Sequence record: MH051917
DNA: 64,000 nt
Strand: one strand, 5' to 3'
Origin: Enterobacteria phage vB_EcoM_IME341
The notes below the pieces were generated by a model. That model ran no database searches. It was not told where the DNA came from and worked only from the letters and a program-made list of their open reading frames with translations. The position numbers were made by a program, and so were the translations under genes. How positions within the stretch are numbered: the first letter of the stretch is position 1; each line of letters begins with the position of its first letter. This document shows, one piece after another, positions 1 to 64,000 of this stretch.

Positions 1-88
1 GCTGCGTGTAGAAACGTTTAAAGGCCCACAGGTTGGAATGGATACGACTTCTGCTGATATCGACGACTACATTAATTCACTTAAGTAA
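1..88 (+). CDS. 3' end of upstream CDS (partial; 5' end outside window)
   Basis: frame open from window edge to TAA at 86-88; followed by hairpin terminator. Confidence 0.3.
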   Translation, partial: LRVETFKGPQVGMDTTSADIDDYINSLK

Positions 89-95
89 TGTTACC

Positions 96-120
96 GGGAG
101 ACTTCGGTCTCCCTATTTGG
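96..120 (+). terminator. putative intrinsic terminator (UUCG tetraloop)
   Basis: GGGAGAC-TTCG-GTCTCCC hairpin followed by TATTT. Confidence 0.4.
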
Positions 121-136
121 AGGAGAGGAGAATATT

Positions 137-679
137 ATGAGTTTATATGATGACCTGATATCAAATATTGATTGGTTTAAACATAGCGGTCTTTCCCATG
201 AAACTAATGCAGTTCTTTATAGAATTCGCCAAGACCTAGGTTATTCCAATGATTTCTTAAGTCGAACAAGTAGCCATGGACACACTACCAAATTGCCCTT
301 TATCTTCGCTTTAGCTGAAGACCTTTCTTTTGCAGAAGCTTTAGAAATTATTGACGTAAATCTGGGTATTCAACGAGTGGAATTCGCTGGATTATGCTAT
401 TCAGTATACGCTTTAAATGAACCAAGTGATTGTAAACAGCTTGTTGATGCTGACGATGATTACCATTTAGTATGCTATTTGATGTTAGAAAATGGTGACC
501 ACTTTGGTATGGTCGACCGCCGCCCGAGTTATTCGGATATTAAAAATTACGATAAAGATGAGCTTATTATTTTGGCTAATGAGTATACATCAGAGATTCG
601 AAAACAACAACGGAAGCTTAATCGTTTTATTGCTGAATGTCGCGAATACGCTAAAGAGGTTCAAAATGGAACGGCCTAG
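137..679 (+). CDS. hypothetical protein
   Basis: 180-aa ORF, ATG preceded by GGAGGAGAGG SD; no family recognised. Confidence 0.6.
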   Translation: MSLYDDLISNIDWFKHSGLSHETNAVLYRIRQDLGYSNDFLSRTSSHGHTTKLPFIFALAEDLSFAEALEIIDVNLGIQRVEFAGLCYSVYALNEPSDCKQLVDADDDYHLVCYLMLENGDHFGMVDRRPSYSDIKNYDKDELIILANEYTSEIRKQQRKLNRFIAECREYAKEVQNGTA

Positions 680-1019
680 TCTTTCATCACATGTTTATCA
701 ATTGGCTGAATATGATATTGCTATTTCCTTATTTATGGGAATTGTCACCGGTATGCTAGGAGGTTTGGTTGGTCTGGTAATGACCACGGTTATGGCGGCA
801 ATCGAAGGAGTCACGCCTATTGAGATGGGTTTTTATATGATAATCGCTCCGGCTGTCGTGGCTTATTTTATCCCTGTTGTGTATGATATTTGCCATACAA
901 ACGCTTTGAATGCTCCCATCCGTAAGAGATATGCTTTAGAGATGGCTAATTATAATGAGCATGTAAAACAAACTAAACGTAATGACCTTGAAATCTTTAT
1001 TAAGGAATGTAAATCATGA
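666..1019 (+). CDS. small membrane protein
   Basis: in-frame ATG at 666 (MERPSL...) overlapping previous stop; two hydrophobic helices. Confidence 0.5.
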   Translation: MERPSLSSHVYQLAEYDIAISLFMGIVTGMLGGLVGLVMTTVMAAIEGVTPIEMGFYMIIAPAVVAYFIPVVYDICHTNALNAPIRKRYALEMANYNEHVKQTKRNDLEIFIKECKS

Positions 1020-1306
1020 ATAAAATTGAAATCGAAATCCCAGAACACAACGATGAGAAATCTGCAGAAAAGGCTATCTATGCTCTTCTGAATAAAGTGA
1101 ATACCATCGAACATGAATGTGAAGCTATTGCCGATAAGTATGGTATCCAATTCGGTACCGGTGATTATGGTTCAGGCCGTACATATTATCCTGTCGGTTA
1201 TGAATGCTCCCAGTGGTTTAAAGATGAAATTGAAAACAACGGCGGTGAAGTTGAAAACGGCGTCGTTACAGTTGGTGCTTGGGTCTCCTCTTCAGCAATG
1301 TGCTAA
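1016..1306 (+). CDS. small acidic protein, W-x-SSS-x-x-C family member 1
   Basis: 96 aa; ATGA overlap with previous gene; C-terminus ...AWVSSSAMC; first of five tandem paralogs. Confidence 0.6.
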   Translation: MNKIEIEIPEHNDEKSAEKAIYALLNKVNTIEHECEAIADKYGIQFGTGDYGSGRTYYPVGYECSQWFKDEIENNGGEVENGVVTVGAWVSSSAMC

Positions 1307-1315
1307 GGAAACGCT

Positions 1316-1597
1316 ATGATGAATGATAACCATAACAACCCGGAGCTTCTGGCCGCAGTAAAAGAAATCCATGAAGCTATTCGTCGTGCTGAGGAAATTG
1401 CAGACAAATATGAGACTCATTTTAATATATACCCTGCTCGCGGTATGGGCGGTGACTATTATTCTCCTGGCGCCCTGAAAGCTGACCTGGCCCACTGGGA
1501 AGAAGATGGTCATCCTGAATGGGCTATTGTTAATACTCATGACTATACAACTGACCTGGAAAATGGTGGTTGGGTGTCCTCTTCTTCTGAATGTTAA
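1316..1597 (+). CDS. small acidic protein, W-x-SSS-x-x-C family member 2
   Basis: 93 aa; SD AAGGAA; C-terminus ...GGWVSSSSEC. Confidence 0.6.
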   Translation: MMNDNHNNPELLAAVKEIHEAIRRAEEIADKYETHFNIYPARGMGGDYYSPGALKADLAHWEEDGHPEWAIVNTHDYTTDLENGGWVSSSSEC

Positions 1598-1606
1598 GGA
1601 ATTATT

Positions 1607-1804
1607 ATGTCTCGTGAATTAGATTGTGCAATCCGTACTGCAGCCGCAGCTATTGAAAACGTTATCCAGATTTGTAAAGAAGAACGCGAAGAAGCCGATA
1701 TCTATATCGATGGTGTTCGTGACCTAGAACGACATATCACGCTTTATAACGGTTGTATTACTATTAGTGGTACCTCTTGGGTGTCCTCCTCTTACGAATG
1801 CTAA
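1607..1804 (+). CDS. small acidic protein, W-x-SSS-x-x-C family member 3
   Basis: 65 aa; SD AAGGAA; C-terminus ...TSWVSSSYEC. Confidence 0.6.
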   Translation: MSRELDCAIRTAAAAIENVIQICKEEREEADIYIDGVRDLERHITLYNGCITISGTSWVSSSYEC

Positions 1805-1813
1805 GGAAATAAA

Positions 1814-2023
1814 ATGACTATTGATGAAATTGAAAAACAAATCCGTGAATTAGTACGTAAAGGCCAGTCTGTGGCTGACGAAACAGGTCAGCACTTCCAC
1901 GCTGGTGGCGAAGAATATATTCCAGCTTCTAGTCCGGAATATGATGATTACGAATGGGTCCGTGATGACTACGGTATTCCTGAAGGTGAAGGTTTCTGGT
2001 TTAGCTCCTCTATGTCTTGCTAA
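1814..2023 (+). CDS. small acidic protein, W-x-SSS-x-x-C family member 4
   Basis: 69 aa; SD AAGGAA; C-terminus ...GFWFSSSMSC. Confidence 0.6.
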   Translation: MTIDEIEKQIRELVRKGQSVADETGQHFHAGGEEYIPASSPEYDDYEWVRDDYGIPEGEGFWFSSSMSC

Positions 2024-2033
2024 GGTGATAAAA

Positions 2034-2258
2034 ATGACTGATATTAATGAATTAGAAAAAGCGGCACTTGAACTGGCTGCACTGTATAAGAAAGTAAAAG
2101 ATATGGCTTCTGCTCAGGATTTTGGTGTTGAGCTCGATGATTATGACGGTGAAGTTCGTCTCGAAGATTGGCTGAATAGCTCTTGTTATGGTGAAGAAGC
2201 TGGTCGCACCTTCGTTGCTCGGTCCGATGGTAAAATCTGGTACCCAAGCTCATGCTAA
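2034..2258 (+). CDS. small acidic protein, W-x-SSS-x-x-C family member 5 (divergent)
   Basis: in-frame ATG at 2034 after SD AAGGTGA; C-terminus ...KIWYPSSC. Confidence 0.55.
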   Translation: MTDINELEKAALELAALYKKVKDMASAQDFGVELDDYDGEVRLEDWLNSSCYGEEAGRTFVARSDGKIWYPSSC

Positions 2259-2479
2259 AATTGAAAAAACGATACATTCGTAAAATAAACGGTCTTCGCG
2301 ATTATGCCAAAGGTTGGCCACTAAGTATTATTATGGCTGATAGACACCCACGTTATAATACCGAGATGACTTATTACAAAAAGTATGATTCGTATTGTCG
2401 GTCTAAAGCAGGCCGTTTAGATGGTTCTTACGAAGACTATTTTGGTAAAAAACCTACTCGTGTTTCGTTAGGAAAATAA
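2252..2479 (+). CDS. hypothetical basic protein
   Basis: 75-aa ORF overlapping previous stop; Lys/Arg-rich; no family recognised. Confidence 0.35.
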   Translation: MLKLKKRYIRKINGLRDYAKGWPLSIIMADRHPRYNTEMTYYKKYDSYCRSKAGRLDGSYEDYFGKKPTRVSLGK

Positions 2480-2509
2480 TTTAACCACATGGATGTGGTA
2501 GGAGGACTT

Positions 2510-2839
2510 ATGCATAAAGATTCAGTATTCAAATATCTTTTGAAAACAGATAAAGAATTCTATATGAATGGGCAAGCCTTCTTGTTCGTTCGTGGTAAAC
2601 GTGAGATGTTTTACAAATGCGACCTCTCAATGCACCATCATATGTATCACACCCATGGCGAGCCTATACTGGGGTTCTCTGGTGACGAAACTAGACGTAT
2701 AGCTATGTACTACGACCATTTTAAGCTCAATGATTGTGGTGACAACGCTCTGGTCTGGAATCCATCTTGGCGTCGTTGGGATACGGTAGACAACGATAAA
2801 TTATTTTTAGAATATTGCAGAAGTGATGTACAACTCTAA
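2510..2839 (+). CDS. hypothetical protein
   Basis: in-frame ATG 2510 preceded by GGAGGA SD; 109 aa. Confidence 0.5.
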   Translation: MHKDSVFKYLLKTDKEFYMNGQAFLFVRGKREMFYKCDLSMHHHMYHTHGEPILGFSGDETRRIAMYYDHFKLNDCGDNALVWNPSWRRWDTVDNDKLFLEYCRSDVQL

Positions 2840-2882
2840 AAATACGTGTTACTATTACCCTACACAAACATGAGGAGAACAT

Positions 2883-3122
2883 ATGTGGTATTACGCTCCG
2901 ATGTCCGATAAGTCTAATGAACCGGTACGCATTACTCGTGCCAAGTTTAAAAAGATTTATGGCTTTGCTTATAAGAAGTCTGATTACGGTGTTCGTTTTG
3001 AAGATGCTCACTGTATCAATGACCCTTATGCAGAAGAAATTTCTAATGAGATAATTCCTATCGTTGAGAGTAATTCCAATGATATGTGGGAATTGCATAA
3101 CACTTACGTTGCCGAAATTTAA
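2883..3122 (+). CDS. hypothetical protein
   Basis: 79-aa ORF, SD GAGGAG upstream. Confidence 0.5.
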   Translation: MWYYAPMSDKSNEPVRITRAKFKKIYGFAYKKSDYGVRFEDAHCINDPYAEEISNEIIPIVESNSNDMWELHNTYVAEI

Positions 3123-3141
3123 GTTTACTGAGGAAAATATT

Positions 3142-4101
3142 ATGATGCTAGTTATTGGTTCTCGCGCACTGCACCACGCTGGTCTGATTGAAAATAAGTA
3201 TATCGAAAATTCTGATTGGGATTTCATTGCCGACCAAGGCTCATGGAACCACTTTAAAGCTCGGATGTTCGGCGCCCATGTACACGTTGACAATCCTGAT
3301 GTTCAGGCTTTCAAATGTATGCATAATGGTAAAGAAACCTATTTCGAAGCTTATATCGTCCGTGCTCTGACTAACGTACGTGAAATCACTGGTGAGCTCC
3401 AAGACGAAGATTTCACCTCAAGTTATCGTCTCCTGAAATATGCTGAAAATCGTATTAAAAAGGACCGTCTTACAGGTTTCTATTGGGCTACGCCTGATAT
3501 CTGTCTGGCTATCAAAACCTCTCATCGTTTCCTGAAGAATAATCCTTTCTTCTTGAAAACTATGTCCCACATCAAATACCTTCGTAATAAAGGTATCACC
3601 CTGAATGAAGAACTCCAGGAAATTATGCTGCAGCGTCAAAAAGAAACGTTGAGCTATTCCCACCCTAAATTGGATGTAAACAAATCATCGTTCTTTAACG
3701 ATACCATTTATACGCTAGACCACGACTCTATCCATGAAGCCGTGGCATTGGCAGGGCGCCCGGCATATACCTTTTATATGAAGGAAGGTTCTGAAGTCAT
3801 GACCTCTCGTGAGAAGTTCGAGGCTTTGCCTGAAGCTATTAAACTGGCTGGTGTATATGAAGAAACTTGTGTCCTGGCACTAGAACGTTCACAGGTTCCT
3901 AATGACTTCAATATTTCACCATCATTAAGTTTCTATATGGCTCTTGAGAAAGTGTGTACCTCAATCACTTCAGGTTGGTTCCGTGAGTACGCCTGGGAAA
4001 ACTACCAAGCTGTGGTTAATATGTACAAGACTTTAGGTGAAAACGACTACATCAAACGATTCCAAGATAACCATCATTTAATTCGTCCTTTCGAAAAATA
4101 A
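3142..4101 (+). CDS. hypothetical protein (weak nucleotidyltransferase-like N-terminus)
   Basis: in-frame ATG 3142 after SD GAGGAAAA; 319 aa; N-terminal VIGSRAL...SDWDF loosely resembles G-S...D-x-D. Confidence 0.55.
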   Translation: MMLVIGSRALHHAGLIENKYIENSDWDFIADQGSWNHFKARMFGAHVHVDNPDVQAFKCMHNGKETYFEAYIVRALTNVREITGELQDEDFTSSYRLLKYAENRIKKDRLTGFYWATPDICLAIKTSHRFLKNNPFFLKTMSHIKYLRNKGITLNEELQEIMLQRQKETLSYSHPKLDVNKSSFFNDTIYTLDHDSIHEAVALAGRPAYTFYMKEGSEVMTSREKFEALPEAIKLAGVYEETCVLALERSQVPNDFNISPSLSFYMALEKVCTSITSGWFREYAWENYQAVVNMYKTLGENDYIKRFQDNHHLIRPFEK

Positions 4102-4113
4102 TTGCATAAAATT

Positions 4114-4143
4114 GTTTACAAGGTCTATAGGCATGATACTATA
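4114..4143 (+). promoter_or_regulatory. early sigma70-type promoter
   Basis: GTTTACA -35, 17-18 nt spacer, TG-n-TACTAT extended -10, then conserved GACCTATCAA. Confidence 0.6.
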
Positions 4144-4167
4144 GACCTATCAAAACAACAGAGTGAA

Positions 4168-4392
4168 ATGGAGAATAAAATGAAACTTTCTAACCAAGCA
4201 ATCAACATGTTAAACGAAGTTCGTGCAGCTGGTGCTAAATGCCTGATGGTTAACACTCGTGACGGTGACCTTCGTCAAGCATTCGGTGAATTGAAATCTG
4301 CTGACCTGGTTAAATGTTCAGTTGGTATCGGTAACGCACTTCGTGTATCCTTATCCCCTAAAGGTAAAATGTACTTTTTCAACAAAAAGTAA
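4168..4392 (+). CDS. hypothetical protein
   Basis: downstream of early promoter cassette; ATG 4168 or 4180 both in frame. Confidence 0.5.
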   Translation: MENKMKLSNQAINMLNEVRAAGAKCLMVNTRDGDLRQAFGELKSADLVKCSVGIGNALRVSLSPKGKMYFFNKK

Positions 4393-4406
4393 GTGAGGAA
4401 AATATT

Positions 4407-5093
4407 ATGAACGGTCCAAAAACTTTTAATTCTAAAGCTCGTGCAGTAGGTGGTTTCGCTGGTAAAATTTCTAATGATAAAATCAAAAACGAACCTATGT
4501 TCTTCAACAGCTCGTTGGCCTTCGCTTTTGATAATGGTGGCCCTATTACTCGCAGCTTCATCATGAACCTACCGGATGATTGGAACACTGACCGGGTTGT
4601 ATTTGATTCTCGTGTTCATATGCTGATGCCTGGCTGGTACCCTGCTATCCCAGGTTATCACCATGATGATGTACCACGTCCGGATATTCCGGTTGGCCAA
4701 CACTTTATTACCGCAGGGCAGCCTGATTATGATAATCCTCGTTACCATTCTGAACATATTCTTGGTCTTGTTAACGCTGATGTGTGTCCTACCCATTTTG
4801 CAACCGGAACTGCGCAATTTAGCCAGATTCCTGAAGGCGAACTTATCTATCGCCAGTGGCATAAAGAAGTTCTGGAAAAAATTGAGTCCAATGAATTAAC
4901 CAAGTGGGATGCTCCTGACCGCACGTTGCTCCAATTTGATTGGCAGACATGGCATACAGGTTCTCGTGCAGTAAGTAACGGTTGGCGCTGGTTTGGTCGT
5001 GTCTCTCGTAATACCGACCGTGTTAAAAAGATTACTAATGAAATCCGTGTTAATGCTCAAGTTTATCTGGAATTCCCTATGGAGGGCTGGTAA
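4407..5093 (+). CDS. hypothetical protein
   Basis: 228-aa ORF, SD GAGGAAAA upstream; Trp-rich; no family recognised. Confidence 0.55.
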   Translation: MNGPKTFNSKARAVGGFAGKISNDKIKNEPMFFNSSLAFAFDNGGPITRSFIMNLPDDWNTDRVVFDSRVHMLMPGWYPAIPGYHHDDVPRPDIPVGQHFITAGQPDYDNPRYHSEHILGLVNADVCPTHFATGTAQFSQIPEGELIYRQWHKEVLEKIESNELTKWDAPDRTLLQFDWQTWHTGSRAVSNGWRWFGRVSRNTDRVKKITNEIRVNAQVYLEFPMEGW

Positions 5094-5680
5094 TGGCCCT
5101 TTATGAACCCGGGTGTATGGGCATTGATGTAAACTTCATCCGTCGGTCGGAAAATGCCGGAATTATTATCCCAAGAGGTGAGAATATGATTATTAAAAAG
5201 TCCTGGCGAAATCTCGATGACGGTGATGAAGGAATTTCAGCCAGTACAATAGATTGGTCAGGTTGTACTGCTGAAATGAAACAGCTTTTAATTGAGGAAT
5301 ATAAAATGGGTTATATCGTAAACGGTTGGCAACCTGAACCACATAAAGAGCAGACTCCGGACCCGTTGATTTGTTATAGTAAAAAATACGGCTTTCGCGC
5401 ATGGAGTGACGAATATGACAAATTAGTGAGTTCTAGGTTCTATGTTTGGATGGGAATATTATTTTTTCCACTCCTTTGGTTTTTCCTGACAACAGATAAT
5501 GACCTGCCTATTTGTGTATTCGCTTCAGCGATGTCTGCGGCTATCTCGGGTCTTATTGCGTCATTTTTATGGACCTCGGTTATCGAAGTACCTTTTCGTA
5601 TTTCTAAAGTTAAAAAGGTATATGATGATATCTCCAAGAAAAATACATTAAACTCTTTTATTGAGGAATGCCGTAAATGA
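5093..5680 (+). CDS. hypothetical membrane protein
   Basis: 195-aa ORF (alternative start 5186); C-terminal hydrophobic helices. Confidence 0.5.
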   Translation: MALYEPGCMGIDVNFIRRSENAGIIIPRGENMIIKKSWRNLDDGDEGISASTIDWSGCTAEMKQLLIEEYKMGYIVNGWQPEPHKEQTPDPLICYSKKYGFRAWSDEYDKLVSSRFYVWMGILFFPLLWFFLTTDNDLPICVFASAMSAAISGLIASFLWTSVIEVPFRISKVKKVYDDISKKNTLNSFIEECRK

Positions 5681-5913
5681 GTATTGCAATTTATATTAAA
5701 TCTGAGTCATGTGATTCTTATCTGTATTCCTATGATACCGGAACGTCAGAAGAAAAAATCAAAGAAGATTTAGAAAGCGACTTGGATATGTTCCGACCTA
5801 TTTCTGATTATATGGTCCAAATATCTGATAGTGAAAGTCCGTCAACAGAAACGTGTGTTGAAATTATTATACGAGATATCTTTAAACAATCATGGGACCG
5901 AGACAATGAGTAA
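5677..5913 (+). CDS. hypothetical protein
   Basis: 78-aa ORF, ATGA overlap with previous gene. Confidence 0.4.
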   Translation: MSIAIYIKSESCDSYLYSYDTGTSEEKIKEDLESDLDMFRPISDYMVQISDSESPSTETCVEIIIRDIFKQSWDRDNE

Positions 5914-6355
5914 GAAAGCTAAGGAATTATCGGCAGGTATTTTGTTCATGACTGTTGATAAAGAACTGGTCATGGGGCGTGTAACAGGCTCTCGTAATCC
6001 AGAGAATATGCGTCATAAATGGGACATTCCTAAAGGTCATGTCGAACCAGGCGAAGAGCCTATTCAAGCGGCAATGCGTGAAACCGAAGAAGAGATTGGA
6101 TTCACAGCATACGATCCTGCGTTCCTGAAAGACCTAGGTGAGTTCAAATATTCAAGCAATAAGAATCTACATCTGTTCTTATATACGGTGCCTGTGGAAC
6201 ACGAGCAGTTCAAGAATTGCAAATGTACGGCTTACCATACGTTCCCTGACGGTCGCACGATTCCTGAATTCGATGCGTTTGCCTTGATTAAACGTCCACA
6301 ATGGGAATATGTCATGGGTAAGTCGATGTTTAAGGTTTTAGATTCGCTCTTTTGA
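5906..6355 (+). CDS. nudE: Nudix hydrolase
   Basis: Nudix box GHVEPGEEPIQAAMRETEEEIG; immediately upstream of lysozyme e as in T4. Confidence 0.8.
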   Translation: MSKKAKELSAGILFMTVDKELVMGRVTGSRNPENMRHKWDIPKGHVEPGEEPIQAAMRETEEEIGFTAYDPAFLKDLGEFKYSSNKNLHLFLYTVPVEHEQFKNCKCTAYHTFPDGRTIPEFDAFALIKRPQWEYVMGKSMFKVLDSLF

Positions 6356-6363
6356 TATAAATA
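6356..6363 (+). promoter_or_regulatory. late promoter of lysozyme gene e
   Basis: exact TATAAATA 22 nt upstream of e start codon. Confidence 0.7.
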
Positions 6364-6385
6364 CCTCCTATACTCAGGAGGTATT

Positions 6386-6880
6386 ATGGATATTTTTGAT
6401 ATGTTACGTCAAGACGAAGGTCTTGATTTAAATCTTTATAAAGACACCGAAGGTTATTGGACTATTGGGATTGGCCAGTTGATTACCAAAAACCCTTCAA
6501 AAGATGTTGCTCGTGCCGAACTTGATAAGCTTATGGGCCGGGTTTGCAACGGTCGTATTACTATGGCTGAAGCTGAACAACTCTTTAACCGATCGGTTGA
6601 AAATGCTCGTAGAGCTATTCTGCGTAATCCTAAATTGAAACCTGTTTATGATGTACTGGACGAAGTTCGTCGTTGTGCTTTAATTAACATGGTCTTCCAG
6701 ATGGGTGAAGCAGGTGTAGCTGGGTTCACTAACTCTTTACGTATGCTCCAACAGAAACGTTGGGACGATGCGGCAGTTAACCTGGCTCAATCCCGTTGGT
6801 ATAAACAAACTCCTAATCGTGCTAAGCGCGTGATTTCAACATTTAAAACAGGTACTTGGAAAGCATATGAAAACTTATAA
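6386..6880 (+). CDS. e: endolysin (T4 lysozyme family)
   Basis: 164 aa; [13 protein letters not shown]...[13 protein letters not shown] closely matches T4 lysozyme. Confidence 0.95.
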
Positions 6881-7169
6881 TGAATTTATCACTGAAGCCC
6901 GCGTAACCGCAGGTAAATTAGAAGCCGCTGTAAATAAAAAGGCCCATTCATTTCATGATTTGCCAGATAAAGACCGTAAGAAACTTGTAAGCCTTTATAT
7001 TGACAAAGAGCGTATTCTCGCTCTCCCGGGCGCTAATGAAGGTAAACAGGCCAAGCCTTTGAATTCTGTCGAAAAGAAAATTGATAACTTTGCTTCTAAG
7101 TTTGGTATGTCTATGGATGACCTTCAGCAAGCGGCTACCGAAGCAGCTAAAGCAATTAAAGGTAAATAA
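6867..7169 (+). CDS. internal head protein (IP family)
   Basis: N-terminal [11 protein letters not shown] resembles T4 IP capsid-targeting sequence; T4 ipII/ipIII position. Confidence 0.65.
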
Positions 7170-7171
7170 CA

Positions 7172-7200
7172 GTTTACTTTTACAATAGCTGTGATATAGT
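7172..7200 (+). promoter_or_regulatory. early promoter upstream of denV
   Basis: GTTTAC -35 and TG-n-TATAGT -10. Confidence 0.5.
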
Positions 7201-7229
7201 GTTCTCACACAAACATGGAGAACACTAAA

Positions 7230-7646
7230 ATGACTCGTATTAACCTTACCTTAGTATCTGAATTGGCCGACCAACACTTAATGGCTGAATATCGCGAATT
7301 ACCACGTGTTTTCGGTGCAGTTCGTAAGCATGTTGCTAATGGTAAACGTGTTCGTGATTTTAAAATTAGCTCTACTTTTATCCTTGGTACCGGCCATGTT
7401 ACTTTCTTTTATGATAAGCTTGAATTTTTACGTAAACGTCAAATCGAGCTTATAGCCGAATGTTTAAAACGTGGTTTTAATATCAAGGACACTACGGTCC
7501 AAGACATTAGTGATATTCCTCAGGAATTCCGTGGTGACTATACTCCACACGAAGCTTCTATTGCTATATCTCAGGCCCGTTTGGACGAAAAAATTGCACA
7601 GCGTCCTACCTGGTACAAACATTATGGCAAGGCTATTTACGCTTAA
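7230..7646 (+). CDS. denV: endonuclease V, pyrimidine-dimer DNA glycosylase
   Basis: [27 protein letters not shown]... matches T4 DenV. Confidence 0.9.
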
Positions 7647-7688
7647 TTAAATCCGTGATAGAATACTTCTATCAACTTAAGGAATAAT

Positions 7689-7988
7689 ATGAAAACTTAT
7701 CAAGAATTTATTACAGAAGCCAAAGCTCCTAAAGCATTTCAAATTGGAGTTCAAGGCAATTTAGACCAAGAATATGTTGATGCTATTGTAGCAAGCCTCG
7801 GTAAACAGGGTGTACAAGTGGATTTTGTTGATTTTACCAAAGGTAATACTTTTAATATTGTTACATCTAAAGGTTCTTTAGCTAAAGTTAAAAAGGCCTT
7901 TGGCGTAGCACAAGCATATGAAATCGACCACTCCGAATTGGAAAATAAAGGTCGCCAGAACACAATTAAAGGTTCTGGTTCTTTCTAA
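7689..7988 (+). CDS. internal head protein (IP family)
   Basis: N-terminal MKTYQEFITEA capsid-targeting-like sequence. Confidence 0.65.
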   Translation: MKTYQEFITEAKAPKAFQIGVQGNLDQEYVDAIVASLGKQGVQVDFVDFTKGNTFNIVTSKGSLAKVKKAFGVAQAYEIDHSELENKGRQNTIKGSGSF

Positions 7989-8084
7989 TAAAGGCAAGCC
8001 GGCCCTCTCCTCATGAACGTCGCGTCCTCTGAGTGATGGACCTTTCCCTACCTGTAATAAGGTCGAGCCCAAGTGCGGTAAAGG

Positions 8085-8113
8085 GTTTACATACGGATAC
8101 ATGGACGAATTAT
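8085..8113 (+). promoter_or_regulatory. putative early promoter
   Basis: GTTTACA -35 with weaker -10 AATTAT. Confidence 0.4.
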
Positions 8114-8148
8114 GTGCCAAGGAACGGCCCCACCACTAAGAGACTACT

Positions 8149-8676
8149 ATGAAATTTTTAACTCCCATTTATCTAACCTTAATGCACGCCTTCGCTGAAC
8201 GCGCCATTGAACGTTTAGACTCAGACCAATATACCTGGTATGAACCTGCTTCAAGAATGCAAGAGTTTGGTACTCTTCGACTTGATGGCGGACGCCAAAC
8301 AGGTAAAACAAGTGCCCTTGCTCAGTTCGCAGCTGATTGGGTTTCCAAGGGTAATGATGTGATTGTTATGTCAAGTTCTTCGCATCGCTCGCGGGAAATC
8401 TGTAATATAATAAAGCGGGTTTCTAAGGCACAACCGCATCTTAATGTTGACCAACCCGGTTTTATCGTCTACGATACTGTTCGTTCATTTTTAGATGAAG
8501 ATCATTTCCATAAGTACCGTGGGCTATCTGTTACCCGATTATTGATTATTATTGAAGAGCCGATGCGCCTTCCGGCAATGGATAAGTTCTATGAAGCTTA
8601 TCAGGTAATGATTAATAAATTTATGTGCCAAGGCGACAAACCTTTACCTCTGTTCTTTGTGATAGGAATGCAATGA
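8149..8676 (+). CDS. hypothetical P-loop protein
   Basis: 175 aa; Walker-A-like GGRQTGKTS and hydrophobic-EE stretch LLIIIEEP. Confidence 0.5.
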   Translation: MKFLTPIYLTLMHAFAERAIERLDSDQYTWYEPASRMQEFGTLRLDGGRQTGKTSALAQFAADWVSKGNDVIVMSSSSHRSREICNIIKRVSKAQPHLNVDQPGFIVYDTVRSFLDEDHFHKYRGLSVTRLLIIIEEPMRLPAMDKFYEAYQVMINKFMCQGDKPLPLFFVIGMQ

Positions 8677-8969
8677 TGACTGATGAAGAACTTTTTGAGT
8701 TCTGTTATTTCTCACGTAAGGTTCGAAGAGAGGACCTTACCGCGAATTTTGAATATGCTTATTTTTACCCACTAGAATACGTGTTCATGACAGGGCCCTT
8801 TAAGGGCTCTCGTTTTAGATGTCATGCCCCAAGCATCCGATTAATGAAACAGGTTCCTTACTTTACCCTCGAGTTCATCTCAGGGCCTTGTAAGGGTATT
8901 ATTACTCGCAGTCTCTTAACTTATGACCAAGAGATTCATATGATTTCTGACTGGAAGAAATATGTCTAA
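8673..8969 (+). CDS. hypothetical protein
   Basis: in-frame ATG 8673 overlapping previous stop. Confidence 0.5.
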   Translation: MMTDEELFEFCYFSRKVRREDLTANFEYAYFYPLEYVFMTGPFKGSRFRCHAPSIRLMKQVPYFTLEFISGPCKGIITRSLLTYDQEIHMISDWKKYV

Positions 8970-9180
8970 ATTGACAATTGAAGGCTCTGATGAAGCTCTG
9001 AAGATGTTTGTTGACTGGTTCCACGGACAGGGCGAACAAGGCTTTTTGGAATGTTGGGATGGCGGACGCTGGAATGGTAAAGAAACCGTTTATCCTAGCA
9101 CATATATCTCTGTTCGTGGTGGATATGACGGGATTCATTTAGTTGAATACGATATTGCATCTGATGAGGAAGTGAAATGA
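8962..9180 (+). CDS. hypothetical protein
   Basis: 72-aa ORF, overlap-coupled. Confidence 0.5.
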   Translation: MSKLTIEGSDEALKMFVDWFHGQGEQGFLECWDGGRWNGKETVYPSTYISVRGGYDGIHLVEYDIASDEEVK

Positions 9181-9455
9181 TTGAAGATATTAAGGGTTAC
9201 AAACCACATACCGACGACAAAATCAGTAAAGTGAACGCGATTAAAGATGCTGAAGTTCGATTAGGGTTAATCTTTAAAGCCTTGGAAGAAGAATATGTTG
9301 AAGCCTTTACATGCTCGGGTGTTGACAAAATGAGTGATGAAGAATTCAACCTCACCCATGAACGCCTAGCCCAGATTCGTACGGCAATCGAACGCTTGAA
9401 AGAAGCAAGCATGTGGGCGTGTCGTTCCGTTTTCCAGCCCGAGGAAAAATACTGA
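9177..9455 (+). CDS. hypothetical helical protein (T4 vs-region position)
   Basis: 92-aa ORF, ATGA overlap; position corresponds to T4 vs.3-vs.5 region. Confidence 0.5.
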   Translation: MIEDIKGYKPHTDDKISKVNAIKDAEVRLGLIFKALEEEYVEAFTCSGVDKMSDEEFNLTHERLAQIRTAIERLKEASMWACRSVFQPEEKY

Positions 9456-9664
9456 TGAAAATTGAAAGTTTACAAGATTTCCAGCGTATCATTGGTGAAG
9501 CCTGTACCGGCTACCACAAATACTTGCTTGACGACCAAATGGCTTGTCTCGAAGAAGGTGAAGTACAGTATGCAGCCCAACGCCTTGAACAAGTGAAAGA
9601 GTTTTATCCTGTATTGGTAGAAATTTGTTCAGCTGCTGGAAAACTTACCCCATTCCAAGAATAA
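9455..9664 (+). CDS. hypothetical protein
   Basis: in-frame ATG 9455 overlapping previous stop. Confidence 0.45.
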   Translation: MKIESLQDFQRIIGEACTGYHKYLLDDQMACLEEGEVQYAAQRLEQVKEFYPVLVEICSAAGKLTPFQE

Positions 9665-9668
9665 AGCA

Positions 9669-9698
9669 GTTTACATCTCCTGTAGACATGATACTATA
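9669..9698 (+). promoter_or_regulatory. early promoter upstream of regB
   Basis: GTTTACA -35, TG-n-TACTAT -10; spacer pairs with downstream SD. Confidence 0.6.
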
Positions 9699-9725
9699 AA
9701 CCTATCAACTACAGGAGATTACAAA

Positions 9726-10184
9726 ATGTCAGAAATTAATTCAGAAGTATTCATCCGCCGCAACAAATTACGTCGTCAGTTCGAAACCGAATTCCGTGAA
9801 CTGAATGCGTCCATCAAAAAAGCCGCCATTAAGAGCGGTGTCCCAGCCTTCTTTATTAAGTACTCTAATCACTTGTTGGACCGTGCTATCCAACGTGAAA
9901 TCGACGAAAAATACGTTTTTGCTTTATTCAAGCAACTCCATAACCATGTTAAAGAAATCCACGAATTCTTAATCCAGGAACCTCTGCCTGATGTAGAATC
10001 CGAAATTGTCCCTGGTAAAGTGTATCGTCCATTGCGTCTCGAAATTACCGATAAAACCTTATGGCTAGGTATGACAGTAGACCGTAAACATCCTGATAAA
10101 GGATATTCCCTTAAATGTCGTATGGCATTTGTTAACTCTAAACGTTTAGAAGGTAAAACCAGCACTAAAGTAATCTATCTTTAA
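9726..10184 (+). CDS. regB: RegB site-specific endoribonuclease
   Basis: 152 aa; EVFIRRNKLRR...HLLDRAIQREIDE matches T4 RegB. Confidence 0.85.
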   Translation: MSEINSEVFIRRNKLRRQFETEFRELNASIKKAAIKSGVPAFFIKYSNHLLDRAIQREIDEKYVFALFKQLHNHVKEIHEFLIQEPLPDVESEIVPGKVYRPLRLEITDKTLWLGMTVDRKHPDKGYSLKCRMAFVNSKRLEGKTSTKVIYL

Positions 10185-10196
10185 TAATGAGGTCTC

Positions 10197-10736
10197 ATGA
10201 AAAAAGTATTAGCCACTTTACTATTGACAGTTAGTATGTCTGCCCATAGCGTAGAGCCTACTTTCAGTAATGAACAACTCGATAATTTACATTACGCGTA
10301 TGCTTTCGGTGAACAATACCAAAAGTCGGGAAAGTTCAAAGAAAACCCTAATCAAAAAGGATTAGGATATATCATGGCCGGATTACTATGGCAGGAATCA
10401 TCCGCCGGAATTAATCAAGGTTTAAATAAAGATAAGCACCATGCTTATGGCATGTTCCAAAATTACTTGCCTACGTTAAGAAGTCGTGTTCAACAGGTAG
10501 GTTGGAAGATGTCAGACAAAGAAATAATTCGTATGGTCCAAAAACGACAGAACAGTGCCTCTTGGGCCTACATTGAGCTGTCTTATTGGATTGATGTTCA
10601 CAAAGGTGACCTGAGAAAAGCGATTGCTTCTTATAATGCGGGCTGGAACGTCAAAGCAGGCAGTAAGTATGCTTCTGAAGTTCTAGAAAAGGCCAATTAC
10701 CTAAAATCTAAAAAGATGTTTGAGGCGGTATATTAA
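10197..10736 (+). CDS. secreted lytic-transglycosylase-like protein
   Basis: signal peptide MKKVLATLLLTVSMSAHS; LLWQESSAG SLT-like motif; T4 vs.1 position. Confidence 0.55.
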   Translation: MKKVLATLLLTVSMSAHSVEPTFSNEQLDNLHYAYAFGEQYQKSGKFKENPNQKGLGYIMAGLLWQESSAGINQGLNKDKHHAYGMFQNYLPTLRSRVQQVGWKMSDKEIIRMVQKRQNSASWAYIELSYWIDVHKGDLRKAIASYNAGWNVKAGSKYASEVLEKANYLKSKKMFEAVY

Positions 10737-11093
10737 ATGATTAAGCAGATGACTATAGCGCTTATGTTGATCGCTCCGGGAGTATTAGCGTCACAAGTTG
10801 ATGATAGCAATAATTCAATTGTTGAGTATGCTACCCGCACAGCAAAAGATTATTGTCATCCAAGTAATACTGAATGCGTTATCGAATTCAGTTCAAAAAT
10901 CACAGCGGCTTTTAAAGATGGACAGAACGACGTAGAGCATCGCAGAATGAAAGAGAAAACTCTTTCTAAAAGGTACGAGCAACGTCTAAACGTTACTGAA
11001 TGTGTTCCATCTGATAAAAAGTACAAAGAAATGTGTGCGTCTATGGTAGACAGACTCGTTGACTCATACAACCGAGGATTAAACTCTAAATGA
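10737..11093 (+). CDS. secreted Cys-containing protein (T4 vs position)
   Basis: signal peptide; 118 aa; position of T4 vs. Confidence 0.45.
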   Translation: MIKQMTIALMLIAPGVLASQVDDSNNSIVEYATRTAKDYCHPSNTECVIEFSSKITAAFKDGQNDVEHRRMKEKTLSKRYEQRLNVTECVPSDKKYKEMCASMVDRLVDSYNRGLNSK

Positions 11094-11557
11094 TTATTGA
11101 TTATATTAAGGGCGATATAGTCGCCCTGTTTCTTCAAGGTAATAATGTTGCACACGGGTGCAATTGTTTCCATACAATGGGTTCAGGTGTAGCCGGACAA
11201 TTGGCTAAGGCTTATCCGCCTATTCTCGCTATCGATAAAACCACTTATTTAGGTGGGGTAGAAAAACTTGGCACGTTTACCCAAGCCACAGGTAATAATG
11301 GCCAAATTTGCTATAATCTTTATACGCAATACGAACCTGGCCCTAATCTTGATTATGGTGCTTTAGTAAACTGTATGATAGAATTAAACCGTACCGCAAA
11401 GGGTCTTTTGTTTAAACCCAGAATTTATATTCCTCGCATCGGTTGTGGTATTGCTGGTGGTGATTGGGACAAGGTTTATCAATTGATTAATTTGTTTACT
11501 CCTGATATTAATTTAGTGGTGGTAGATTATGAAAGCCCATTACCCACATCCGTTTGA
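11090..11557 (+). CDS. macro-domain protein (ADP-ribose binding/processing)
   Basis: GDIV...HGCNCF...MGSGVAGQ and ...IPRIGCGIAGGDW match macrodomain motifs. Confidence 0.6.
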   Translation: MIIDYIKGDIVALFLQGNNVAHGCNCFHTMGSGVAGQLAKAYPPILAIDKTTYLGGVEKLGTFTQATGNNGQICYNLYTQYEPGPNLDYGALVNCMIELNRTAKGLLFKPRIYIPRIGCGIAGGDWDKVYQLINLFTPDINLVVVDYESPLPTSV

Positions 11558-11741
11558 CCCTAAAAACAAAGCGGAAATTATTCGACGCTGGACCGAAACC
11601 CGAGTAACCAAATGTCCTATAAAAAGTCAACACAACACCGATAAATGGTATATCGGTGAATACGTTGAATATACTTTTATAGATAAAAATAAACGTAAAC
11701 ATCATGTAGAAGAATATTGCTTAAAGGTGCAATGGCTATGA
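11529..11741 (+). CDS. hypothetical protein
   Basis: 70-aa ORF overlapping end of macro gene. Confidence 0.4.
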   Translation: MKAHYPHPFDPKNKAEIIRRWTETRVTKCPIKSQHNTDKWYIGEYVEYTFIDKNKRKHHVEEYCLKVQWL

Positions 11742-11923
11742 GTCTGAGTAAAGAACAGAAAGATAAATTGTTTGAGCTTATCCATGAGCTTTTGGATGAG
11801 CATACAGAAGCAAACGCCTTTTATGATGAATACGGTCCAATAGATGCCGAACATCAGGAAGAATTTGCCAATCGATTTGATGAGAAAGAAAATGAATTAA
11901 TAGCTTATGTAAATAGTCTTTAA
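11732..11923 (+). CDS. hypothetical acidic protein
   Basis: in-frame ATG 11732; 63 aa. Confidence 0.45.
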   Translation: MAMSLSKEQKDKLFELIHELLDEHTEANAFYDEYGPIDAEHQEEFANRFDEKENELIAYVNSL

Positions 11924-11932
11924 GAAGGTAAT

Positions 11933-12505
11933 ATGGCCCAACTTTATTTTCACTACGCAGCAATGAATTCCGGGAAGACCGCTTCATTGCTAACAGCCGC
12001 TCATAACTACAAAGAACGTGGTATGGGCGTACTTCTTTTAAAGCCTGCGATAGACAATAGAGAATCAAGCCATAGCATTTCGTCTCGTATAGGGATTAGC
12101 CAAGAGGCTAATGCAGTGACTCCAGATATGGACCTATACGAGTTCTATCGTTGGGCTGAATCTCAAAAAGATATCCACTGCGTGTTTGTGGATGAAGCAC
12201 AGTTCTTAGAACCAATACAGATAAAACAACTGGCAAAGATAGTAGACAATTATAATGTTCCAGTTATGTGCTATGGGCTAAGAACTGATTTTCAGGGTAA
12301 ACTGTTTCCTGGTTCTGCTGAATTACTCGCTACAGCAGATAAACTCGTTGAGTACAAAGGTGTGTGCCATTGTGGACGTAAAGCTACTATGACGGCTCGT
12401 ATCCAAGATGGTATCGCAATTAAGGACGGTGACCAAGTTTCTATAGGTGGCAACGATTCTTACGTGTCATTGTGCAGGAAGCACTGGATAGAAATAACGA
12501 GTTGA
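11933..12505 (+). CDS. tk: thymidine kinase
   Basis: MAQLYFHYAAMNSGKT P-loop start and C-terminal Cys cluster typical of Tk. Confidence 0.9.
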   Translation: MAQLYFHYAAMNSGKTASLLTAAHNYKERGMGVLLLKPAIDNRESSHSISSRIGISQEANAVTPDMDLYEFYRWAESQKDIHCVFVDEAQFLEPIQIKQLAKIVDNYNVPVMCYGLRTDFQGKLFPGSAELLATADKLVEYKGVCHCGRKATMTARIQDGIAIKDGDQVSIGGNDSYVSLCRKHWIEITS

Positions 12506-12512
12506 GGGTACT

Positions 12513-12791
12513 ATGGACCTAAATTCAAAGATTTTAATTCTAGCGTTCGCTGTGGCTATTTCTTATATTGTTCTTTCGCCTATCATGGATGATGTGGCTT
12601 ACAAAAGAGAGATAGAGGTTGTAGCAGCGACGTATAATGCTAATAATAAAGAATGCCCTAATAAAAATGGGATGGATTTAATTAAAGCGCATTATATGCT
12701 TTCCATTACCTCGCCTATACAGAGGAATTGGGTTGAATATAATTTTAACGACGTGTTCTATTCTTATTGTCGTAAGCTTAAAAAGCTATAA
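12513..12791 (+). CDS. hypothetical membrane protein
   Basis: 92 aa with N-terminal hydrophobic helix; T4 rI.1 position. Confidence 0.5.
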   Translation: MDLNSKILILAFAVAISYIVLSPIMDDVAYKREIEVVAATYNANNKECPNKNGMDLIKAHYMLSITSPIQRNWVEYNFNDVFYSYCRKLKKL

Positions 12792-12794
12792 ATA
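12787..12794 (+). promoter_or_regulatory. putative late promoter upstream of rI
   Basis: exact TATAAATA, about 90 nt upstream of rI ATG. Confidence 0.35.
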
Positions 12795-12883
12795 ATAATA
12801 CTAACCGTAGAGCTTTAGCTTTTGGTAATCGCTATCGGTTAAGGCCGAAAGGCAAATAGTATAAAACAACAAAGGACATTTGT

Positions 12884-13177
12884 ATGGATATTTTCCGTAC
12901 AGCGGCTTGTATCCTTATGGCGGGATGTTTAGGCCCTTCAGTTTCACTAGCAAATGATACCAATGATAAATTGATGGACGCGTTTGCTAGTAGTGCGATG
13001 CCTGTTTATGCGCAAATGAGTAGACCCAGCGTAAAAGCCTCCGAAGATTATTGGGCCTATGTTACGGCTTCCTGGAAGAATTCAAGTTGTCGGACTATAG
13101 AAGCGTGCTCAATTGAAGGTCGTGCCATCGGAGAGCGTTATGCAAAACTAATGAAGGTAGAAGATGAAATTCAATGA
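12884..13177 (+). CDS. rI: lysis-inhibition regulator rI
   Basis: 97 aa, N-terminal signal anchor; C-terminal CSIEGRAIGERYAKLM resembles T4 RI. Confidence 0.7.
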   Translation: MDIFRTAACILMAGCLGPSVSLANDTNDKLMDAFASSAMPVYAQMSRPSVKASEDYWAYVTASWKNSSCRTIEACSIEGRAIGERYAKLMKVEDEIQ

Positions 13178-13547
13178 TTTCGTACCCGGTCGAGGGTCTG
13201 AAGTGGATTCTTATATTGGTTGGCTACTGGTTTCTTTAGCCTATTTTAAGTCAGCCCATTTAGAAACCAAAAGCTATGCAAGACACAAAGCGTATGACTT
13301 CTATTATGTAGAAGTTCAAGGACCTCTGGACCAATTTAGTGAGCAATATCTTGGATTCAGTGGCAAAGAATATAAAGCATCATTACCGTCTGCTTCAGAC
13401 TTGCCTAAGGACCCTGTAGATTTCCTTGATGAGCTTCTTAAAGCAACTGATAAAATCTATGGCACTCTTCCTAAGGCCATCCAGTCGACTTTGGACGATA
13501 TCACTGGCGTCTTTTACCAGACTAAGTATTTGCTGACGTTAGAATAA
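13164..13547 (+). CDS. hypothetical protein
   Basis: 127-aa ORF overlapping rI stop; followed by intrinsic terminator. Confidence 0.5.
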   Translation: MKFNDFVPGRGSEVDSYIGWLLVSLAYFKSAHLETKSYARHKAYDFYYVEVQGPLDQFSEQYLGFSGKEYKASLPSASDLPKDPVDFLDELLKATDKIYGTLPKAIQSTLDDITGVFYQTKYLLTLE

Positions 13548-13552
13548 TCAAA

Positions 13553-13578
13553 GGTCTCACTTCGGTGGGACCTTTTTT
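13553..13578 (+). terminator. intrinsic terminator
   Basis: GGTCTCAC-TTCG-GTGGGACC hairpin plus T6. Confidence 0.7.
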
Positions 13579-13587
13579 CGTTTAGGT

Positions 13588-13617
13588 GTTTACATCCTCT
13601 AGGAACATGATACTATA
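13588..13617 (+). promoter_or_regulatory. early promoter
   Basis: GTTTACA -35, TG-n-TACTAT -10, conserved GACCTATCAA downstream. Confidence 0.6.
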
Positions 13618-13644
13618 GACCTATCAACTAATGAGGAAAACAGT

Positions 13645-13881
13645 ATGAAACTTACAAGTACTACGGTTTCATTAGAATATGAAATCAACGGTCGTATCCT
13701 TGAGATTAAGATATTCGACGACCGAAGTATCTTTGCCGATTATCGAGGATACAGAATTCGTCTGGAAAAGGACGAGCTCAAGGAACCGTGGCTCCTTAAA
13801 GACACATTAAAGGGTTGTGGGTGTAAACTGAAAACCACCCAAGCCCAAGAATTAATTTCTACTATCAACAAATACTGGTGA
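13645..13881 (+). CDS. hypothetical protein
   Basis: first ORF after early promoter cassette at 13588. Confidence 0.5.
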   Translation: MKLTSTTVSLEYEINGRILEIKIFDDRSIFADYRGYRIRLEKDELKEPWLLKDTLKGCGCKLKTTQAQELISTINKYW

Positions 13882-13885
13882 TATT

Positions 13886-14068
13886 ATGTTAACTACTGAA
13901 CAGTGTGCAAAAATTCTTAAATTGGCTATTGAAATTGAAAGAGATTCTAACGACCTTGCGGTTGAGATGTGTGAAGGTTATTCATATTCCGGAATAGAAC
14001 GGTGTAAACGAGATTTGGCTAAATCAAAACAGGCTTTGGTTGATTATTTAGAAGAATTGAAAGCATAA
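13886..14068 (+). CDS. hypothetical protein
   Basis: 60-aa ORF. Confidence 0.45.
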   Translation: MLTTEQCAKILKLAIEIERDSNDLAVEMCEGYSYSGIERCKRDLAKSKQALVDYLEELKA

Positions 14069-14092
14069 TGGCTGGTGGCATAGGAGCATGAT

Positions 14093-14188
14093 ATGATTTA
14101 CTATCTTGAACCTTGGGCTTGGCTAACAATGGCTGTAGGGCCTGTTTTAATTGGTTTATTCTTTTCATGGTTAGCGAGGAAACTGTAA
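14093..14188 (+). CDS. micro-ORF, hydrophobic peptide
   Basis: 31 codons, SD AGGAG upstream, TAATG overlap with next gene; not in ORF track. Confidence 0.3.
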   Translation: MIYYLEPWAWLTMAVGPVLIGLFFSWLARKL

Positions 14189-14385
14189 TGTTATACGATC
14201 CGAGTGGTTGTTCTGAAGATGGTATTATTGTTCTTTTGGCAGATGTTGAAGAATCTGACGATGATATCTTTGTTAAAGATTGGGAAGAAAAAGGTGGAAT
14301 TACGCTCCAACAAGAAAATGATATGATTTGTCTGAACGCAAGCCAAGTCGAAGAGCTTTATAGTATTTTAAAACACAACCGGTGA
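14188..14385 (+). CDS. hypothetical acidic protein
   Basis: in-frame ATG 14188. Confidence 0.45.
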   Translation: MLYDPSGCSEDGIIVLLADVEESDDDIFVKDWEEKGGITLQQENDMICLNASQVEELYSILKHNR

Positions 14386-14388
14386 TTT

Positions 14389-14571
14389 ATGAAAACCGAA
14401 GAAAAGCACTTAAAGCTTGAAGAGCTTATCGAGATATATTCTGGAGCAGTGGCCAGATTTGAAACTGCGTTTTGCAACGATTACCCAGCTAGTGAATGCA
14501 GCAGGCTTTCTAAAGAAGAAGATGAAGCTCTTAAAGAGTTGTTAAATTTTATTAAACAAAATGTGAAATGA
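14389..14571 (+). CDS. hypothetical protein
   Basis: 60-aa ORF. Confidence 0.45.
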   Translation: MKTEEKHLKLEELIEIYSGAVARFETAFCNDYPASECSRLSKEEDEALKELLNFIKQNVK

Positions 14572-14581
14572 GGAACGGAAA

Positions 14582-15142
14582 ATGATTATTGAAACATCTG
14601 GGTTGTTTGGTGACCTGACCGCTGAAGTAGTTGATAATGCAATTGTGCTTTCACAAGAAGACGATAAAATCGTACTGACTATCCAAGATATCAAACCACT
14701 TTACGATTTAAAGGTTTTGGACAAACACCAATATCTTAATGGTAGTTTTAGAGGTGTATTTAATATTAACGATGATATGTGGGCCCAGATTTATAACCAT
14801 GACAACGGGTTTAATTTGGAAACGGATAGGGAATGTCTAAGCATTAGTGATTCTGCTAATTTCTTTAAATGTATTTTTAAACTGTTCCAGGAAGAATGTA
14901 AGCCAGAAGTCGAATGGAAAGTCCCTGGCCAAGATGCGGTGATTCGTTCTAGTGAAACCTTTGAGGGTGACGAAGAAGAACTGGATTATGACACCGAATT
15001 GTCCGTGTATCAACACCAGGGTCGTGATTTGCTATCCTTGACCCAAAGACATGACGGTGAAAATGAAGTGGTATTTACTAAGGACGAGCTCAAGGCTTTA
15101 GTCTCTTATCTGAACTCTGTTATCCCAACTATGAACTCTTAA
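14582..15142 (+). CDS. hypothetical protein
   Basis: 186-aa ORF, SD GAGGAACGGAAA upstream. Confidence 0.55.
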   Translation: MIIETSGLFGDLTAEVVDNAIVLSQEDDKIVLTIQDIKPLYDLKVLDKHQYLNGSFRGVFNINDDMWAQIYNHDNGFNLETDRECLSISDSANFFKCIFKLFQEECKPEVEWKVPGQDAVIRSSETFEGDEEELDYDTELSVYQHQGRDLLSLTQRHDGENEVVFTKDELKALVSYLNSVIPTMNS

Positions 15143-15151
15143 GGAAATATT

Positions 15152-15604
15152 ATGATTATCAATACAAACTCTTGGCACGTTAAATTACACGACCGTTTTT
15201 ATGACCGTCATTCTCGACCGCACTCTTTATGTGCTTACTTCTGGAAAATGGTTTGGGCCTGTTTTGCTTGTGCTGTTGTTGCAGGTAGTACGCTTTTTGG
15301 ATTAACTGTTGCAGGCGCTGGTGTATTAGAGCATTTCTTTGTATTAAGTACCCCTGTTCTGTTGAGTCTAGGGTTTGTTTTAGGGTTGATTACGATAGCT
15401 CTTATTATTGCGCTATCCATTGGTTTGGCATTCGGTGCGATGAATTTACACGCATGGTATGATGCCCGTAGAGAAGAAAAGGAATGGCAACGTATTCAAG
15501 CTGAGCGTGAAGGCCGAGAAACTAAAGAAAACGTTGTCATCCAATATATTAAAGCTCGTAAATCTAAGGTCTGCCCTGTAATCCACTTCGAGAACAAAGA
15601 ATGA
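15152..15604 (+). CDS. hypothetical membrane protein
   Basis: 150 aa with multiple TM helices. Confidence 0.5.
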   Translation: MIINTNSWHVKLHDRFYDRHSRPHSLCAYFWKMVWACFACAVVAGSTLFGLTVAGAGVLEHFFVLSTPVLLSLGFVLGLITIALIIALSIGLAFGAMNLHAWYDARREEKEWQRIQAEREGRETKENVVIQYIKARKSKVCPVIHFENKE

Positions 15605-16611
15605 GAACAGTTATGAAAGGCTACTTCGGTAGCCACCTTTATGGAACAAGTACTCCGGAATCTGATGTCGATTTTAAAGAAATCTTTGTTCCACATCCGC
15701 GTGATATTCTGTTAGGTACGGCTATGAACCATACCAACCTGAATACGAATAACACCGCTTCCAAAAACACTAAAGATGATGTTGACCACGAGCTTTATAG
15801 CCTGAAATATTTCTTTAAACTAGCGGCTGAAGGCGAAACCGTTGCTCTGGACATGATTCATACTCCACCTGAACTGGTGGTTAAATCTGATTTACCTGAT
15901 GTATGGAAATTTATCCAGGATAACCGTTCACGGTTCTATACAACCAACATGAAAGCCTATTTAGGGTACGTCCGTAAGCAAGCTTCTAAATATGGTGTTA
16001 AAGGTTCTCGTCTGGCTGCTCTGCGTGGTGTACTGGCTATTGTTAACCAGATTCCTGAACAGTGGGTCGATTATCAAGAAGATGGTTCGACTAAGCAACG
16101 TCGCTCTAAGGTGGAAGATATCAAACATCGGCTCCCTGAAAACGAATTCTGTGAATGGGTATTCCATAACCATGAGAAAACAGGTCCTCAAACGTTTTAT
16201 ACTGTTCTCGGACGTAAATACCAAACCACTCTGTCATTAATCGAGCTCAAGCAATCTCTGAATAAGCTCGATGCGGAATATGGTGAACGTGCTCGTAAGG
16301 CTGAAGCCAATGAAGGTATTGACTGGAAAGCTCTGAGCCATGCTTATCGTGCTGGTTATCAGTTGAAGGAAATCTATCAAACAGGTGACCTGGTTTATCC
16401 GCTTAAAAATGCTTCTATTATTAAAGCAATAAAAGCAGGTGATATGCCTTTTAAAGTGGTCCAAGGGCTGTTGGAAAATATTGTTGATGAAGTCGAAGTC
16501 CTGGCTATCCAGGCTCATAAGAACGGTATGCCTGAGAAGGTAGATATGAAGTTCTGGGACAAGTTCGTTGAAGAGGTGTACCTTGACAACCACAACGCTT
16601 ATTACCGCTAA
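15601..16611 (+). CDS. pol-beta-superfamily nucleotidyltransferase-like protein
   Basis: N-terminal GSHLYGTSTPESDVDF fits G-S-x(9-13)-D-x-D NTase motif; 336 aa. Confidence 0.6.
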   Translation: MRTVMKGYFGSHLYGTSTPESDVDFKEIFVPHPRDILLGTAMNHTNLNTNNTASKNTKDDVDHELYSLKYFFKLAAEGETVALDMIHTPPELVVKSDLPDVWKFIQDNRSRFYTTNMKAYLGYVRKQASKYGVKGSRLAALRGVLAIVNQIPEQWVDYQEDGSTKQRRSKVEDIKHRLPENEFCEWVFHNHEKTGPQTFYTVLGRKYQTTLSLIELKQSLNKLDAEYGERARKAEANEGIDWKALSHAYRAGYQLKEIYQTGDLVYPLKNASIIKAIKAGDMPFKVVQGLLENIVDEVEVLAIQAHKNGMPEKVDMKFWDKFVEEVYLDNHNAYYR

Positions 16612-16806
16612 AGAAGAAATTAACGTCTTTCTATCGTATGGAAGACCTCATAAAACTCGACGTTGGTATCTTGAAGCCGTCTGTAAAGAAACCGGACGTC
16701 GAGTCAATATCAAGTACGCATGCAAACCTACGCCTAAACAGACAAGACGATTTGTTAACTGGGCTATAAATGATATCCGCTTCTATAATTTTTGGAGCGC
16801 AATTTA

Positions 16807-16828
16807 GGAACCTTCGGGTTCCTTTTTT
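16807..16828 (+). terminator. intrinsic terminator
   Basis: GGAACC-TTCG-GGTTCC hairpin plus T6. Confidence 0.7.
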
Positions 16829-16847
16829 GGGTTTAGTGCAAAAAGGT

Positions 16848-16877
16848 GTTTACAACCTCGTAGAGCATGATACTATA
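16848..16877 (+). promoter_or_regulatory. early promoter
   Basis: GTTTACA -35, TG-n-TACTAT -10, conserved GACCTATCAA downstream. Confidence 0.6.
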
Positions 16878-16924
16878 GACCTATCAAATAAATGAACTGA
16901 AACAACTTAAAACGGAGATACAAA

Positions 16925-17179
16925 ATGAATATTAAAGCACCTTTCGCCGGTAATGTTATTCGTGAAGATTCAATCGAAATCAACGGTGTGGTAGTTAAAG
17001 CGGTTTTAACTGATATCAAAACCCTGGTTAAAGTTGATTACTTAACCTTTAATTTCGAAAACATTGAAGGTTATATTAATTTCCCACCAAGCATTAAAAT
17101 GCATGTACGCCATGAAACTTGGTCTAAAGCAGATCAGCAAAAAGCAGTAGATTTTATTATTGAGTTCTTCTCAAAATAA
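16925..17179 (+). CDS. hypothetical protein
   Basis: 84-aa ORF downstream of early promoter cassette. Confidence 0.5.
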   Translation: MNIKAPFAGNVIREDSIEINGVVVKAVLTDIKTLVKVDYLTFNFENIEGYINFPPSIKMHVRHETWSKADQQKAVDFIIEFFSK

Positions 17180-17182
17180 GTG

Positions 17183-17210
17183 TGTACATATGCTTTAAAC
17201 GTGTTATTAT
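17183..17210 (+). promoter_or_regulatory. putative promoter upstream of AAA+ ATPase gene
   Basis: TGTACA -35-like and TATTAT -10; TGCTTTA MotA-box-like motif overlaps. Confidence 0.4.
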
Positions 17211-17247
17211 AGACCTATCAAATCTACTGAGTGAAATGGAGAATATA

Positions 17248-18228
17248 ATGTTAACTATCAAAATCAACAAAGGTATCTATCGCGGTAATGAAATCTCTGG
17301 TACGTTCATGAGTTCAGGTAAAACCTGGTTCCCTAATAAAATTCATGAATCCGAAGCTCACCTCGGTGATGGCAAGGTATTCGTACAGATTGATGGTGTT
17401 GAACGTGGTGTATGGGTGTTCAAATGTGACGTTGAAATGGAAGGTGCTGAAGCTCCTGTAGTGGTTACTGAATCCGCTGAAGAAATGAAACATCGCATCA
17501 ACAAACGTTTTAAAGTAATGAACATGATGACTAACGGAATCATCGATGGTAAAATTCGTTCCCTTATCATCTCTGGTGCCGCAGGTATTGGTAAAACGTA
17601 TTCTTTGGATAAAGCATTACAGAATGCCCATGAAAATGAAACTATCGAATATAAATCAATCAACGGAAAGATTAGTGGAATCGGTCTTTACGAGCAGCTT
17701 TGGAATAACCGCGGCCCTAATAGTGTTCTTCTTATCGATGATGTTGATGTATTCTCTGATATGGATATCCTGAACCTGTTAAAAGCAGCATTGGATACCG
17801 GTGAAAAACGTAAGGTGTGCTGGAGCACTTCAAGTTCTTACCTCGATGATAAAAATATCGATAAAGAATTCGAATACGAAGGCACCATCGTGTTCATCAC
17901 CAACGTTGATATTGACCGTGAATTAGAACGTGGAACTAAACTTGCTCCACACCTCCAGGCTTTAGTATCTCGTTCAGTTTACTTAGACCTCGGAGTTCAC
18001 TCTAACGAAGAGATTATGGTTCGTGTTGAAGACGTTATCCTGTCCACTGATATGATGCAAAACCGAGGTCTGTCTGATGCTGAGACCTATCAAGCTTTAG
18101 CATGGATGAAGGCTAATGTATCTCGTCTTCGTAACGTATCATTACGTACAGCTCTTTATCTAGCGGACTTCATTGCCACCGATAAAAATGACTGGAACGA
18201 AATCGCTGAAGTTACCCTTCTGAAATAA
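17248..18228 (+). CDS. AAA+/P-loop ATPase
   Basis: Walker A GAAGIGKT and Walker B VLLIDDVD; in-frame ATG 17248. Confidence 0.6.
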   Translation: MLTIKINKGIYRGNEISGTFMSSGKTWFPNKIHESEAHLGDGKVFVQIDGVERGVWVFKCDVEMEGAEAPVVVTESAEEMKHRINKRFKVMNMMTNGIIDGKIRSLIISGAAGIGKTYSLDKALQNAHENETIEYKSINGKISGIGLYEQLWNNRGPNSVLLIDDVDVFSDMDILNLLKAALDTGEKRKVCWSTSSSYLDDKNIDKEFEYEGTIVFITNVDIDRELERGTKLAPHLQALVSRSVYLDLGVHSNEEIMVRVEDVILSTDMMQNRGLSDAETYQALAWMKANVSRLRNVSLRTALYLADFIATDKNDWNEIAEVTLLK

Positions 18229-18238
18229 AGGTGAAATT

Positions 18239-18580
18239 ATGTTCGAACAATTTAGTTACGACCTTATAAAAGCAGAGTTGAAGTACTCTAATGCCATGAA
18301 ACAGTCCGTCGAGGACTACGATAATGAATTTAAATACAAATTCGCCGAAAAGGTTTATAAAACCGATTGTGAAGAAGGAGACTACAAGAGACTGGCCTTG
18401 GCCGCTAAGACTCAGGCCTTAATAAATCTAGACCGTAAGCAGGTAAAGTTGGCAGGCGACTTCCGAGGTGAACTCTGCGCCATCAGGAATGAATACCTTA
18501 TTCGTATTAAACACCAACGGAAAGAGAACAACCAATCCGCTTGGTTTAGTGGTCAATCAGGTGAAAAAAGTTTCTATTAG
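18239..18580 (+). CDS. hypothetical protein
   Basis: 113-aa ORF. Confidence 0.5.
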   Translation: MFEQFSYDLIKAELKYSNAMKQSVEDYDNEFKYKFAEKVYKTDCEEGDYKRLALAAKTQALINLDRKQVKLAGDFRGELCAIRNEYLIRIKHQRKENNQSAWFSGQSGEKSFY

Positions 18581-18581
18581 T

Positions 18582-18611
18582 TGTTTACATCTCCAGTAGA
18601 AATGATACTAT
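18582..18611 (+). promoter_or_regulatory. early promoter
   Basis: GTTTACA -35 and TG-n-TACTAT -10. Confidence 0.6.
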
Positions 18612-18637
18612 AGACCTATCAACTACTGGAGGTTATC

Positions 18638-19162
18638 ATGAACGCTAAAGATATTTTTTCACTGATTAATTTCAACAACGGTAATTTCAAATCTGAAAAA
18701 CAAAGCAAGTTCTTTAACGACGTTGCTTGTGGTAATGAGATTACCGTATCTGGAGGAGAGATTTACAAAAGCCGTTGGAACTGGATTGCTATCATCGATT
18801 CAGTTGGTATTGTAGAGCTCTATAAAAACACTAACAAAAAACGTATTCTTTACTGGAGTCGTGAAAACAATCAAGCTTATCAAGCTGAACGTAACAAACG
18901 TTTAATGCCTACTGAATCTGACCTGGCAAACGTTAAATCTGATATCGCTTATTTCGATAATCTGATTGCCGAACAACAAGCAGTTATTGATAAGTTTGAC
19001 GAAATCAAAGCTTGTAAAGAGATTCCTGAATTCATGCGGGAATCAGTAAACGAACAGTACGCCCTCACTTCAGGTCGTATCGAGCAGTACAAATCACAAC
19101 GAGCTGAACGCCAAGCTCTGCTTCAGAAATTTGAAGAGCGTTTAAAGACGGTTCTCGCATAA
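18638..19162 (+). CDS. hypothetical protein with C-terminal coiled coil
   Basis: 174-aa ORF after early promoter cassette. Confidence 0.55.
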   Translation: MNAKDIFSLINFNNGNFKSEKQSKFFNDVACGNEITVSGGEIYKSRWNWIAIIDSVGIVELYKNTNKKRILYWSRENNQAYQAERNKRLMPTESDLANVKSDIAYFDNLIAEQQAVIDKFDEIKACKEIPEFMRESVNEQYALTSGRIEQYKSQRAERQALLQKFEERLKTVLA

Positions 19163-19225
19163 ACGCTTTATACCAAGGATGGTATAATGGTTCTAGGTTC
19201 TTAATTACTTACTGAGGAAATTATT

Positions 19226-20068
19226 ATGTCACAGGCAATTAATCAAATTCGTTCTGAAGTTAAAAAAGTTATTAAATTTGGTCGTATTCCACTGAATAAA
19301 GAAGTGGTTGAAAAGGTTTTGGCCATGATGTGGGAAAAGTTTGAAGTTTGTATTTCTGTAGATGAATTCACTAAAATCTTTGACAAGACTAAAGGTTTGT
19401 TTACGTTAGAAGACAGAGTCATGAAATCTCTTCACAGGGCCGGTATGTTGACTCGTGCTAACGCCAGAATTATTCTTAGAAATTATAACAAAGGCTACGA
19501 CCTCTATGGTCGTTTAATCCCGGCGATGTCATTTGATGAAGTTGTTAAAGATCTTCGTACTAACCAACGTCGTTTACTAGCACTGGGTGCTCGTCTGGCT
19601 TTAGGTAAAGATAAGCAAATGCCATTTAAGACTAATGGTTCGGGCGATTGGATTATCTTTAATATTGTCAACCAACCAGGTAACGAAAACGAGTATCTTA
19701 CTTCAACTTTTAGTGGTTGTCAATATGACAATTGGAAATTCCATCTTCGATTAGCTTTGTCCGAACTCGAACGTAGCGGTATTCTTACCTTCGATAATGT
19801 TAATACCAGTACAGGCTGGCGTATTAAACTTGTTAAGCCCGGTAATGAAGTTAAAAGTCATTCAGAAGCTCCTAAACCAGAACCTGTGCCAGTGCGCAGC
19901 AATGAGAAGCATCAAGCCCAGATTGAGTATTTTAGCAATTTGCTTACTTGCTTGAATGTTACAATCCAACAACAAGATGATGAGATTTTCCGACTCTCTG
20001 GTCTGAATGCTAAAGCTAAGGCTGAACGTCAAAAATATATCGATATCCTAAATCTTCTTAAGGATTAA
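19226..20068 (+). CDS. hypothetical protein with C-terminal coiled coil
   Basis: 280-aa ORF, SD GAGGAAA. Confidence 0.55.
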   Translation: MSQAINQIRSEVKKVIKFGRIPLNKEVVEKVLAMMWEKFEVCISVDEFTKIFDKTKGLFTLEDRVMKSLHRAGMLTRANARIILRNYNKGYDLYGRLIPAMSFDEVVKDLRTNQRRLLALGARLALGKDKQMPFKTNGSGDWIIFNIVNQPGNENEYLTSTFSGCQYDNWKFHLRLALSELERSGILTFDNVNTSTGWRIKLVKPGNEVKSHSEAPKPEPVPVRSNEKHQAQIEYFSNLLTCLNVTIQQQDDEIFRLSGLNAKAKAERQKYIDILNLLKD

Positions 20069-20069
20069 T

Positions 20070-20273
20070 ATGGCTATAATTATCAGTTTTATTTTTGGAT
20101 ACCTTGTGATAGGATTCATTACTGTCCTTATTGGTCGTAATCATATGGAAATTAACTCAGGTGGTGAAGCAGTATTCGCTACCTTTATTTGGCCTGTGCT
20201 TGTTTTATTTGGAATAGTTTCTATTGTGACTTGGCCTTTAGCTAAACTCTATGAAAAATTATTTGGACTTTAA
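20070..20273 (+). CDS. small membrane protein
   Basis: 67 aa, two TM helices. Confidence 0.5.
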   Translation: MAIIISFIFGYLVIGFITVLIGRNHMEINSGGEAVFATFIWPVLVLFGIVSIVTWPLAKLYEKLFGL

Positions 20274-20274
20274 T

Positions 20275-21144
20275 ATGAACATTAAAACACGTAAAGAATA
20301 TTCCCGATATGATTTTGATACCACACGTCGTATCGCTATCGATCGGCTGGCCGACTTCGGCCATATTTGTAATGGTAATTATACTTATGGTGTAGGACGT
20401 AAAGGGACTTATATTAGTTCTTTGAACGATTATTGCCGTTGCCCAGCCCATCTGTTTGGAGCAACATTGCGAGCTAATATCAAAGACCTCTTGGCTACTG
20501 CAGGACGTATTTCTACGGTTCCTGTCAATATCAAGAATATTAATTTTACGGCTCGTAACCTAGTCATTAATATTCTGTCTGACGGTATCCAAGTTCGTTT
20601 CCGTCCTACCTCAAAAGGTAATAAGGCCCTTCGTGAAGCATTCGAAACCTTATTCAGAGAAGCAATGACTCGTATTAAGGCAGTAGAATCATATAAAGTT
20701 ACAACCGATGAATATGCTGATTGTTCCGGACGGCCTGATGCAGTGTATTTTAATGTTAAACTAACTCGTGAATATCTTTTGTCTTATGCCCCTTATCAAT
20801 CCCAACAAAAGGACCCACAAATGGAACGTCGTATCTCTGCAGTATCATGTGACAGTGTAGGCCAGTATGCAGCCTATGACAAATTCAAAACCACAGCCGT
20901 GCCTAGTCCATTCAATTCTGAACCGTATCATTGGAAAATTAAACCCGAGAATTCTTTGGTTGTTACTAACCCTACGATGAAACCTATCGAGAAGTATCAT
21001 GAGGACCACCTCCAGGAATCAATCCACCGTTTAAACGGTCAGATCGAAGATGAGAAAAAGAGTATTCAAGACGTACTGATTCGCATCAAGAACATGGAAC
21101 TCCAGCGTGACAAGCTCCGCTCGGCAGTATTAGCTCTAAAATAA
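20275..21144 (+). CDS. hypothetical protein with C-terminal coiled coil
   Basis: ATG 20275 directly after previous stop (alternative ATG 20251). Confidence 0.55.
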   Translation: MNIKTRKEYSRYDFDTTRRIAIDRLADFGHICNGNYTYGVGRKGTYISSLNDYCRCPAHLFGATLRANIKDLLATAGRISTVPVNIKNINFTARNLVINILSDGIQVRFRPTSKGNKALREAFETLFREAMTRIKAVESYKVTTDEYADCSGRPDAVYFNVKLTREYLLSYAPYQSQQKDPQMERRISAVSCDSVGQYAAYDKFKTTAVPSPFNSEPYHWKIKPENSLVVTNPTMKPIEKYHEDHLQESIHRLNGQIEDEKKSIQDVLIRIKNMELQRDKLRSAVLALK

Positions 21145-21145
21145 T

Positions 21146-21175
21146 GTTTACATCCAAGGACGGATGGAGTATAAT
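21146..21175 (+). promoter_or_regulatory. early promoter
   Basis: GTTTACA -35 and GAGTATAAT -10. Confidence 0.6.
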
Positions 21176-21201
21176 CTTTCTATCAACTTGAGGAGAATAT
21201 C

Positions 21202-22212
21202 ATGACTCGTACTGAATACATTAATGCCTTTACTACTTATATCACTGCCAATACCCCTCCATTAACCCCATATGTGGTAATAGTTTCTAATATCAATAAA
21301 TGGGTCGACCAAATTGATGATGCATTATCGCGCTGTTTCAAAGCTGAAATCGAAAAGATTGCAGGCCGTTTGTGCATTCATGATATCATTAAAACATTTA
21401 AAGGTTCTCGACTGCTTTCGCGACTGGTCAATAAGGACATCCTTTCAGAGTTTGGCAAAGAGAAACATCCGGGTTCTAGCCATGCTGTTAGCTACAAATG
21501 GTTTGGTGATACCATAAAAAGTTATATCAAAATTAAAGGTATGGACCCTAGTAGTTTATTTCCGCAACGTTGGGTTACCGAATTCAAGGCTAACTCTGCA
21601 TTAATTCTCAAAGCGGCCTCTAAAACTATAGTTTCCGGTGATTGTCGTACTATTCACCCGATGGCTAATTGCATGATTAAAACAAATAGTTATAAAGGAA
21701 AAGCTATTATTTCTGTTATTTGGTCACCTAATAGGAAACCTAAAGATGATGCGGAAGTTGTAAAGTATCAAGATATTGCTTACGATACCTTGAATACTAT
21801 CGAACAAGCTTTAGCTCTGATGGATACCGTAGAGAAATATGAGACCCAAGAAGTTAAACACCACTTAGGCTGGAAAGGATATGAAGTCTTAGTAACAGTT
21901 CGCGAAATCAAATGTACTGTTCCAAAAACTGATGCTGAAATTTACCAAGAAAAATGTGAGGAAATTGTGAATACTGATAAAGAGCCTGCAACATTAGAAG
22001 ACTTGATTAACGACTTGAACAGCCCTATCATGGCCCCTACACCAATTACTAAATCCAAGTTACCAGAAATCGTTGCCTTAGAAAAAGCGTATAAAGATGC
22101 CCTGGCTATCAACAAAAAACTGACCGGACAATATACTGCTGCCAAGAAACTTTGGGAAGAGTCTACCAATCGTTTAGACCGTCTTGAACAGGCTCTGGAG
22201 CTGCTGAAATGA
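21202..22212 (+). CDS. hypothetical protein with C-terminal coiled coil
   Basis: 336-aa ORF after early promoter. Confidence 0.55.
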   Translation: MTRTEYINAFTTYITANTPPLTPYVVIVSNINKWVDQIDDALSRCFKAEIEKIAGRLCIHDIIKTFKGSRLLSRLVNKDILSEFGKEKHPGSSHAVSYKWFGDTIKSYIKIKGMDPSSLFPQRWVTEFKANSALILKAASKTIVSGDCRTIHPMANCMIKTNSYKGKAIISVIWSPNRKPKDDAEVVKYQDIAYDTLNTIEQALALMDTVEKYETQEVKHHLGWKGYEVLVTVREIKCTVPKTDAEIYQEKCEEIVNTDKEPATLEDLINDLNSPIMAPTPITKSKLPEIVALEKAYKDALAINKKLTGQYTAAKKLWEESTNRLDRLEQALELLK

Positions 22213-22520
22213 AACAACGTTTAGCTGAAGATATTGCTTCAACAACCAATACCGGTTTATTGAAATTTATTAAAGCCGAGGATGTTGAAGTTGAATTGGT
22301 TGGTAAAATTCATGGCTGTGATGAATATAGTGATGCTGTTAATTGGGATGCTGTAATGGCTATGGTCGCACGCCGCGAGCAAGCTTCTAAGAATGTACCA
22401 AACTGTCCTGAGTGTGGTACAGAACAGGTCCAATTGGTCCATTGGCAGACTAGTAATCTTCGTTACAAATGCCGTCATTGTAAACACAAATTTGAGCGAG
22501 ACGAAAATGGCAAAGCGTAA
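22209..22520 (+). CDS. zinc-ribbon protein
   Basis: CPECG...CRHCKH four-Cys motif; ATGA overlap. Confidence 0.5.
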
Positions 22521-22743
22521 AGAATATGTAGAGGCTGCCGATAAGGCAGTCCGCGAACTTACTCTAGCTTATTATAAAGAGCATGGTAAATTCCCAGACA
22601 GTTATTCAGTATTGAAATCTGCTTTAACTCGCTCGTATAATAATATACTATCTGATGTATATGATTTAAAATATGAGCACATGGAAAAATATGGAACAGA
22701 ACTCGACCGTTCTGAAGCATTCAAACAAATATTAGGAATTTAA
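22507..22743 (+). CDS. hypothetical protein
   Basis: in-frame ATG 22507. Confidence 0.45.
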
Positions 22744-22745
22744 AA

Positions 22746-23009
22746 ATGTTTAAAGTTTATGGTTACGATTCAAATATTCACCGCTGTGTTTTCTGTGATA
22801 ATGCCAAACGTCTGCTTGATGTTAAGAAACAACCTTACGAATTCATTAACGTGATGCCTGAAAAAGGCGTATTTGATGATGAGAAGATTGCTGAACTCTT
22901 GACTGCTCTTGGTCGCGAATCTCAGGTAGGTTTGACTATGCCTCAGGTATTTGCTCCGGACGGAACTTCTATTGGTGGCTTTGACCAACTGCGAGCTTAT
23001 TTCAAATGA
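22746..23009 (+). CDS. nrdC: glutaredoxin/thioredoxin NrdC
   Basis: 87 aa; CVFC active site; matches T4 NrdC. Confidence 0.85.
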   Translation: MFKVYGYDSNIHRCVFCDNAKRLLDVKKQPYEFINVMPEKGVFDDEKIAELLTALGRESQVGLTMPQVFAPDGTSIGGFDQLRAYFK

Positions 23010-23167
23010 TTGAATTAATGTTGGTTGTTTTATATCTTATCATCGGTATTGGTTATGCTAAGACCCTAGCTAAATTAGATGATTCCGGTGATTTTTGTTG
23101 GTGGCTGACGTCTATGATTTGTTGGCCTTTATTTCTGGTTGGTGCTTCATTCTGGAACTTCAAATGA
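23006..23167 (+). CDS. micro-ORF, membrane peptide
   Basis: 53 aa, ATGA overlap with nrdC stop; hydrophobic; not in ORF track. Confidence 0.3.
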   Translation: MIELMLVVLYLIIGIGYAKTLAKLDDSGDFCWWLTSMICWPLFLVGASFWNFK

Positions 23168-23340
23168 CTGAATTTGATATAGCTTATGAAACCTGCGCAA
23201 GTGAGTTTGATACTCCTGCGCCTAGTAAAGAAACCGTATTGGCAAATCTCCCGGATTGGTTAAAAGAAGAAGCCAACGAATGGGGTTGGACTGATACCTG
23301 TGTACGTGACCAGCTATTTGAATTTATGGTGGAGTTATGA
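23164..23340 (+). CDS. hypothetical acidic protein
   Basis: in-frame ATG 23164. Confidence 0.4.
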   Translation: MTEFDIAYETCASEFDTPAPSKETVLANLPDWLKEEANEWGWTDTCVRDQLFEFMVEL

Positions 23341-23645
23341 TTGAATTAAACGAACAAACCATTTTTCTAGGTGATGGCACCGAAGATGACCTGGAATATA
23401 AACTATACGAATATATGGTTTGGTTGGCTAAAGCAGAAGGTATAGACTTTGCTGTAGCTCACCCATATGGCGAGAACACTGTTGTAATCGGTGGCACTGC
23501 TTATGAAGTCCAATGGCAATACGTTGGGCTTGAATCTGAAGAATTTGAAGAAGATGAACATGGCGATTGGCATCCAGTCGGCCCTTGGTACTGGGAACAC
23601 GGTGAACCTGATTTTGAAGTAAGTAGTTGGTGGTGGGACCGTTAA
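23337..23645 (+). CDS. hypothetical acidic protein
   Basis: 102-aa ORF, Trp/Glu-rich. Confidence 0.5.
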   Translation: MIELNEQTIFLGDGTEDDLEYKLYEYMVWLAKAEGIDFAVAHPYGENTVVIGGTAYEVQWQYVGLESEEFEEDEHGDWHPVGPWYWEHGEPDFEVSSWWWDR

Positions 23646-23691
23646 GCCATGGTATACCGCTCGATGGGAAACTGTCGAGCCAGAGGAACCT

Positions 23692-23720
23692 GTTTACAAC
23701 GATTCCGAAATAGAGTATAA
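23692..23720 (+). promoter_or_regulatory. early promoter
   Basis: GTTTACA -35 and GAGTATAAT -10. Confidence 0.55.
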
Positions 23721-23761
23721 TGAACCTTCAAACAATGATTTAATCGATATGGAGTTTGGAT

Positions 23762-23935
23762 ATGAGTACCAAAATTGAAGTTGGCCGTCATAAAGGCCGT
23801 CTGATTGAACATTCGCTTTACGAGTTGTCGGATTCAGGTTCTTTACCTGACCTAGAATCCGATTTGATTAAAGCTGCGGCCGATTATATTCATTGGCTTG
23901 AAGCTCAACTTCGCTTTTCCGATGAGGCCTTCTGA
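23762..23935 (+). CDS. hypothetical small protein
   Basis: 57 aa downstream of early promoter at 23692; not in ORF track. Confidence 0.35.
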   Translation: MSTKIEVGRHKGRLIEHSLYELSDSGSLPDLESDLIKAAADYIHWLEAQLRFSDEAF

Positions 23936-24237
23936 TGAATTTATTTGAATTTGAAGGTAAAACTGTTCGTATTACTGAAGAAGATGTCGACCATTATGTT
24001 GACTGGCCTGAATTAAATGGTAATCGTGGTTTTGAGTCAGGTGAGCTCTGTGAAGGCGCCGAAGTTAAAATCCTTAAGGTGGAAATGTCTCCATGGGGCG
24101 ACCCTGAAATCATCGGCGTAACTGCTATCGAATTCAATGGTAAGGTATACGAATACACTAAAGAAATGTTTGAAGATACTAAAGCTTCATTCTGGTGTTT
24201 TTGGACCAACGATGATAATGAATTTGAGGTCGCATGA
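23935..24237 (+). CDS. hypothetical protein
   Basis: 100-aa ORF, overlap-coupled. Confidence 0.5.
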   Translation: MNLFEFEGKTVRITEEDVDHYVDWPELNGNRGFESGELCEGAEVKILKVEMSPWGDPEIIGVTAIEFNGKVYEYTKEMFEDTKASFWCFWTNDDNEFEVA

Positions 24238-24410
24238 AAACTGTATTAGTCTATACCGAAAAGTTGAATGGTGGTAAGGTCTGGAAACTTCTTATCAAAG
24301 GAAGCCCTACCGACCAGTTTATGGCCACCTGTATAGGATTATATACCCGTCCTACTAAAAAGATGATTCGACAATTTAAACGTTTGCATCGTTCGTTCTA
24401 TGGGGTCTGA
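24234..24410 (+). CDS. hypothetical small protein
   Basis: 58 aa, ATGA overlap; not in ORF track. Confidence 0.35.
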   Translation: MKTVLVYTEKLNGGKVWKLLIKGSPTDQFMATCIGLYTRPTKKMIRQFKRLHRSFYGV

Positions 24411-24539
24411 TATGGATGCTCTTATTACGGTATTTTGGGTAGGAGTTGTTTTATTCGGATTGTTGTTAGTGCTAAGTTGCACTGCTAAACTATTAGGATA
24501 TTAATAAATACCCTTATCTAATAATGGTAAGGGTTTATT

Positions 24540-25013
24540 ATGTTGTTGACCGGCAAATTATACAAAGAAGAAAAACAAAAACTTTATGATGCACAATGTG
24601 GTAAGTGTTTGATTTGTAAACGTGAATTAAACCCTGATGTTCAAAGTAACCACCTTGACCACGACCACGAGTTAAACGGGCCAAAAGCCGGTAAGGTTCG
24701 TGGTTTACTATGTAACCTGTGCAATGCTGCAGAAGGACAAATGAAGCATAAGTTCAACCGTTCTGGTCTTAAAGGTCAAAACGTTGACTACCTCGAATGG
24801 TTAGAGAATTTGCTGGTCTATCTGAAAGCTGATTATACTGAAAACAATATTCATCCTAATTTCGTTCCTGATAAAACCAAAGAGTTCAGCAGGTTGGGTA
24901 AGGAAGAAATGATTGCTGAAATGCTTTCACATGGAATGACTTATAATGAATCTGCTACTAAGAAACAAATGGTCGATTCGTTTAAAAAACAACTGAGGAA
25001 ATCGCTTAAATGA
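24540..25013 (+). CDS. 49: endonuclease VII (Holliday-junction resolvase)
   Basis: MLLTGKLYKEEKQK...LDHDHELNG...CNLCNAAEG matches T4 gp49. Confidence 0.9.
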   Translation: MLLTGKLYKEEKQKLYDAQCGKCLICKRELNPDVQSNHLDHDHELNGPKAGKVRGLLCNLCNAAEGQMKHKFNRSGLKGQNVDYLEWLENLLVYLKADYTENNIHPNFVPDKTKEFSRLGKEEMIAEMLSHGMTYNESATKKQMVDSFKKQLRKSLK

Positions 25014-25134
25014 TTAATTTTTATGGCTACACATTTTATGCTTTAGCCGAATCTCTGAACGATGCAGTGCGTATTATGGGTGTTGAGTATCCTGCTCAAT
25101 GGTTATTTGTTGTAACTAACATGTGGGTTCTTTA

Positions 25135-25350
25135 ATGAACAAATTTCGTAATGCTGTTTCCGATATCCTGGCCAATATTACATTTGCCCTGTTTATCGTG
25201 TGCCTTTTAATCCTGGTCATCCCGTTTGGATTACTGTTTGTTATTATCGGTGCCCTGAGTACTGAAAAAGGTCTTGAAGGGTCTGAGTTCGAAAAACGAA
25301 TCCAGTCTGTTCATGGTGTTATTTCTAAAATGATGAAGGTGAAAGAATGA
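25135..25350 (+). CDS. small membrane protein
   Basis: in-frame ATG 25135; TM helix. Confidence 0.45.
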   Translation: MNKFRNAVSDILANITFALFIVCLLILVIPFGLLFVIIGALSTEKGLEGSEFEKRIQSVHGVISKMMKVKE

Positions 25351-25643
25351 AACGTTTTGAAGAATATGTAGCTACTAATTGGACCGCATGGGACAAGTTC
25401 GGTGATGATTGGTACTTCCATGACTGTGACCTGAACCCGGAATTCTTTGTCGGTAAGGAAGAAGACCTCAAGGACATCTATACTCTTTCAGAGATTCATG
25501 GTATCAAACCTACTGTCTACTTCTCTTTTGATGATACCGGGTTCCTTATCAAGATTTACGTCCCGTATGGAACTAATGAGGACGAAGTTCTAAAAACCTG
25601 GGACTACCAAGGAGTTATTTCCTGTGGACCAAAAGTTAACTAA
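25347..25643 (+). CDS. hypothetical protein
   Basis: 98-aa ORF. Confidence 0.5.
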   Translation: MKRFEEYVATNWTAWDKFGDDWYFHDCDLNPEFFVGKEEDLKDIYTLSEIHGIKPTVYFSFDDTGFLIKIYVPYGTNEDEVLKTWDYQGVISCGPKVN

Positions 25644-25941
25644 AATCGAAATCTACGGCATTCCTGAGACAGTTATGCGCTGTCCAGGGTGCATTGCAGT
25701 TCTATCGCTCCTAAATTCCCTTTCTATCCCACATACTTTCTATCCTGTGATTAACCAGACGCCGTCAGGCGCGGTATATGACAAGCCTCTTATAGTATCA
25801 TTGGCTAAACGCGCCGGCTTCAAGAGCTTAGCGATACGCTATCCTGTCATCTTTGTCGATAATAAGAAAATAGAAAATATTCCTGCCTTCAAATCACTTT
25901 TGATTGAACTTGGTTATGACCAAGATTTAATTGAAGATTAG
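25624..25941 (+). CDS. NrdH-like thioredoxin-fold redoxin
   Basis: CPGC motif near N-terminus; apparent GTG start at 25624; ~105 aa. Confidence 0.5.
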   Translation: MDQKLTKIEIYGIPETVMRCPGCIAVLSLLNSLSIPHTFYPVINQTPSGAVYDKPLIVSLAKRAGFKSLAIRYPVIFVDNKKIENIPAFKSLLIELGYDQDLIED

Positions 25942-25942
25942 T

Positions 25943-25971
25943 GTTTACTTCCTCTCCTCACGTGTTATAGT
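25943..25971 (+). promoter_or_regulatory. early promoter
   Basis: GTTTAC -35 and TG-n-TTATAG -10. Confidence 0.5.
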
Positions 25972-26000
25972 CTATCCTATCAACACATGAGGAGAACATT

Positions 26001-26183
26001 ATGACTATCCAAGATAAAGAAATTAAAGCCGACCAGTATTATTTGGTAAATGGGCGTGCGGTTCGTGTAATTGCTGCTAGCGATTCAGACGTATGGTATC
26101 GTGTACTGGACCATAGAAATATTCCATTGATGGTATGTGACCGTAGTTTGTTTTGTTCGATAGCTAAGGAAATTAAATTATGA
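26001..26183 (+). CDS. hypothetical protein
   Basis: 60-aa ORF after early promoter 25943. Confidence 0.45.
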   Translation: MTIQDKEIKADQYYLVNGRAVRVIAASDSDVWYRVLDHRNIPLMVCDRSLFCSIAKEIKL

Positions 26184-26434
26184 GCCTGAAATTACACTCA
26201 ATGGAAAATATCATTACCCTTAATCTGGATGATGAGCGCCTGATTTTTCTCACCATCACTGATAAAAATATTGAAATCGCTAACGGCCCGAAAACTTATT
26301 GCTGTCCTGTTAAGAATTGGAAACGCGTAACATTTCTTACTCTGGCCGAACGCCTGAAAGATATTAAGTTAGATTTGGATGTCAAAGATGTCCAATACAT
26401 TAAAAATCTTATTGGATACAAACTGCTGAGGTAA
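26180..26434 (+). CDS. hypothetical protein
   Basis: 84-aa ORF. Confidence 0.5.
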   Translation: MSLKLHSMENIITLNLDDERLIFLTITDKNIEIANGPKTYCCPVKNWKRVTFLTLAERLKDIKLDLDVKDVQYIKNLIGYKLLR

Positions 26435-26436
26435 CT

Positions 26437-26730
26437 ATGGGTAAAACTATCCGTCGTAAAGAATTGTCTGTAAAAGATTTTTATTATTCCGGACGCCGTA
26501 AAGCACCGGACGGCGTAAGTCAGGATTTGGTTGAAGAAAATATCTTCCGTTCTGACAAGTGGAAACGTATGCGCGGTGTTGATTCCGAAGTTAAGAATGA
26601 AATGAATCGCCAGCTTCGTAAAGAAGTGAGAAAGCTGAAAAAAGATGTTTACAACGATGATGAACCTGATTACAATACTTCTCATCAAGTTGCAAAACGT
26701 AAATCAAACGAATGTTATCGTTACAGCTGA
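26437..26730 (+). CDS. hypothetical basic protein
   Basis: 97-aa ORF. Confidence 0.5.
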   Translation: MGKTIRRKELSVKDFYYSGRRKAPDGVSQDLVEENIFRSDKWKRMRGVDSEVKNEMNRQLRKEVRKLKKDVYNDDEPDYNTSHQVAKRKSNECYRYS

Positions 26731-26737
26731 GGAAAAT

Positions 26738-26869
26738 ATGAATATCAAACGAATGCTTTTTAAGCAAGGGTTATATACCTTAAATGTTGCTCCAAAAGGC
26801 GATACAACCAAGTGGTCAGTAAATGACTGGGTTAAATTCATTGATGAAAATGGCAATTGGAAAATTTAA
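26738..26869 (+). CDS. hypothetical small protein
   Basis: in-frame ATG 26738 after SD GAGGAAAA. Confidence 0.35.
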   Translation: MNIKRMLFKQGLYTLNVAPKGDTTKWSVNDWVKFIDENGNWKI

Positions 26870-27070
26870 ATGAATCCTGAATCTAAATTATCACAGCAAA
26901 TTTCTGAAGCCCGTCGTCAGTTCTTTGAAAATATGATAGCCCAAGGTATTGATGACGAAGTTTTTCTGAACTGGTTTTGGAACCACAAATATTCAGCTTG
27001 TTCAGGCGCTTTGTTAATTTCCGCAGCAATGATGTTCGAAGGTTGGAAAGGCGCTAAAGCACAAAAATAG
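26870..27070 (+). CDS. hypothetical protein
   Basis: 66-aa ORF. Confidence 0.45.
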   Translation: MNPESKLSQQISEARRQFFENMIAQGIDDEVFLNWFWNHKYSACSGALLISAAMMFEGWKGAKAQK

Positions 27071-27099
27071 TTTACAAACTCTTGGGACCAGAGTATAAT
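27070..27099 (+). promoter_or_regulatory. early promoter
   Basis: GTTTACA -35 and GAGTATAAT -10 lying in loop of GGGACCA/TGGTCC hairpin. Confidence 0.55.
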
Positions 27100-27138
27100 G
27101 GTCCTACGGATTATAACTTTAAAACTGAGGAAATTATT

Positions 27139-27468
27139 ATGTCACAAGCTATTAAAAACGTACTGAACTCTTTCGCTTTCGATAAAGTAAACGAACTGAT
27201 GAAAACAGGTTTTGTAACTCCTCAGGTTCTTGACCAATGGGTTGCCGAACTGTTACCAATCATGCACTCCAAAGACCAGAAAATTGGTAAGAATGGTATT
27301 CGTGAAATCCTGGTCCAATATATCCTCGATGAATTCGATGTCGCTGCCTTTGGTGTTGAATCTAAAGCTTGGGCCCCTGGTGAAATCTCGGATAAAACTA
27401 TCCGTCGTATGAAAAACCAACGTAAGAAAAAATTCGTTGACCTTAAAATTGTTAAGGCGGCGAAATGA
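27139..27468 (+). CDS. hypothetical protein
   Basis: in-frame ATG 27139 after SD GAGGAAA. Confidence 0.5.
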   Translation: MSQAIKNVLNSFAFDKVNELMKTGFVTPQVLDQWVAELLPIMHSKDQKIGKNGIREILVQYILDEFDVAAFGVESKAWAPGEISDKTIRRMKNQRKKKFVDLKIVKAAK

Positions 27469-27713
27469 GTAATTTGCCTGAAGATGTATCGGTTATAATA
27501 GTTCTTAAAGCTTTAGCCGGTTTCCAACGTACACCCATGATGGATAATATTGAAACTATTATAAAAGCGGTTAAGAGGCTAAGTGTAATCCATCGTGATT
27601 TCAGGATATTTCCTATAAGCTCTGAGACCACTTATATGAAAATGCCTAATCCTAAAACAGCTTGGGATGAAGGCATGACATTAAATGAATTTGAGGATTA
27701 TTTAAATGATTAA
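27465..27713 (+). CDS. hypothetical protein
   Basis: 82-aa ORF. Confidence 0.5.
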   Translation: MSNLPEDVSVIIVLKALAGFQRTPMMDNIETIIKAVKRLSVIHRDFRIFPISSETTYMKMPNPKTAWDEGMTLNEFEDYLND

Positions 27714-27972
27714 AATAAAACTCTCTAATTACGATAAAAACTTGGAAATGATTACTATGAAAGAAGAACTCCTGAATGATGTCCGCTTTACCGGTTATGC
27801 AGTTCAATTTAATGGCGATGGGACTCTTCAAATTGAAGGCGACCACTTTATTATTGAATATGAATTCCACCAGTATTGGTTGTATGCGAAGGACGAAGTT
27901 GGCGGTGTTGATTACGTCGATGAGTTTGATAATCTTGATGACGCACTAGAAGGAGCTCGATTCCTACAATGA
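27706..27972 (+). CDS. hypothetical protein
   Basis: 88-aa ORF. Confidence 0.5.
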   Translation: MIKIKLSNYDKNLEMITMKEELLNDVRFTGYAVQFNGDGTLQIEGDHFIIEYEFHQYWLYAKDEVGGVDYVDEFDNLDDALEGARFLQ

Positions 27973-28232
27973 CCCCTGTATCCACTACCCTCGCCTACGA
28001 AGGACTAGGGATTTTCTTAATAGATAGTTATATGAATGTTGAGTTTATTTGTGGAGAGACTTCTGAAGTGTGGAAGTCTCATATTTCCAAATATAACCAA
28101 TCAGAATATTTGGTCCTTTACCAACAATTCTGTCTTTACATTCAAAGCCAAGGGTTTGAAGGAGCTCCTTCCTTTGAAGAGTTCAAAAAAATCCTTGAAA
28201 CAGTATTTCAGGCTTATTGCTTACTCCGTTGA
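27969..28232 (+). CDS. hypothetical protein
   Basis: 87-aa ORF. Confidence 0.5.
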   Translation: MTPVSTTLAYEGLGIFLIDSYMNVEFICGETSEVWKSHISKYNQSEYLVLYQQFCLYIQSQGFEGAPSFEEFKKILETVFQAYCLLR

Positions 28233-28257
28233 TGCTTTAAACGGGTCTTCAAATACT
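28231..28257 (+). promoter_or_regulatory. MotA-box middle promoter upstream of gene 55
   Basis: TGCTTTA box, 14-nt spacer, TACTAT -10. Confidence 0.5.
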
Positions 28258-28298
28258 ATGATATAATAGACCTATGATTTGAGTTATCTGAGGTAACA

Positions 28299-28856
28299 AT
28301 GACCGAAATTAAACTGACTAAAAATAACTATGTAAATAATAAGGAGCTTCTGAAAGCTATTACCCAATGGAAAACAGAGCTCAGAGAAAATACCGATCCT
28401 AATAAAATAGTTCGTCAGAACGACGTTATCGGCTTGGCTATTATGCTCATTGCTGAAGGACTAAGTAAACGTTTCAACTTCTCAGGATATACCCAATCTT
28501 GGAAGCAAGAAATGATTGCTGATGGAATCGAAGCTTCGATTAAAGGTCTTCACAACTTCGACGAAACAAAATACGACAACCCACATGCATATATCACTAT
28601 GGCTTGTTTTAATGCCTTCGTTCAGCGTATCAAAAAAGAACGTAAAGAAATGGCAAAGAAATATAGCTACTTCGTCCATAACGTCTATGACAGTAATGAT
28701 GACGACATGGTAGGTATTGCAGATGAAACCTTTATCCAAGATATCTACGACAAAATGACTCAGTATGAAACCTCTTTAACTAAAGCACCAGGGTCTGATA
28801 AGAGTGCCGAACCTAAAGTTGGTGAACTGGATTTTTTATATGGAACATCAGATTAA
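28299..28856 (+). CDS. 55: late-transcription sigma factor gp55
   Basis: 185 aa; strong match to T4 gp55; preceded by MotA-box promoter. Confidence 0.9.
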
Positions 28857-29070
28857 TATCACTCCACTTTTGGATGGAATGGAAGACTTTGAAGCACTCC
28901 CTTATTTTATTAAATTGATATTACGGGATGTTAAAGGCCTTCCTATTGATATTGACCCACTTAACGTCAGGAATATTGAATTCACTTCTCCTGACAATAA
29001 CGTAGATTATCGTTATCATGTTGAGAACGCTAATTTCTACTTCACTATTGAATTGACTCCAAAGGATTAA
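28840..29070 (+). CDS. hypothetical protein
   Basis: in-frame ATG 28840. Confidence 0.45.
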
Positions 29071-29071
29071 T

Positions 29072-29383
29072 ATGCAAAGCCATGACATTTCTCAATTGAC
29101 TGATGAGCAAATTGAAGAAGCCCAGCAACGTTTAGAAGAGCACAATATTAAAGAAGCTAATTCTCAAGCGGCTAAGATTCTTAAGAAGAATGCTCGTGAA
29201 ATCCGTCGTTTAAATCTCCATGCCCAAGGCGCTGTACTTGAAAACAACTTTGAAGCATATAAGTACGCTTTAATTAAATTACGTGGTATTTACCGTCAAC
29301 CTGTTACTGATGAACTTGTTCAATTGATGTGGGAATCTACTCGCAAACAAATTTGGGAAATCGTCAATGGCTCTAGTAAATAA
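29072..29383 (+). CDS. hypothetical protein
   Basis: 103-aa ORF. Confidence 0.5.
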   Translation: MQSHDISQLTDEQIEEAQQRLEEHNIKEANSQAAKILKKNAREIRRLNLHAQGAVLENNFEAYKYALIKLRGIYRQPVTDELVQLMWESTRKQIWEIVNGSSK

Positions 29384-29567
29384 ACCCTTTAAACGGCTTC
29401 TTATTGGAGCCGCCTTTAGACTTCGCTCATACGGTAATATCTGTATTAAGCAGTCCGAAACCGAATATAAAATGATGGGCCAATATTCTGATGGTATTTT
29501 TCAGATTGAGCCCGTAGCCAAGGTTTGGGTAGATTCTCATCAACTTAAGAAGTGGTGGCAGAGATGA
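29367..29567 (+). CDS. hypothetical protein
   Basis: 66-aa ORF. Confidence 0.4.
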   Translation: MALVNKPFKRLLIGAAFRLRSYGNICIKQSETEYKMMGQYSDGIFQIEPVAKVWVDSHQLKKWWQR

Positions 29568-29625
29568 TAACATGGACTGCAGGCTAATGAAAGACGAATA
29601 CGAAAAAGTTTAAGAGGCTGTATGA

Positions 29626-29799
29626 ATGACGAATTCGATGGATTTTGATAAGATTAAATCTGACAAAAATGAGATGTTGCTTCAATTTGAAGCCGCTCGT
29701 ATTAAAGCAGAAAATGAAGGTACTATTACCTATAAGCCTATCAAGTTCAGGTCTAATCACGAACCTCTGTACGGTGTATTAGTTGGTAAAGGAGCTTAG
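29626..29799 (+). CDS. hypothetical small protein
   Basis: 57 aa, SD AAGAGG; stop overlaps terminator hairpin; not in ORF track. Confidence 0.3.
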   Translation: MTNSMDFDKIKSDKNEMLLQFEAARIKAENEGTITYKPIKFRSNHEPLYGVLVGKGA

Positions 29800-29810
29800 G
29801 CTCCTTTTTT
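29791..29810 (+). terminator. intrinsic terminator
   Basis: GGAGC-TTAG-GCTCC hairpin plus T6, overlapping stop codon of small ORF. Confidence 0.6.
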
Positions 29811-29834
29811 GCTTTATGCATATCGGAGTACAAT
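29810..29834 (+). promoter_or_regulatory. MotA-box middle promoter upstream of gene 47
   Basis: TGCTTTA box, 12-nt spacer, TACAAT -10. Confidence 0.5.
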
Positions 29835-29855
29835 AGTCTAAACTGAGGAGAACAT

Positions 29856-29999
29856 ATGGAATTATTTTTAGGATATGTCGTGCTATTAATGGCATTCTAT
29901 ACATTCACACGAGCTTGTTGGATAGGATTCTTTTCCACTCCTGACGGGTTCATTTCAATAATTTTATTTTGCACTGCGATAACGGCGCTTGGCTTATGA
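29856..29999 (+). CDS. micro-ORF, membrane peptide
   Basis: 47 aa, SD GAGGAG, ATGA overlap with gene 47 start; not in ORF track. Confidence 0.35.
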   Translation: MELFLGYVVLLMAFYTFTRACWIGFFSTPDGFISIILFCTAITALGL

Positions 30000-31018
30000 A
30001 AATACTAAACACAGGTGACTGGCACCTTGGAGTTAAGAACGATGATGTGTGGGTACAGAATATCCAACGTCAAGGTATCCAAGACGCTATTGATTATTCT
30101 AAAGCAAATGGTATTACTGTCTGGATTCAGTACGGTGATATCTTTGACGTTCGTAAAGCAATTACCCACAAGTGCATGGAATTCGCTCGCGAAATTTCCG
30201 ATTTGCTTAAAGCCAACGGCATTACCATGTATACTATCGTTGGCAACCATGATATGCACTACAAAAATACCTTGACTCCGAACGCAGCTTCAGAAGTTCT
30301 GGGTAAATATGACCATATCAAGGTTATTGAGAAACCTACTACGGTTAACTTTGATGGCACCGAAATTGATTTGATTCCATGGATGTGTGAAGAAAACACG
30401 ACCGATATCATGGACCATATCAAAAATACCACAGCAGATTTCTGTATAGGTCACTGGGAATTAAATGGTTTCTATTTCTATAAAGGAATGAAATCTCATG
30501 GTTTAGAACCTGATTTCCTTAAGAAGTATAAGCAAGTTTGGTCAGGCCATTTCCACACTATTTCTGATGCAGCAAACGTTAAGTATATTGGTACGCCATG
30601 GACCCTGACTGCTGGAGATGAGAACGACCCTCGCGGCTTTTGGATTTTCGATACAGAAACCCATAAGATGGATTTCATCATTAATGAAACCTGTTGGCAC
30701 CGTAAGATTCATTATCCAAATGCGACTATCGATTACAAAGATTTTACAAATATCGCAGTTCGTGTTATAGTCGATAAAATTGATGACGGTCTTACTAAGT
30801 TCGAATCAGAGCTTGAAAAGGTTGTCCATTCTTTACGTATCGTGTCTAAGGTAGATAACAGTGTTGATATCGATGATTCTGAAGAGGAAGATGAAGTTAA
30901 GTCCCTCTTGGATATGATGTATGATTATATCGATGCCCTTCCTGATGGCCACACTGAAGACGATGTTAAAGCCCTTAAGACTATGGCTGCACAACTTTAT
31001 AATGAGGTTACACGATGA
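29996..31018 (+). CDS. 47: recombination endonuclease subunit gp47 (Mre11-like)
   Basis: MKILNTGDWHLG and GNHDM phosphoesterase motifs; matches T4 gp47. Confidence 0.9.
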   Translation: MKILNTGDWHLGVKNDDVWVQNIQRQGIQDAIDYSKANGITVWIQYGDIFDVRKAITHKCMEFAREISDLLKANGITMYTIVGNHDMHYKNTLTPNAASEVLGKYDHIKVIEKPTTVNFDGTEIDLIPWMCEENTTDIMDHIKNTTADFCIGHWELNGFYFYKGMKSHGLEPDFLKKYKQVWSGHFHTISDAANVKYIGTPWTLTAGDENDPRGFWIFDTETHKMDFIINETCWHRKIHYPNATIDYKDFTNIAVRVIVDKIDDGLTKFESELEKVVHSLRIVSKVDNSVDIDDSEEEDEVKSLLDMMYDYIDALPDGHTEDDVKALKTMAAQLYNEVTR

Positions 31019-31278
31019 CTTTAGATGAATTCAAAAAATCAGGCCTTGAACTAGAACACGACTGTATCGTTATTGATGACGATAACCAAACGAGCATCAT
31101 TAAGTTCTGGTTTGAAGCCGTGAGCACTCGTGATACCAACGAGCTTATTAAAGTTTATGTTGCTACTGATTGGGCTGTGGAATTTAGCTTTAATGTAATG
31201 GTAGATGATACTCCAGAAACATTAATTCATATGGCTGAATCATGCATCAAGGATGCTTATAACGATGAAGACTTTTAA
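31015..31278 (+). CDS. hypothetical protein
   Basis: 87-aa ORF between 47 and 46. Confidence 0.45.
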   Translation: MTLDEFKKSGLELEHDCIVIDDDNQTSIIKFWFEAVSTRDTNELIKVYVATDWAVEFSFNVMVDDTPETLIHMAESCIKDAYNDEDF

Positions 31279-32947
31279 GTTAAAGAAAGTAACGTATAAA
31301 AATATTATGTCGGTAGGCCAGCAACCTATTACAATCCAACTTGACAAGGTCCAAAAGACCTTAGTCACCGGTAAAAATGGCGCTGGTAAATCTACGTTCC
31401 TTGAAGCCGTTACATTTGCTCTGTTCGGTAAGCCTTTTCGTGATGTTAAGAAAGGGCAGTTGATTAACTCAAGTAATAAGAAAGACCTTTTGGTCGAACT
31501 GTGGATGGAATATGATGGCAAAGAATACTATATCAAGCGCGGGCAAAAACCCAATATTTTTGAAATCTCTTGTGGCGGTGAACGTCTTGATGAATCTGCC
31601 AGCAGTAAAGACTTCCAAGCAGAATTTGAACAGCTTATCGGAATGTCATATGCCAGTTTCAAACAGATTGTCGTACTTGGTACAGCAGGGTATACCCCTT
31701 TCATGGGTTTGTCGACCCCTGCGCGCCGAAAGCTTGTGGAAGACCTCTTAGAGGTTTCTGTATTGGCGGATATGGACAAGTTGAACAAATCTTTGATTCG
31801 TGAGACTAATAGCCAAATCCAGGTAATCGACGTTAAACAGGATTCTATTACCCAGCAAATTAAAATTTATAATGACAACGAAGAACGTCAGCGTAAATTA
31901 TCCGGCGAGAATGCAGCACGTCTACAAACAATGTACGATGAGCTCGTGAAGGAAGCCAGGACTGCGAAGGGCAATATAGAAAAACTGACTGATGAATTAC
32001 TCAATGTCATCGTCGATGATGACCCTAGCAACTCTATGAGTGACCTGAGCAATAAAGGATTTGCAATCAAGAATGATATGGCAACCTTTACTAAGGTTGT
32101 GAAATTATACGAAACCGGTGGTAGTTGTCCTACATGTATGCAAGGATTGGAAGAGCATGGAAATATCCTTACTAAAATTAAGGATAAGAACTTTGAGCTT
32201 CAAAAATCTTTGGATAAGATTAATGAGCAGTACCAAGAACTCAAGCTCATTAAGGACCAAGTAACCGAACAACGTAATAAAGCACTGGCTATTAAATCTC
32301 AGATAGCTACTCATAAGCAACAAGCCATTACTGCTGTAGAGAAAGCTAAAAAGGTTAAAGTATTAATTGACCAAGCTGCGGCAGAGTTCGTAAGTAATGC
32401 CGAAGAGATTGCCACGCTTCAAGCAGAGCTTGATAAAATCGTCTCTACCAAATCGTCCTTAGTAATGGAAAAATATCATCGTGGAATTCTGACAGAAATG
32501 TTGAAGGATACCGGTATTAAAGGTTCCATTATTAAGAAATACATTCCTATCTTTAATAAGCAGATAAATTCTTATTTGAAGATTATGGAAGCCGACTACG
32601 TCTTTACACTGGACGAAGAGTTCAATGAGACGATTAAATCACGTGGACGTGAAGACTTTAGCTATGCTTCATTTTCACAGGGTGAGAAAGCACGTATTGA
32701 TATCGCACTACTTTTTACATGGCGCGATATTGCTTCTAAGGTATCAGGTGTTAATATCAGCACGTTAATTCTTGATGAGGTATTTGACAGTGCTACTGAC
32801 GCTGAAGGCGTTAAGACCATTGCAACCATCTTGAATAGCCTTGAGGATACGAACGTGTTCATTATCTCTCACCGAGACCATGACCCACAAGCTTATGGCC
32901 AACATCTTCAAATGAAGAAAGTTGGACGATTTACGGTGATGGAATGA
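31265..32947 (+). CDS. 46: recombination endonuclease subunit gp46 (Rad50/SbcC-like)
   Basis: Walker A GKNGAGKST, coiled coil, C-terminal LILDEVFD; near-identical stretches to T4 gp46. Confidence 0.95.
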   Translation: MKTFKLKKVTYKNIMSVGQQPITIQLDKVQKTLVTGKNGAGKSTFLEAVTFALFGKPFRDVKKGQLINSSNKKDLLVELWMEYDGKEYYIKRGQKPNIFEISCGGERLDESASSKDFQAEFEQLIGMSYASFKQIVVLGTAGYTPFMGLSTPARRKLVEDLLEVSVLADMDKLNKSLIRETNSQIQVIDVKQDSITQQIKIYNDNEERQRKLSGENAARLQTMYDELVKEARTAKGNIEKLTDELLNVIVDDDPSNSMSDLSNKGFAIKNDMATFTKVVKLYETGGSCPTCMQGLEEHGNILTKIKDKNFELQKSLDKINEQYQELKLIKDQVTEQRNKALAIKSQIATHKQQAITAVEKAKKVKVLIDQAAAEFVSNAEEIATLQAELDKIVSTKSSLVMEKYHRGILTEMLKDTGIKGSIIKKYIPIFNKQINSYLKIMEADYVFTLDEEFNETIKSRGREDFSYASFSQGEKARIDIALLFTWRDIASKVSGVNISTLILDEVFDSATDAEGVKTIATILNSLEDTNVFIISHRDHDPQAYGQHLQMKKVGRFTVME

Positions 32948-33135
32948 GTGATTTTATAACAGGCCAGCATTTGTTGGCCGTTCCTGAACTAAAGCGATAC
33001 GTTTTAGTTAACAACTTCTCTGGTGACGAACACCTTGTTACTGAAGATTATCTCCGAAATGCTTTTAAGTCAGAGTATGATAGAATCATGTCGAACAGGA
33101 ACCCTGCCTGGTTCGTTTATGAATACTTTGATTAA
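32944..33135 (+). CDS. hypothetical protein
   Basis: 63-aa ORF. Confidence 0.45.
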   Translation: MSDFITGQHLLAVPELKRYVLVNNFSGDEHLVTEDYLRNAFKSEYDRIMSNRNPAWFVYEYFD

Positions 33136-33141
33136 ATTAAG

Positions 33142-33165
33142 TGCTTTAAAATATTGATTTATAAT
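33142..33165 (+). promoter_or_regulatory. MotA-box middle promoter upstream of rpbA/45
   Basis: TGCTTTA box, 11-nt spacer, TATAAT -10. Confidence 0.5.
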
Positions 33166-33195
33166 ACATCTACCAACCAAATGAGAGAAAATATT

Positions 33196-33609
33196 ATGTT
33201 TGCTAACGCTATTACTGTTAAAGATATCCAAGTTAAAACCATTCGTACTGACTCTAACCCACACAATCAAAACCGTATTCGTAAATCATGGGTACTGAAT
33301 ATTGATACCAACTCTGCACGTCGTCTGCAGTCTCTTCCACAAGAAACTAAGTTCATGCTCTATGGTATCATTGATAACGACGTATCCGATAAGTGGGTAG
33401 AAATTATGCGTCGTCATTATAATGATTCTCTGGCCGCAGGTGCTAAACTGGTTATCGACCGTGATGGTTCTGAACGTCTCGAAGATGATTATTGCGTAGA
33501 TTTTGACGAACAACTGCTTGAAGCCGGTGCTATTGTTGCTTCCCAGATTCCAGAGTATATTGAATCTCTGCCTGAATCCATTCGTAAACAAATGATCGTT
33601 ATTGCTTAA
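33196..33609 (+). CDS. rpbA: RNA polymerase-binding protein RpbA
   Basis: position upstream of gene 45; in-frame ATG 33196 after SD. Confidence 0.75.
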   Translation: MFANAITVKDIQVKTIRTDSNPHNQNRIRKSWVLNIDTNSARRLQSLPQETKFMLYGIIDNDVSDKWVEIMRRHYNDSLAAGAKLVIDRDGSERLEDDYCVDFDEQLLEAGAIVASQIPEYIESLPESIRKQMIVIA

Positions 33610-33637
33610 TTAATTTTTGACTTGATAAGGAAACATT

Positions 33638-34336
33638 ATGAAATTCTCTAAAGAAACTCTGAACATTCTGAAAAACTTCTCCGGTATTAACCCAGGTATC
33701 ATGCTTAAACCTGGTAACACTATTCTAACTCGTTCAGTAACGGGTGCCAGTTATGGTGAAGCTACTGTAAATGACACCTTTGATATCGAAGCCGCAATTT
33801 ATGATTTGAATGGCTTCTTAAGTATTCTGTCATTGGTATCCGATAGTGCTGAAGTTTCGGTAAGTGAAGACCAAACCACCTTAATTATTAAAGACCAACG
33901 TTCAACTATTAAGTGGCCTATTGCCGACCCAAGTACAATTGCATTCCCAAGCAAAGCTATTCCGTTCCCGGTGGCTGAAGTTATTTTTGACCTTAAAGCC
34001 GAAGATTACCAACAGTTGATGCGTGTGTCCTCTGGACTGAGTATTGATACATTTGCTATCACTGTAGACAATGGTAAAATTGTAATCAACGGTTACAAAC
34101 AAGTTGATGATAAGGACCTGGCACGTCCATTGTATTCCTTAGTGGTTGCGGACCATGATGGCCCTGAATTCAAATTCATTATTAACAAAACTAATATGAA
34201 AATGATGCCGGCTGATTACCATGTATTGCTATGGGCTCGTGGTGAAGGTCAAGACGCTCGTTTCGCAGCCAAGTTTGAAGGTTCACAAGCTTCTTACGTA
34301 TTAGCTATGGAAGCAGGCTCAAGCCACTCGTTCTAA
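33638..34336 (+). CDS. 45: sliding clamp gp45
   Basis: 232 aa; strong match to T4 gp45 throughout. Confidence 0.95.
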   Translation: MKFSKETLNILKNFSGINPGIMLKPGNTILTRSVTGASYGEATVNDTFDIEAAIYDLNGFLSILSLVSDSAEVSVSEDQTTLIIKDQRSTIKWPIADPSTIAFPSKAIPFPVAEVIFDLKAEDYQQLMRVSSGLSIDTFAITVDNGKIVINGYKQVDDKDLARPLYSLVVADHDGPEFKFIINKTNMKMMPADYHVLLWARGEGQDARFAAKFEGSQASYVLAMEAGSSHSF

Positions 34337-34397
34337 AGCATGGGGAGGAGATTCCTCCCTTGGAGTATAATGTAAAAACAAACCTGAGGAAATTAAT

Positions 34398-35357
34398 ATG
34401 CTTACAGTAAATAATAATGAATTCATGTGGGAACAGAAATATCGTCCGGGTACTTTATCTGAATGTATTCTGCCTGCACATGATAAAGAAACTCTCCAAG
34501 CCATTGTTAATAAGGGCCTAATCCCTAACATTATCCTAGTCTCTGCTTCACCAGGCACAGGCAAAACTACCGTAGCTAAAGCATTGTGTGCTGATACAAA
34601 TTCAGATATGCTGTTTGTTAACGGTTCTGACTGTCGTATTGATTTCGTTCGTAATGAACTTACTCGTTTTGCATCTTCCAAATCTATCGAAGGTAAGCGT
34701 AAGGTAATTGTTATCGACGAATTCGACCGTGCTGGTGTTGCTGAAGCTCAACGTCACCTTCGTTCGTTCTTAGAAGCCTATTCCTCAAACTGTTCTGTAA
34801 TTATTACAGCAAACAATATTGATGGTATTATTGGCCCACTTCAATCCCGTTGTCGCGTTATTAAATTTGGTGAAGCCACTCCGGCTGACCAAACATCCAT
34901 GATGAAAGAAATGATTCATCGTGCTGTAGCAATCTGTAAAAACGAAAATATCGAAGTCGAAGACCTTAAAGTTATTGCTGCTTTAGTTAAGCAAAACTTT
35001 CCTGACTTCCGAAAAACAGTTAACCAACTAGACCGTTACTCATCCAGTGGTAAAATCGATACAGGCATTTTGAGTATTGTAATGAATACCAATTCGCCTA
35101 TAGATGAAGTAGTGGCTGCACTGAAAGATAAAAACTTTAAAGAACTCCGTGCATTAGCTCCACGCCACGTCAATGACTATTCCAACTTTATTATGACACT
35201 GGCTAACGAACTCTATGGTAAATTGCCTGGGCCAAGCATTGTTAGAATGTACGAAATTGTCGGTGAAAATAACCAATACCACGGTATTGCGGCTAACCCA
35301 GAAATTCACATGACTTATCTGTTCATCCAACTTGCTCTGGAGCTCCAATGGCTATAA
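34398..35357 (+). CDS. 44: clamp loader large subunit gp44
   Basis: Walker A SPGTGKTT, VIDEFDR; matches T4 gp44. Confidence 0.95.
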   Translation: MLTVNNNEFMWEQKYRPGTLSECILPAHDKETLQAIVNKGLIPNIILVSASPGTGKTTVAKALCADTNSDMLFVNGSDCRIDFVRNELTRFASSKSIEGKRKVIVIDEFDRAGVAEAQRHLRSFLEAYSSNCSVIITANNIDGIIGPLQSRCRVIKFGEATPADQTSMMKEMIHRAVAICKNENIEVEDLKVIAALVKQNFPDFRKTVNQLDRYSSSGKIDTGILSIVMNTNSPIDEVVAALKDKNFKELRALAPRHVNDYSNFIMTLANELYGKLPGPSIVRMYEIVGENNQYHGIAANPEIHMTYLFIQLALELQWL

Positions 35358-35920
35358 GTCTTTTTGATGATGACGTTGAACTGAACGAACATGAAGTTGC
35401 TTGGAAACAACGTAACGATGCTGCTATTCAAGCCTTGGCCGATTCATTTAAAGAAAAGGCTGAAAACGAACTGTTCGCTATTATGAACGATATCACATAT
35501 GGTAAGAACCAACGTAACCTAGCTCAATCGGAAAACTATAATCAATTTTGGCTCGATAATAGTTTGAGCCAACATGTGGATTGCATTATGCAAGCTGCAA
35601 TGGTTAACTGTTTGAAACTTGATGACCAAAGTCATTTTAACTATCTTTTACACGCCGTTCCTAAGGGTAAGAGATTTGGTAAATGGGCTAAGGCCCATGA
35701 TGATGAAGTTAGTGTAGTTTTTATTACTCGTTTATTGATGAAATACCATTCAATTAATAATGATGACGCTTATCGTTATCTCGAGACTTATAAAATTAAA
35801 GGCCATCTTCCGGCAGTGCTTAAGAAGATGAAAGGGTTGGTTACGGACGAATTCCTGAAATCCGTAACTAAAAATGTTAAAGAACAAAAAGACTTGAAAA
35901 AGAAAGCATTGGAATGGTAA
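35348..35920 (+). CDS. 62: clamp loader small subunit gp62
   Basis: 190 aa, overlaps gp44 stop; T4 gene order 44-62-regA. Confidence 0.85.
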   Translation: MAISLFDDDVELNEHEVAWKQRNDAAIQALADSFKEKAENELFAIMNDITYGKNQRNLAQSENYNQFWLDNSLSQHVDCIMQAAMVNCLKLDDQSHFNYLLHAVPKGKRFGKWAKAHDDEVSVVFITRLLMKYHSINNDDAYRYLETYKIKGHLPAVLKKMKGLVTDEFLKSVTKNVKEQKDLKKKALEW

Positions 35921-35926
35921 ATTAAA

Positions 35927-36289
35927 ATGATTGAAATTACTCTGAAACAACCTGAAGACTTCTTGAAAGTGAAAGAGACCCTAACTCGTATGGGTATTGC
36001 TAATAATAAAGAAAAGAAACTATATCAATCCTGCCACATTCTGCAAAAGCAAGGGCTATATTATATCGTCCACTTTAAAGAGATGTTGCGTATGGATGGC
36101 CGCCAAGTTGATATTGATGGTGAAGACTACCAACGTCGGGATTCTATTGCCCAGCTTCTTAAGGAGTGGGGACTGATTGATATTGTAGATGAATCTGAAC
36201 TGTTTGAAATCACCAATAACTTCCGTGTCATTTCCTTTAAGCAGAAAAATGACTGGGAACTATTGTCCAAATACACAATCGGTAATTAA
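35927..36289 (+). CDS. regA: translational repressor RegA
   Basis: MIEITLKQPEDFLKVKETLTRMGIANNK... nearly identical to T4 RegA. Confidence 0.95.
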   Translation: MIEITLKQPEDFLKVKETLTRMGIANNKEKKLYQSCHILQKQGLYYIVHFKEMLRMDGRQVDIDGEDYQRRDSIAQLLKEWGLIDIVDESELFEITNNFRVISFKQKNDWELLSKYTIGN

Positions 36290-36290
36290 T

Positions 36291-36506
36291 ATGATTCATG
36301 AAATTGAAACGTGTGAACGACTTAAAGAGGTGTACGGGCTTTCCACAACTCAAACTGTTTTTGACCTTTCCGAAGAGCTCCAAATAGAATTTCAAAAGGA
36401 CCTCCAAAAGTTACTACATCCTGGCCAGCAAGTCTTCCAGGCTATGATTAAAACTAAAGACGAAGATGGTAATTCAACTATTAAACGTCAGACAATAGAA
36501 ATTTAA
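36291..36506 (+). CDS. hypothetical protein
   Basis: 71 aa, ATG directly after regA stop. Confidence 0.5.
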   Translation: MIHEIETCERLKEVYGLSTTQTVFDLSEELQIEFQKDLQKLLHPGQQVFQAMIKTKDEDGNSTIKRQTIEI

Positions 36507-36510
36507 GCAA

Positions 36511-36529
36511 AGGGACTTCGGTCCCTTTT
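36511..36529 (+). terminator. hairpin/terminator upstream of gene 43
   Basis: GGGAC-TTCG-GTCCC hairpin plus T4. Confidence 0.5.
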
Positions 36530-36587
36530 GGAGTATAATGATTCATCAACAAACAAAAGACAATCACTCGTCTATAAAGGAAATGAA

Positions 36588-39299
36588 ATGCAAGAATTCT
36601 ATTTGACAGTCGAACAAATCGGTGATAATATTCTCGAACGTTACATCGATAAAAATGGTAACGAACGTAGTCGTGAAGTTCCTTACAAGCCCACAATGTT
36701 TATGCATGCCAATCCAGAGCAAGCCGTAAAATACATTGATATCTATGGTAAGGGTTGTGTTAAGAAAGAATTCGACTCTATGCGCGATGCATCCCAATGG
36801 ATGAAACGTATGGACGATATGGGTCTCGAAGCCCTGGGTATGGACGACTATAAATTAGCCTATTTGTCTGATACCTATCGTAAAGAAATCAGGTATGATT
36901 CTTCTAAGATTCGTATTGCTAACTTCGACATCGAGGTAACATCTCCTGATGGATTCCCTGAACCAGCTCAGGCTAAACATCCTATCGATGCCATTACCCA
37001 CTACGACTCGATTGACGATAAATTCTATGTATTCGACCTTTTAGTTTCGCCTTATGGTACCGTCGAAGAGTGGTCGATTAAAATCGCTGAGAAACTCCAA
37101 GAAGAAGGTGGTGACGAAGTTCCACAAGAAATCATTGACAAAATCGTTTATCTTCCGTTTAATTCCGAAGAAGAAATGATGCTTGAGTATCTGAATTTCT
37201 GGCAACAGAAAACTCCTGTGATTTTGACTGGATGGAACGTTGAGTCGTTTGACGTACCATACGTTTATAACCGTCTGAAAAATCTGTTTGGTGAGAACAC
37301 TGCTAAGCGATTAAGCCCGCATCGTAAGACTCGTGTTAAAGTTATCGAGAACATGTACGGTGCTCGTGAAATTATTACATTGTTCGGTATCTCTGTTCTA
37401 GATTATATCGACCTGTATAAAAAATTCAGCTTTACCAACCAGCCTTCTTATTCTCTGGATTATGTTTCTGAATATGAATTGAAAGTAGGTAAGTTGAAAT
37501 ATGATGGTCCAATCTCCAAGTTACGTGAGACTAACCACCAACGATATATTTCCTATAACATTATCGACGTATATCGTGTAGTGCAGATTGATATGAAACG
37601 CCAGTTCATTCTTTTGAGTTTGGACATGGGTTATTATGCTAAGATGCAGATTCAGTCGGTGTTCAGTCCAATTAAGACTTGGGATGCTATTATCTTTAAT
37701 AGCCTTAAAGAACAAGGCAAGGTCATTCCGCAGGGTCGTTCACACGTGGTCCAACCTTATCCTGGTGCTTTCGTTAAGGAACCTATTCCTAACGCTTACA
37801 AATATGTAATGAGTTTCGACCTTACATCTCTGTACCCGAGTATCATTCGACAAGTGAATATAAGCCCAGAGACCATCGCAGGGACATTCGCTAACGCACC
37901 TATACATGAATATATTGCCGGAACAGCTCCGCGTCCTAGCGACACCTACAGTTGCTCTCCTAACGGCATGATGTACTATAAAGACCGTGAAGGTGTGATT
38001 CCGACAGAAATCACTAAGGTGTTCTTACAACGTAAAGAACATAAAGGTTATATGCTTGCAGCCCAACGTAATGGTGAGTTAATTAAAGAAGCATTAGAAA
38101 ATCCTAATCTCTCGGTTGATAGTCCACTGGATATCGATTATCGTTTTGACTTCTCTGACGAAATCAAAGCCCAGATTAAAGCACTGTCAGCGCCTTCTTT
38201 AAGAGAAATGTTGAAGAAAGCCGAGCTCACTGAAGTTGCAGGTAATACGGCTCAGATTAACCGTAAGTTGCTTATCAACTCCCTTTATGGTGCACTTGGT
38301 AACGTATGGTTCCGTTACTACGACCTCAGGAACGCAACTGCAATCACACTGTTTGGTCAAATGGCCCTCCAATGGATTGAACGTAAGGTTAACGAATATC
38401 TGAATAGCGTGTGTAAGACTGAAAACCAGAAGTTCGTGCTCTATGGTGATACTGACTCCATTTATGTTAAGGCAGATGCAATCATCAATAAAGTAGGTGA
38501 AGATAAATTCCGTGACACTAACCACTGGGTCGACTTCTTAGATAAATTTGCACGTGAACGTATGGAACCGGCTATTGATGCAGGCTTCCGTGAGATGTGC
38601 GAGTACATGAACAACAAACAACACTTGATGTTCATGGACCGAGAAGCTATCGCAGGTCCTCCACTTGGTTCTAAAGGTCTTGGTGGATTCTGGACAGGCA
38701 AGAAACGTTATGCACTGAACGTTTGGGACATGGAAGGTACTCGTTATGCCGAACCACACTTGAAAATCATGGGCCTTGAAACTCAGAAATCAAGTACGCC
38801 TAAAGCGGTTCAGAAAGCTCTGAAAGAATGTATCCGTCGTATGCTTCAGGAAGGCGAGGCCTCTTTGCAAGAATATTTCAAACAGTTTAATAAGGAATTT
38901 AACGAACTAAACTATGTAAGCATTGCAGCAGTATCCAGTGCTAACAACATTGAGAAATATAACGAAGGCGGATTCCCTGGTTCTAAATGCCCGTACCATA
39001 TCAAAGGTTGCTTAGCTTACATGCGTGCTTCTGCAGGTGATTTGACTATGCCTCGTATCGTTGATGGTGAAAAGGTATATGTACTGCCACTTAAAGAAGG
39101 CAACCCGTTTGGTGAAGCCTGTATGGCATGGCCGTCAGGTATTGAACTTCCAGTTCAGATTCGTGACCAAGTCCTCCGTTGGATGGACTACAACGTACTG
39201 TTCCAAAAGACCTTTATCAAGCCTCTGACTGGTTTTACTGAGTCCGCTAAAATCGACTACGAGAAAAAAGCAACATTATTTGATATGTTCGACTTTTAA
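36588..39299 (+). CDS. 43: DNA polymerase gp43 (family B)
   Basis: exo FDIE and pol YGDTDS motifs; colinear with T4 gp43; start at in-frame ATG 36588. Confidence 0.97.
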   Translation: MQEFYLTVEQIGDNILERYIDKNGNERSREVPYKPTMFMHANPEQAVKYIDIYGKGCVKKEFDSMRDASQWMKRMDDMGLEALGMDDYKLAYLSDTYRKEIRYDSSKIRIANFDIEVTSPDGFPEPAQAKHPIDAITHYDSIDDKFYVFDLLVSPYGTVEEWSIKIAEKLQEEGGDEVPQEIIDKIVYLPFNSEEEMMLEYLNFWQQKTPVILTGWNVESFDVPYVYNRLKNLFGENTAKRLSPHRKTRVKVIENMYGAREIITLFGISVLDYIDLYKKFSFTNQPSYSLDYVSEYELKVGKLKYDGPISKLRETNHQRYISYNIIDVYRVVQIDMKRQFILLSLDMGYYAKMQIQSVFSPIKTWDAIIFNSLKEQGKVIPQGRSHVVQPYPGAFVKEPIPNAYKYVMSFDLTSLYPSIIRQVNISPETIAGTFANAPIHEYIAGTAPRPSDTYSCSPNGMMYYKDREGVIPTEITKVFLQRKEHKGYMLAAQRNGELIKEALENPNLSVDSPLDIDYRFDFSDEIKAQIKALSAPSLREMLKKAELTEVAGNTAQINRKLLINSLYGALGNVWFRYYDLRNATAITLFGQMALQWIERKVNEYLNSVCKTENQKFVLYGDTDSIYVKADAIINKVGEDKFRDTNHWVDFLDKFARERMEPAIDAGFREMCEYMNNKQHLMFMDREAIAGPPLGSKGLGGFWTGKKRYALNVWDMEGTRYAEPHLKIMGLETQKSSTPKAVQKALKECIRRMLQEGEASLQEYFKQFNKEFNELNYVSIAAVSSANNIEKYNEGGFPGSKCPYHIKGCLAYMRASAGDLTMPRIVDGEKVYVLPLKEGNPFGEACMAWPSGIELPVQIRDQVLRWMDYNVLFQKTFIKPLTGFTESAKIDYEKKATLFDMFDF

Positions 39300-39301
39300 G
39301 T

Positions 39302-39331
39302 GTTTACATACCACAAGGAACGTGGTAGTAT
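39302..39331 (+). promoter_or_regulatory. early promoter upstream of imm
   Basis: GTTTACA -35 (overlaps gene 43 stop) and TG-n-TAGTAT -10. Confidence 0.5.
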
Positions 39332-39362
39332 CCTTCCTATCAACTACTTAGAGGAAATTACA

Positions 39363-39599
39363 ATGGAAGCTTTAATCGTTAGTGCTGGTGTTTTAGGATT
39401 TGGTTCTCTGGTTATTATGTTCATCGGTTACTTTTTACCATGGATTTTAGCTCTTCTGCGAGGCACTCGTAGTAATGTAGGAATTTTCTTCCTTAATCTC
39501 CTGTTGGGTTGGACGATGATTGGTTGGGTAGTGGCTTTAATCTGGGCTATCGTCGCTGAACGTAAATCAAACGCACAAATCATTATCGTTAAGCAATGA
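39363..39599 (+). CDS. imm: superinfection immunity protein (Imm-like)
   Basis: 78 aa, two TM helices; position immediately after gene 43 as T4 imm. Confidence 0.55.
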   Translation: MEALIVSAGVLGFGSLVIMFIGYFLPWILALLRGTRSNVGIFFLNLLLGWTMIGWVVALIWAIVAERKSNAQIIIVKQ

Positions 39600-39733
39600 A
39601 AATAATTATTTTATTTCTTATAATGGCTGCCTTTACCGTTTATTGGGCAGTGGCAATTCCGCCAATGATTCCGACACTAATCATCGGATGGATTATTCTT
39701 ATAGCACAAATTAAGTATAACTGTTTTAATTGA
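39596..39733 (+). CDS. micro-ORF, membrane peptide
   Basis: 45 aa hydrophobic, ATGA overlap with imm stop; not in ORF track. Confidence 0.3.
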   Translation: MKIIILFLIMAAFTVYWAVAIPPMIPTLIIGWIILIAQIKYNCFN

Positions 39734-39740
39734 GGATATT

Positions 39741-40241
39741 ATGAAAAAGTTAATTATCGCAATGAGTATACTCCTATCAGGTTGCGCGGCCCAATATGGT
39801 GATGCAGTTTCAGCCGATGAAGTTGGTAAAGCTCGTATCGCAGCTGAACAGAAACAATTCGATGGCGAAATGAAATTCCGTGCAGGTTCTGGACTTGTGT
39901 ATACCCGAGCTAATAATCAATGCGGTAATAACTGTGCAAAATATGCTCAAAGGGAAATCGAATTCCAACGTGAACAAGAGTCTAAGCGTGAAGCGGTACT
40001 AGCCAAACACCAGGCAGAAATGAAGCGCCAAGATGATTTGTACAAAAAGCAGAAACTGTATGCGATGTGCGTAAACCATATCAATCTACAGATTTCTATC
40101 CATGAGGCTCGTTATTACGAAATGCTCGAAACCGAGAGCTTCGATAAAGCCCGTGATTATAAGAAACAAATCAATAAGCTCAAGACCAAAGTACCGGCGG
40201 CAATAGAACAGTGTATTGAAATCGGTAAAGATAAGATTTAA
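39741..40241 (+). CDS. lipoprotein
   Basis: signal peptide with lipobox LLSGC; 166 aa. Confidence 0.55.
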   Translation: MKKLIIAMSILLSGCAAQYGDAVSADEVGKARIAAEQKQFDGEMKFRAGSGLVYTRANNQCGNNCAKYAQREIEFQREQESKREAVLAKHQAEMKRQDDLYKKQKLYAMCVNHINLQISIHEARYYEMLETESFDKARDYKKQINKLKTKVPAAIEQCIEIGKDKI

Positions 40242-40301
40242 GCAATACCAATTTATTAAAAATAGTGTATAATGTACCTACATTCACTTGAGGAACAGAT
40301 A

Positions 40302-41975
40302 ATGAAAAAGGTTGTTATTTTAGGCGCAGGTCTTGGCTCACGGTTGTATCCAATTACTAACGAAATCCCGAAGGTATTGGTTAACTACAAACAACATACT
40401 GTATTAAAACATTTGTATGATTTGTATAGTAACCAATCGGATGAAATTATTCTGGTTATTCACAGCAAATTTAACGACCTCGTTAAAGGCTATATTAAAT
40501 CCATTAACATGATTAATAGTGATAAGCCTAAATTCACTATTCGTAACGTAGATGTGGCTAATGGTTCAGCTCATGCTATTGATTGCATTGCCGAAGATAT
40601 CATCGGGCACAATGTCTTGTTTAACTGGTGTGATATTATTCCTGAAGGTTATAAAGTTGAGTGGGATAACGACTATTGCTATACCTACGGGACTGACTGT
40701 CGTTTTACATTTGAAGAACCGTACTTGCGTGAAATTGGTACCGGTGGTGGCGTAGTTGGCTTGTATCAGGTGGCTAATTGGACAGGTTTTAACGGTCTGT
40801 ATTATGGCGAAGACCTGGCCGACAACCTGGATTCAATGGTCCATTTGACCGAACGTAAGCTAGACTTTGTAGTTGATGTCGGTGACAAACTGAAACTGGC
40901 TAAGGCCCATGAAGAATCTGAAATTAACCGTGAATTTAATAAATTAGAGTTCACTGAGAATCTGGCTATTAAAGTACCTACCAACGAATTAGGTAAAGAA
41001 ATCCAATCTAAAGAAATCAATTGGTATAATTCTATTGATTCTGAATTTGTTCCGAGCATTGTAGACTTTGCTCCAGGTGAATTCATTAAAATGGAACGTA
41101 TCTTTGGTCGTACTATGGCAGATGCCTATCGGTTTATGTCTAAAGAAACTAAAGTCCTCATGGTTTATAAGGTCATTAGTGCATTACGTTCATTCGGTGG
41201 AACTATCGATAATCCATCCGATGAGCAATGGTATTCCGATGTTAAGAAAGAAGTATTGGACAAGGTCCTTATTCGTAATGCTTCTATTGCCGGATTGATT
41301 GAAGGCTTTGCTCCACAGGGCATTACCCATGTCAATGACTTTAAGGTAGGCGACCCTGAAAAACTTCTTCGCCATGCACTAGAAATTCTGTCTGAACATA
41401 AAGAACCGTACCAACTTATTCATGGCGACCCGCACTACAGTAATATTATGTTGTCGGACGAAGGTGATATTAAAATCATCGACCCACGTGGTTATTTTGG
41501 TAATAGTTCTAAAGGCCCTGCGATTTATGACGAAGCTAAAGTGCTTTATTCTATCGATGGTTATGACAAATTTAACTCTGACCCTCTATGGGGCGGCTTA
41601 ACTCGTAACGGAACTCGTGTATTCGTTGATATTGAAAAGGTTATGCCTTTAGACGATATTCCGATGTGTACATTTAAGCACAAGCTCTGGATTGCTGTTA
41701 TCTGGATGGCATTGGCAGGTTACTTTAAAAATAACCCTCTGAAAGCTCTGGGTGCTTATTACAACGGGTTGTACCAACTGAGTGTGCTGCTTAAGCGGCA
41801 TCCTCGTAAGCGTAAGCTTATCACAGGTGAATTTGTCGATGAAGTTCGTGACCCTATCACGGCTCAAATTATCACTCGTTGTCCTGATAAGTGGGTTTTG
41901 CTTGACCAAGAAACTGGTGTAAAATATAAACCTACAGGTTCTACTGAACTCCACAAACAATGGAAGAAAATTTAA
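40302..41975 (+). CDS. bifunctional nucleotidyltransferase / APH-fold kinase
   Basis: N-term ILGAGLGSRL (sugar-phosphate NTase); C-term HGDPHYSNIM and IIDPRG (APH/choline-kinase-like). Confidence 0.65.
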   Translation: MKKVVILGAGLGSRLYPITNEIPKVLVNYKQHTVLKHLYDLYSNQSDEIILVIHSKFNDLVKGYIKSINMINSDKPKFTIRNVDVANGSAHAIDCIAEDIIGHNVLFNWCDIIPEGYKVEWDNDYCYTYGTDCRFTFEEPYLREIGTGGGVVGLYQVANWTGFNGLYYGEDLADNLDSMVHLTERKLDFVVDVGDKLKLAKAHEESEINREFNKLEFTENLAIKVPTNELGKEIQSKEINWYNSIDSEFVPSIVDFAPGEFIKMERIFGRTMADAYRFMSKETKVLMVYKVISALRSFGGTIDNPSDEQWYSDVKKEVLDKVLIRNASIAGLIEGFAPQGITHVNDFKVGDPEKLLRHALEILSEHKEPYQLIHGDPHYSNIMLSDEGDIKIIDPRGYFGNSSKGPAIYDEAKVLYSIDGYDKFNSDPLWGGLTRNGTRVFVDIEKVMPLDDIPMCTFKHKLWIAVIWMALAGYFKNNPLKALGAYYNGLYQLSVLLKRHPRKRKLITGEFVDEVRDPITAQIITRCPDKWVLLDQETGVKYKPTGSTELHKQWKKI

Positions 41976-42334
41976 TGCATCTGTGTTTTGATATCGATAA
42001 CACAATCACGGTTTGGAACCACGACCGTGATTATGAAAACTTTAAACCGGACACCGAAATGGTGTCCATGATTAATAAGCTTTATGACGAAGGTTATGAG
42101 ATTACACTGTTCACTGCTCGTGGCATGACTTCATGTGGACCCGGTCGAATCTTGGTTGAAGTAGTTCCTGCATTGGTTAAGAACCTTGAAAAGATTGGAT
42201 TGAAATATCATAATCTGCTTACACACAAGCCGAGTTATACTTTTATCATCGATGACCGAGCAATCCGTCCTGACCACTTTAAAGAAATGGTTCGTGAAGG
42301 AACTCTTGAAACCTATAAGGCATATCATCCGTGA
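41975..42334 (+). CDS. HAD-superfamily phosphatase-like protein
   Basis: FDIDNTI (DxDxT motif I) and FIIDDR (motif IV); TAATG overlap with upstream gene. Confidence 0.5.
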   Translation: MHLCFDIDNTITVWNHDRDYENFKPDTEMVSMINKLYDEGYEITLFTARGMTSCGPGRILVEVVPALVKNLEKIGLKYHNLLTHKPSYTFIIDDRAIRPDHFKEMVREGTLETYKAYHP

Positions 42335-42867
42335 AACCAAAAATCATTGTTATCGACGGCCCGGATAATTCCGGGAAGTCTACTTTAATTGAATCACTTT
42401 TATCTGATAAGAAATATCGTCTTATTGATTTTCCTAAAAAGATTAATGGCAAATGCATTTCATTAGGGACTGATAATGACAAGGCTTTAGTCGAGACGTT
42501 GTATAAGTTTTTAGACCCTAATTTCGTTTACATCCTCGACCGTGGTTATCCAAGTAATATAGTTTACTCAGGATTCCTTCGTGGTGAAATGGACCCTTAT
42601 GTGGAACTAGCAGATTGGATTGATTTCAAAAAAGAATTCAATATCATTGAGATTATTTTAACCCGTAATCCGTTGGATAAAGACTTTGAAGATGACCTCA
42701 TTAAACTGACTAAAGATGAGTTCAACTTAACTATTCAGAAATATGAAGACTGTTTTAAAAATGTTTTTAAAGTTTTAAACCATGACGGACATAATAACTT
42801 GCTTAACGTCGATATGGTAGAATTAAAACGTCTGAATGAATATATTGAAAATAAGGTGAATAAATGA
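42331..42867 (+). CDS. P-loop kinase (thymidylate/dNMP-kinase-like)
   Basis: VIDGPDNSGKST Walker A; apparent GTG start overlapping upstream stop (GTGA). Confidence 0.6.
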   Translation: MKPKIIVIDGPDNSGKSTLIESLLSDKKYRLIDFPKKINGKCISLGTDNDKALVETLYKFLDPNFVYILDRGYPSNIVYSGFLRGEMDPYVELADWIDFKKEFNIIEIILTRNPLDKDFEDDLIKLTKDEFNLTIQKYEDCFKNVFKVLNHDGHNNLLNVDMVELKRLNEYIENKVNK

Positions 42868-43562
42868 AACACATTACCGCTGTTAGTTTTGAAAACGCGT
42901 TTAAGCAAATGAACGAAGAAATCCTGGAAGCTCCACAGTTTGCAGTTGATTCTCGTATCGGCCGTTGTTATGAAATTGGTTCTGCTTCGGTAGAAGTACT
43001 GGATGCAAGCACTTACAAATTCACCGATCCCCGCATTAATCGTATCAACTATGATTATGCCGAATCTTTCTGGAAATTTATGATTTCTGGTGGTACTGAT
43101 GCCGCCGAAGCATTTAAGGAATATCCTAATGTTGCTAAGTTCATTGATAAGCCGAAAAGTGACGTATTGCCTGCAAACTTCAACACTTTCTATGGACCTC
43201 GAATTGTGGCCCAACTCCCAGCCCTACTTAAAGAGCTTAAAGAAAAGCCTAACTCGCGAAGAGTTGTGTTCCAGATTCTCCAAGAACAAGACCAAGCCCT
43301 CCTTGATTCTGACGAATCCTTAGAATATCCGTGTACCGATTCGGTAACATATTATATTCGTGATGGACGTCTGTATGCACACACTCATATGCGTTCACAG
43401 AACTGTGCTATCGTTATGCAGCTGGATTTCTATCTGCAGGGTAAACTGATGGCCTTTATTGCTGAACAGTGTGGTGTTGGTCTGGGTACGTATTCCCATA
43501 CTATGGTTAGTGCACATGTATTTGAACGTGATTTTGACTACGTTCGAGGATTCCTGAAATGA
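42864..43562 (+). CDS. 42: thymidylate-synthase-family pyrimidine hydroxymethylase (gene 42 homolog, divergent)
   Basis: PNSRR, catalytic Cys in YPCTDSV, HMRSQN; pattern closer to T4 gp42 than to ThyA. Confidence 0.7.
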   Translation: MKHITAVSFENAFKQMNEEILEAPQFAVDSRIGRCYEIGSASVEVLDASTYKFTDPRINRINYDYAESFWKFMISGGTDAAEAFKEYPNVAKFIDKPKSDVLPANFNTFYGPRIVAQLPALLKELKEKPNSRRVVFQILQEQDQALLDSDESLEYPCTDSVTYYIRDGRLYAHTHMRSQNCAIVMQLDFYLQGKLMAFIAEQCGVGLGTYSHTMVSAHVFERDFDYVRGFLK

Positions 43563-44452
43563 GTCTGTTTATCGTTCCTATTTTCAGTATGCGTAGTTAC
43601 GAAACAGGTGAATATGCCGTCCTTAAGGACGGTAATTTTCAACTCCATTTAAACCGTGCTTGCCCAGGTGATTATCTGGCTTATCCTAGAAATTCGAGCG
43701 ATATCAAAGAATGTATTGAATTGTTTCCTGAACTGAATTTTGTACCGCTTTGGTATAAAGAAAATGCTTATGAAACCCGTAAACATTTTTGGTCTGAAAA
43801 TGAGTTCGTTGTTGATTCGCTAATCGAATACTATGACTGCTCAGGATTAGTAACCGATATCACAGGTTATGATGGTGCTCAGACAGTACAATTCAACTTT
43901 AACATTACAATGGACCCTGAAGTTCCTCGTTATTATATTGATGAGTTCATTGATATCGATGTGTCTTCGGTTGAACGTTCGATTTATACTACAGTCCTTA
44001 ACCAATGCCAGAAAGACGTCCTGGTGTCACGAGGTGCGTCCTCTGATAAGATTTTTGTAGACCAAAAGGTAATTAATCCTGCAATAATTGAGCGTTACTC
44101 TGAAGGTCTAGCGCCTATTAAAATTGATGGTATTTTCCATCCATTCCGTATCTCTGATAAATGCTATCAATTCGAAAGAGTTGTAGACCAAGCTGCGGCT
44201 GAAGGTTCTCGTCTTTACATCACCGATCCGAATGATTCATTTAAGCGTGAAGACTATCGTCCTGATGTAGAGATTATTAAATTCAAACCGAGTAAGGTTG
44301 AATATTATCAGATTCTGAAATCAAGACCTCATATCATTTATCATGAGAATCCTGGTTTAGTATTCCATCCTGGTCTAGCTGAATTCATTTATTTCGGTGC
44401 CCATATCCATTCTGAGTACGAAATGCCGAGTTATGAGGACGTAGTATGCTAG
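43559..44452 (+). CDS. hypothetical protein in beta-glucosyltransferase position (candidate DNA-modifying transferase)
   Basis: 297-aa ORF, ATGA overlap with gene 42 homolog; no similarity to T4 beta-gt recognised. Confidence 0.5.
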   Translation: MSLFIVPIFSMRSYETGEYAVLKDGNFQLHLNRACPGDYLAYPRNSSDIKECIELFPELNFVPLWYKENAYETRKHFWSENEFVVDSLIEYYDCSGLVTDITGYDGAQTVQFNFNITMDPEVPRYYIDEFIDIDVSSVERSIYTTVLNQCQKDVLVSRGASSDKIFVDQKVINPAIIERYSEGLAPIKIDGIFHPFRISDKCYQFERVVDQAAAEGSRLYITDPNDSFKREDYRPDVEIIKFKPSKVEYYQILKSRPHIIYHENPGLVFHPGLAEFIYFGAHIHSEYEMPSYEDVVC

Positions 44453-44654
44453 GTCCTTTATTGCTTTTTATAGGTTTGTTATTATTCTCTTTCGGAGCCT
44501 TGTTATTATTATGCTGGCTCGAGAAACGAGAAGTCCGGAAGATAGTCGATAAGGCTATCAACCGAGGAATAAAATAACGCTGTAAATGTGAAGTGATATA
44601 ATTACCCTATCTTAAAACGTGAGTAAAATATAATGGTGCCTATGGAAAAATATA

Positions 44655-45836
44655 ATGTCCGATTTAAAATCCCGTTTGATTAAAGCTTCTACTTCTAAAA
44701 TGACTGCCGACCTGACCAAATCTAAATTGTTTAATGGTCGTGACGAAGTTCCTACTCGTATCCCTATGCTTAATATTGCATTAGGCGGTGCATTGAATGC
44801 AGGCTTACAATCAGGTTTGACAATCTTTGCTGCTCCATCTAAACACTTTAAAACGTTGTTTGGACTTACCATGGTTGCGGCATATATGAAGAAATATCCA
44901 GACGCAATTTGTTTGTTCTATGACTCTGAGTTTGGTGCTTCAGAATCTTATTTCCGTTCGATGGGTGTTGACCTGGAACGTGTGGTTCATACACCAATCC
45001 AGTCAGTCGAACAGCTTAAAGTTGATATGACCAACCAGTTAGAAGAAATTACTCGCGGCGAAAAGGTTATTATCTTTATCGACTCCATTGGTAACACTGC
45101 TTCTAAGAAAGAAACCGAAGATGCTTTGAACGAGAAAGTTGTAGGTGATATGACTCGTGCTAAGTCACTGAAATCTCTGTTCCGTATCGTAACACCTTAT
45201 CTGACCATCAAAGATATCCCTTGTGTAGCAATTAACCACACGGCTATGGAAATTGGTGGAATGTATCCTAAAGAGATTATGGGTGGTGGTACTGGTATTC
45301 TGTACTCTGCTTCTACCGTGTTCTTTATCTCTAAACGTCAGGTTAAAGATGGTACTGAGCTCACTGGTTATGACTTCACACTGAAGGCTGAGAAATCTCG
45401 TACGGTTAAAGAGAAGTCAACGTTCCCTATCACCGTTAACTTTGAAGGCGGTATCGACCCGTTCAGTGGATTGCTTGAAATGGCTACTGATATCGGCTTT
45501 GTCGTGAAACCTAAAGCTGGTTGGTATAATCGTGCATTCCTTGACGAAACCACGGGTGAAATGGTTCAAGAAGAAAAAGCATGGCGTGCCAAAGCTACCG
45601 ATTGTGTTGAGTTCTGGGGACCTCTGTTTAAACATGCCCCGTTCCGTGAAGCAATCGAGAATAAGTATAAGCTTGGTGCAATTAATTCTATTAAAGAAGT
45701 TGACGATGCAGTGAACGACCTTATTAACTCTCGTGTCTCTAAGAACGTTGCTGTTAAATTAGGCGGAAATACCCAAAGCGCCGCTGACATCGAAAGCGAT
45801 TTAGAAAACATGAATTTTGTGAGCGACCATGACTGA
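44655..45836 (+). CDS. uvsX: recombinase UvsX (RecA-like)
   Basis: 393 aa; MSDLKSRLIKASTSK... strong match to T4 UvsX. Confidence 0.95.
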   Translation: MSDLKSRLIKASTSKMTADLTKSKLFNGRDEVPTRIPMLNIALGGALNAGLQSGLTIFAAPSKHFKTLFGLTMVAAYMKKYPDAICLFYDSEFGASESYFRSMGVDLERVVHTPIQSVEQLKVDMTNQLEEITRGEKVIIFIDSIGNTASKKETEDALNEKVVGDMTRAKSLKSLFRIVTPYLTIKDIPCVAINHTAMEIGGMYPKEIMGGGTGILYSASTVFFISKRQVKDGTELTGYDFTLKAEKSRTVKEKSTFPITVNFEGGIDPFSGLLEMATDIGFVVKPKAGWYNRAFLDETTGEMVQEEKAWRAKATDCVEFWGPLFKHAPFREAIENKYKLGAINSIKEVDDAVNDLINSRVSKNVAVKLGGNTQSAADIESDLENMNFVSDHD

Positions 45837-46158
45837 TTTATCTGATTTAGATAATTTTGTTAAAGATACCGAAGAGGGTCCTAGTGACCCTCGTTATTAT
45901 GAGAAATCATTAGATATAATCCGTAAGTCAATGGGTTCTGTTAAGCAGGAAATTATGCTTACTTTACCCGATGGCACTGCTCACATCGTTTATGTGATGA
46001 ATATTGTTATTGAGAAAGATGGAAAAGTGTCGGTTGATTTCGGAACACCTTCCGAAGACCGAAAAGAAGAGCTAGCGCTTCATGTAGAAAAATGTGTTAC
46101 AATGCAAATACAAGAAGAACTGGATAAAATTAAATCTAAGAGGTGGTGGAAGTGGTAG
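45829..46158 (+). CDS. 40: gp40-like protein
   Basis: 109 aa between uvsX and 41 as in T4. Confidence 0.55.
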   Translation: MTDLSDLDNFVKDTEEGPSDPRYYEKSLDIIRKSMGSVKQEIMLTLPDGTAHIVYVMNIVIEKDGKVSVDFGTPSEDRKEELALHVEKCVTMQIQEELDKIKSKRWWKW

Positions 46159-47582
46159 AAACTATTTTGGCTCAACTGCTAGGCAATAGTGATTATTTCA
46201 CTAAGGTCTGGCCTTATATGAATGATTCATATTTTGACCAGGGTCCTGCAAAGACCCTTTTCAAAGAAATTAAAAAACACGTCAATGAATATAATGCAGT
46301 GCCTTCTAAGAACGCATTGAGCATTGCATTAGATAACAGTACGCTTTCAGAAGTTGAACATCAAGGCGCTAAAGAGCTTTTAAGCTCACTGAATGCTGGA
46401 CCTGAAGACCAAGAATGGTTGGTTAAAGAGACGGAGAAATACGTTCAGAAAGCAGCGATGTATAATGCAACTTCAAAAATCATTGAAATCCAAACTAATG
46501 CCGACCTTCCGGTTGAGCAACAAAATAGAAAACTTCCAGGTATTGGTGCTATTCCAGATATCATGCGTGATGCATTATCGATTTGTTTCGATTCTGAATT
46601 AGGTCATGACTGGATGGATGACTATGAAGAACGATTCAAAAGTTATTCCGATAAAGCACGTAAGGTTCCATTCCGTCTTAATATTCTGAATAAGATTACC
46701 AAGGGCGGTGCTGAGTTTGGTACTGAAAACGTATTGTTGGCAGGAACAAACGTAGGTAAGTCTCTTGGGCTGTGTTCATTGGCTGCTGATTACCTTCAAT
46801 CCGGATACGATGTTCTTTATATCTCCATGGAGATGGCAGAGGAAGTATGTGCTAAGCGTATCGATGCCAACCTTCTGGATGTATCACTGGATGATATCGA
46901 TGATGGTCACGTCTCTTGGCCTGAATATAAAGCTAAGATGGATAAATGGCGTTCAACTGCTACTTTAGGTCGTTTAAAGATTAAACAGTATCCTACCGGT
47001 GGTGCTAATGCCGATACATTCCGAGCATTATTAAACGAATACAAGCTCAAACAAAACTTTGTCCCACAGGTCGTTATCGTCGACTACTTGGCCATCTGTG
47101 CATCATCTCGTACGAAAGTTTTCTCTGAAAACAGTTATGGATTGATTAAGATGGTAGCCGAAGAACTACGTGGACTTGCAGTAGAGAAGAAATTATTGTT
47201 GTGGACTGCAGCCCAGACTACTCGTGGTGCGAACGTTGCCGCCGAAATCGATATGGCTGATATTGCTGAATCCTTTGGTATTGCACATACTGCCGACTTC
47301 ATGTTGGGTGTGGTCGAGACAGAAGAGTTTGCCCAGATGGGTATGCAGATGGTTAAGCAGCTTAAATCTCGTTATGGCGATAAGAGCTACTACAACAAAT
47401 TTAAGATTGGTGTTAAGAAAGGAAATCAACGTTGGTACGAAGTTGAAGATGATTCCAATCCGGGTCCAGTGAACACTGTTCGTGAGGCTACAGGTGAGAT
47501 GAATCGTCAAGCCGAGGTCAATCGACAGACGCGTGTTAATAGAAGTGATTTGGATGATTTAGCAGCATCTATCAAATTTTAA
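46152..47582 (+). CDS. 41: replicative helicase gp41 (DnaB-like)
   Basis: Walker A GTNVGKS; strong match to T4 gp41; GTG start inferred (46143 or 46152). Confidence 0.93.
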   Translation: MVETILAQLLGNSDYFTKVWPYMNDSYFDQGPAKTLFKEIKKHVNEYNAVPSKNALSIALDNSTLSEVEHQGAKELLSSLNAGPEDQEWLVKETEKYVQKAAMYNATSKIIEIQTNADLPVEQQNRKLPGIGAIPDIMRDALSICFDSELGHDWMDDYEERFKSYSDKARKVPFRLNILNKITKGGAEFGTENVLLAGTNVGKSLGLCSLAADYLQSGYDVLYISMEMAEEVCAKRIDANLLDVSLDDIDDGHVSWPEYKAKMDKWRSTATLGRLKIKQYPTGGANADTFRALLNEYKLKQNFVPQVVIVDYLAICASSRTKVFSENSYGLIKMVAEELRGLAVEKKLLLWTAAQTTRGANVAAEIDMADIAESFGIAHTADFMLGVVETEEFAQMGMQMVKQLKSRYGDKSYYNKFKIGVKKGNQRWYEVEDDSNPGPVNTVREATGEMNRQAEVNRQTRVNRSDLDDLAASIKF

Positions 47583-47602
47583 GGAGCTTCGGCTCCTTTT
47601 TT
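47583..47602 (+). terminator. intrinsic terminator after gene 41
   Basis: GGAGC-TTCG-GCTCC hairpin plus T6. Confidence 0.7.
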
Positions 47603-47611
47603 GTTTTAAGG

Positions 47612-47641
47612 GTTTACATCTCCTGTAGGCGTGATACTATA
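47612..47641 (+). promoter_or_regulatory. early promoter
   Basis: GTTTACA -35, TG-n-TACTAT -10, GACCTATCAA downstream. Confidence 0.6.
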
Positions 47642-47664
47642 GACCTATCAACTTGGAGAACAAA

Positions 47665-47982
47665 ATGAAAACCATCGACTGTAAAGCAGAATATAAAGTG
47701 TATTACCACGGAAGTTGTAGTGTTGCTAATATCGGTAATATGCTTTGTCCTCCTGAGGAAACAGGAGTTCTGTCTGAAACTGGTCGTAAGAAAAACCTGA
47801 ATCGTGTGTTCTTTACTGAAGATATCGGTTTGGCTAAGATTTATGCTGGACGTGCAGCTCGTTCAGTGGGAGGAGAACCTCGTCTTTATCGTGTAATTGC
47901 TCCGGTAGATGTGGTTTGTTTAAATGATACTAAAGGCGCTACGGTTTATCATGCTGAATGGGCCTTCTGTGAGGAAATCTAA
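47665..47982 (+). CDS. hypothetical protein
   Basis: in-frame ATG 47665 after early promoter. Confidence 0.5.
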   Translation: MKTIDCKAEYKVYYHGSCSVANIGNMLCPPEETGVLSETGRKKNLNRVFFTEDIGLAKIYAGRAARSVGGEPRLYRVIAPVDVVCLNDTKGATVYHAEWAFCEEI

Positions 47983-48177
47983 ATGTCTGAATCAATTAAA
48001 GTAAAATTTGTCGGCCATTTCACCAACGGCGATACCGCTACCAAAGAAGCTTCAGTGCGTGAAAACGATATCGTGTGGGTGACTACCCAATTCGCTGAAG
48101 TCAATAATATTTTGGTTAAGGCGTATGTCGACGATGTAGAAGTTTATGAACATGATGCCCGTATTGAGGAAATCTAA
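47983..48177 (+). CDS. dmd: Dmd antitoxin (inhibitor of RnlA/LsoA)
   Basis: 64 aa; VWVTTQFAEVNNILVKAYVDD resembles T4 Dmd; T4 61.5 position. Confidence 0.7.
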   Translation: MSESIKVKFVGHFTNGDTATKEASVRENDIVWVTTQFAEVNNILVKAYVDDVEVYEHDARIEEI

Positions 48178-48318
48178 ATGGAAGAATTTGAATGTGTAGT
48201 ATGTGGTTGTTCGGTCTGTGAAGACCAGGCAGTATTTGATGCTTGGGACAACGCAACCTGTTTAGACTGTGACAGCGAATTCGAAGAAATTGCTCATAAA
48301 CATGAAGGCGAGGAATAA
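48178..48318 (+). CDS. micro-ORF, Cys-rich acidic peptide
   Basis: 46 aa with CVVCGCSVC and CLDCD motifs; not in ORF track. Confidence 0.35.
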   Translation: MEEFECVVCGCSVCEDQAVFDAWDNATCLDCDSEFEEIAHKHEGEE

Positions 48319-48558
48319 ATGAATATCGTACTAATGAAACCAACTCCTAGCTCTTTTTGGAATAAATCTTTCGGTAAGCATAATATGTTTATCCACCGCA
48401 CTGTAAGCAACTGGGAACTGGTTCTTTCAGTGGGCCACAACGATTATGAACAAGAATACGTAGAGTTCTTCGAATTTCCTGTGAAGCCTACTAAGCGTCA
48501 GATTCGTCAGACAAAACGTAAATTCCGTAAGATTTATTTGGAAGATTCGTTAAAATAA
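48319..48558 (+). CDS. hypothetical protein
   Basis: 79-aa ORF. Confidence 0.45.
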   Translation: MNIVLMKPTPSSFWNKSFGKHNMFIHRTVSNWELVLSVGHNDYEQEYVEFFEFPVKPTKRQIRQTKRKFRKIYLEDSLK

Positions 48559-48559
48559 A

Positions 48560-48590
48560 GTTTACAACGGTCTATGGTAGTGATACTATA
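48560..48590 (+). promoter_or_regulatory. early promoter upstream of sp
   Basis: GTTTACA -35, TG-n-TACTAT -10, GACCTATCAA downstream. Confidence 0.6.
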
Positions 48591-48617
48591 GACCTATCAA
48601 CTAACGAGGAGTTAAAA

Positions 48618-48911
48618 ATGAAAAAGTTATTAATCGCAGCAATCCTTACAGTAGCATCATGTGGCACGGCTCCAGTTACGGCTGGATTGGATAAAGACCT
48701 TTGTGAATGGTCTATGACTGCAGACCAAGAATCGGTTGAACATCAGATTTATGCTGATATCATGAACATCACTAAACGCGACCGCCCTGATATGGCTAAA
48801 GAAGTGTCAGACCAATTAGCTTCAGGTGGCGTTATGCAATATAACTATGTTTTGTATTGCGATGCCAATTTCGATAACAAAAATATCGTTAAAGAGGTGA
48901 CAGGTGAATAA
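48618..48911 (+). CDS. sp: Spackle periplasmic protein
   Basis: 97 aa with signal peptide; CEWSMTADQ...GGVMQYNYVLYCD matches T4 Sp. Confidence 0.8.
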   Translation: MKKLLIAAILTVASCGTAPVTAGLDKDLCEWSMTADQESVEHQIYADIMNITKRDRPDMAKEVSDQLASGGVMQYNYVLYCDANFDNKNIVKEVTGE

Positions 48912-49344
48912 GATTAACAGAAATTTAGTTATCAAAAAACTTTGTTGTAAAAATCCAAATGCACAAGCATACAGGATGTTTTGGAGCGACGACCACCAAT
49001 ACCTAGGTTATTTTCTTGTTGATAGTGATGATCGAATCACAATGGCTCATAAACTTCTTAACAGAGAATTAAACCATTGGCAAGAACTTATTGCGGTGAG
49101 GTCTAAATTATTTTCGTGCAATACAATGCACCAATTGGTTTATTTTTTCGCTGAAGGTATTCCTGACAAGGTCGAGTTTGATGGATTCGAATTTAAAGAT
49201 ATCCTCCCGGACAACGAATTGAATGACGGCGTTAATATGGATATCCCTAGCAAGTATATCAAAAACAGTCTGTTGAAAATTCTGGAAGCTCCGGTTTATT
49301 CAATAGATGACCAAATTTTTAATGCTTTTATGAATCGAGGTTAA
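48904..49344 (+). CDS. hypothetical protein
   Basis: 146-aa ORF with apparent GTG start. Confidence 0.45.
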   Translation: MNKINRNLVIKKLCCKNPNAQAYRMFWSDDHQYLGYFLVDSDDRITMAHKLLNRELNHWQELIAVRSKLFSCNTMHQLVYFFAEGIPDKVEFDGFEFKDILPDNELNDGVNMDIPSKYIKNSLLKILEAPVYSIDDQIFNAFMNRG

Positions 49345-49345
49345 T

Positions 49346-49567
49346 ATGTTTGTCTTAACTCAATTCTCTAAAGCAGTGTATAGTTACTCTTGTCAGTGGG
49401 AAGTCTTTATCGATTCTCCTTCACCTAAGTACGGTGTTTTTGGACGAGTAACTACCCAATCTTATGTTGCGCGGCCAACTAAGCGCCAGCTTCGTAAACT
49501 TAAAAAGGCTCATCGCCAACTGATTAAAAGAAGGGAACAATATGAGTGCAATGTGTACGGGCTCTAA
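49346..49567 (+). CDS. hypothetical basic protein
   Basis: 73-aa ORF. Confidence 0.45.
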   Translation: MFVLTQFSKAVYSYSCQWEVFIDSPSPKYGVFGRVTTQSYVARPTKRQLRKLKKAHRQLIKRREQYECNVYGL

Positions 49568-49733
49568 GATTTCTGTATTCGAATTATTCGAAGAATATGA
49601 AATAGTATCAAAAGACCAAGAAGCTATCCATATTATTGCTGGTGATGGCGTAACTTGGATTATTCCACTTTACCACGAAGATACCTATGAAGTCACTGAT
49701 GCAAATGGTGATAAAGCTATTTTCGTAATATAA
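49542..49733 (+). CDS. hypothetical protein
   Basis: 63-aa ORF. Confidence 0.4.
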   Translation: MSAMCTGSKISVFELFEEYEIVSKDQEAIHIIAGDGVTWIIPLYHEDTYEVTDANGDKAIFVI

Positions 49734-49736
49734 ATA
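49729..49736 (+). promoter_or_regulatory. putative late promoter
   Basis: exact TATAAATA 14 nt upstream of small ORF 49750-49911. Confidence 0.4.
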
Positions 49737-49749
49737 AGGCCAGGAGCCT

Positions 49750-49911
49750 ATGAAATCTTTTAAAGAAGTTATGAACGAAGATATGGTCGCAGGTGATGCA
49801 GGCGGAAATCCTACTGCTATTGCCTCCGGAACTACCTCAGGCGCTGTCGTCAACAAAGGGCCTGAACAAATCCCATCTAAAAAGCGTAAAGAAAAATCTG
49901 AAAACGAATGA
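49750..49911 (+). CDS. hypothetical small late protein
   Basis: 53 aa; TATAAATA 14 nt upstream plus SD AGGAG; not in ORF track. Confidence 0.4.
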   Translation: MKSFKEVMNEDMVAGDAGGNPTAIASGTTSGAVVNKGPEQIPSKKRKEKSENE

Positions 49912-49949
49912 TATAATGGCTCTATTAATTTAGAGCCCAAGGAAAAATA

Positions 49950-50978
49950 ATGTCATATGTCGATAGAGAATTTGCTGTACGTGCCTTGAATTACCAACCT
50001 AAATTCAGACAAGTAACTGGTAGTGATTTTAAATTAAACTGTCGTTGCCGTGTATGTGGCGACTCCCTAAAAGATGAGAACAAAGCGCGTTTTTGGGCCT
50101 ATCCGGCTAATGACGGCTCTGTAATGCTGCACTGTTTTAACTGTGATTATTCAGCAGGAATTAAGAAGTATCTATACGAATATGAGCCTGATTTATATCG
50201 CGAATATATTCTTGAGAAACATAAAGAGCAATCGTTCGGGAGACAAGCTGCACCTAAGGTGGAGATATCTGAAAAAATTAAAGCTAAGATGCCTGTCATC
50301 GAAAAGCTTAATTTCTGTGAACGATTAGATAGAATGCCAAAGGACCATCCTATTATCAAATATGTGACACTACGTTGCATTCCTGAAAACAAATGGAATC
50401 GGCTGTGGTTTACTAAAGAATGGCCTGCATTAGTTAACTCTGTGAATCCAGGGACCTATTCTAAAGAAATGCCTGAGCCTCGTTTGGTTATTCCAATTTT
50501 CAATAAGAATAAACAAATTGAAAGTTTTCAGGGTCGAGCCTTACGTAAAGATGCTCCACAAAAATATATTACAATAAAAGCTCATGACCAAGCTACAAAA
50601 ATATATGGAATGGATACAGTTGATGAACGTCAATTGGTGTGGGTAATGGAAGGTCCTATCGATTCATTATTCGTACCGAATGCAATAGCAATTACTGGCG
50701 GATCGTTGGACTTGGCTATGGTTCCGTGTAAAGAAACACGTGCCTGGGTAATGGACAATGAACCCCGCCATCCTGACACAATTAAGCGTATGCAACGATT
50801 AGTTGATGCCGGCGAAAGGGTTCTATTCTGGGACAAGGCTCCGTGGCCTTCTAAAGATATAAATGATATGGTTATGAAAGATAAAGCCGATATAAATGAT
50901 GTACTGGCATATATGAAAGCTAATATCGCACAAGGTCTAATGGCAAAAATGAGACTTTCAAAATATTCCAAGATTTAG
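49950..50978 (+). CDS. 61: DNA primase gp61
   Basis: N-terminal zinc ribbon CRCRVCGD...CFNCDY; matches T4 gp61. Confidence 0.9.
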   Translation: MSYVDREFAVRALNYQPKFRQVTGSDFKLNCRCRVCGDSLKDENKARFWAYPANDGSVMLHCFNCDYSAGIKKYLYEYEPDLYREYILEKHKEQSFGRQAAPKVEISEKIKAKMPVIEKLNFCERLDRMPKDHPIIKYVTLRCIPENKWNRLWFTKEWPALVNSVNPGTYSKEMPEPRLVIPIFNKNKQIESFQGRALRKDAPQKYITIKAHDQATKIYGMDTVDERQLVWVMEGPIDSLFVPNAIAITGGSLDLAMVPCKETRAWVMDNEPRHPDTIKRMQRLVDAGERVLFWDKAPWPSKDINDMVMKDKADINDVLAYMKANIAQGLMAKMRLSKYSKI

Positions 50979-51175
50979 GCAGGAATTCCGCTAAAGAATC
51001 CAACTATGCTTAACACATGCTCCATTGTAACCGCTGGTAAAATTACACCCTGACTAGCGGCTACAGGGACTACCAGAAGATTCCAAAGGAATACGTCTAG
51101 CGCAAGAAAACCTAACATCATTTTCTTGTCTTTCTTTTCGGCCAATTTCCAGATTTGGTAAAAAATACTACCCAT
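50975..51175 (-). CDS. small membrane protein (minus strand)
   Basis: 66 aa hydrophobic; strong SD AGGAGGA 5 nt upstream on minus strand; convergent with gene 61. Confidence 0.45.
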   Translation of the reverse strand: MGSIFYQIWKLAEKKDKKMMLGFLALDVFLWNLLVVPVAASQGVILPAVTMEHVLSIVGFFSGIPA

Positions 51176-51266
51176 GTTATCCTCCTGTTAAATTATTATT
51201 TATTCGCTTTAATTTAACAGTTTATAATTATCTAACTTATTAATGAATTGAAAAAGGAAAAATATA

Positions 51267-51788
51267 ATGGCACACTTTAATGAATGTTCACAACTTATTG
51301 CTGGTGTTGATAAAGCTGAGAAAGCTTATTTTAATGCTCTGATTCACGAAGATAAAGACCCTCTGCAGGTTATGCTTGATATGCAGAAATCATTACAGGT
51401 CCGTTTGGCTAAAGATAAACCTGAATATAACCGTCATCCTGATGACTTGGCTACTGCAGGTGAAGTTGTTGATTGGTTGCGCAATCAGAAAGATTATATT
51501 GATGATGAATTCCGCGAACTTCTGACTTCTCTTGGTGGCATGAGCAATGGCGAAAAAGATGCGAGCGCTGTATGGAAGCCTTGGAAAGCTCAACATGCTG
51601 AACGTCGTGAAACCCTGATTAACGATTTGTCTCCTGAAGACCAGCTCGAAATTAAATTCGAAATGATTGATATTCTGCACTTTGTTCTGAATATGTTCCA
51701 AGGCCTTGGACTGACTGCTGAAGAAATCTTTAAGTTGTATTACCTGAAAAACGCTGAGAACTTTGCTCGTCAAGACCGAGGTTATTAA
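51267..51788 (+). CDS. 56: dCTP pyrophosphatase gp56 (MazG-like)
   Basis: 173 aa; MAHFNECSQLIAGVDKAE...EIFKLYYLKNAENFARQDRGY resembles T4 gp56. Confidence 0.85.
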   Translation: MAHFNECSQLIAGVDKAEKAYFNALIHEDKDPLQVMLDMQKSLQVRLAKDKPEYNRHPDDLATAGEVVDWLRNQKDYIDDEFRELLTSLGGMSNGEKDASAVWKPWKAQHAERRETLINDLSPEDQLEIKFEMIDILHFVLNMFQGLGLTAEEIFKLYYLKNAENFARQDRGY

Positions 51789-51790
51789 GT

Positions 51791-51798
51791 TATAAATA
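51791..51798 (+). promoter_or_regulatory. late promoter of soc
   Basis: exact TATAAATA about 30 nt upstream of soc ATG. Confidence 0.7.
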
Positions 51799-51829
51799 CA
51801 CCTGTAATTAAACAACAAAGGAGTTTATT

Positions 51830-52066
51830 ATGGGTGGTTTCGTTAATATCAAAACCTTCACACATCCAGCTGGTGAAGGCAAAGAAGTTAAAGGTACTGA
51901 GGTTTCGGTCCCGTTTGAGATTTATTCAAACGAGCACCGTATTGCAGACTCTCATTATCAGACTTTCCCTTCAGCCGTTGCAGCCTACTCAACCGTAGTG
52001 ACTGATGCTGCTGACTGGAAGACCAAGAACGCAGCAATGTTCACGCCTACACCAGTAAGTGGTTAA
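51830..52066 (+). CDS. soc: small outer capsid protein Soc
   Basis: VNIKTF...HYQTFPS...AAYSTV matches T4 Soc; TATAAATA late promoter upstream. Confidence 0.85.
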   Translation: MGGFVNIKTFTHPAGEGKEVKGTEVSVPFEIYSNEHRIADSHYQTFPSAVAAYSTVVTDAADWKTKNAAMFTPTPVSG

Positions 52067-52075
52067 ATAATTTAA

Positions 52076-52101
52076 GGAATCCTTCGGGATTCCTTTTTTT
52101 T
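52076..52101 (+). terminator. intrinsic terminator after soc
   Basis: GGAATCC-TTCG-GGATTCC hairpin plus T8. Confidence 0.75.
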
Positions 52102-52110
52102 GTTTCTACG

Positions 52111-52140
52111 GTTTACATCCACTAAAAACTGTGGTAAGAT
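52111..52140 (+). promoter_or_regulatory. early promoter
   Basis: GTTTACA -35 and TAAGAT -10 after soc terminator. Confidence 0.5.
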
Positions 52141-52168
52141 ATTCTTACTTACTCAAGAGGAGAACAAT

Positions 52169-52378
52169 ATGTTAAATCGTTGGATTAAACCAAATAAAAC
52201 TTTGGATGAAATTATCGCTAATCACGTATTGAAAAAGTACTTCTATACGCCTTGGTATACCGAAGTTATTGTCCATTCATTTATGATGCATGAAGACGGT
52301 TCTATCGAATTTAATGCCGAAATCCGTCACGAGACTGATGATATCGATAAAGTTGAATTTAAACGAGGTTTCCTATGA
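52169..52378 (+). CDS. hypothetical protein
   Basis: in-frame ATG 52169 after SD GAGGAG. Confidence 0.45.
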   Translation: MLNRWIKPNKTLDEIIANHVLKKYFYTPWYTEVIVHSFMMHEDGSIEFNAEIRHETDDIDKVEFKRGFL

Positions 52379-52692
52379 TTCGTTGGCTTAAGAATTTTTT
52401 CAAGACCAAACCTGGTGAAGGGGTGGTTCCTATCTCAGGCCCAAAGGAATATGTTTACGTGGGTGATGGTATGATGGAAGAAGTTACCCGTCGACCTGAA
52501 AAAGCTGGTAATGTGGGGCTGGGCGCTCTTCCTTTGAATTCTAAAAAGTTAAAAGAACATCTAGAAGCTCGTCGCACAAGCCATATTGATACCACTCCTA
52601 TTATGGTTGCGGCGGCTGTTAGTTCGTGGACTGGTGATTCGTCTTATTCTGACTCAGGAAGCTGTGGCTCATCGTCCGGCTCGTGTGATTAA
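52375..52692 (+). CDS. hypothetical protein
   Basis: 105 aa with Ser/Gly/Cys-rich C-terminus. Confidence 0.5.
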   Translation: MIRWLKNFFKTKPGEGVVPISGPKEYVYVGDGMMEEVTRRPEKAGNVGLGALPLNSKKLKEHLEARRTSHIDTTPIMVAAAVSSWTGDSSYSDSGSCGSSSGSCD

Positions 52693-52892
52693 TGAAACCT
52701 TTATCATGGCTTAAAGATTGGCTAGACCGTCCAGGCGATTATCTTGATGACGGATGGTTAGACCAAGCCAATGTGGAAATGAAACGCGACTCCGAAGAAT
52801 GGATTCTTAAAGGTATCCGTGAAGAACGCGAAAAGAAATTGGAACGCGAAGCTCTTAGAATTATGCGTGATATCTATGGGGATAAATCATGA
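52692..52892 (+). CDS. hypothetical protein
   Basis: 66-aa ORF. Confidence 0.45.
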
Positions 52893-53056
52893 CTATTAAA
52901 GAGGCCGAAGAACGTGCTAAAGAGGCATTGGATTTGCTTCTTAAAATCGGTAGTAAAATGATGGAAGAAAACGAGAAATACATCCAAGAAAATAAAATTC
53001 CGGATGGCCCTTTAGTAGGTAAACTAAGAAGAGGAAAACATAATGAAAGTCTATGA
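52889..53056 (+). CDS. hypothetical small protein
   Basis: 55 aa, ATGA overlap; not in ORF track. Confidence 0.35.
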
Positions 53057-53534
53057 ACTAGAATTCTTTGTTCGTGATTCTGCCGGACAAACACGTCCTT
53101 ATGATGCTGCGGCGTGTCTTATCCTTGTCGATAATGGTACGAATTCTATAACCCAGTTAGAAACACGATTAAAAGATATTAAGCCGCCAGAAAATATTCT
53201 AATGAAGGCATATCATAATAAAAATGTTGATGTTGCTGAGGGTTGTCCTTTTAGCCTGGCTGAAGCATTACATATCAAGGGTTATCGTTATCCGGCAGAC
53301 CCATACGCCGAAGGAACCATGGATATTTTCTATAAGGATAGAGATAAAATGGCAAATGAGCGTCTTAAAGGACGTACTTATCTGATTTCCACCACCGAAG
53401 ACCTTACTGAAGTCGAACGTCAGATTTGGAAACACTTTGATATTGGACTGCGCTTTACCATGACTGAAGACGCTATTTGTGATGCTAAGGCGCGAGCTCG
53501 TATGTACGGTTACGGTCCTATCGGTGGTTACTAA
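53043..53534 (+). CDS. hypothetical protein
   Basis: 163-aa ORF. Confidence 0.5.
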
Positions 53535-53722
53535 TGGACTTATTTGATATGTTTGTCATTCCGGACCCTGAGCCTGAAACAACTCAGGAGCCGCCTGTTG
53601 ACCTCGTCAACGAACTTGATATGATTATACAGAAGCATGGTTTTAAGTTGCCTAAAGATGTTCTTAGTGACCTAGCTTCTTATTACTTAGACCCTCCTCC
53701 ATGGGCTCCTTGGGTAAAATAA
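53534..53722 (+). CDS. hypothetical acidic protein
   Basis: 62-aa ORF. Confidence 0.45.
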   Translation: MDLFDMFVIPDPEPETTQEPPVDLVNELDMIIQKHGFKLPKDVLSDLASYYLDPPPWAPWVK

Positions 53723-53750
53723 AGTTTTACACCTCCTCCCTTCATGTTAT
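53722..53750 (+). promoter_or_regulatory. early promoter upstream of modB-like gene
   Basis: GTTTTACA -35, TG-n-TATAAT -10; followed by SD-sequestering hairpin. Confidence 0.55.
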
Positions 53751-53777
53751 AATGACCTCTAAATCACTGGAGGTCAT

Positions 53778-54347
53778 ATGAACATCGAACAAAAATGTCT
53801 TTATCAAGACCGAATCAATTCCAAATTCTCAAAACACGAACAGAATCTTTTAGAAAAATGTCTAGATGCTAAAAAAGACCCTAACTTCCATTACGACCTT
53901 GATAAGCTAGTTCGTAAGCATGTTACTTCAGCGGTTCCGGTAGAGCTTTATCGTGGGATTACCCCTATGGAACTTGAGCAACTTGAAGTTCTTTCTGTTG
54001 GGTGTCAGTGGTCACCGGGTCGTGTTACTTCTTTTAGTACGCAATACTCTCAGGCTCGTCAGTTCGCAGGGGCATGGGAATACGGAACCAAAACCATTTT
54101 AAGTCTCAGGAATGCTCCATTCATTTTTGACTACTATAACCATGCTATCGACCTTGTTCTTGCAGGGAATGTGGATGAGCTTGAAATAGATGAAACCCGT
54201 ATAGACCTCTACGATATGGTCGAAACTGAATGTGAGTTCATGGTCTCTAGCCTATCACGATTTGAGATTGTTGAAATCGAAACCATCAAAAGGGACCCGT
54301 ACGAAATCGAGTACAAAACAATTCATTTAAAAATGTTGGATTTTTAG
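53778..54347 (+). CDS. modB: ADP-ribosyltransferase, ModB-like
   Basis: R-S-E ART signature (LYRG, SFSTQYSQ, E-x-E); paralog of next gene; T4 modB position. Confidence 0.55.
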   Translation: MNIEQKCLYQDRINSKFSKHEQNLLEKCLDAKKDPNFHYDLDKLVRKHVTSAVPVELYRGITPMELEQLEVLSVGCQWSPGRVTSFSTQYSQARQFAGAWEYGTKTILSLRNAPFIFDYYNHAIDLVLAGNVDELEIDETRIDLYDMVETECEFMVSSLSRFEIVEIETIKRDPYEIEYKTIHLKMLDF

Positions 54348-54377
54348 TTTACAGGCAAGGAGGCTTGTGGTACTATC
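54347..54377 (+). promoter_or_regulatory. early promoter upstream of modA-like gene
   Basis: GTTTACA -35 and TG-n-TACTAT -10. Confidence 0.55.
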
Positions 54378-54401
54378 TTTCTATCAACTGAGGAGAATAA
54401 T

Positions 54402-55016
54402 ATGTTATATCCAAGCCATAAATTAGCAGAATTTATCAACAATGCCAAATGCGATGATTTCCGTGAGAATACTCAGATAGAAATTGATGAGGTGTATTCT
54501 GATTTAGAACAGAGTACCCTCTGGCAGTGCATGGAAAATAAACCAGATTGTATCCAGGAAACTCTGAACAAAATCATCCGTAAGAACCTGACTTCTGTAG
54601 TGCCTGATAAGCTCTATCGCGGCATATCTAAAAAGACTATGAAGTATCTAGAGTCCACAATGTGTGTAGGTGCGGTAATTGAATTCGACCGCGTGATGAG
54701 CTTCTCTAAAGACTTCAACGTGGCAAGGAATTTCGCATCTTATAACTTCTACGGCACATTTAATATCTTTTGTATTAATGATGCACCATTTGTGTACAAT
54801 TATCAGGAAGAAATCTTTAAAATGTTATGTGCCGCGCCCCCTGAAGAGTTCCCAGGCGCATTTCCTGAATCTACCCGTGTAGCAAACTTACAATTAATAA
54901 ATGATGAAGATGAGATGATGTTCCCTGCGGGAACTACGCTGCGCGTAGACTCTATTGAGAGAAATCCTAAATGGAATAATTACACCATTTGGAATCTTTC
55001 CGTTCTTTCTTACTGA
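54402..55016 (+). CDS. modA: ADP-ribosyltransferase, ModA-like
   Basis: R-S-E ART signature (LYRG, SFSKDF, E-x-E); T4 modA position. Confidence 0.55.
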   Translation: MLYPSHKLAEFINNAKCDDFRENTQIEIDEVYSDLEQSTLWQCMENKPDCIQETLNKIIRKNLTSVVPDKLYRGISKKTMKYLESTMCVGAVIEFDRVMSFSKDFNVARNFASYNFYGTFNIFCINDAPFVYNYQEEIFKMLCAAPPEEFPGAFPESTRVANLQLINDEDEMMFPAGTTLRVDSIERNPKWNNYTIWNLSVLSY

Positions 55017-55082
55017 ACCGCCAGGTTTAATTGAAAGGCAAAGTCCTTGATTCATTATACCGTCGAAAATTTAAAGCAAAAA

Positions 55083-55112
55083 AGTGTTTACTTTATCGAG
55101 CAACGTGATACT
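55083..55112 (+). promoter_or_regulatory. early promoter
   Basis: GTTTAC -35, TG-n-TACTAT -10, GAACCTATCAA downstream. Confidence 0.6.
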
Positions 55113-55155
55113 ATAGAACCTATCAACTAATCGTCCGTAAGATGAGAAAAATATT

Positions 55156-55890
55156 ATGACCACTGAATTTGATTTAAAAGTTTACAAACGTCGCGAACAC
55201 ACTAAAGCCTCTGCCAAAAAACGGGGTAAGGACTTTAACCTATCTAGCAAATACGTTCGTAGACTTCTTGAACAAAAAGTGTGTGCATATTCAGGCGAGC
55301 GCTTTGATGAGAATTCGGATAGTGATAAGATTTCGTTTGAACGCTTTAACAACGATATAGGTTATATCGAAGGTAATGTAATCCCAGTTAAAGTTAAGTA
55401 CAACTGGTTGCGCGCTGATTTGTCTTTAGATGAATTGAAACGTGTACAGACTCGTTTAGCGTCCCGTATTTCAGGTAGTTCTAAAATGCCTAATAGTTTT
55501 AAAGTTACCCCAGATAATTATTATAAAATTCGTAAAATCGTTAAAAATATTAAAGATACCCAAAGAGGTCTTAAAAAGCGTGAAAAACGTCTTAAGGACC
55601 TTATTAAATCAGGAGCTACTGATAAGACCCCTTCTGTTATCGCGGTTAAAGCTCGTATCCACGGTTCTAACGCTTCGATTGGTATGATGGAAAAGGGTCT
55701 TAAATCTTTAATTGGTGGGCCTGATTGGCGCGTGAAGTTTAAATTGTCTGAAGCAGAAACGCGTTACGATATGTATGATAAAATTATTCAAGGTCTGGAG
55801 CGTTTAGAACACCTTTCTTTTATTGACAAATTGAAGTTGAAAAAAGGTCTTCCGCTGAATGCTTCAATTTTTTCACTGATTAGAGGTTAA
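55156..55890 (+). CDS. Srd-position protein with degenerate HNH-like segment
   Basis: 244 aa between modA and dda (T4 srd slot); identity not established by sequence. Confidence 0.4.
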   Translation: MTTEFDLKVYKRREHTKASAKKRGKDFNLSSKYVRRLLEQKVCAYSGERFDENSDSDKISFERFNNDIGYIEGNVIPVKVKYNWLRADLSLDELKRVQTRLASRISGSSKMPNSFKVTPDNYYKIRKIVKNIKDTQRGLKKREKRLKDLIKSGATDKTPSVIAVKARIHGSNASIGMMEKGLKSLIGGPDWRVKFKLSEAETRYDMYDKIIQGLERLEHLSFIDKLKLKKGLPLNASIFSLIRG

Positions 55891-55894
55891 CGTG

Positions 55895-56191
55895 ATGTAT
55901 TACGCATATGTATTGGTTCACAAGGACAAAGATGGTTATGAAATTCCATTGGAATATGACGGAAAGGTGACCTTATATTCCACAAAAGCCGCTGCTGATT
56001 TCGAATGCGCTGGGTATTCATACACTACAAAACGATATTTAAGTAAAGGACACATTGAAACAGTGTACACACCTAGAAAATGGTGGTTTGATAAGCGGGA
56101 AACAAAAACCGTATATCCTACTGAAGAACGGGCTCGAGAACTTAAATTAGTTTTAGACACTTTATATGTTAAGCGAGTAAAATTGGCATGA
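55895..56191 (+). CDS. hypothetical protein
   Basis: ATG 55895; T4 dda.1 position. Confidence 0.45.
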   Translation: MYYAYVLVHKDKDGYEIPLEYDGKVTLYSTKAAADFECAGYSYTTKRYLSKGHIETVYTPRKWWFDKRETKTVYPTEERARELKLVLDTLYVKRVKLA

Positions 56192-57519
56192 TTACATTTG
56201 AAGACTTGAACATTGGCCAGAGGACGGCTTTTAAAGAAATCATTGAAGCTATTAAACGACGTAAGGGTGAATGGATTACATTGAATGGCCCCGCTGGTAC
56301 GGGTAAAACAACCCTTACCAAATTTATTCTTGACCATCTAGTCAAGAATGGTGAACTCGGAGTTATTTTGACTGCACCCACCCATGCTGCCAAAAAGGTG
56401 TTGTCGAAACTCGCAGGTCAAGAAGCATCAACAATCCACAGAATTCTAAAGATTAACCCTACTACATACGAAGACCAGGATATCTTTGAACAGCGCGAAG
56501 CTCCTGACTTGAGCAAATGTAACGTTCTGGTTGTTGATGAAGGCTCGATGATTGATGGTAAGCTGTTTAAGATTATCGAATCTTCCGTGCCACCATGGTG
56601 TACTGTATTAGGGATTGGCGACAGAGCTCAGCTACAGCCAGTGGAACCTGGAAGTGATGGTAGTCCACAGTTGTCTCCGTTCTTTACTCATCCAAAAATT
56701 AAGCAATTACATTTGACCGAAGTAATGCGTAGCAATGCTCCTATCATTGAGGTTGCTACTGAAATCCGTAATGGCGGATGGTTTAGAGATTGTGTATTCG
56801 AAGGGCATGGTGTCCATGGCTTTAAATCTCAAACCGCTTTAAAAGATTTTATGATGAATTATTTTTCCATTGTAAAAGACGCGGATGCCTTATTTGAAAA
56901 TAGGATGTTTGCTTATACAAATAAATCAGTTGAAAAGCTGAATAGCATTATTCGTAAAAAGCTTTATGAAACCGATGCACCTTATATCAAGGGTGAAATC
57001 CTAGTGATGCAAGAGCCTTTTATGAAGGAACTTGAATACGACGGTAAGAAATTCTCTGAAACCATTTTTAATAACGGACAAATGGTTCGTATTCTGGATG
57101 TGAACCATACCTCATTGTTCTTGTCTGCTAAGGATGTAGGCCCTCGACAAATGATTAATTACTGGGACCTGCAAGTAGAATCTATCGATGAAGATGATGA
57201 GTATTACGTAGAGCATTTAAAGGTTATCGATGAGGCTTCAGTTGAGAAGTTCCATTATTTCTTGGCTAAGGTTGCTACTGAATACAAAGCCATGCGTGGA
57301 ACGGGTAAGAAACCTAAGTGGGCTGATTTTTGGAAAGCTAAGAGAATGTTTACTAAGGTTCGAGCTCTTCCGGTGAGCACTGTTCATAAATCTCAGGGCC
57401 TCACAGTCCAGAACAGTTTCATCTATACGCCGTGTATGCATATGGCCGATGTGAGTTTAGCTTCACAGCTAGCTTATGTTAGTATTACTCGTGCTCGTAC
57501 CGATGCTTATTACGTTTGA
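56188..57519 (+). CDS. dda: DNA helicase Dda (SF1B)
   Basis: NGPAGTGKTT Walker A; extensive match to T4 Dda. Confidence 0.95.
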   Translation: MITFEDLNIGQRTAFKEIIEAIKRRKGEWITLNGPAGTGKTTLTKFILDHLVKNGELGVILTAPTHAAKKVLSKLAGQEASTIHRILKINPTTYEDQDIFEQREAPDLSKCNVLVVDEGSMIDGKLFKIIESSVPPWCTVLGIGDRAQLQPVEPGSDGSPQLSPFFTHPKIKQLHLTEVMRSNAPIIEVATEIRNGGWFRDCVFEGHGVHGFKSQTALKDFMMNYFSIVKDADALFENRMFAYTNKSVEKLNSIIRKKLYETDAPYIKGEILVMQEPFMKELEYDGKKFSETIFNNGQMVRILDVNHTSLFLSAKDVGPRQMINYWDLQVESIDEDDEYYVEHLKVIDEASVEKFHYFLAKVATEYKAMRGTGKKPKWADFWKAKRMFTKVRALPVSTVHKSQGLTVQNSFIYTPCMHMADVSLASQLAYVSITRARTDAYYV

Positions 57520-57526
57520 GGAAAAT

Positions 57527-57766
57527 ATGATTAAAGTAACTAAAGACCAATTTTATAAGTTGAAATTTGAAACCGAATATATTATTAAGGTCAACCAAGA
57601 CGATACCAATATCCTTGGCAAGGCTCATAAGGTCTTGCGTTCTCTTAAAGAGATTGAAAGTGATTTTATTGCAATACAAAAACTGATGGACGACAATATC
57701 TCTTCGGTTTATATTGAAGACTACACCGTCGGTCAAATCCGTGACCTTATGAGGTATGTTAAATGA
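57527..57766 (+). CDS. hypothetical protein
   Basis: in-frame ATG 57527 after SD GAGGAAAA. Confidence 0.45.
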   Translation: MIKVTKDQFYKLKFETEYIIKVNQDDTNILGKAHKVLRSLKEIESDFIAIQKLMDDNISSVYIEDYTVGQIRDLMRYVK

Positions 57767-58437
57767 AAGATATAATTATTGACTTCGAAACCTTTGCCAC
57801 AACCCAAAATGCTGCGGTTATCGACCTCGCTGTAATTGCTTATGACCCTAATCCAGAGGTTGTAGAAACGTTTGAAGAGCTTACTCAACGAGGCCTTCGT
57901 ATTAAATTTGACCTCGCTTCTCAACGTGATAGACGCCTGTTTTCTAAAAGCACGTTACAGTGGTGGAAAGAGCAAGGGCCTGAAGCACGTAAAAACCTGG
58001 CGCCATCTGAAATTGATGTGAGCACTTCTATCGGCCTTGGTAATTTCCTGGAATACTGCCGTAAAAACGAAGTGGACCAATGGAAATCACAGATGTGGTG
58101 TCGTGGAATGTCATTTGACTTTCCTATCTTAGTCGACCTTATTCGCGATGCTTATCGTTCTGAAGGTGTCCCTGAGAATGAAATCGATACCAGCAAATTA
58201 GAACCGGTTAAATTCTGGAACCAACGTGACATCCGTACGGCTATTGAAGCATATTCATTGACTCGTGGATTGAGCATGTGTCCTCTGCCTAACGGAACAT
58301 TGAACGGCTTTGTTGCTCATGACTCCATCCATGACTGTGCTAAGGATATCTTGATGCTTAAATATGCCCAACGATACGCCTTGAGCCTGGAAGATGTCCC
58401 TGAGAATCCTGACCCATTAAGTATAAAAAATCGATAA
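57763..58437 (+). CDS. dexA: exonuclease A
   Basis: 224 aa; N-terminal IIDFETF DEDD-type motif; T4 dexA position. Confidence 0.8.
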   Translation: MKDIIIDFETFATTQNAAVIDLAVIAYDPNPEVVETFEELTQRGLRIKFDLASQRDRRLFSKSTLQWWKEQGPEARKNLAPSEIDVSTSIGLGNFLEYCRKNEVDQWKSQMWCRGMSFDFPILVDLIRDAYRSEGVPENEIDTSKLEPVKFWNQRDIRTAIEAYSLTRGLSMCPLPNGTLNGFVAHDSIHDCAKDILMLKYAQRYALSLEDVPENPDPLSIKNR

Positions 58438-58441
58438 AAGT

Positions 58442-58470
58442 GTTTACTTCTCCTCATGACATGATATTAT
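58442..58470 (+). promoter_or_regulatory. early promoter
   Basis: GTTTAC -35 and TG-n-TATTAT -10. Confidence 0.55.
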
Positions 58471-58497
58471 CTACCCTATCAACATGAGGAGAACAAA

Positions 58498-59007
58498 ATG
58501 AAAATTTATCGAGTGGAGTCATCGTTCAGTATCCTAGATTATGAAGATGTTATAACAATACGACGAGACCTCTGTACTCAAATGACTCCGTATAGAAGTA
58601 CGACGGACCCATGGAGTGAAGGTTGGTTATTGGAAGTAGGTTTCGACAGACCTAATTTTAGACACCACCATGCCGTTAATAAAAATATTCCGCTACCAGG
58701 TCAAGATAAGTTGTTGGTAGAAAATTCTAATAAAGCAATTAAAACCAAGTGGAAACGGCCTGATTATGAAGGCTCTGATGATTATATTCCAGGTTGGTTT
58801 GTTAACCTCCACCATTTTGCTTTTGCCAGTGAGTATGATATGATGCGCTGGTTCACTCGTGAAGAGCGTGAAGAATTATCTTCTAAAGGATTTTACCTTG
58901 CTGTTTACGAAATACCAGAAGATGAGGTTGTCATCGGCGGTCGCCAAGTAATGTTCCGCAAATCCTATGCCGAACTTGTAGATTTTATTGAAATGAGAAA
59001 ATTATGA
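58498..59007 (+). CDS. hypothetical protein
   Basis: 169-aa ORF after early promoter. Confidence 0.5.
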   Translation: MKIYRVESSFSILDYEDVITIRRDLCTQMTPYRSTTDPWSEGWLLEVGFDRPNFRHHHAVNKNIPLPGQDKLLVENSNKAIKTKWKRPDYEGSDDYIPGWFVNLHHFAFASEYDMMRWFTREEREELSSKGFYLAVYEIPEDEVVIGGRQVMFRKSYAELVDFIEMRKL

Positions 59008-59759
59008 ACACTTTTGATCCGAATGCCAAATATATTGTTACGCCGTTTTCAGCCCTTAAGCTCCACAACCAAGCTTATGACATCCTTAAAAAGATGACTA
59101 AAGGTAACGAGTTCCGTATTCTTTCTATTGAACCTGATGAGTTTGATAATATTAAATCTGTAACAGTTCAAGAATGCGGTGTCCCGGAAATCCACGCCAT
59201 TCGTTTGTCACAACGAGAAATTGATTCATTTATTCGTTTGGCCCCAATGGCAAGCCAGCTAATTGATTTTGATGTTTTAAGCACTTATGTATGCCCTGTT
59301 AAACAACTGGAAATTAAGGAACCTACTATGACTACAGCTATTGAAATCGGCAAAACCTACAAACTGGTTGAACCTGAAATTAAAACTAAGGCCTTGATTT
59401 CCGGTTATAAAACTCTGACTGATGTTTTTGGCGAAGGCGAATTTATTGTTGAAGAATTTACCAAAAGTGACTGGTTTACTAAATCTTACGTCATCCACGG
59501 CCGTCGATTAGATAATAACAAAATAGAGAAAATCTTGGTTTATGAAGCAGAGTTCATCCTGTTCCAAGAAGTTGAAGTCGAACAAGACCCTACCGACCTG
59601 CTGTGTGCTGCTGTGTCTATCCGTCGTCCTTTTGATAATCCTATCTGTGGTTGGGTAACAGACCAGTGGGTTGAAGACGGTGTTGAGCTTCTGAACGTTG
59701 TACATGCTGGTGATTTTAGCGTAGTACCTCGTAGTGCAGTGGTTAATGTATTGAATTAG
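59004..59759 (+). CDS. hypothetical protein (paralog pair member A)
   Basis: C-terminal ...WVTDQWVEDGVELLNVVHAGDFSVVP shared with next gene. Confidence 0.55.
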   Translation: MNTFDPNAKYIVTPFSALKLHNQAYDILKKMTKGNEFRILSIEPDEFDNIKSVTVQECGVPEIHAIRLSQREIDSFIRLAPMASQLIDFDVLSTYVCPVKQLEIKEPTMTTAIEIGKTYKLVEPEIKTKALISGYKTLTDVFGEGEFIVEEFTKSDWFTKSYVIHGRRLDNNKIEKILVYEAEFILFQEVEVEQDPTDLLCAAVSIRRPFDNPICGWVTDQWVEDGVELLNVVHAGDFSVVPRSAVVNVLN

Positions 59760-59761
59760 TA

Positions 59762-59790
59762 GTTTACTTTATCGAGAGCTATGTTATAAT
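59762..59790 (+). promoter_or_regulatory. early promoter
   Basis: GTTTAC -35 and TG-n-TATAAT -10 lying in loop of GAGAGC/GCTCTC hairpin. Confidence 0.55.
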
Positions 59791-59832
59791 GGCTCTCATG
59801 GAGAATAAACCTTTAACCAAGAGAGAAAAATT

Positions 59833-60399
59833 ATGATTACTATTTCCGATATCGGCGGTATTGTTCGTGTATCCAAAAAGTCTCGTTCAAAAGCTGCAGG
59901 CTGTTTAGTTGAAGTTGTTAGTATCCAACTTAAAGAAGGTGTCAGTGTAGAAAATTCTGAAGTAAAAGTGCGTATCATTCCTAAAAATGGCCAGACTGAA
60001 ACTCAATTCGCTTATGTGCGGGCTAAATTCCTGGAATCGACTGAATTTACCGGATACATCGCTCCTGTAGTTGAAGAAGTTGAATCCCATGATGGGTACG
60101 TATGTGAAAGCAATGATACCCGTGGCGTAGTAGCTCAAGACGTTGAAACTATTGACCAGTCTCATGTGGGTGTCGATTTTAAATGGGAATTGGGTAAAGG
60201 TGTCTTTTTCGTTTCCCCTAAGCCGTTTGAATATGATGACGAACCTTTCGGTACTTACGAAACTACTAGCATGTCTGGTTATATCACAGACCAATGGGTT
60301 GAAGAAGGTGTTAAACTCTATAACATCGTATTCCTTGGAACCTTTAAGGTGGTCCCTGAAAGCTTTATTGTTGAATATGCCAATATTCATCGTGCATAA
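59833..60399 (+). CDS. hypothetical protein (paralog pair member B)
   Basis: C-terminal ...YITDQWVEEGVKLYNIVFLGTFKVVP shared with previous gene. Confidence 0.55.
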   Translation: MITISDIGGIVRVSKKSRSKAAGCLVEVVSIQLKEGVSVENSEVKVRIIPKNGQTETQFAYVRAKFLESTEFTGYIAPVVEEVESHDGYVCESNDTRGVVAQDVETIDQSHVGVDFKWELGKGVFFVSPKPFEYDDEPFGTYETTSMSGYITDQWVEEGVKLYNIVFLGTFKVVPESFIVEYANIHRA

Positions 60400-60473
60400 A
60401 GTTTAAAAAAACAGTATACAATATGGTAGGGTAGTGATAAGATTACCCTATCAACAAATGAGAGGAAAATAAA

Positions 60474-60692
60474 ATGGCTAAAGTTACTGTGAACTCGACT
60501 CGTGAAGAATTTGAAGATGTTCTGTTCAACCCTGATTTAATCGTGGTTCAAAAGGAACATTCTGATACGTTTTCTCATTTATCGTCGGTTTATGTATACG
60601 AAAATCAAGGCGATAAAACCCCTATCTATGCAGTGTTCCGTGAAATCACTGCTGAAGGCACCGACTTCTGGAAGGAAACTTACAATGCTTAA
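60474..60692 (+). CDS. hypothetical protein
   Basis: 72-aa ORF. Confidence 0.45.
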   Translation: MAKVTVNSTREEFEDVLFNPDLIVVQKEHSDTFSHLSSVYVYENQGDKTPIYAVFREITAEGTDFWKETYNA

Positions 60693-61092
60693 TCAAGAAC
60701 CTGAATTTGAAAAAGGTAAATGGTACTATTTTAAAGATGATGCGGCAGAAGCTGAATTCCGTCGTAGAGGTATCAATAATATTGTAGCCGATGTTATTAT
60801 TGAAGGTGAAGGTTTTTCCCCGGTTAAAATTTCAAATGGATGTGTAACCAACTTCGACCTGGTTTACGGCGATAATAAAGATATGGTTATATACGCTAGT
60901 GAGAGGAAATTTTTTACCGAAATGGTTGAAGTTGAGTGCGACGAAGAATTGGATGAAGACCGTGATTATGACTACGATGATAGTGATGAACCGTCTGAAC
61001 CAAGTGATTTCCCTTTGACTAAAATCACTATCTCTAATAATTCTGAAGCCTGGACTGTTTACCAGATGCTGAAAGCTCACTTTAAGGAATAA
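60685..61092 (+). CDS. hypothetical protein with acidic C-terminus
   Basis: in-frame ATG 60685. Confidence 0.45.
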   Translation: MLNQEPEFEKGKWYYFKDDAAEAEFRRRGINNIVADVIIEGEGFSPVKISNGCVTNFDLVYGDNKDMVIYASERKFFTEMVEVECDEELDEDRDYDYDDSDEPSEPSDFPLTKITISNNSEAWTVYQMLKAHFKE

Positions 61093-61093
61093 T

Positions 61094-61270
61094 ATGCCAC
61101 TTTATGATTACAAATGCCAATCTGAAGACTGTGCGAAAGAATACGAAAAAATCAAGAAAATCTCTGAAAGAGATAATGATGTTTGCCCTGATTGCCATCG
61201 GCTGGCTGTTCGGTTAGTCTCGGCCCCTAAACATGTTAATGGTGGGTTTTACGACCTGCTGACTAAGTGA
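61094..61270 (+). CDS. zinc-ribbon small protein
   Basis: 58 aa; C-x2-C ... C-x2-C (YDYKCQSEDC...VCPDCH); not in ORF track. Confidence 0.4.
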   Translation: MPLYDYKCQSEDCAKEYEKIKKISERDNDVCPDCHRLAVRLVSAPKHVNGGFYDLLTK

Positions 61271-61276
61271 GAAATT

Positions 61277-61537
61277 ATGAAATATATTAATCGTTCTATT
61301 GCAGCTCTTGTACTAGCAGTTTCGTTGGTAGGTTGTACTGATGCTGATAATGCTACCCGTGTATTGGATGCAAATGGCTACGAACAAATCCAAATCACAG
61401 GATACAACCTATTTGGCTGCTCTGAAGATGATTTCCAACGTACAGGCTTTATTGCTGTAGGGCCGACAGGTAAAAGGGTTGAAGGAACGGTTTGTTCTGG
61501 ATTATTCTTTAAAAAGTCGACCATTCGATTTGATTAA
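61277..61537 (+). CDS. putative lipoprotein
   Basis: signal peptide with LVGC lipobox; 86 aa. Confidence 0.5.
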   Translation: MKYINRSIAALVLAVSLVGCTDADNATRVLDANGYEQIQITGYNLFGCSEDDFQRTGFIAVGPTGKRVEGTVCSGLFFKKSTIRFD

Positions 61538-61553
61538 GGGCTTCGGCCCTTTT
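61538..61553 (+). terminator. intrinsic terminator
   Basis: GGGC-TTCG-GCCC hairpin plus T4. Confidence 0.5.
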
Positions 61554-61554
61554 A

Positions 61555-61579
61555 TGCTTTAAGTGAAATGGGATAATAT
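61555..61579 (+). promoter_or_regulatory. MotA-box middle promoter upstream of gene 39
   Basis: TGCTTTA box followed by GATAAT/TAATAT -10. Confidence 0.45.
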
Positions 61580-61603
61580 TCTCCTACTACATGAGGAAAT
61601 AAC

Positions 61604-63421
61604 ATGATTAAGAATGAAATTAAAGTACTGTCCGACATTGAACATATCAAAAAACGTAGTGGGATGTATATTGGCTCCAGTGCTAATGAAGCTCACGGTC
61701 GATTCCTGTTTGGTAATTTTACACAGGTAAACTATGTTCCTGGACTGGTTAAATTAATTGACGAAATCATTGATAACTCTGTCGATGAAGCTATTCGTAC
61801 CAATTTTAAATTCGCAAATAAAATTGATGTTCAAATTAAGAAAAACCAGGTTTCGGTTTCTGATAATGGTCGTGGTATTCCACAAGCAATGGTCATCGAT
61901 CAAAATGGTGAACAAATCCCAGGTCCTGTAGCAGCATGGACTATTCCAAAGGCAGGTGGTAACTTTGGAGATGATGCAGAGCGTAAGACAGGCGGCATGA
62001 ATGGTGTCGGTAGTAGTTTAACTAATATCTTCTCTGTTTTGTTCACAGGCATCACCTCTGATGGCGAGAATGAAATTACAGTTAACTGTTCCAATGGAAT
62101 GGAAAACAAAGGTTGGTCTACTAAGAAATCTAAAGGTAAGGGTACTTCTGTTATATTCACTCCAGACTTTAGCCATTTCGAAGAAAATAGCCTGTCACAA
62201 ATTTATCTGGATATTACATTAGACCGATTGCAAACTCTGGCCGTAATTTATCCTGATATTCAATTTACTTTTAATGGTAAAAAAGTAGATGGCAACTTTA
62301 AAAAGTATGCTAAGCAATTTGGTGATGATTTTGTAATCCAGGAAACTGATAATGTTTCGATGGCATTTACTCCTTCTCCGGATGGATTCCGTCAACTGAC
62401 TTATGTAAATAACATCCATACTAAGAATGGCGGCCACCACGTTGAATGTGTATTCGATGATATTTGTGAGCACCTTCTGCCAGGCATTAAAAAGAAATAC
62501 CGTGGAATTGAAGTAACTAAAGCTCGTGTTAAAGAATGCCTTACGATGGTGATGTTCATTCGTGATATGAGCAACATGCGTTTTGATTCCCAGACTAAAG
62601 AACGTTTGACCTCTCCTTTTGGTGAGATTCGTAATCATATCCAAATTGATGCTAAGAAAATTGCTCAAGCTATTCTTAAAGTTGATGGGTTGATTATGCC
62701 TATCGTTGAAGCTGCTTTAGCACGTAAATTAGCAGCTGAAAAGGCAGCTGAAACTAAAGCCGCTAAGAAAGCTTCTAAAGCCAAGGTCCATAAGCATATT
62801 AAAGCTAACTTATACGGCAAAGATGCTGATACAACCCTATTCCTAACCGAAGGTGATTCCGCTATGGGTCCTTTCATTGAAGTTCGTAATAAGGACCTTC
62901 AAGGCGGGTACCCATTACGTGGTAAGGTTATGAATACCTGGGGAATGACAGCAACAGATATCATGAAGAACAAGGAACTATTTGATATCTGTGCAATCAC
63001 TGGATTGGTTATTGGTGAACCTGCAGAGAAAACTAACTATCGTAATATTGCCATCATGACCGATGCTGATGTGGATGGCACCGGTTCGATTTATCCGTCA
63101 TTGCTAGCCTTCTTTAGTCAGTGGCCTGAATTGTTCGAACAGGGTCGAATTCGTTTCTGTAAAACTCCAGTGATTATTGCTCAGGTTGGTAAAGAACAGG
63201 AATGGTTCTATGATGTCCCTAGTTATACCAAAGCTAAGGACTCTCTACCAAAACATTCTATTCGTTATATCAAAGGACTAGGTTCTCTTGAGAAGGCTGA
63301 ATACCGTCGAATGATTCAAGACCCTAAATTTGATGTGGTTCAATTGCCTGAAGATTGGAAAGAACAGTTCGAAATGCTCCTCGGAAACGACCCTCAACTC
63401 CGTAAGGCCTGGATGTCGTAA
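61604..63421 (+). CDS. 39: DNA topoisomerase II large subunit gp39 (GyrB-like; includes gene 60-equivalent C-terminus)
   Basis: GHKL ATPase DNGRGIP and TOPRIM LTEGDSAMG; continuous 605-aa ORF. Confidence 0.9.
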   Translation: MIKNEIKVLSDIEHIKKRSGMYIGSSANEAHGRFLFGNFTQVNYVPGLVKLIDEIIDNSVDEAIRTNFKFANKIDVQIKKNQVSVSDNGRGIPQAMVIDQNGEQIPGPVAAWTIPKAGGNFGDDAERKTGGMNGVGSSLTNIFSVLFTGITSDGENEITVNCSNGMENKGWSTKKSKGKGTSVIFTPDFSHFEENSLSQIYLDITLDRLQTLAVIYPDIQFTFNGKKVDGNFKKYAKQFGDDFVIQETDNVSMAFTPSPDGFRQLTYVNNIHTKNGGHHVECVFDDICEHLLPGIKKKYRGIEVTKARVKECLTMVMFIRDMSNMRFDSQTKERLTSPFGEIRNHIQIDAKKIAQAILKVDGLIMPIVEAALARKLAAEKAAETKAAKKASKAKVHKHIKANLYGKDADTTLFLTEGDSAMGPFIEVRNKDLQGGYPLRGKVMNTWGMTATDIMKNKELFDICAITGLVIGEPAEKTNYRNIAIMTDADVDGTGSIYPSLLAFFSQWPELFEQGRIRFCKTPVIIAQVGKEQEWFYDVPSYTKAKDSLPKHSIRYIKGLGSLEKAEYRRMIQDPKFDVVQLPEDWKEQFEMLLGNDPQLRKAWMS

Positions 63422-63464
63422 TAAATATGTATGGTACATGAGTGCCATACAATTAGGAGACTTT

Positions 63465-63617
63465 ATGAGAAAGTACTGGATAACGCTAGCCACCGGTGAA
63501 TTTGGATATCTCTGGGCTGAGAAGAGACCTTTGTTCGCAGAGTACGTGACCATTATGGTAGAAACCTGGGAAGGCGAATTTTATCAAGTTCGAGGACAAG
63601 TCTACAAAATTGAATAA
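63465..63617 (+). CDS. hypothetical small protein
   Basis: in-frame ATG 63465 after SD AGGAG. Confidence 0.35.
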   Translation: MRKYWITLATGEFGYLWAEKRPLFAEYVTIMVETWEGEFYQVRGQVYKIE

Positions 63618-63621
63618 TTAA

Positions 63622-63639
63622 GGGCCGCAAGGCCCTTTT
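63622..63639 (+). terminator. intrinsic terminator
   Basis: GGGCC-GCAA-GGCCC hairpin plus T4. Confidence 0.55.
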
Positions 63640-63643
63640 CGGG

Positions 63644-63668
63644 GTTTACAACATAACAAAACTATGAT
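63644..63668 (+). promoter_or_regulatory. putative early promoter
   Basis: GTTTACA -35; -10 (TATGAT) at sub-optimal spacing. Confidence 0.35.
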
Positions 63669-63690
63669 AGGATTATCTAGAGGTGAGAAT

Positions 63691-64000
63691 ATGATTATGC
63701 AAGATAACAGTATAGTGAATACTGGCAACCTGGCTTTATCCTTTATGGAAACGGCTATTCGTAACTGTAAAGATGAAGGAGTAGTGACTACAAGCGGCAA
63801 GGGGCTCGAATACTTAAAGGCTGTAAAATCTATTGCCTTAAAGATTAAAGATAACCAGGCGCTCTCTCCTGTGGTCCAGGAAAAGGTTTTAGAGATAATG
63901 TATCGCCACAGAGAGCACAAAAGTACAATGGGTTCTATGAGAAGAATTCTGGCTGAACTTGGTTCTACCAGAGAATATGTTCAACATGAGATAGTTAAAA
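63691..64000 (+). CDS. hypothetical protein (partial; 3' end outside window)
   Basis: ATG 63691 after SD GAGGTGA; open to window edge. Confidence 0.45.
   Translation, partial: MIMQDNSIVNTGNLALSFMETAIRNCKDEGVVTTSGKGLEYLKAVKSIALKIKDNQALSPVVQEKVLEIMYRHREHKSTMGSMRRILAELGSTREYVQHEIVK

Follow-up and report, generated by a model that had tools for sequence, protein, structure and literature searches.

Nucleotidyltransferases (NTases) of the polymerase-beta fold nucleotidylylate hydroxyls of small molecules, such as aminoglycosides and lincosamides (ANT, Lnu), and of proteins (GlnE, GlnD, MntA). In MntA-HepT (MNT-HEPN) and GlnD/GlnE the enzyme modifies a hydroxyl side chain of an adjacent or dedicated partner, and modification of a partner hydroxyl is also the mechanism proposed here for serines in the C-terminal tails of a family of small phage proteins. 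However, in MntA-HepT and GlnD/GlnE the modified residue is a Tyr of a folded toxin or signalling protein, whereas the candidate acceptor here is a C-terminal Ser-Ser, and the phage partners are not HEPN, PII or GS. ANT(2'') and LnuA act on small molecules, lack small protein partners and share no sequence similarity with the phage enzyme.

MenAT1 of Mycobacterium tuberculosis combines an NTase with a small protein. MenA1 (68 aa) is encoded upstream of MenT1 and blocks active sites with its long central helix (PMC10435456). The phage enzyme and its small proteins are unrelated in sequence to DUF1814/AbiEii or MenA1, the fold alone being similar, and the helical lobe of the phage enzyme (DUF7275) is much larger and very conserved. 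MenA1 has a dispensable C-terminus; the phage partners, in contrast, occur as one to six diverged copies with an invariant W-x-x-S-S-x-x-C tail, and the module is found in lytic phages rather than bacterial chromosomes.

RlaP (PF10127) of jumbo phages is a phage polymerase-beta NTase encoded beside RNA ligases (PMC7824862, PMC12776372). Distant homologues of the enzyme described here likewise adjoin RNA-repair or tRNA genes (Rnl2, Pnk, phosphoesterase). However, none of 44 enzyme homologues matched PF10127 at E values up to 5. RlaP has no tail-tagged partner, and the conserved neighbour of the subfamily in the window (the 64-kb stretch of phage DNA analysed here) is a small protein, not an RNA ligase.

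The small-protein array and its C-terminal tail

The phage carrying the array is T4-like (Dhakavirus). Five tandem plus-strand ORFs span 1016-2258 (Table 1), with tails ending in Cys directly before each stop codon, and they agree with the five consecutive genes of 65 to 96 aa, coordinates included, reported in a preliminary description. The start of the first overlaps the stop of an upstream membrane-protein gene (ATGA). The length of paralogue 5 is counted from an ATG with a Shine-Dalgarno (SD) site, and its orthologues are 74 to 77 aa long. All five proteins are acidic (pI 4.2-4.6), as had been claimed, and begin MNKIEIE, MMNDNHN, MSRELDC, MTIDEIE and MTDINEL, respectively. Paralogue 2 carries the mid-protein motif ARGMGGDYYSP, the middle segment is missing from paralogue 3, and paralogue 5 has a second, internal copy of the tail motif (DWLNSSCYGEE). 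Paralogue 4 is unannotated in the GenBank record of phage IME08.

The earlier claim of paralogy is borne out by pairwise identities of about 30%, with W, S-S and the terminal C invariant among the five. A family profile matches them at E values of 1e-10 to 1e-23. No further ORF ending in the motif occurs within the 64-kb window, and five adjacent ORFs with this ending are not explicable by chance. The possibility of a frame artefact, named in the preliminary description, is contradicted by orthologues conserved in T4-like genera and far beyond. On the sequence evidence the five small genes are real, and are true, ancient paralogues of one family.

Table 1. Features of the array, its junctions and the downstream enzyme gene
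Feature	Position	Strand	Description	Match or family
Paralogue 1	1016-1306	+	96 aa, tail GAWVSSSAMC	phrog_899 E 1.4e-23; family HMM E 6e-20
Junction repeat 1	1279-1326	+	TTGGGTCTCCTC...TGCTAAGGAA...ATG: tail codons, stop, SD of next gene	family D1
Paralogue 2	1316-1597	+	93 aa, tail GGWVSSSSEC	phrog_899 E 3.4e-19
Junction repeat 2	1570-1617	+	left side of L049 crossover	
Paralogue 3	1607-1804	+	65 aa, tail TSWVSSSYEC	phrog_4882 E 2.4e-36
Junction repeat 3	1777-1824	+	right side of L049 crossover	
Paralogue 4	1814-2023	+	69 aa, tail GFWFSSSMSC	phrog_899 E 2.2e-13
Junction repeat 4	2005-2033	+	weaker copy, TGCTAAGGTGATAAAA	family D2
Paralogue 5	2034-2258	+	74 aa, short tail KIWYPSSC	phrog_899 E 4.9e-10
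Three intervening small ORFs	2252-3122	+	75 aa (basic), 109 aa, 79 aa	
Partner enzyme gene	3142-4101	+	319 aa	DUF7277 (residues 2-101); DUF7275 (residues 120-305)

A profile search, of the kind proposed earlier, recovered a large family, with 304 representatives at E ≤ 1e-3. Tails were counted in 150 diverse representatives, one per cluster of proteins sharing at least 50% identity, and gave the refined consensus G-x-W-x-[S/A/P]-S-S-x-x-C-COOH. The long tail W-x-x-S-S-x-x-C ends 132 of the 150, nine have it with one extra residue and two have the short form W-x-x-S-S-C seen in paralogue 5, so that 143 have a tail of one of these kinds. In many tails the Trp follows a Gly. While bodies diverge to about 30% identity, and some copies reach 139 to 155 aa with extra N-terminal sequence, the tail stays conserved. 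The AlphaFold2 model of paralogue 2 (pLDDT 84.5, pTM 0.72) runs from a helix through a hairpin and a second helix to a C-terminal strand containing the Trp, and closes with a flexible tail end. The five genes code for diverged versions of one small, acidic protein, predicted to be folded, of which the tail is the sole universally conserved element.

The family had not been recognised in the preliminary description, and it indeed has no curated model: none of the five proteins matched Pfam, NCBIfam or PADLOC above noise. The PHROG families that match (phrog_899 for paralogues 1, 2, 4 and 5; phrog_4882 for paralogue 3) are automatic clusters labelled 'unknown function', whose entries mention no tail motif and no link to DUF7277/DUF7275.

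Repeats at the gene junctions suggest how the array changes in size. Intergenic gaps are 9 to 10 nt, and at four junctions stop codon and following SD are fused (TAAGGA/TAAGGT), as first described. Conservation of the junctions in DNA, also claimed, holds for junctions 1 to 3, which form a 48-nt repeat family with 65 to 79% identity. It is weaker at junction 4 and does not extend past gene 5, where there is no repeat and the following ORF starts within ATGCTAA. Tail Ser codons vary between copies (TCC, TCT, TCA, AGC), indicating that constraint acts on the protein. The proposal that the array expands and contracts by recombination gains a direct example in locus L049 of a close relative, whose downstream 319-aa enzyme is 97% identical to that of the window. 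Its array lacks exactly one unit, gene 3, and the crossover maps inside the shared ...GAATGTTAAGGAA junction. This supports, at the level of sequence, the view that copy number changes by recombination at the conserved junction.

Two suggested roles for the tail lose ground at this point. Lipidation finds no support: neither a signal peptide nor a lipobox is present, the acidic, hydrophilic N-termini contain no hydrophobic stretch, and each protein ends in the Cys, which a CaaX signal would place at -4. That the tail is a signal for virion packaging or for internal proteins is extremely improbable. In IME08 the array does lie between internal-protein genes (Ip9 upstream, ipII downstream), and several copies have I-x-E triplets near the N-terminus; such triplets, however, should arise by chance in helices rich in Glu. 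The conserved capsid-targeting sequence of T4 internal proteins, MKTYQEFIAE, which the prohead protease cleaves, is missing from all five N-termini. The family is also present in non-T4 phages with other head maturation systems, and packaging would leave the link to an NTase, described below, unexplained.

The downstream enzyme and its linkage to the array

The preliminary description held on paralogy, recombination and the unrecognised nature of the family, and gained no support on lipidation and packaging; the decisive context, strict coupling to a gene with a nucleotidyltransferase fold, lies outside its coordinates. This gene starts 883 bp after gene 5 and 1041 bp after the last copy detected by HMM (gene 4). 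Its product has a polymerase-beta-type nucleotidyltransferase core (G6 S7, D25-x-D27, E69) and a highly conserved helical lobe, and these three motifs are invariant or nearly so in 122 homologues. In the AlphaFold2 model, G6 S7 lies at the end of strand 2-5, D25 and D27 at the start of strand 26-31 and E69 in strand 64-73. This is the arrangement that defines the nucleotidyltransferase superfamily: hG[GS], then [DE]x[DE] in the strand that follows and, in a later one, a third carboxylate. The model resembles solved nucleotidyltransferases, among which the tRNA-modifying toxin MenT1 matches best. By fold and motifs, the protein is predicted to be a polymerase-beta-type NTase of the MenT/ANT structural class. 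Sequence comparison gave no such lead: single-sequence and profile searches of the PDB found no matches, PADLOC gave none, and 44 homologues compared with Pfam at E values up to 5 hit only DUF7275 and DUF7277, not DUF1814.

Between array and enzyme gene, the three intervening ORFs are specific to T4-like phages and lie outside the core pair. A promoter and terminator scan of 1-5200 gave nothing exceeding shuffled expectation, and no plus-strand terminator was found in it before position 5143. The terminator-free stretch from array to enzyme is consistent with co-transcription.

The same arrangement recurs widely. Small-protein loci were collected with a sub-alignment sharing YGMGGTY, and in all 40 viral loci with enough downstream DNA the enzyme gene lay downstream on the same strand, at 9 bp to 1.4 kb; in many non-T4-like phages the small gene directly abuts it. 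No other neighbour family was common across lineages in these 40 loci, and an apparent third 'conserved neighbour' cluster was discarded as antisense shadow ORFs within the enzyme gene. Starting from the enzyme, 91 of 95 non-redundant loci (30 enzyme lineages at 60% identity, contigs of 40 to 389 kb) had one to six tail-bearing ORFs upstream within 4 kb. Phages phAPEC8, phiPsa397 and Maestro are organized in this way. Distances between enzymes correlate with those between the adjacent small proteins (Mantel r 0.53, with none of 2000 permutations as high). No fusion of the small domain to the enzyme occurs among the 150 best representatives.

Outside phages the pair is all but absent. The enzyme is present in 732 phage records, compared with five matches in bacteria (one genome per species, 185,579 species), all on contigs of metagenome-assembled genomes (MAGs), and tail proteins are also encoded on four of these five contigs. 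Hundreds of sequenced phages have the pair, including T4-like phages of Escherichia, Klebsiella, Aeromonas and Acinetobacter, phAPEC8-like phages, Pseudomonas Otagovirus and jumbo phages; T4 is without it at the matching locus. Both partners are 'hypothetical' in the sampled records, save for a few evidently spurious product names, and the literature library searched yielded no description of the module or of either partner. On the strength of these comparisons, the five diverged tail proteins and the DUF7277/DUF7275 protein appear to represent a conserved, phage-specific two-gene module.

Two other candidate associations did not hold. The 228-aa neighbour at 4407-5093 is not significantly similar (E 0.054) to an enzyme-adjacent gene in phage DSS3_VP1, and the arabinosyl-hmC module of RB69 sits elsewhere in the genome.

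Linkage in phages can stem from co-inheritance alone, and the small proteins could act independently of the enzyme, for example by inhibiting host enzymes or host defence, or as acidic decoys for them; the tail would then bind a metal or some host target, and adjacency to the enzyme would be no more than inherited gene order. The genes do belong to a hyperplastic early region with many accessory genes and encode small, acidic proteins, as do many phage inhibitors. Diversification into multiple copies is typical of arms-race genes, and in four enzyme lineages no tail protein was detected within 4 kb. We nevertheless regard independence as improbable, since only this pair is kept across 30 enzyme lineages and unrelated backbones, in constant order and strand. 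A host-binding tail is not expected to be invariant across phages of very different hosts, and the small gene was never observed without the enzyme gene where DNA was available. Joint action of the small proteins with the enzyme is probable.

Possible roles of the tail in modification, inhibition or processing

If the partners do act together, the tail may serve as a portable tag and dock in the catalytic cleft of the enzyme, which would transfer a nucleotidyl or phosphoryl group to one of the two invariant serines. The thiol and carboxylate of the terminal Cys would contribute to anchoring it, perhaps on a metal; a metal-ligand role for this Cys is possible. One enzyme could in this way switch one to six small proteins with different bodies, each probably with its own target in infection. 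Serine modification has a precedent in MenT3, which is inactivated through phosphorylation of Ser78 in its catalytic site (PMC10435456). We infer that small proteins and enzyme interact physically through the tail; covalent modification of Ser in place of inhibition is speculative. Taken whole, a two-gene module in which the tail docks in the NTase and is modified on Ser is possible, at somewhat below even chance.

Several observations limit the form that such a mechanism could take. The spacing from S-S to Cys is two residues in the long tail and none in the short one, which is awkward for a rigid geometry with Cys as anchor and Ser as acceptor. Since some copies contain an internal W-x-x-S-S-C, a free C-terminus is not always required. 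More distant enzyme homologues (25 to 36% identity) have no tail proteins at all, so the enzyme can work alone, presumably on another substrate, possibly RNA. Residues C243 and C272 of the enzyme were considered as trackers of tail-protein presence and gave no clean signal: C243 is replaced in 31 of 122 homologues (Tyr in 21), nearly all at loci with tail proteins, and both residues are retained in lineages without detectable ones.

A second reading, modelled on MenA1 and MenT1, makes the small proteins inhibitors or regulators of the NTase in the manner of antitoxins. Each would lie across the positively charged face around the active site and block the catalytic site with its tail, which would act as a pseudo-substrate. 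A tRNA- or RNA-modifying enzyme that may be toxic would thereby be restrained, or its activity in infection would be timed and directed. The position of the small genes upstream, as for MenA1, fits this, as do the acidity of the proteins and the long helix with which they begin. However, a single copy would suffice for inhibition, yet up to six diverged copies have been kept over long evolution, and the C-terminus dispensable in MenA1 is here the conserved part. The near absence of the module from bacterial genomes does not suit a classical addiction or defence toxin-antitoxin pair; similarity of the small proteins to Phd/YefM is below significance, and there is no sequence match to DUF1814/AbiEii or PADLOC models. 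Inhibition of this kind is unlikely, if far from negligible.

Tandem small ORFs beside a single conserved enzyme also recall precursors or scaffolds of RiPPs or cofactors. The tail might be cyclised (Ser activation, elimination and Cys addition giving lanthionine) or else converted and cleaved off as a small molecule, like the C-termini of MftA, PqqA and TglA. An invariant C-terminal Ser/Cys motif, often with Gly before the Trp, would be appropriate, and the S(-3)-x-x-C(0) spacing fits the size of common lanthionine/AviCys rings. Yet Pfam and PHROG scans of the neighbours at 137-5093 showed only families of unknown function besides DUF7275/7277, with no LanB/C/M, radical SAM, YcaO, ATP-grasp, HFCD or peptidase. 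The body is predicted to be folded, with the tail Trp within a beta-sheet and no disordered leader; the putative core is invariant and the putative leader variable, and the short S-S-C tail is incompatible with the same ring. A precursor role is very improbable.

Tail modification may, in its fullest form, amount to an undescribed protein-tagging system of large lytic phages, in which a MenT-like NTase nucleotidylylates or phosphorylates an eight-residue W-x-x-S-S-x-x-C tag on diversifying small effectors and so turns several of them on or off in infection. This proposal is tentative and, on balance, rather unlikely; such a system could tie in with the tRNA and RNA biology of the relatives of the enzyme.

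A conserved enzyme of NTase fold, together with an invariant tag on fast-diverging small proteins, makes a concrete and cheaply testable hypothesis. If the tag is the acceptor, phage infection would involve a protein modification of a new kind, and a short tag that can be transferred would have obvious potential as a tool. If the small proteins are instead inhibitors, lytic phages would provide their first example of a MenT-type enzyme under toxin-antitoxin-like control. On either reading, about 2 kb of 'hypothetical' genes, in many phages that are therapeutic candidates, would become one functional unit.

Array of tailed small proteins

Five consecutive small genes with a Cys-terminated tail, noticed in the preliminary description, are indeed present on the + strand at 1016-2258, with the tail directly before a TAA stop codon in each. 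All five products (paralogues 1 to 5) are acidic (pI 4.2 to 4.6). Intergenic gaps are 9 to 10 nt and stops are fused to the Shine-Dalgarno (SD) ribosome-binding site of the next gene (TAAGGA or TAAGGT). An ATGA overlap joins the stop of the preceding gene to the first codon of paralogue 1, suggesting that translation is coupled into the array. At the other end, the stop of paralogue 5 overlaps the start of a strongly basic ORF (ATGCTAA), which occurs in T4-like relatives only; the opposite charge of its predicted product, together with this apparent coupling, is suggestive. No further ORF in the 64-kb window ends with the tail motif.

Features of the array and associated loci (window positions unless a locus is named)
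Feature	Position	Strand	Description
Hairpin	93-115		perfect 7 bp, GC-rich, TTCG loop (GGGAGAC-TTCG-GTCTCCC)
Upstream gene	666-1019		117 aa, predicted membrane protein, phrog_2330
Paralogue 1	1016-1306	+	96 aa, AWVSSSAMC, TAA
Paralogue 2	1316-1597	+	93 aa, GWVSSSSEC, TAA
Paralogue 3	1607-1804	+	65 aa, SWVSSSYEC, TAA
Paralogue 4	1814-2023	+	69 aa, FWFSSSMSC, TAA
Paralogue 5	2034-2258	+	74 aa, IWYPSSC, TAA; two motifs
Basic ORF	2252-2479		75 aa, pI 10.0, phrog_7065
Enzyme gene	3142-4101		319 aa, DUF7277 + DUF7275
ORF after enzyme gene	4407-5093		228 aa, phrog_1843, PGYHHDD segment
Paralogue-5 type, phAPEC8	L135:2413-2631		two motifs
Paralogue-5 type	L074:3709-3954		two motifs
Paralogue-5 type	L115:3432-3677		two motifs
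Split enzyme ORF	L112:3728-4654		two pieces on one contig

The window matches Escherichia phage IME08 (a Dhakavirus of the Tevenvirinae) at 99.9% identity. In its variable early region, the array is flanked by the tRNA genes/e.6 on one side and e.2/nudE/e on the other. In the IME08 record (HM071924) paralogue 4 is unannotated and orf120 (1869-2258) is an over-extended paralogue 5, overlapping paralogue 4 in a different frame; the true start of paralogue 5 has its own SD. All five are annotated, as hypothetical, in other Dhakavirus records. Mobile regulatory cassettes are described in T4-type variable regions, and the hairpin just past the stop of the gene preceding ORF 137-679, ahead of the SD of that ORF, could be part of one, a terminator or a stabilizer.

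DNA-level conservation of the junctions was recovered in a direct-repeat search as repeat families of 29 to 48 nt (65 to 79% identity), although it is weaker at the fourth junction and missing beyond gene 5. Ser codons vary among the paralogues, indicating selection on the peptide. Several T4-like genera have these five paralogue types, but their order differs (1, 2, 3, 4, 5 in the window; 1, 2, 5, 4 ... 3 in phages of Klebsiella, Kosakonia and Edwardsiella); thus, the duplications are old. Among close Dhakavirus relatives, one (L049) lacks precisely paralogue 3 and has a hybrid junction, which matches junction 2-3 to the left and junction 3-4 to the right of a switch point within the GAATG(T/C)TAAGGAA common to both. 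This directly supports the earlier suggestion that the array changes by recombination, units being lost or gained via the tail-stop-SD junction.

The paralogues match nothing in Pfam, NCBIfam or PADLOC. The family, not recognized earlier, was placed by profile searches in PHROGs phrog_899 (paralogues 1, 2, 4 and 5) and phrog_4882 (paralogue 3), both function-unknown. By tblastn, paralogue 2 has homologues in 280 phage records, exclusively from T4-like phages infecting enterobacteria, while a profile search against 1.84 billion cluster representatives gave 304 proteins (E ≤ 1e-3), nearly all of 68 to 136 aa. Their consensus has a helix at the N-terminus (..EAE.IADE.G..F.F), followed by a YGMGG(T)YYP loop, a linker that is acidic and contains Trp and, last, G-x-W-x-[S/A/P]-S-S-x-x-C. 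Among the best 150 of the 304 representatives (one per cluster of proteins sharing at least 50% identity), 132 end exactly in W-x-x-S-S-x-x-C, nine have one added residue and two have the short W-x-x-S-S-C of paralogue 5. The distance between W and S-S does not vary, and S-S and C are two or zero residues apart. Paralogue-5-type proteins carry an internal W-x-x-S-S-C-Y-G-E as well as the terminal W-x-x-S-S-C, so the motif can stand away from the C-terminus.

The small proteins lack the defining features of lipidated proteins (lipoprotein or CaaX) and of packaged internal proteins, two fates proposed in the preliminary description, and a tail acting as a packaging signal is scarcely credible. 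They also lack those of RiPPs; a role as RiPP or cofactor precursor is very improbable.

Linkage to an enzyme gene

When 42 viral loci were fetched via a sub-alignment of the small family and all neighbouring ORFs clustered, only one further family was common to the lineages, a protein of about 309 aa corresponding to the DUF7277 + DUF7275 product (Pfam) in the window. In 40 of 40 loci with enough downstream DNA, its gene follows on the same strand at a distance of 9 bp to 1.4 kb; three small-family loci without it stop at the contig edge. In the window, array and enzyme gene are separated by three ORFs that only T4-like phages have, and no + strand terminator is predicted between the two. Conversely, 80 viral loci fetched via the large protein were pooled with the first set, giving 95 non-redundant loci (30 enzyme lineages at 60% identity; contigs of 40 to 389 kb). 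At least one tail-bearing small ORF lies within 4 kb upstream of the enzyme gene in 91 of these, which come from public viral contigs retrieved by conserved-peptide patterns, the enzyme-based set being biased toward the subfamily containing CVLALER and KVCTSI. The copy-number comparison proposed earlier gave 0 (n = 4), 1 (23), 2 (27), 3 (17), 4 (6), 5 (15) or 6 (3) tail genes per locus, with three in phAPEC8, two in Pseudomonas phage phiPsa397 and one in Acinetobacter phage Maestro. Enzyme distances correlate with those of the adjacent small proteins (Mantel r 0.53), weak added support for a functional link, as this is expected of co-inherited genes.

The genes form a two-gene phage-specific module; in the small partner, nothing but the C-terminal tail is universally conserved. 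The small proteins and the enzyme probably work together, the tail being the element that the enzyme recognizes; that the small proteins function independently of it is rather improbable.

The split enzyme ORF of L112, from a lineage with no detectable tail proteins, is intact in relatives (L107 and L119) and could reflect a frameshift or sequencing error. In T4-like phages the next ORF after the enzyme gene is similar to RB69 ORF132c; its product has no match in Pfam or PDB sequences, and suspected homology to a gene adjoining the enzyme gene of roseophage DSS3_VP1 was not significant (E 0.054).

Predicted nucleotidyltransferase and proposed role of the tail

The enzyme, present in 732 phage records and with over 2000 homologues, is labelled hypothetical almost throughout, apart from a few evidently spurious names (for example, 'baseplate hub subunit'). 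Of 59 invariant columns among 44 diverse sequences, G6 S7, D25-x-D27 and E69 map to the nucleotidyltransferase (NTase) strand/helix positions of hG[GS], [DE]x[DE] and the third carboxylate. Judged from these residues and from structural matching, the protein is an NTase fold of polymerase-beta type, with predicted activity. Invariant polar residues of the DUF7275 helical lobe are K125, H128, K139, T140, R165, H174, D193-H194-D195, H198, E240-E241, E248-R249, K270 and R281. By sequence, the enzyme could not be linked to DUF1814, RlaP or any other Pfam family and, although MenT1 is the best structural match, it differs from DUF1814/MenT in both sequence and genomic habitat.

We tentatively prefer to regard the tail as an acceptor tag. 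The enzyme would recognize the C-terminal tail, and one of the invariant serines would receive a nucleotidyl or phosphoryl group. This is favoured because enzymes of the NTase structural class modify hydroxyl groups on small molecules and proteins, because an enzyme and its substrates would naturally be arranged as one enzyme with several diverged tagged proteins, and because up to six diverged copies are kept. Alternatively, the small proteins might be inhibitors or regulators of the enzyme, which is possible, if somewhat unlikely; here the structural match is relevant, as MenT1 has a 68-aa helical antitoxin, MenA1, whose gene is likewise upstream and which blocks the active site of the toxin (PMC10435456). 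The variable S-S-to-C spacing, the internal copies of the motif and the lack of tail proteins in some enzyme lineages fit neither the acceptor tag nor the inhibitor cleanly.

The nearest known systems are pairs of an NTase and a small partner: MenAT1, MntA-HepT, and GlnD/GlnE with their targets. While such dedicated pairing is of a known kind, we rate a portable C-terminal tag on multi-copy partners as unprecedented; no paper mentioning DUF7275/DUF7277 or the tail was found in the literature searched.

Distribution of the module

With one genome per species (185,579 bacterial and archaeal species), the enzyme gave five matches only, all on contigs of metagenome-assembled genomes and four with tail genes; thus, the module is essentially confined to phages. 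At the syntenic e.6-e.2 locus of T4 (L134, 62000-76000) there is neither a tail-family nor a DUF7277/7275 gene, and e.3-e.5 fill the space; presence of the module is therefore one difference between the Tequatrovirus and Dhakavirus/Mosigvirus groups.

No tail protein adjoins the distant enzyme homologues (25 to 36% identity) of Streptomyces phage BillNye (L045), Gordonia phage Aphelion (L046), DSS3_VP1 (L047), Vibrio phages V07 (L048) and K470 and Stenotrophomonas phage IME-SM1. Those of BillNye, Aphelion and V07 adjoin another acidic protein of about 100 aa, not of tail type, and the similarity of these proteins to one another is borderline (blastp E 0.003, BillNye versus V07). Some distant homologues, among them the four of L045 to L048 (25 to 33% identity), lie near polynucleotide kinase, RNA ligase 2 together with a phosphoesterase, or tRNA genes. 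From these neighbours, the enzyme family as a whole may act on RNA, and the tail proteins may be a feature of one large subfamily.

Follow-up and report, generated by a model that had tools for sequence, protein, structure and literature searches.

Part of the early promoters of a Dhakavirus genome are predicted to encode hairpins that mask the Shine-Dalgarno sequence (SD) of the gene that they serve. We analysed a window of 64,000 nucleotides from Enterobacteria phage vB_EcoM_IME341 (sequence record MH051917), in which the stretch 9669-9728 upstream of the endoribonuclease gene regB is one copy of a promoter-early stem-loop (PeSL) type cassette. For a defined subset of such cassettes, and extending to T4, sequestration of the SD in a predicted helix is well supported computationally. 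The reading towards which we lean, by a modest measure, is that these stems would mask the SD in read-through RNA, and that translation would come only from RNA started at the gene's own early promoter.

The regB cassette and the early-promoter set

Over the segment 9000-12000, the window shares 97.8% identity with Escherichia phage IME08, a member of the genus Dhakavirus (JS98-like Tevenvirinae), and by this measure of sequence the window belongs to a Dhakavirus, a JS98/IME08-like T4-type phage. The alignment to IME08 runs in reverse orientation, and by the annotation of IME08 the window lies between the e.6 region and gene 39, indicating that the early genes lie on the + strand, to which all coordinates below refer.

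The regB cassette begins with the -35 element GTTTACA (9669-9675). The stop codon of the upstream ORF (9662-9664) ends 4 nt before this element, leaving no room for a terminator between the two, so that read-through into regB is expected. Within the -35/-10 spacer lies the 5' arm TCTCCTGTAG (9676-9685), composed of an anti-SD CUCC plus 5 nt, and this is followed by the extended -10, TGA TACTAT (9689-9697, hexamer 9692-9697), by a conserved CCTATCAAC box (9701-9709) and by the 3' arm CTACAGGAGA (9709-9718), which contains the SD GGAG (9714-9717). As the initial annotation had proposed, the two arms are complementary; TCTCCTGTAG is the exact reverse complement of CTACAGGAGA over all 10 nt. The TATCA of the CCTATCAAC box additionally pairs with the TGATA of the extended -10, forming an inner stem of 5 bp. 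The gene served by the cassette, regB (RegB endoribonuclease, 152 aa, 9726-10184), has its ATG at 9726, with the cassette 41 nt upstream of it.

The T4-type early consensus has T at -7, A at -11 and a C-rich stretch from -3 to -1 (PMC1524935), and on this account we infer the regB transcription start to be A9704, the A of ATCAAC and the 7th nucleotide after the -10 hexamer. This predicted start falls in the loop of the hairpin, 5 nt before the 3' arm, and the 5' arm would accordingly be present in read-through RNA only.

Equivalent cassettes recur throughout the window. A scan for GTTTAC-N14-18-TACTAT gave nine + strand matches (4114, 9669, 13588, 16848, 18583, 47612, 48560, 54347 and 55086) versus 0.06 expected, bearing out the repeated promoter module that had been described. 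Its literal spacing, GTTTACA-N17-TG-n-TACTATA, had been miscounted and matched no cassette; the actual module is TTTACA, a spacer of 16-17 nt ending in TGA, and TACTAT. The GACCTATCAAC box, allowing up to 2 mismatches, had 24 matches in the window versus 14.6 expected, and the CTATCAAC relatives that had been placed at 21146, 25943, 54347 and 58442 were found at 21147, 25944, 54348 and 58443.

A broader scan of the window yielded a curated set of 24 intergenic early-type promoters on the + strand, all of which have an SD and a start codon downstream. They have TTTAC[A/T], 16-17 nt, a TG-extended TAYTAT and A-rich flanks, and judged by sequence they are strong sigma-70-like early promoters with an A/T-rich upstream region. 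The general cassette may be written as an A-rich upstream region, GTTTAC[A/T], a 16-17 nt spacer, TGnTAYTAT, the CCTATCAAC box as a putative initial-transcribed element, the SD and ATG. Copies of it are spread over the early region of this Dhakavirus window, in intergenic positions, with SD and start codon at their 3' ends.

Hairpin geometry of individual cassettes

The 24 promoters comprised four with a strong helix between spacer and SD, two in which the SD is masked from the discriminator, about three with weak or bulged masking, and a remainder that pair elsewhere or not at all. Strong SD masking was thus confined to 6/24 promoters, and the pairing that had been ascribed to many copies was overstated, a strong spacer-SD helix being present in 4/24. 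The three arm pairs proposed in addition to that of regB are real helices, although their coordinates were 2-6 nt out of register.

In the four cassettes that we term class A, the spacer carries an arm that pairs onto the SD (9670, regB; 18584, nrdC.8; 25944, a 60-aa ORF; 58443, motB.2). Upstream of the nrdC.8 homologue (18583-18640), the arms are CTCCAGTAG (18591-18599) and CTACTGGAG (18623-18631), and the cassette folds at -18.3 kcal/mol (z -3.6). The cassette at 25943-26003, which precedes the 60-aa ORF at 26001, has arms TCTCCTCAcGTGT (25953-25965) and ACAcATGAGGAGA (25983-25995) with one C/A mismatch, and a fold of -21.1 kcal/mol (z -6.1). For motB.2 (58442-58500), TTCTCCTCATG (58448-58458) pairs with CATGAGGAGAA (58483-58493), at -19.4 kcal/mol (z -5.4).

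Two further promoters reach the SD from a different position. In the denV promoter (7172-7232), the 5' arm UAGUGUUCUC (about 7197-7206) lies in the -10/discriminator and pairs with GGAGAACACUA, masking the SD in a predicted fold of -16 kcal/mol (z -3.7; short transcript z +1.1). In the promoter of a modB-like gene (53725-53780), the 5' arm is GACCTC (53754-53759), located after the -10 and before the predicted start; its partner over the SD is GAGGTC (53770-53775), and the predicted fold has -14.3 kcal/mol (z -4.0). RNAs that begin at the predicted starts of denV (7173) and the modB-like gene (53726) are predicted to be unstructured; the geometry differs from that of class A, with the same modelled outcome of a masked SD.

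Weak or bulged masking was seen at 13589, 47613 and 21147. The first of these (13588-13647) pairs as TCCTC-TAG / CTAatGAGGA, and has a UUCG terminator upstream at 13550-13575; the second (47612-47667) is a degenerate class A cassette with a type-1 spacer, in which only TCTCC/GGAGA pairs, and has a terminator upstream at 47581-47598.

In class B cassettes (4115, 48561, 27071 and 59763), the spacer arm pairs onto the end of the -10 and the +1 region, and the SD is free. At 4114-4182 the spacer GGTCTATAG (4122-4130) pairs with CTATAGACC (4139-4147), enclosing the -10 and leaving the SD unpaired (-16.5 kcal/mol, z -4.4), and at 48560-48620 an 11-bp stem (48569-48579 / 48584-48594) with a GUGA loop likewise encloses the -10 (-17.5 kcal/mol, z -3.7). 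Class B-like hairpins, which enclose the -10/+1 and leave the SD free, also occur in T4 at ipI, ipII and dmd. The remaining promoters of the window have spacer-internal stems or nothing obvious.

Complementarity and predicted folding

The complementarity between spacers and leaders exceeds what is expected by chance. Across the 24 window promoters, the duplex of spacer and own leader had a mean of -8.6 kcal/mol, versus -5.4 for shuffled spacers (best of 1000 shuffles -6.6) and -6.5 kcal/mol for non-cognate pairs (0/5000 permutations as good), the fit of spacers to their own leaders being better than shuffled or non-cognate at p<2e-4. Perfect helices of 8-10 bp over the SD were found at four of these 24 promoters versus 0.36 expected. 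In T4, taken as an independent genome, the cognate duplexes of 23 promoters had -10.9 versus -7.1 permuted (0/5000).

We additionally pooled 190 unique promoter-like cassettes from all loci, taking a duplex of -15 kcal/mol or lower as strong. Strong duplexes covering the SD made up 17% of cognate versus 1.8% of non-cognate pairings, and strong class B duplexes 5.3% versus 0.1%.

The initial annotation had suggested folding read-through and promoter-proximal RNAs side by side, and the two gave different predictions. The long RNAs of the four class A cassettes fold over the SD (-18.3 to -21.1 kcal/mol, z -3.6 to -6.4), whereas those that begin at the predicted start do not (z -0.4 to +1.0). The predicted start, taken as the 7th nucleotide after the -10, lies at least 18 nt past the spacer arms, and 0-1 nt past the discriminator arms of 7173 and 53726. 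For the 24 promoters together, the SD had a predicted unpaired probability of 0.24 in read-through versus 0.45 in promoter-proximal RNA (Wilcoxon p = 9e-5), and at 9670, 18584, 25944, 58443, 7173 and 53726 this probability was predicted to be about 0.0 in the long RNA. The sequestration that had been inferred for read-through RNA is supported, by geometry, folds, covariation and conservation and by computation only, for about a quarter of the early promoters, and does not extend to most of them.

Searches with the Rfam covariance models gave no match at gathering thresholds, either for the whole 64 kb window or for the cassette. Around 9600-9800 the only Rfam matches were snoRNA-like ones attributable to chance (E 2-8).

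Terminators, RNA stability and translational coupling

The stems might instead attenuate or terminate transcription arriving from upstream, as PeSL stems were originally interpreted, with an overlap with the SD that is incidental in a short leader. We consider this unlikely, while noting that a single PeSL stem-loop placed before lacZ lowered expression to the same extent as did the rrnB T1 terminator (Arbiol et al. 2010, PMC2839356), an assay in which termination cannot be told apart from effects on translation or polarity. No U tract follows any class A or class B stem (tails UUACAAAA, GUUAUCAU, ACAUUAUG, CAAAAUGA and UAUCAAAA); the tails have 1-4 U in 8 nt, and a terminator scan flagged none of the class A/B stems and flagged nearby terminators with UUCG loops. 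The denV and modB-like promoters, moreover, reach the SD with a 5' arm that is placed elsewhere, suggesting that the SD itself is the target. What an attenuator would offer is a single role for both classes, as the class B stems that avoid the SD are equally stable and conserved.

As intrinsic terminators, class A and class B stems were rejected on the absence of U tracts; attenuation of another kind is possible. Rho-dependent polarity on untranslated RNA would, as a speculation, reconcile the terminator-like result of the PeSL reporter with the absent U tracts.

Seven clear UUCG-loop terminators all precede weakly masked promoters, in numbers too small to be informative. Among 47 promoters of the window and T4, the inverse relation that would be expected between upstream terminators and SD masking was not significant (1/8 vs 7/39, Fisher p = 1.0).

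The hairpins might also serve RNA stability or processing, by shielding the GGAG of polycistronic RNA against RegB and other RNases or by protecting the upstream message at its 3' end. This would be suggested by the leaders themselves, which match the RegB site GGAGRAYARAA, one instance being GGAGAACAAAA, present at 58443 and 47613. Cleavage by RegB requires single-stranded RNA and is prevented by structure, and the SD of T4 regB is the site of RegB autoregulation. However, the resistance of T4 denV to RegB, in the same type of cassette, was traced to sequence 3' of the GGAG and not to structure, and grafting an A-rich tail onto T4 denV made it cleavable in vivo, which weakens RegB protection as a main role. 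Class B stems, furthermore, do not contain GGAG. Stems of 10-13 bp are too short for RNase III. We regard a stability role as improbable.

Ribosomes translating the upstream ORF might also open the stem, such that the downstream gene would be translated from read-through RNA only when the upstream ORF is translated. Each of the four class A sites has 10-11 nt between the end of the upstream stop codon and the 5' arm, a distance close to the reach of a terminating ribosome, as known from ribosome footprints. This spacing, however, is set by the -35 element, and the arm lies just outside the expected footprint, and coupling of this kind seems to us very improbable indeed.

Covariation and conservation across lineages

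The motif TACTATAnACCTATCAA is concentrated, within IMG/VR, in five or six Dhakavirus genomes of about 155-170 kb, each with many copies. Between paralogous cassettes, matched changes occur mid-stem on both arms: TCTCC-TG-TAG pairs with CTA-CA-GGAGA, and in other variants -AG- pairs with -CT-, -AT- with -AT-, TCATG with CATGA, TCTCCTCATG with CATGAGGAGA and TCTCCTCTGGTT with AACCAGAGGAGA. An alignment of 13 class A sequences had 91.5% of cells paired, versus 77% with partners shuffled (0/500), changes on both sides in 6/10 stem pairs and a covariation score of 0.417 versus 0.157 (0/500); the sequences were picked by hand as class A examples, and these counts describe class A rather than all promoters. 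Slid registers of the same alignment gave 40-58% pairing.

Masking of the SD recurs at orthologous genes with different stems. The SD of regB is masked in Dhakavirus, in T4 and in three other lineages, each by a different stem. In T4, UCCUCUUGACUG pairs with CAGUUAAGAGGA (12 bp including one G.U), and a lineage of about 158 kb has the masking stem UUCUCCUCUUUAU / AUAAAGAGGAGAA. Two further lineages have an outer stem of anti-SD and SD and an inner stem enclosing the -10, and the inner stem covaries between them (AGGGCTAT/ATAGCCCT vs GGGCCAT/ATGGCCC). In one lineage, regB has a class B stem only. We identified three different masking stems across lineages for motB.2, and two for nrdC.8, plus one lineage in which nrdC.8 is class B. 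The arm of denV lies in the spacer in T4 and in Dhakaviruses other than that of the window, and in the discriminator in the window. By these predicted structures, the SDs of regB, motB.2, nrdC.8 and denV stay masked from genus to genus, by stems that differ in sequence.

In stability and in conservation the class B stems equal those of class A, and they leave the SD untouched, indicating that promoter-embedded hairpins need a broader or a second explanation; as many of them avoid the SD, its masking cannot be their sole role.

Cassettes and modular shuffling

The initial annotation had also viewed the repeats as homology for gene shuffling and proposed comparing cassettes across related phages; in our comparison with IME08, indels do fall at cassettes. 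Three of the ten alignment breaks between the window and IME08 are at cassettes (13629-13650, 17202 and 53720-53726), where chance would give about 0.5, an estimate of ours based on a cassette coverage of about 2.4% of the window. At the first, IME08 has an extra ORF beside cassette 13589, with a 22-nt overlap at 13629-13650. At the second, a 597-nt stretch of the window (16605-17201) without an IME08 match carries the ORF 16925-17179, flanked by the cassettes 16848 and 17183 (16848-17250). At the third, IME08 has 236 extra nt that end exactly at the -35 of promoter 53726. In addition, the nrdC.8 cassette of JS98 is chimeric, joining a type-3 spacer to a type-2 leader with one pair broken. Such indels and the JS98 chimera fit the published recombination model for PeSL cassettes.

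These events might suggest that the inverted repeats are DNA recombination substrates, or are merely inherited through copying of cassettes, with no RNA function under selection. Shuffled cassettes such as the JS98 chimera and the three indel edges inside cassettes would agree with this, as would the T4 denV cassette, which shares stem arms, -10 hexamer and CCTATCAAC box with the regB/denV cassette of Dhakavirus. Copying alone, however, cannot explain the compensatory double changes or the differing stems at orthologous genes, and the broken pair of the JS98 chimera shows that recombination erodes the stem rather than creating it. G.U pairs, which are tolerated in sense RNA and not in DNA or antisense RNA, occur in several stems, including those of T4 regB, T4 nrdC.8 and IME08 nrdC.8; as a measure of RNA- versus DNA-level selection, G.U against A.C mismatches stood at 7:3 (p = 0.17), a small count. 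We accordingly give a purely DNA-level origin little probability.

Proposed mechanism and implications

Masking of the SD in read-through RNA, the reading that we favour for class A and the discriminator stems, could operate as follows. The DNA upstream of the start would supply an anti-SD arm able to pair with the downstream SD, from the spacer in regB, nrdC.8, the 60-aa ORF at 26001 and motB.2, and from the discriminator in denV and the modB-like gene. A polymerase arriving from upstream would transcribe both arms, and the resulting helix of 10-13 bp (-14 to -21 kcal/mol) would sequester the SD, so that the read-through RNA would be poorly translated and, being untranslated, may meet Rho-dependent polarity. 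A polymerase initiating at the local promoter would begin in the loop, some 5 nt short of the 3' arm, and the leader would be unstructured and translatable. The proteins would in consequence be made only in the short time when their own early promoter fires. The model would transfer to early sigma-70 promoters the logic of the T4 genes e, soc, 49 and I-TevI.

If confirmed, this would add a post-transcriptional layer to the T4 early programme, in which the expression of regB, denV, motB.2, nrdC.8 and genes like them depends on the promoter of origin and not on RNA abundance, and RNA-seq coverage would overestimate the expression of masked genes in the middle and late periods. PeSL stem-loops would also acquire a definite function that can be tested, in addition to recombination and attenuation, and the arrangement would provide a compact design rule for synthetic operons, a promoter spacer that silences read-through translation. 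As T4 shares the architecture, a test is possible in a model phage with existing genetics.

More tentatively, and with less than even confidence, the early promoters of the Tevenvirinae, including T4, may be systematically embedded in hairpins, with the SD open only on RNA from the gene's own promoter, as a promoter-encoded translation licence. If true, this would help to explain the patterns of immediate-early versus delayed-early proteins, and the tight shut-off of proteins such as RegB.

Comparison with known systems

PeSL cassettes are established in T4-type phages (Arbiol et al. 2010, PMC2839356; Comeau et al. 2014, PMC4122927), as the initial annotation had stated. They are repeated intergenic modules of an A/T-rich upstream region, a strong sigma-70-like early promoter, a stem-loop, an SD and ATG, with the stem between the -35 and -10, overlapping the -10 or just before the start site, and they are tied to indels and ORF swaps between close relatives. 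The window cassettes share these features, having stem-loops within, overlapping or adjacent to the promoter (predicted folds of -14 to -21 kcal/mol, z -3.6 to -6.4), an SD and start codon at the 3' end, intergenic repetition in early/hyperplastic regions and indels between relatives. PeSL stems have been interpreted as terminators or attenuators and as recombination sites, and the word "translation" has 0 occurrences in the 2010 paper (PMC2839356). The published stems that are read as terminators or attenuators are G-run/C-run stems in RB49 and phi1, and stems upstream of the promoter in PST and T4, whereas in a subset of the window cassettes the 3' arm is the SD itself. According to the legend of the PST figure in the 2014 paper, the stems of PST lie upstream of the promoter, and the promoter-embedded stems that we found in T4 are absent from that legend (PMC4122927).

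The cassettes likewise resemble intrinsic terminators in being stable intergenic hairpins on the coding strand, and differ from them in the absence of a U tract and in long loops (about 23 nt) that contain the -10; true terminators with UUCG loops are found at other places in the window. The masked SDs also resemble RegB sites (GGAGRAYARAA; PMC1702504), consisting of GGAG and an A-rich tract, and regB is itself among the masked genes. RegB sites are a sequence feature of single-stranded leaders, to which the cassettes add a hairpin.

By its logic, the proposed masking is the same as that of the SD-sequestering hairpins with an internal late promoter of the T4 genes e, soc, 49 and I-TevI (PMC3014915). 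In a 2010 review of post-transcriptional control in T4, the SD is described as sequestered only for e, soc, 49, I-TevI and homing-endonuclease genes, and the hairpin of T4 gene e lowers lysozyme synthesis about 100-fold on long transcripts (PMC3014915). We found no description of pairing between early-promoter spacers and the SD in the literature searched; older papers on T4 early promoters may hold one.

The lysozyme gene e of the window served as a positive control (6356-6388), having the late promoter TATAAATA at 6356 followed by the SD-hiding hairpin ACCUCCU...AGGAGGU, with a fold of -14.1 kcal/mol. The SD-masking stems of the early promoters are predicted to be at least as stable. The TATAAATA late promoter was found in the window at e (6356) and soc (51791), and not in the early-promoter cassettes.

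In both systems, the 5' arm would lie upstream of the local start and the 3' arm over the SD, with the long RNA masked and the local RNA open. The differences are that the internal promoter of the window cassettes is an early sigma-70 promoter and not a gp55 late promoter, that the arm lies in the -35/-10 spacer or the discriminator, and that the predicted effect would confine expression to the earliest period, whereas hairpins of the e type delay it. The cassettes thus combine two known features of the T4 family, PeSL cassettes and translational masking of the e type, here with an early promoter, a combination confirmed only by computation.

Pairing within the early promoter cassettes

In the PeSL-type cassette upstream of regB, the TGATA of the extended -10 (9689-9693) is complementary to the TATCA of the conserved +1 box, CTATCAAC (9703-9707), and other cassettes carry both elements at equivalent positions. 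All folds of the consensus cassette contain the resulting inner stem of 5 bp, which may be one reason for the conservation of the +1 box. Its counterpart in T4 is TGGTA/TATCA, with a G.U pair.

We additionally identified a small hairpin, CAAG-GAGG-CTTG, within the -35/-10 spacer of the early promoter at 54348 (54349-54370), which is flagged by the terminator scan and bears a sense GGAGG, not an anti-Shine-Dalgarno (SD) sequence. Similar CCAC...GTGG stems lie inside spacers at 39303 and 52112 of the window, and at 50972 and 2457 of T4.

Intrinsic terminators and late-gene arrangements

Seven strong intrinsic terminators were found on the + strand of the window, at 13550-13575, 16806-16823, 29788-29807, 47581-47598, 52074-52095, 61536-61551 and about 63600-63625; most of them combine a T run with a tetraloop of the UUCG or GCAA type. 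The early promoters 13589, 16849, 47613, 52112 and 63645 each have an intrinsic terminator directly 5', and predicted masking of the SD is weak or absent at all five; the association across early promoters between an upstream terminator and weak or absent masking was not significant.

Classical late-gene arrangements were identified at gene e (6356-6388; TATAAATA and an SD-hiding hairpin), at gene 49 (24505-24542; a 9-bp stem directly before the ATG, with the SD in its 3' arm) and at soc (51791-51832; TATAAATA 36 nt 5' of the ATG).

Comparison with the close relative IME08

The regB of IME08 is annotated (21921-22472) as 552 nt and 183 aa, with a start 5' of the promoter cassette. The annotated start probably lies some 31 codons too far 5', since the T4 protein is 153 aa long and the SD belongs to the ATG at 9726 of the window.

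The homing-endonuclease gene mobE, present in IME08, is absent from vB_EcoM_IME341 (51203-51255 of the window compared with 15240-15923 of IME08), and small ORFs at 23935-24237 and 39596-39733 of the window are not found in IME08. A further 597 nt (16605-17201) are unmatched in IME08. Within them lie a terminator, the cassette at 16848, an ORF of 84 aa (16925-17179) and the first part of another cassette (17183), a layout that looks like a PeSL-flanked mobile ORF.

Apparent recombination and possible exchange of cassettes

The cassette 5' of nrdC.8 in JS98 is a chimera of a TCTCCATTAG-type spacer and a CTACTGGAGG-type leader, and this mixture of types leaves a U/C mismatch in its stem. The chimera reflects an apparent recombination inside the -10/CTATCAAC core.

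The denV of the window (7173) has a promoter unlike the T4 denV cassette, TTTACA tctcctgtaggtatga TACTAT agacctatcaactacaggaga (NC_000866, about 65412-65356, - strand). The latter has the stem arms, the -10 hexamer and the CCTATCAAC box in common with the Dhakavirus regB/denV cassette (compared at 9669-9728), with a few bases differing in the spacer and 3' of the -10. The T4 cassette and the one at 9669-9728 precede different genes in different genera, suggesting an exchange of cassettes across genera.

Follow-up and report, generated by a model that had tools for sequence, protein, structure and literature searches.

Gene order and protein sequence identify the macrodomain gene upstream of tk in Enterobacteria phage vB_EcoM_IME341 (sequence record MH051917; the window is the whole stretch of 64,000 nucleotides analysed) as the Dhakavirus orthologue of T4 tk.4 (adfM). 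Its product is probably an orphan antidote to bacterial DarTG2, one that would hydrolyse thymidine-ADP-ribose, likely by chemistry of the SCO6735 type. The identity of the gene and the anti-DarTG2 role of its T4 counterpart were already known; the subclass and the residue pattern are the additions of this analysis. Judged by sequence, Tk.4 proteins form a family of stand-alone macrodomains of the Gln type (SCO6735/BT1257-like), in which H22, N25, Q80, and G120 are invariant.

The open reading frame is real: the list of reading frames and the sequence itself agree exactly on the bounds of a plus-strand frame of 155 codons, from ATG to TGA (Table 1). All four motifs quoted for its product in the initial annotation were recovered, as G8-D9-I10-V11, H22-G23-C24-N25-C26-F27, M30-G31-S32-G33-V34-A35-G36-Q37, and I117-G118-C119-G120-I121-A122-G123-G124-D125-W126. 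The tk.4 ATG (11090-11092) and the TGA stop of vs (11091-11093) overlap as ATGA, which implies that tk.4 is cotranscribed with vs and possibly translationally coupled to it. An identical cgaggatt...ATGA arrangement is found at the vs/tk.4 junction of T4, and the X04567 annotation of T4 has a potential rRNA binding site where this phage has the Shine–Dalgarno-like element. The location upstream of tk given in the initial annotation holds, as tk.4 ends 376 nt before the thymidine kinase gene (11933-12505; PHROG 592, E=3e-87). Between 9400 and 12600, 7 promoter-like sites were found compared with 8.9 expected in shuffled sequence, and no promoter was assigned; across the whole window, ARAGORN and an Rfam scan at the gathering threshold returned zero RNA genes. 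The hairpin within the 5′ part of the gene is the only notable terminator-like site in the same 9400-12600 interval. It is conserved, with compensatory changes, in part of the Tk.4 family and occurs in the T4, Krischvirus, and Vequintavirus orthologues.

Table 1. Coordinates of the tk.4/adfM orthologue and of sites in and beside it (positions are those of the window).
Feature	Position	Strand	Remarks
tk.4/adfM orthologue, single-domain macrodomain protein	11090..11557	+	155 aa, 16.9 kDa, pI 5.5; coordinates include the stop codon
Shine–Dalgarno-like GAGGA	11074..11078	+	11 nt 5′ of the tk.4 ATG; direct sequence reading
8-bp GC-rich hairpin AGGGCGAT-ATA-GTCGCCCT, then T-rich tract	11109..11127	+	in tk.4 codons 7-13
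Codons for H22-G23-C24-N25	11153..11164	+	align with SCO6735 H24-V25-C26-N27
Codon for Q80	11327..11329	+	aligned position of TARG1 catalytic Lys84, DarG Lys80, and SCO6735 essential Gln85
Codons for G118-C-G120-I-A122-G-G124 (predicted glycine-rich phosphate-binding loop)	11441..11461	+	

The source phage is a T-even Dhakavirus (IME08-like), and the 155-aa protein is 100% identical to IME08 Tk.4. It shares 53.5% identity with T4 Tk.4 over the full 155 aa of both (E=2e-62), and both proteins belong to PHROG 335 (E=6e-67 for the window protein). This phage and T4 share the order regB, vs.1, vs, tk.4, tk.3, tk.2-like, tk, the neighbours here matching PHROGs 1323, 600, 1256, 2008, 653, and 592 in T4 order. 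In both phages, the gene lies between vs and tk.3, overlaps vs as ATGA, carries the 5′ hairpin, and encodes the H-G-C-N, T-Q, and G-x-G active-site motifs. The two differ in genus (Tequatrovirus for T4), in 46% of residues, and in the glycine-rich loop, which reads GAGIGKG in T4 and GCGIAGG here; the anti-DarTG2 phenotype has been demonstrated for the T4 protein only. That phenotype comes from a 2025 preprint in which transposon screening of T4 on a DarTG2 host gave tk.4 as the single significant gene, and clean deletion of tk.4 sensitized T4 to DarTG2, the conditions of sensitivity being 30 C and slow growth; its authors renamed the gene adfM (anti-DarT factor Macrodomain) and wrote that enzymatic removal "seems likely" (bioRxiv 10.1101/2025.11.20.689424). 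A further anti-DarTG2 factor had been predicted, as T4 lacking adfA and adfN was still resistant (PMC11825919). The T4 genetics thus match one of the options raised in the initial annotation, a counter-defence against DarT-like DNA ADP-ribosylation.

The macrodomain assignment was supported by both sequence and structure prediction. Pfam PF01661 (Macro) matched over model positions 2-117 of 118 with E=5.9e-8, its 33.1 bits exceeding the gathering score of 22. Sequence searches of the PDB returned BT1257, SCO6735, Poa1p, Mycobacterium tuberculosis DarG, and TARG1, with BT1257 the best, and profile E-values against PDB macrodomains (TARG1, Poa1p, BT1257, and the DarG proteins of M. tuberculosis and T. 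aquaticus) ranged from 4e-20 to 5e-10; titles of the matched PDB entries name Poa1p residues His23, Ser30, and Phe152. An AlphaFold2 model of the protein (mean pLDDT 94.4, pTM 0.89) has a predicted three-layer alpha/beta/alpha macro fold. Foldseek gave 144 PDB matches at E<=0.001, of which the top 50 listed are macrodomains except for two designed hydrolase variants (ranks 22 and 30); the best, TARG1, Poa1p, BT1257, and the DarG macrodomains of M. tuberculosis and T. aquaticus, scored at probability 1.00 and TM 0.73-0.77. The initial annotation had made its assignment depend on the macro fold and on conserved ADP-ribose-binding residues. The model has the fold, and the protein contains the motifs predicted to bind ADP-ribose, G31-S-G-V-A35, G118-C-G-I-A-G-G124, and N25, all of them conserved. 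That annotation had not recognized the gene as tk.4 and had left the subclass to HHpred or Foldseek; the structural matches and residue alignments point to a Gln-type, SCO6735/BT1257-like, stand-alone macrodomain.

Across 66 homologues, H22, G23, N25, Q80, G118, and G120 do not vary. On alignment with the SCO6735 structure, the chain of which carries a 20-residue tag offset that we accounted for in the residue mapping, H22, N25, G118, and G120 fall on SCO6735 His24, Asn27, Gly126, and Gly128, so that the equivalents of His24, Asn27, and Gly128 are all present; Q80 corresponds to Gln85 by the equivalence of that residue to the TARG1/DarG Lys given in PMC9411070. The TARG1 catalytic dyad, which we take to be Lys84/Asp125 in agreement with the residues named in PMC9411070, is replaced by Q80/A122. 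Profile alignments place Q80 opposite both TARG1 Lys84 and the BT1257 Gln; its equivalence to the DarG Lys rests on these alignments together with the structural alignment described in PMC9411070. The H22, G23, N25, and Q80 equivalents are kept in 80/80 bacterial relatives, where the invariance of the pattern residues is partly circular, the 80 loci having been fetched with the patterns AHGCNC and GxGxAGGxW, and Q80 lies outside the pattern.

Both in vitro and in cells, SCO6735 clears the thymidine-ADP-ribose that DarT makes, an activity lost in the Q85A, N27S, and G128E mutants; Gln85 is the equivalent of the TARG1/DarG Lys, Asn27 locks this catalytic Gln, and the backbone of Val25 positions the proposed catalytic water (PMC9411070). 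At the Val25 position, the Tk.4 family has the invariant Gly23 rather than Val or Ile. Because the role proposed for Val25 is exerted through the backbone, Gly at this position appears compatible with, and does not exclude, an SCO6735-type mechanism. A long basic mobile loop such as that bearing SCO6735 Lys89 and Lys94 was not found; Q80 is followed by YEPGPNLDYG, which contains no Lys.

SCO6735 (Streptomyces coelicolor, PDB 5E3B) and BT1257 (Bacteroides, 2FG1/2AFC) are, like the window protein, stand-alone Gln-type macrodomains of the ALC1-like class, with Gln at the TARG1/DarG Lys position and no partner DarT gene, and the functionally important His, Asn, and Gly-loop residues of SCO6735 are conserved here. 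They differ in being cellular rather than phage-encoded and in sharing about 25% identity or less with the window protein, and SCO6735 has Val25 in place of Gly23, a longer post-Gln loop, and a strongly basic rather than acidic character. Among the structural matches, human TARG1/OARD1 (PDB 4J5R/4J5S) ranks first (TM 0.77, rmsd 2.6); it also removes thymidine-linked ADP-ribose from DNA (PMC9411070), differing in its Lys84/Asp125 dyad.

The DarG antitoxin of DarTG2 (PDB 5M3I, 5M3E, and 7OMU; NF048014) has the macrodomain fold in common with the window protein (TM ~0.73), and thymidine-linked ADP-ribose on ssDNA would be the expected substrate of both. DarG was also the only PADLOC family matched (PDLC02990, positions 3-142 of 329, E=5.8e-6). 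Membership in the DarG family was rejected: the NF048014 cut-off is 250 bits, and the protein scored 20.2, matching at positions 3-138 of 338, the N-terminal macro part only. Unlike DarG, the window protein lacks both the C-terminal DarT-binding domain and the catalytic Lys, and no darT gene adjoins its own. A tblastn search of the window with one Pseudomonas aeruginosa DarT2 query, of limited sensitivity, found no darT (best E=7.9), and no second macrodomain was found in the window. Applied to the 4 kb on either side of the 80 nearest bacterial relatives, the same single-query search, equally limited in sensitivity, again found no darT (best E=2.2).

A second phage macrodomain, PhiKZ gp104 AdfM, is likewise a stand-alone protein countering DarTG2 (the window protein by T4 orthology) (Cell Rep 2026, PMC13309987). 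In vitro, it strips ssDNA of the ADP-ribose added by DarT2; it also rescues DarT2 toxicity, and its N23A mutant is less active (PMC13309987). N23 aligns with N25 here. Close kinship between the two was rejected at about 20% identity and a pairwise E of 0.006. PhiKZ gp104, which is imported into a phage nucleus, is of the Lys type, with a DarG-like P-T-K motif in contrast to T-Q in the Tk.4 family. Near the catalytic position, BLAST and HMM align PhiKZ and Tk.4 with an offset of 1-2 residues from each other, and the putative Lys-to-Gln equivalence therefore rests on the T-K/T-Q motif. The differences between the two proteins suggest that the Tk.4 and PhiKZ lineages were recruited independently. 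An extended version of this reading, which we put forward only tentatively, is that T-even and PhiKZ-like phages separately recruited macrodomains against one defence, Tk.4 deriving from free-living bacterial "genome-protecting" Gln-type macrodomains and not from DarG; it would act by a lysine-independent, water-mediated route, maybe on wider substrates (protein- or RNA-linked ADP-ribose) and against further ADP-ribosyltransferase defences.

For the DarTG2 antidote, we propose the following course of events. DarT2, which ADP-ribosylates thymidines within TNTC motifs of ssDNA, would act on the phage DNA during infection and thereby block replication. The phage macrodomain would hold the ADP-ribose through the glycine-rich loops G31-A35 and G118-G124 and hydrolyse the thymine–ribose bond, restoring normal DNA. 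In this reaction, invariant Q80, fixed by N25, would position the distal ribose in place of the catalytic lysine, and a backbone-bound water would initiate cleavage. By analogy with the characterized enzymes, the chemistry is most likely of the SCO6735 type rather than of the DarG/TARG1 type. We infer that the Dhakavirus orthologue has the anti-DarTG2 phenotype, that its protection is enzymatic and Gln-type in mechanism, and that the Tk.4 family removes thymidine-ADP-ribose; the searchable literature yielded no in vitro biochemistry of any Tk.4-type protein.

Several features count against the antidote proposal. Identity to the tested T4 protein is 54%; the DarG/TARG1 Lys and the TARG1 Asp are missing; Gly aligns with SCO6735 Val25; and the post-Q80 loop lacks the Lys89 and Lys94 that aid SCO6735 in DNA binding. 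The protein is also mildly acidic (pI 5.5), yet the DNA-active PhiKZ AdfM is acidic as well (pI 5.05). T-even DNA contains modified cytosines, which might alter the targeting of TNTC by DarT2. SCO6735 is also able to bind DarT and thereby inhibit the toxin (PMC9411070), and protection by Tk.4 therefore need not be purely catalytic.

Relatives of the protein occur in 2731 of 50,697 phage records and extend beyond the T-even group to Vequintavirinae, Felixounavirus, Pseudomonas and Vibrio phages, and Bacillus PBS1. This very wide spread in virulent phages, together with bacterial relatives that adjoin no DarT, would fit a general role in repair or as an antidote. The protein might thus be a broad-spectrum ADP-ribose eraser, acting on proteins (Glu/Asp esters) or on RNA/DNA phosphate ends besides or instead of DarT2-modified DNA and countering other host ADP-ribosyltransferase defences or toxins, a reading we consider unlikely. 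T-even phages remain sensitive to CmdTAC, an mRNA ADP-ribosyltransferase system, which the macrodomain therefore evidently does not neutralize; the published account of CmdTAC describes a robust defence against T-even phages. The closest characterized relatives do have several substrates, SCO6735 and TARG1 each acting on both proteins and thymidine-ADP-ribose DNA (PMC9411070). In PMC11833690, the discussion attributes to SCO6735 an activity on RNA phosphate ends, but the results of the same paper show it inactive on 5′-phosphate- and 2′-OH-linked ADP-ribosylated nucleic acids. The reported T4 screens, moreover, gave tk.4 with DarTG2 only (bioRxiv 10.1101/2025.11.20.689424).

The two ADP-ribosyltransferase paralogues listed in the initial annotation are real: 53778-54347 (E=6e-37) and 54402-55016 (E=1e-44) both match PHROG 832 "RNA polymerase ADP-ribosylase" and are flanked by Mrh and Srd, as are ModA and ModB in T4. 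An eraser or reader partner of these transferases was the first option of that annotation; in its favour are the presence of ModA-like and ModB-like genes in the same window and the fact that writer–eraser pairs are common in ADP-ribosylation biology. We find it very improbable that the macrodomain serves the phage's own ModA/ModB (and Alt, encoded elsewhere) by erasing or reading the marks they leave on host proteins. A distance of 42 kb separates the genes, and the macrodomain occurs in many non-T-even phages and in bacteria and therefore does not track ModA/ModB/Alt. Alt, ModA, and ModB make arginine-N-glycosidic ADP-ribose, a linkage reversed by ARH/DraG-fold enzymes, and we know of no cleavage of arginine-linked ADP-ribose by ALC1/TARG1-class macrodomains. 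The T4 tk.4 knockout is, in addition, viable, the gene being conditionally essential only with DarTG2 (bioRxiv 10.1101/2025.11.20.689424).

Hardly any weight falls on a Poa1p-like ADP-ribose-1′′-phosphate phosphatase, clearing the by-product of KptA/Tpt1 2′-phosphotransferase RNA repair or a small ADP-ribose derivative, immune signals included: Poa1p is among the best matches by overall similarity only (E=1.4e-14 in sequence, TM 0.76 in structure), and the public annotations that say phosphatase inherit the label by homology, with yeast Poa1p rather than experiment as the source. T4 RNA repair (Pnkp and Rnl1) makes ordinary 3′-5′ junctions with no 2′-phosphate, and we therefore know of no source of the substrate in it; the sole phenotype on record for T4 tk.4 is DarTG2 sensitivity (bioRxiv 10.1101/2025.11.20.689424).

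DarTG systems are widespread anti-phage defences, against which T-even phages stack AdfA, AdfN (a NADAR enzyme, against DarT1), and AdfM (against DarT2). Public labels for the relatives are mostly "phosphatase" or "hypothetical protein", the former being used by PHROG 335 and GenBank, and identification as AdfM corrects uninformative labels on most of the 2,731 phage records with a relative. Judging from its residues, T4-type AdfM should act without the DarG catalytic lysine. If this is true, the family would offer a compact model for DNA de-ADP-ribosylation by the proposed SCO6735-type route. Dhakavirus phages are predicted to be DarTG2-resistant, which is relevant to the choice of therapeutic phages.

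The gene at 11090-11557 is the orthologue of T4 tk.4. Its product is 100% identical to the protein labelled tk.4 in Escherichia phage IME08 (Dhakavirus, Tevenvirinae), with which the 5-kb region around the gene shares 97.9% identity, and it is 54% identical to T4 Tk.4 over the full length (E=2e-62). The neighboring genes belong to the same PHROGs as their T4 counterparts, and, as in T4, tk.4 begins within an ATGA that it shares with the stop codon of vs, with a GAGGA ahead of it. Sites in a promoter scan around tk.4 were no commoner than by chance, so no dedicated promoter was assigned. The tk.3 start overlaps the final 29 nt of tk.4 in a different reading frame, compared with only 4 nt in T4; BCU-2 (classified as Tequatrovirus; Tk.4 76% identical) likewise has a 29-nt overlap. 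Between tk.3 and tk, the window has one gene of tk.2/tk.1 type versus two tandem paralogues in T4. T4 carries a tRNA cluster. The whole window (1-64000) contains zero tRNA genes and zero Rfam families at the gathering threshold, and therefore no T4-like tRNA cluster.

Features of the tk.4 region
Feature	Coordinates	Strand	Description
regB	9726-10184		same PHROG as T4 counterpart
vs.1	10197-10736		same PHROG as T4 counterpart
vs	10737-11093		same PHROG as T4 counterpart
tk.4	11090-11557	+	ATG-to-TGA ORF, 155 codons; same PHROG as T4 counterpart
Hairpin in tk.4	11109-11127		8-bp GC-rich, AGGGCGAT-ATA-GTCGCCCT; codons 7-13 (K-G-D-I-V-A-L)
tk.3	11529-11741		same PHROG as T4 counterpart
tk.2/tk.1-like small gene	11717-11923		PHROG 653, same as T4 counterpart
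tk	11933-12505		same PHROG as T4 counterpart

The initial annotation had called a macrodomain from sequence motifs, all of which are present in the 155-aa protein (GDIV, residues 8-11; HGCNCF, 22-27; MGSGVAGQ, 30-37; IGCGIAGGDW, 117-126). The call is confirmed by a nearly full-length match to Pfam Macro PF01661 (33.1 bits; gathering score 22; E=5.9e-8), by membership in PHROG 335 (E=6e-67), and by an AlphaFold2 model built from 66 homologues (mean pLDDT 94.4, pTM 0.89). The top solved-structure matches of this model all belong to the ALC1-like class of macrodomains: human TARG1 (TM 0.77), Poa1p, BT1257, and DarG from M. tuberculosis and T. aquaticus (macrodomain part).

Genetic evidence for function comes from T4. 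When a T4 transposon library was grown on DarTG2-expressing cells, only tk.4 emerged as a significant hit, and its clean knockout was sensitized to this defense (bioRxiv 10.1101/2025.11.20.689424, a November 2025 preprint). Pointing out a likeness to the macrodomain of M. tuberculosis DarG, the authors gave the gene its new name, adfM (anti-DarT factor Macrodomain); in their view it "seems likely" that ADP-ribose is removed enzymatically from DNA (bioRxiv 10.1101/2025.11.20.689424). The window gene is an orthologue of this previously described anti-defense factor, and the counter-defense against DarT that the initial annotation listed among three options proved right. Literature searches found no biochemistry on any Tk.4-type protein.

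The active site was compared with characterized stand-alone enzymes. In profile alignments, the invariant Q80 of Tk.4 aligns with the catalytic Lys84 of TARG1, and A122 with Asp125; BT1257, the best PDB sequence match (E=4e-20), likewise has Gln at the Lys84 position. Structurally, Gln85 of Streptomyces coelicolor SCO6735 takes the place of TARG1 Lys84 and DarG Lys80 (PMC9411070). SCO6735, which lacks the Lys/Asp residues, efficiently removes DarT-made thymidine-ADP-ribose in vitro and in cells, loses activity in the Q85A, N27S, and G128E mutants, and is proposed to begin catalysis with a backbone-positioned water at Val25 (PMC9411070). After correction for the 20-residue tag of the SCO6735 PDB chain, its H24, V25, N27, G126, and G128 correspond to Tk.4 H22, G23, N25, G118, and G120, all invariant in a 66-sequence family alignment. 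Q80 and these conserved residues make the Tk.4 family a Gln-type, SCO6735/BT1257-like macrodomain rather than a Lys-type DarG/TARG1 enzyme; by this pattern, thymidine-linked ADP-ribose would be removed without a lysine, as in SCO6735. Unlike SCO6735, Tk.4 has Gly in place of Val25, carries no Lys in the loop that follows the Gln, and is mildly acidic (pI 5.5); the DNA-active PhiKZ AdfM is acidic too.

PhiKZ gp104 was independently also named AdfM (Cell Reports 2026, PMC13309987). In vitro, it strips a TNTC oligonucleotide of the ADP-ribose added by DarT2, and its N23A mutant is impaired (PMC13309987). gp104 and the window protein share only about 20% identity (pairwise E=0.006), and the T-Q of Tk.4 faces a DarG-like P-T-K motif in gp104, at a column whose exact placement shifts by 1-2 residues between alignment methods. 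Given these differences, the macrodomain fold seems to have been recruited separately in the T4-type and PhiKZ lineages. Assignment of Tk.4 as DarG itself was rejected: it scored 20 bits against a 250-bit cut-off for the NCBIfam DarG equivalog, over the N-terminal 138 of 338 model positions, and matched the PADLOC DarG model in the macro part only. A search of the 64-kb window with a single DarT2 query found no DarT.

The substrate range of Tk.4 is possibly broader than thymidine-linked ADP-ribose. Since SCO6735 and TARG1 are multi-substrate enzymes (PMC9411070), Tk.4 may also act as an eraser on proteins or RNA, although DarTG2 sensitivity is the only phenotype on record. Partnership with the phage's own transferases, also proposed initially, was not borne out. 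The two ADP-ribosyltransferase genes (53778-54347 and 54402-55016) are genuine ModA/ModB homologues (189 and 204 aa), both matching PHROG 832 ('RNA polymerase ADP-ribosylase') and lying between Mrh and Srd in the T4 order (53043-55890). They are, however, 42 kb from tk.4, and the macrodomain family extends beyond T-even phages to many phages and bacteria. Moreover, ModA and ModB produce arginine-linked ADP-ribose, a linkage that macrodomains of the Tk.4 class are not known to reverse. A Poa1p-like phosphatase acting on ADP-ribose-1''-phosphate is suggested by a database label, but the label is inherited from Poa1p homology, and T4 infection has no known source of this compound.

The start of tk.4 also contains a hairpin, followed by a T-rich tail to 11137, that was picked up by a terminator scan. 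The same hairpin occurs in T4 (3020-3038 of the locus used for comparison), other Tequatrovirus and Dhakavirus phages, Krischvirus W115, and one Vequintavirus. Compensatory changes convert AAG/CTG to AAA/TTR in some lineages, both synonymous, and GGC/GCC to GGA/TCC (Ala to Ser). Equally good stems were rare in synonymous-codon shuffles (p=0.004-0.03 per sequence). Covariation across 26 unselected orthologues, a set of related sequences from one of which the structure was derived, scored 0.206 versus 0.131 in shuffles (0/500 reached 0.206) and at most 0.124 in slid controls. Orthologues from Karamvirus, Slopekvirus, and Aeromonas phages lack the hairpin, as do bacterial homologues and orthologues in which residue 12 is Lys or Glu. 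Candidate roles for this structure between vs and tk.4 are those of an attenuator or terminator, an mRNA end, an mRNA stability element, or a translation element.

Of 50,697 phage records, 2,731 contain a relative of this protein; among them are T4-like phages that infect many different hosts, Vequintavirinae, Felixounavirus, Pseudomonas and Vibrio phages, and Bacillus PBS1. When 1.84 billion cluster representatives were scanned exhaustively with HMMER, 5,378 clusters matched at E<=1e-3, of which 1,572 reached E<=1e-10; among the matches listed, most proteins are ~150 aa. A minority of the relatives have additional fused domains: one protein of 247 aa, from outside the window, matches Pfam PF22327 and PF00293 (NUDIX), a fusion that would tie ADP-ribose release to ADP-ribose breakdown, and others reach 350 and 546 aa. 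The 80 nearest bacterial loci (Rhodobacteraceae, Verrucomicrobia, Planctomycetota, Desulfobacterota, and others) are 35-43% identical to Tk.4 and mostly stand-alone ORFs of ~150 aa. Gln is present in 80/80, retrieval having used motif patterns with HGCN and Gly-loop residues, not Q80, and a single-query search detected no DarT2 within 4 kb of any of them. Because the nearest relatives are stand-alone, uniformly carry Gln, and lack a detectable DarT2 nearby, the data suggest that phage tk.4 derives from a bacterial macrodomain that stands alone and not from a DarG antitoxin.
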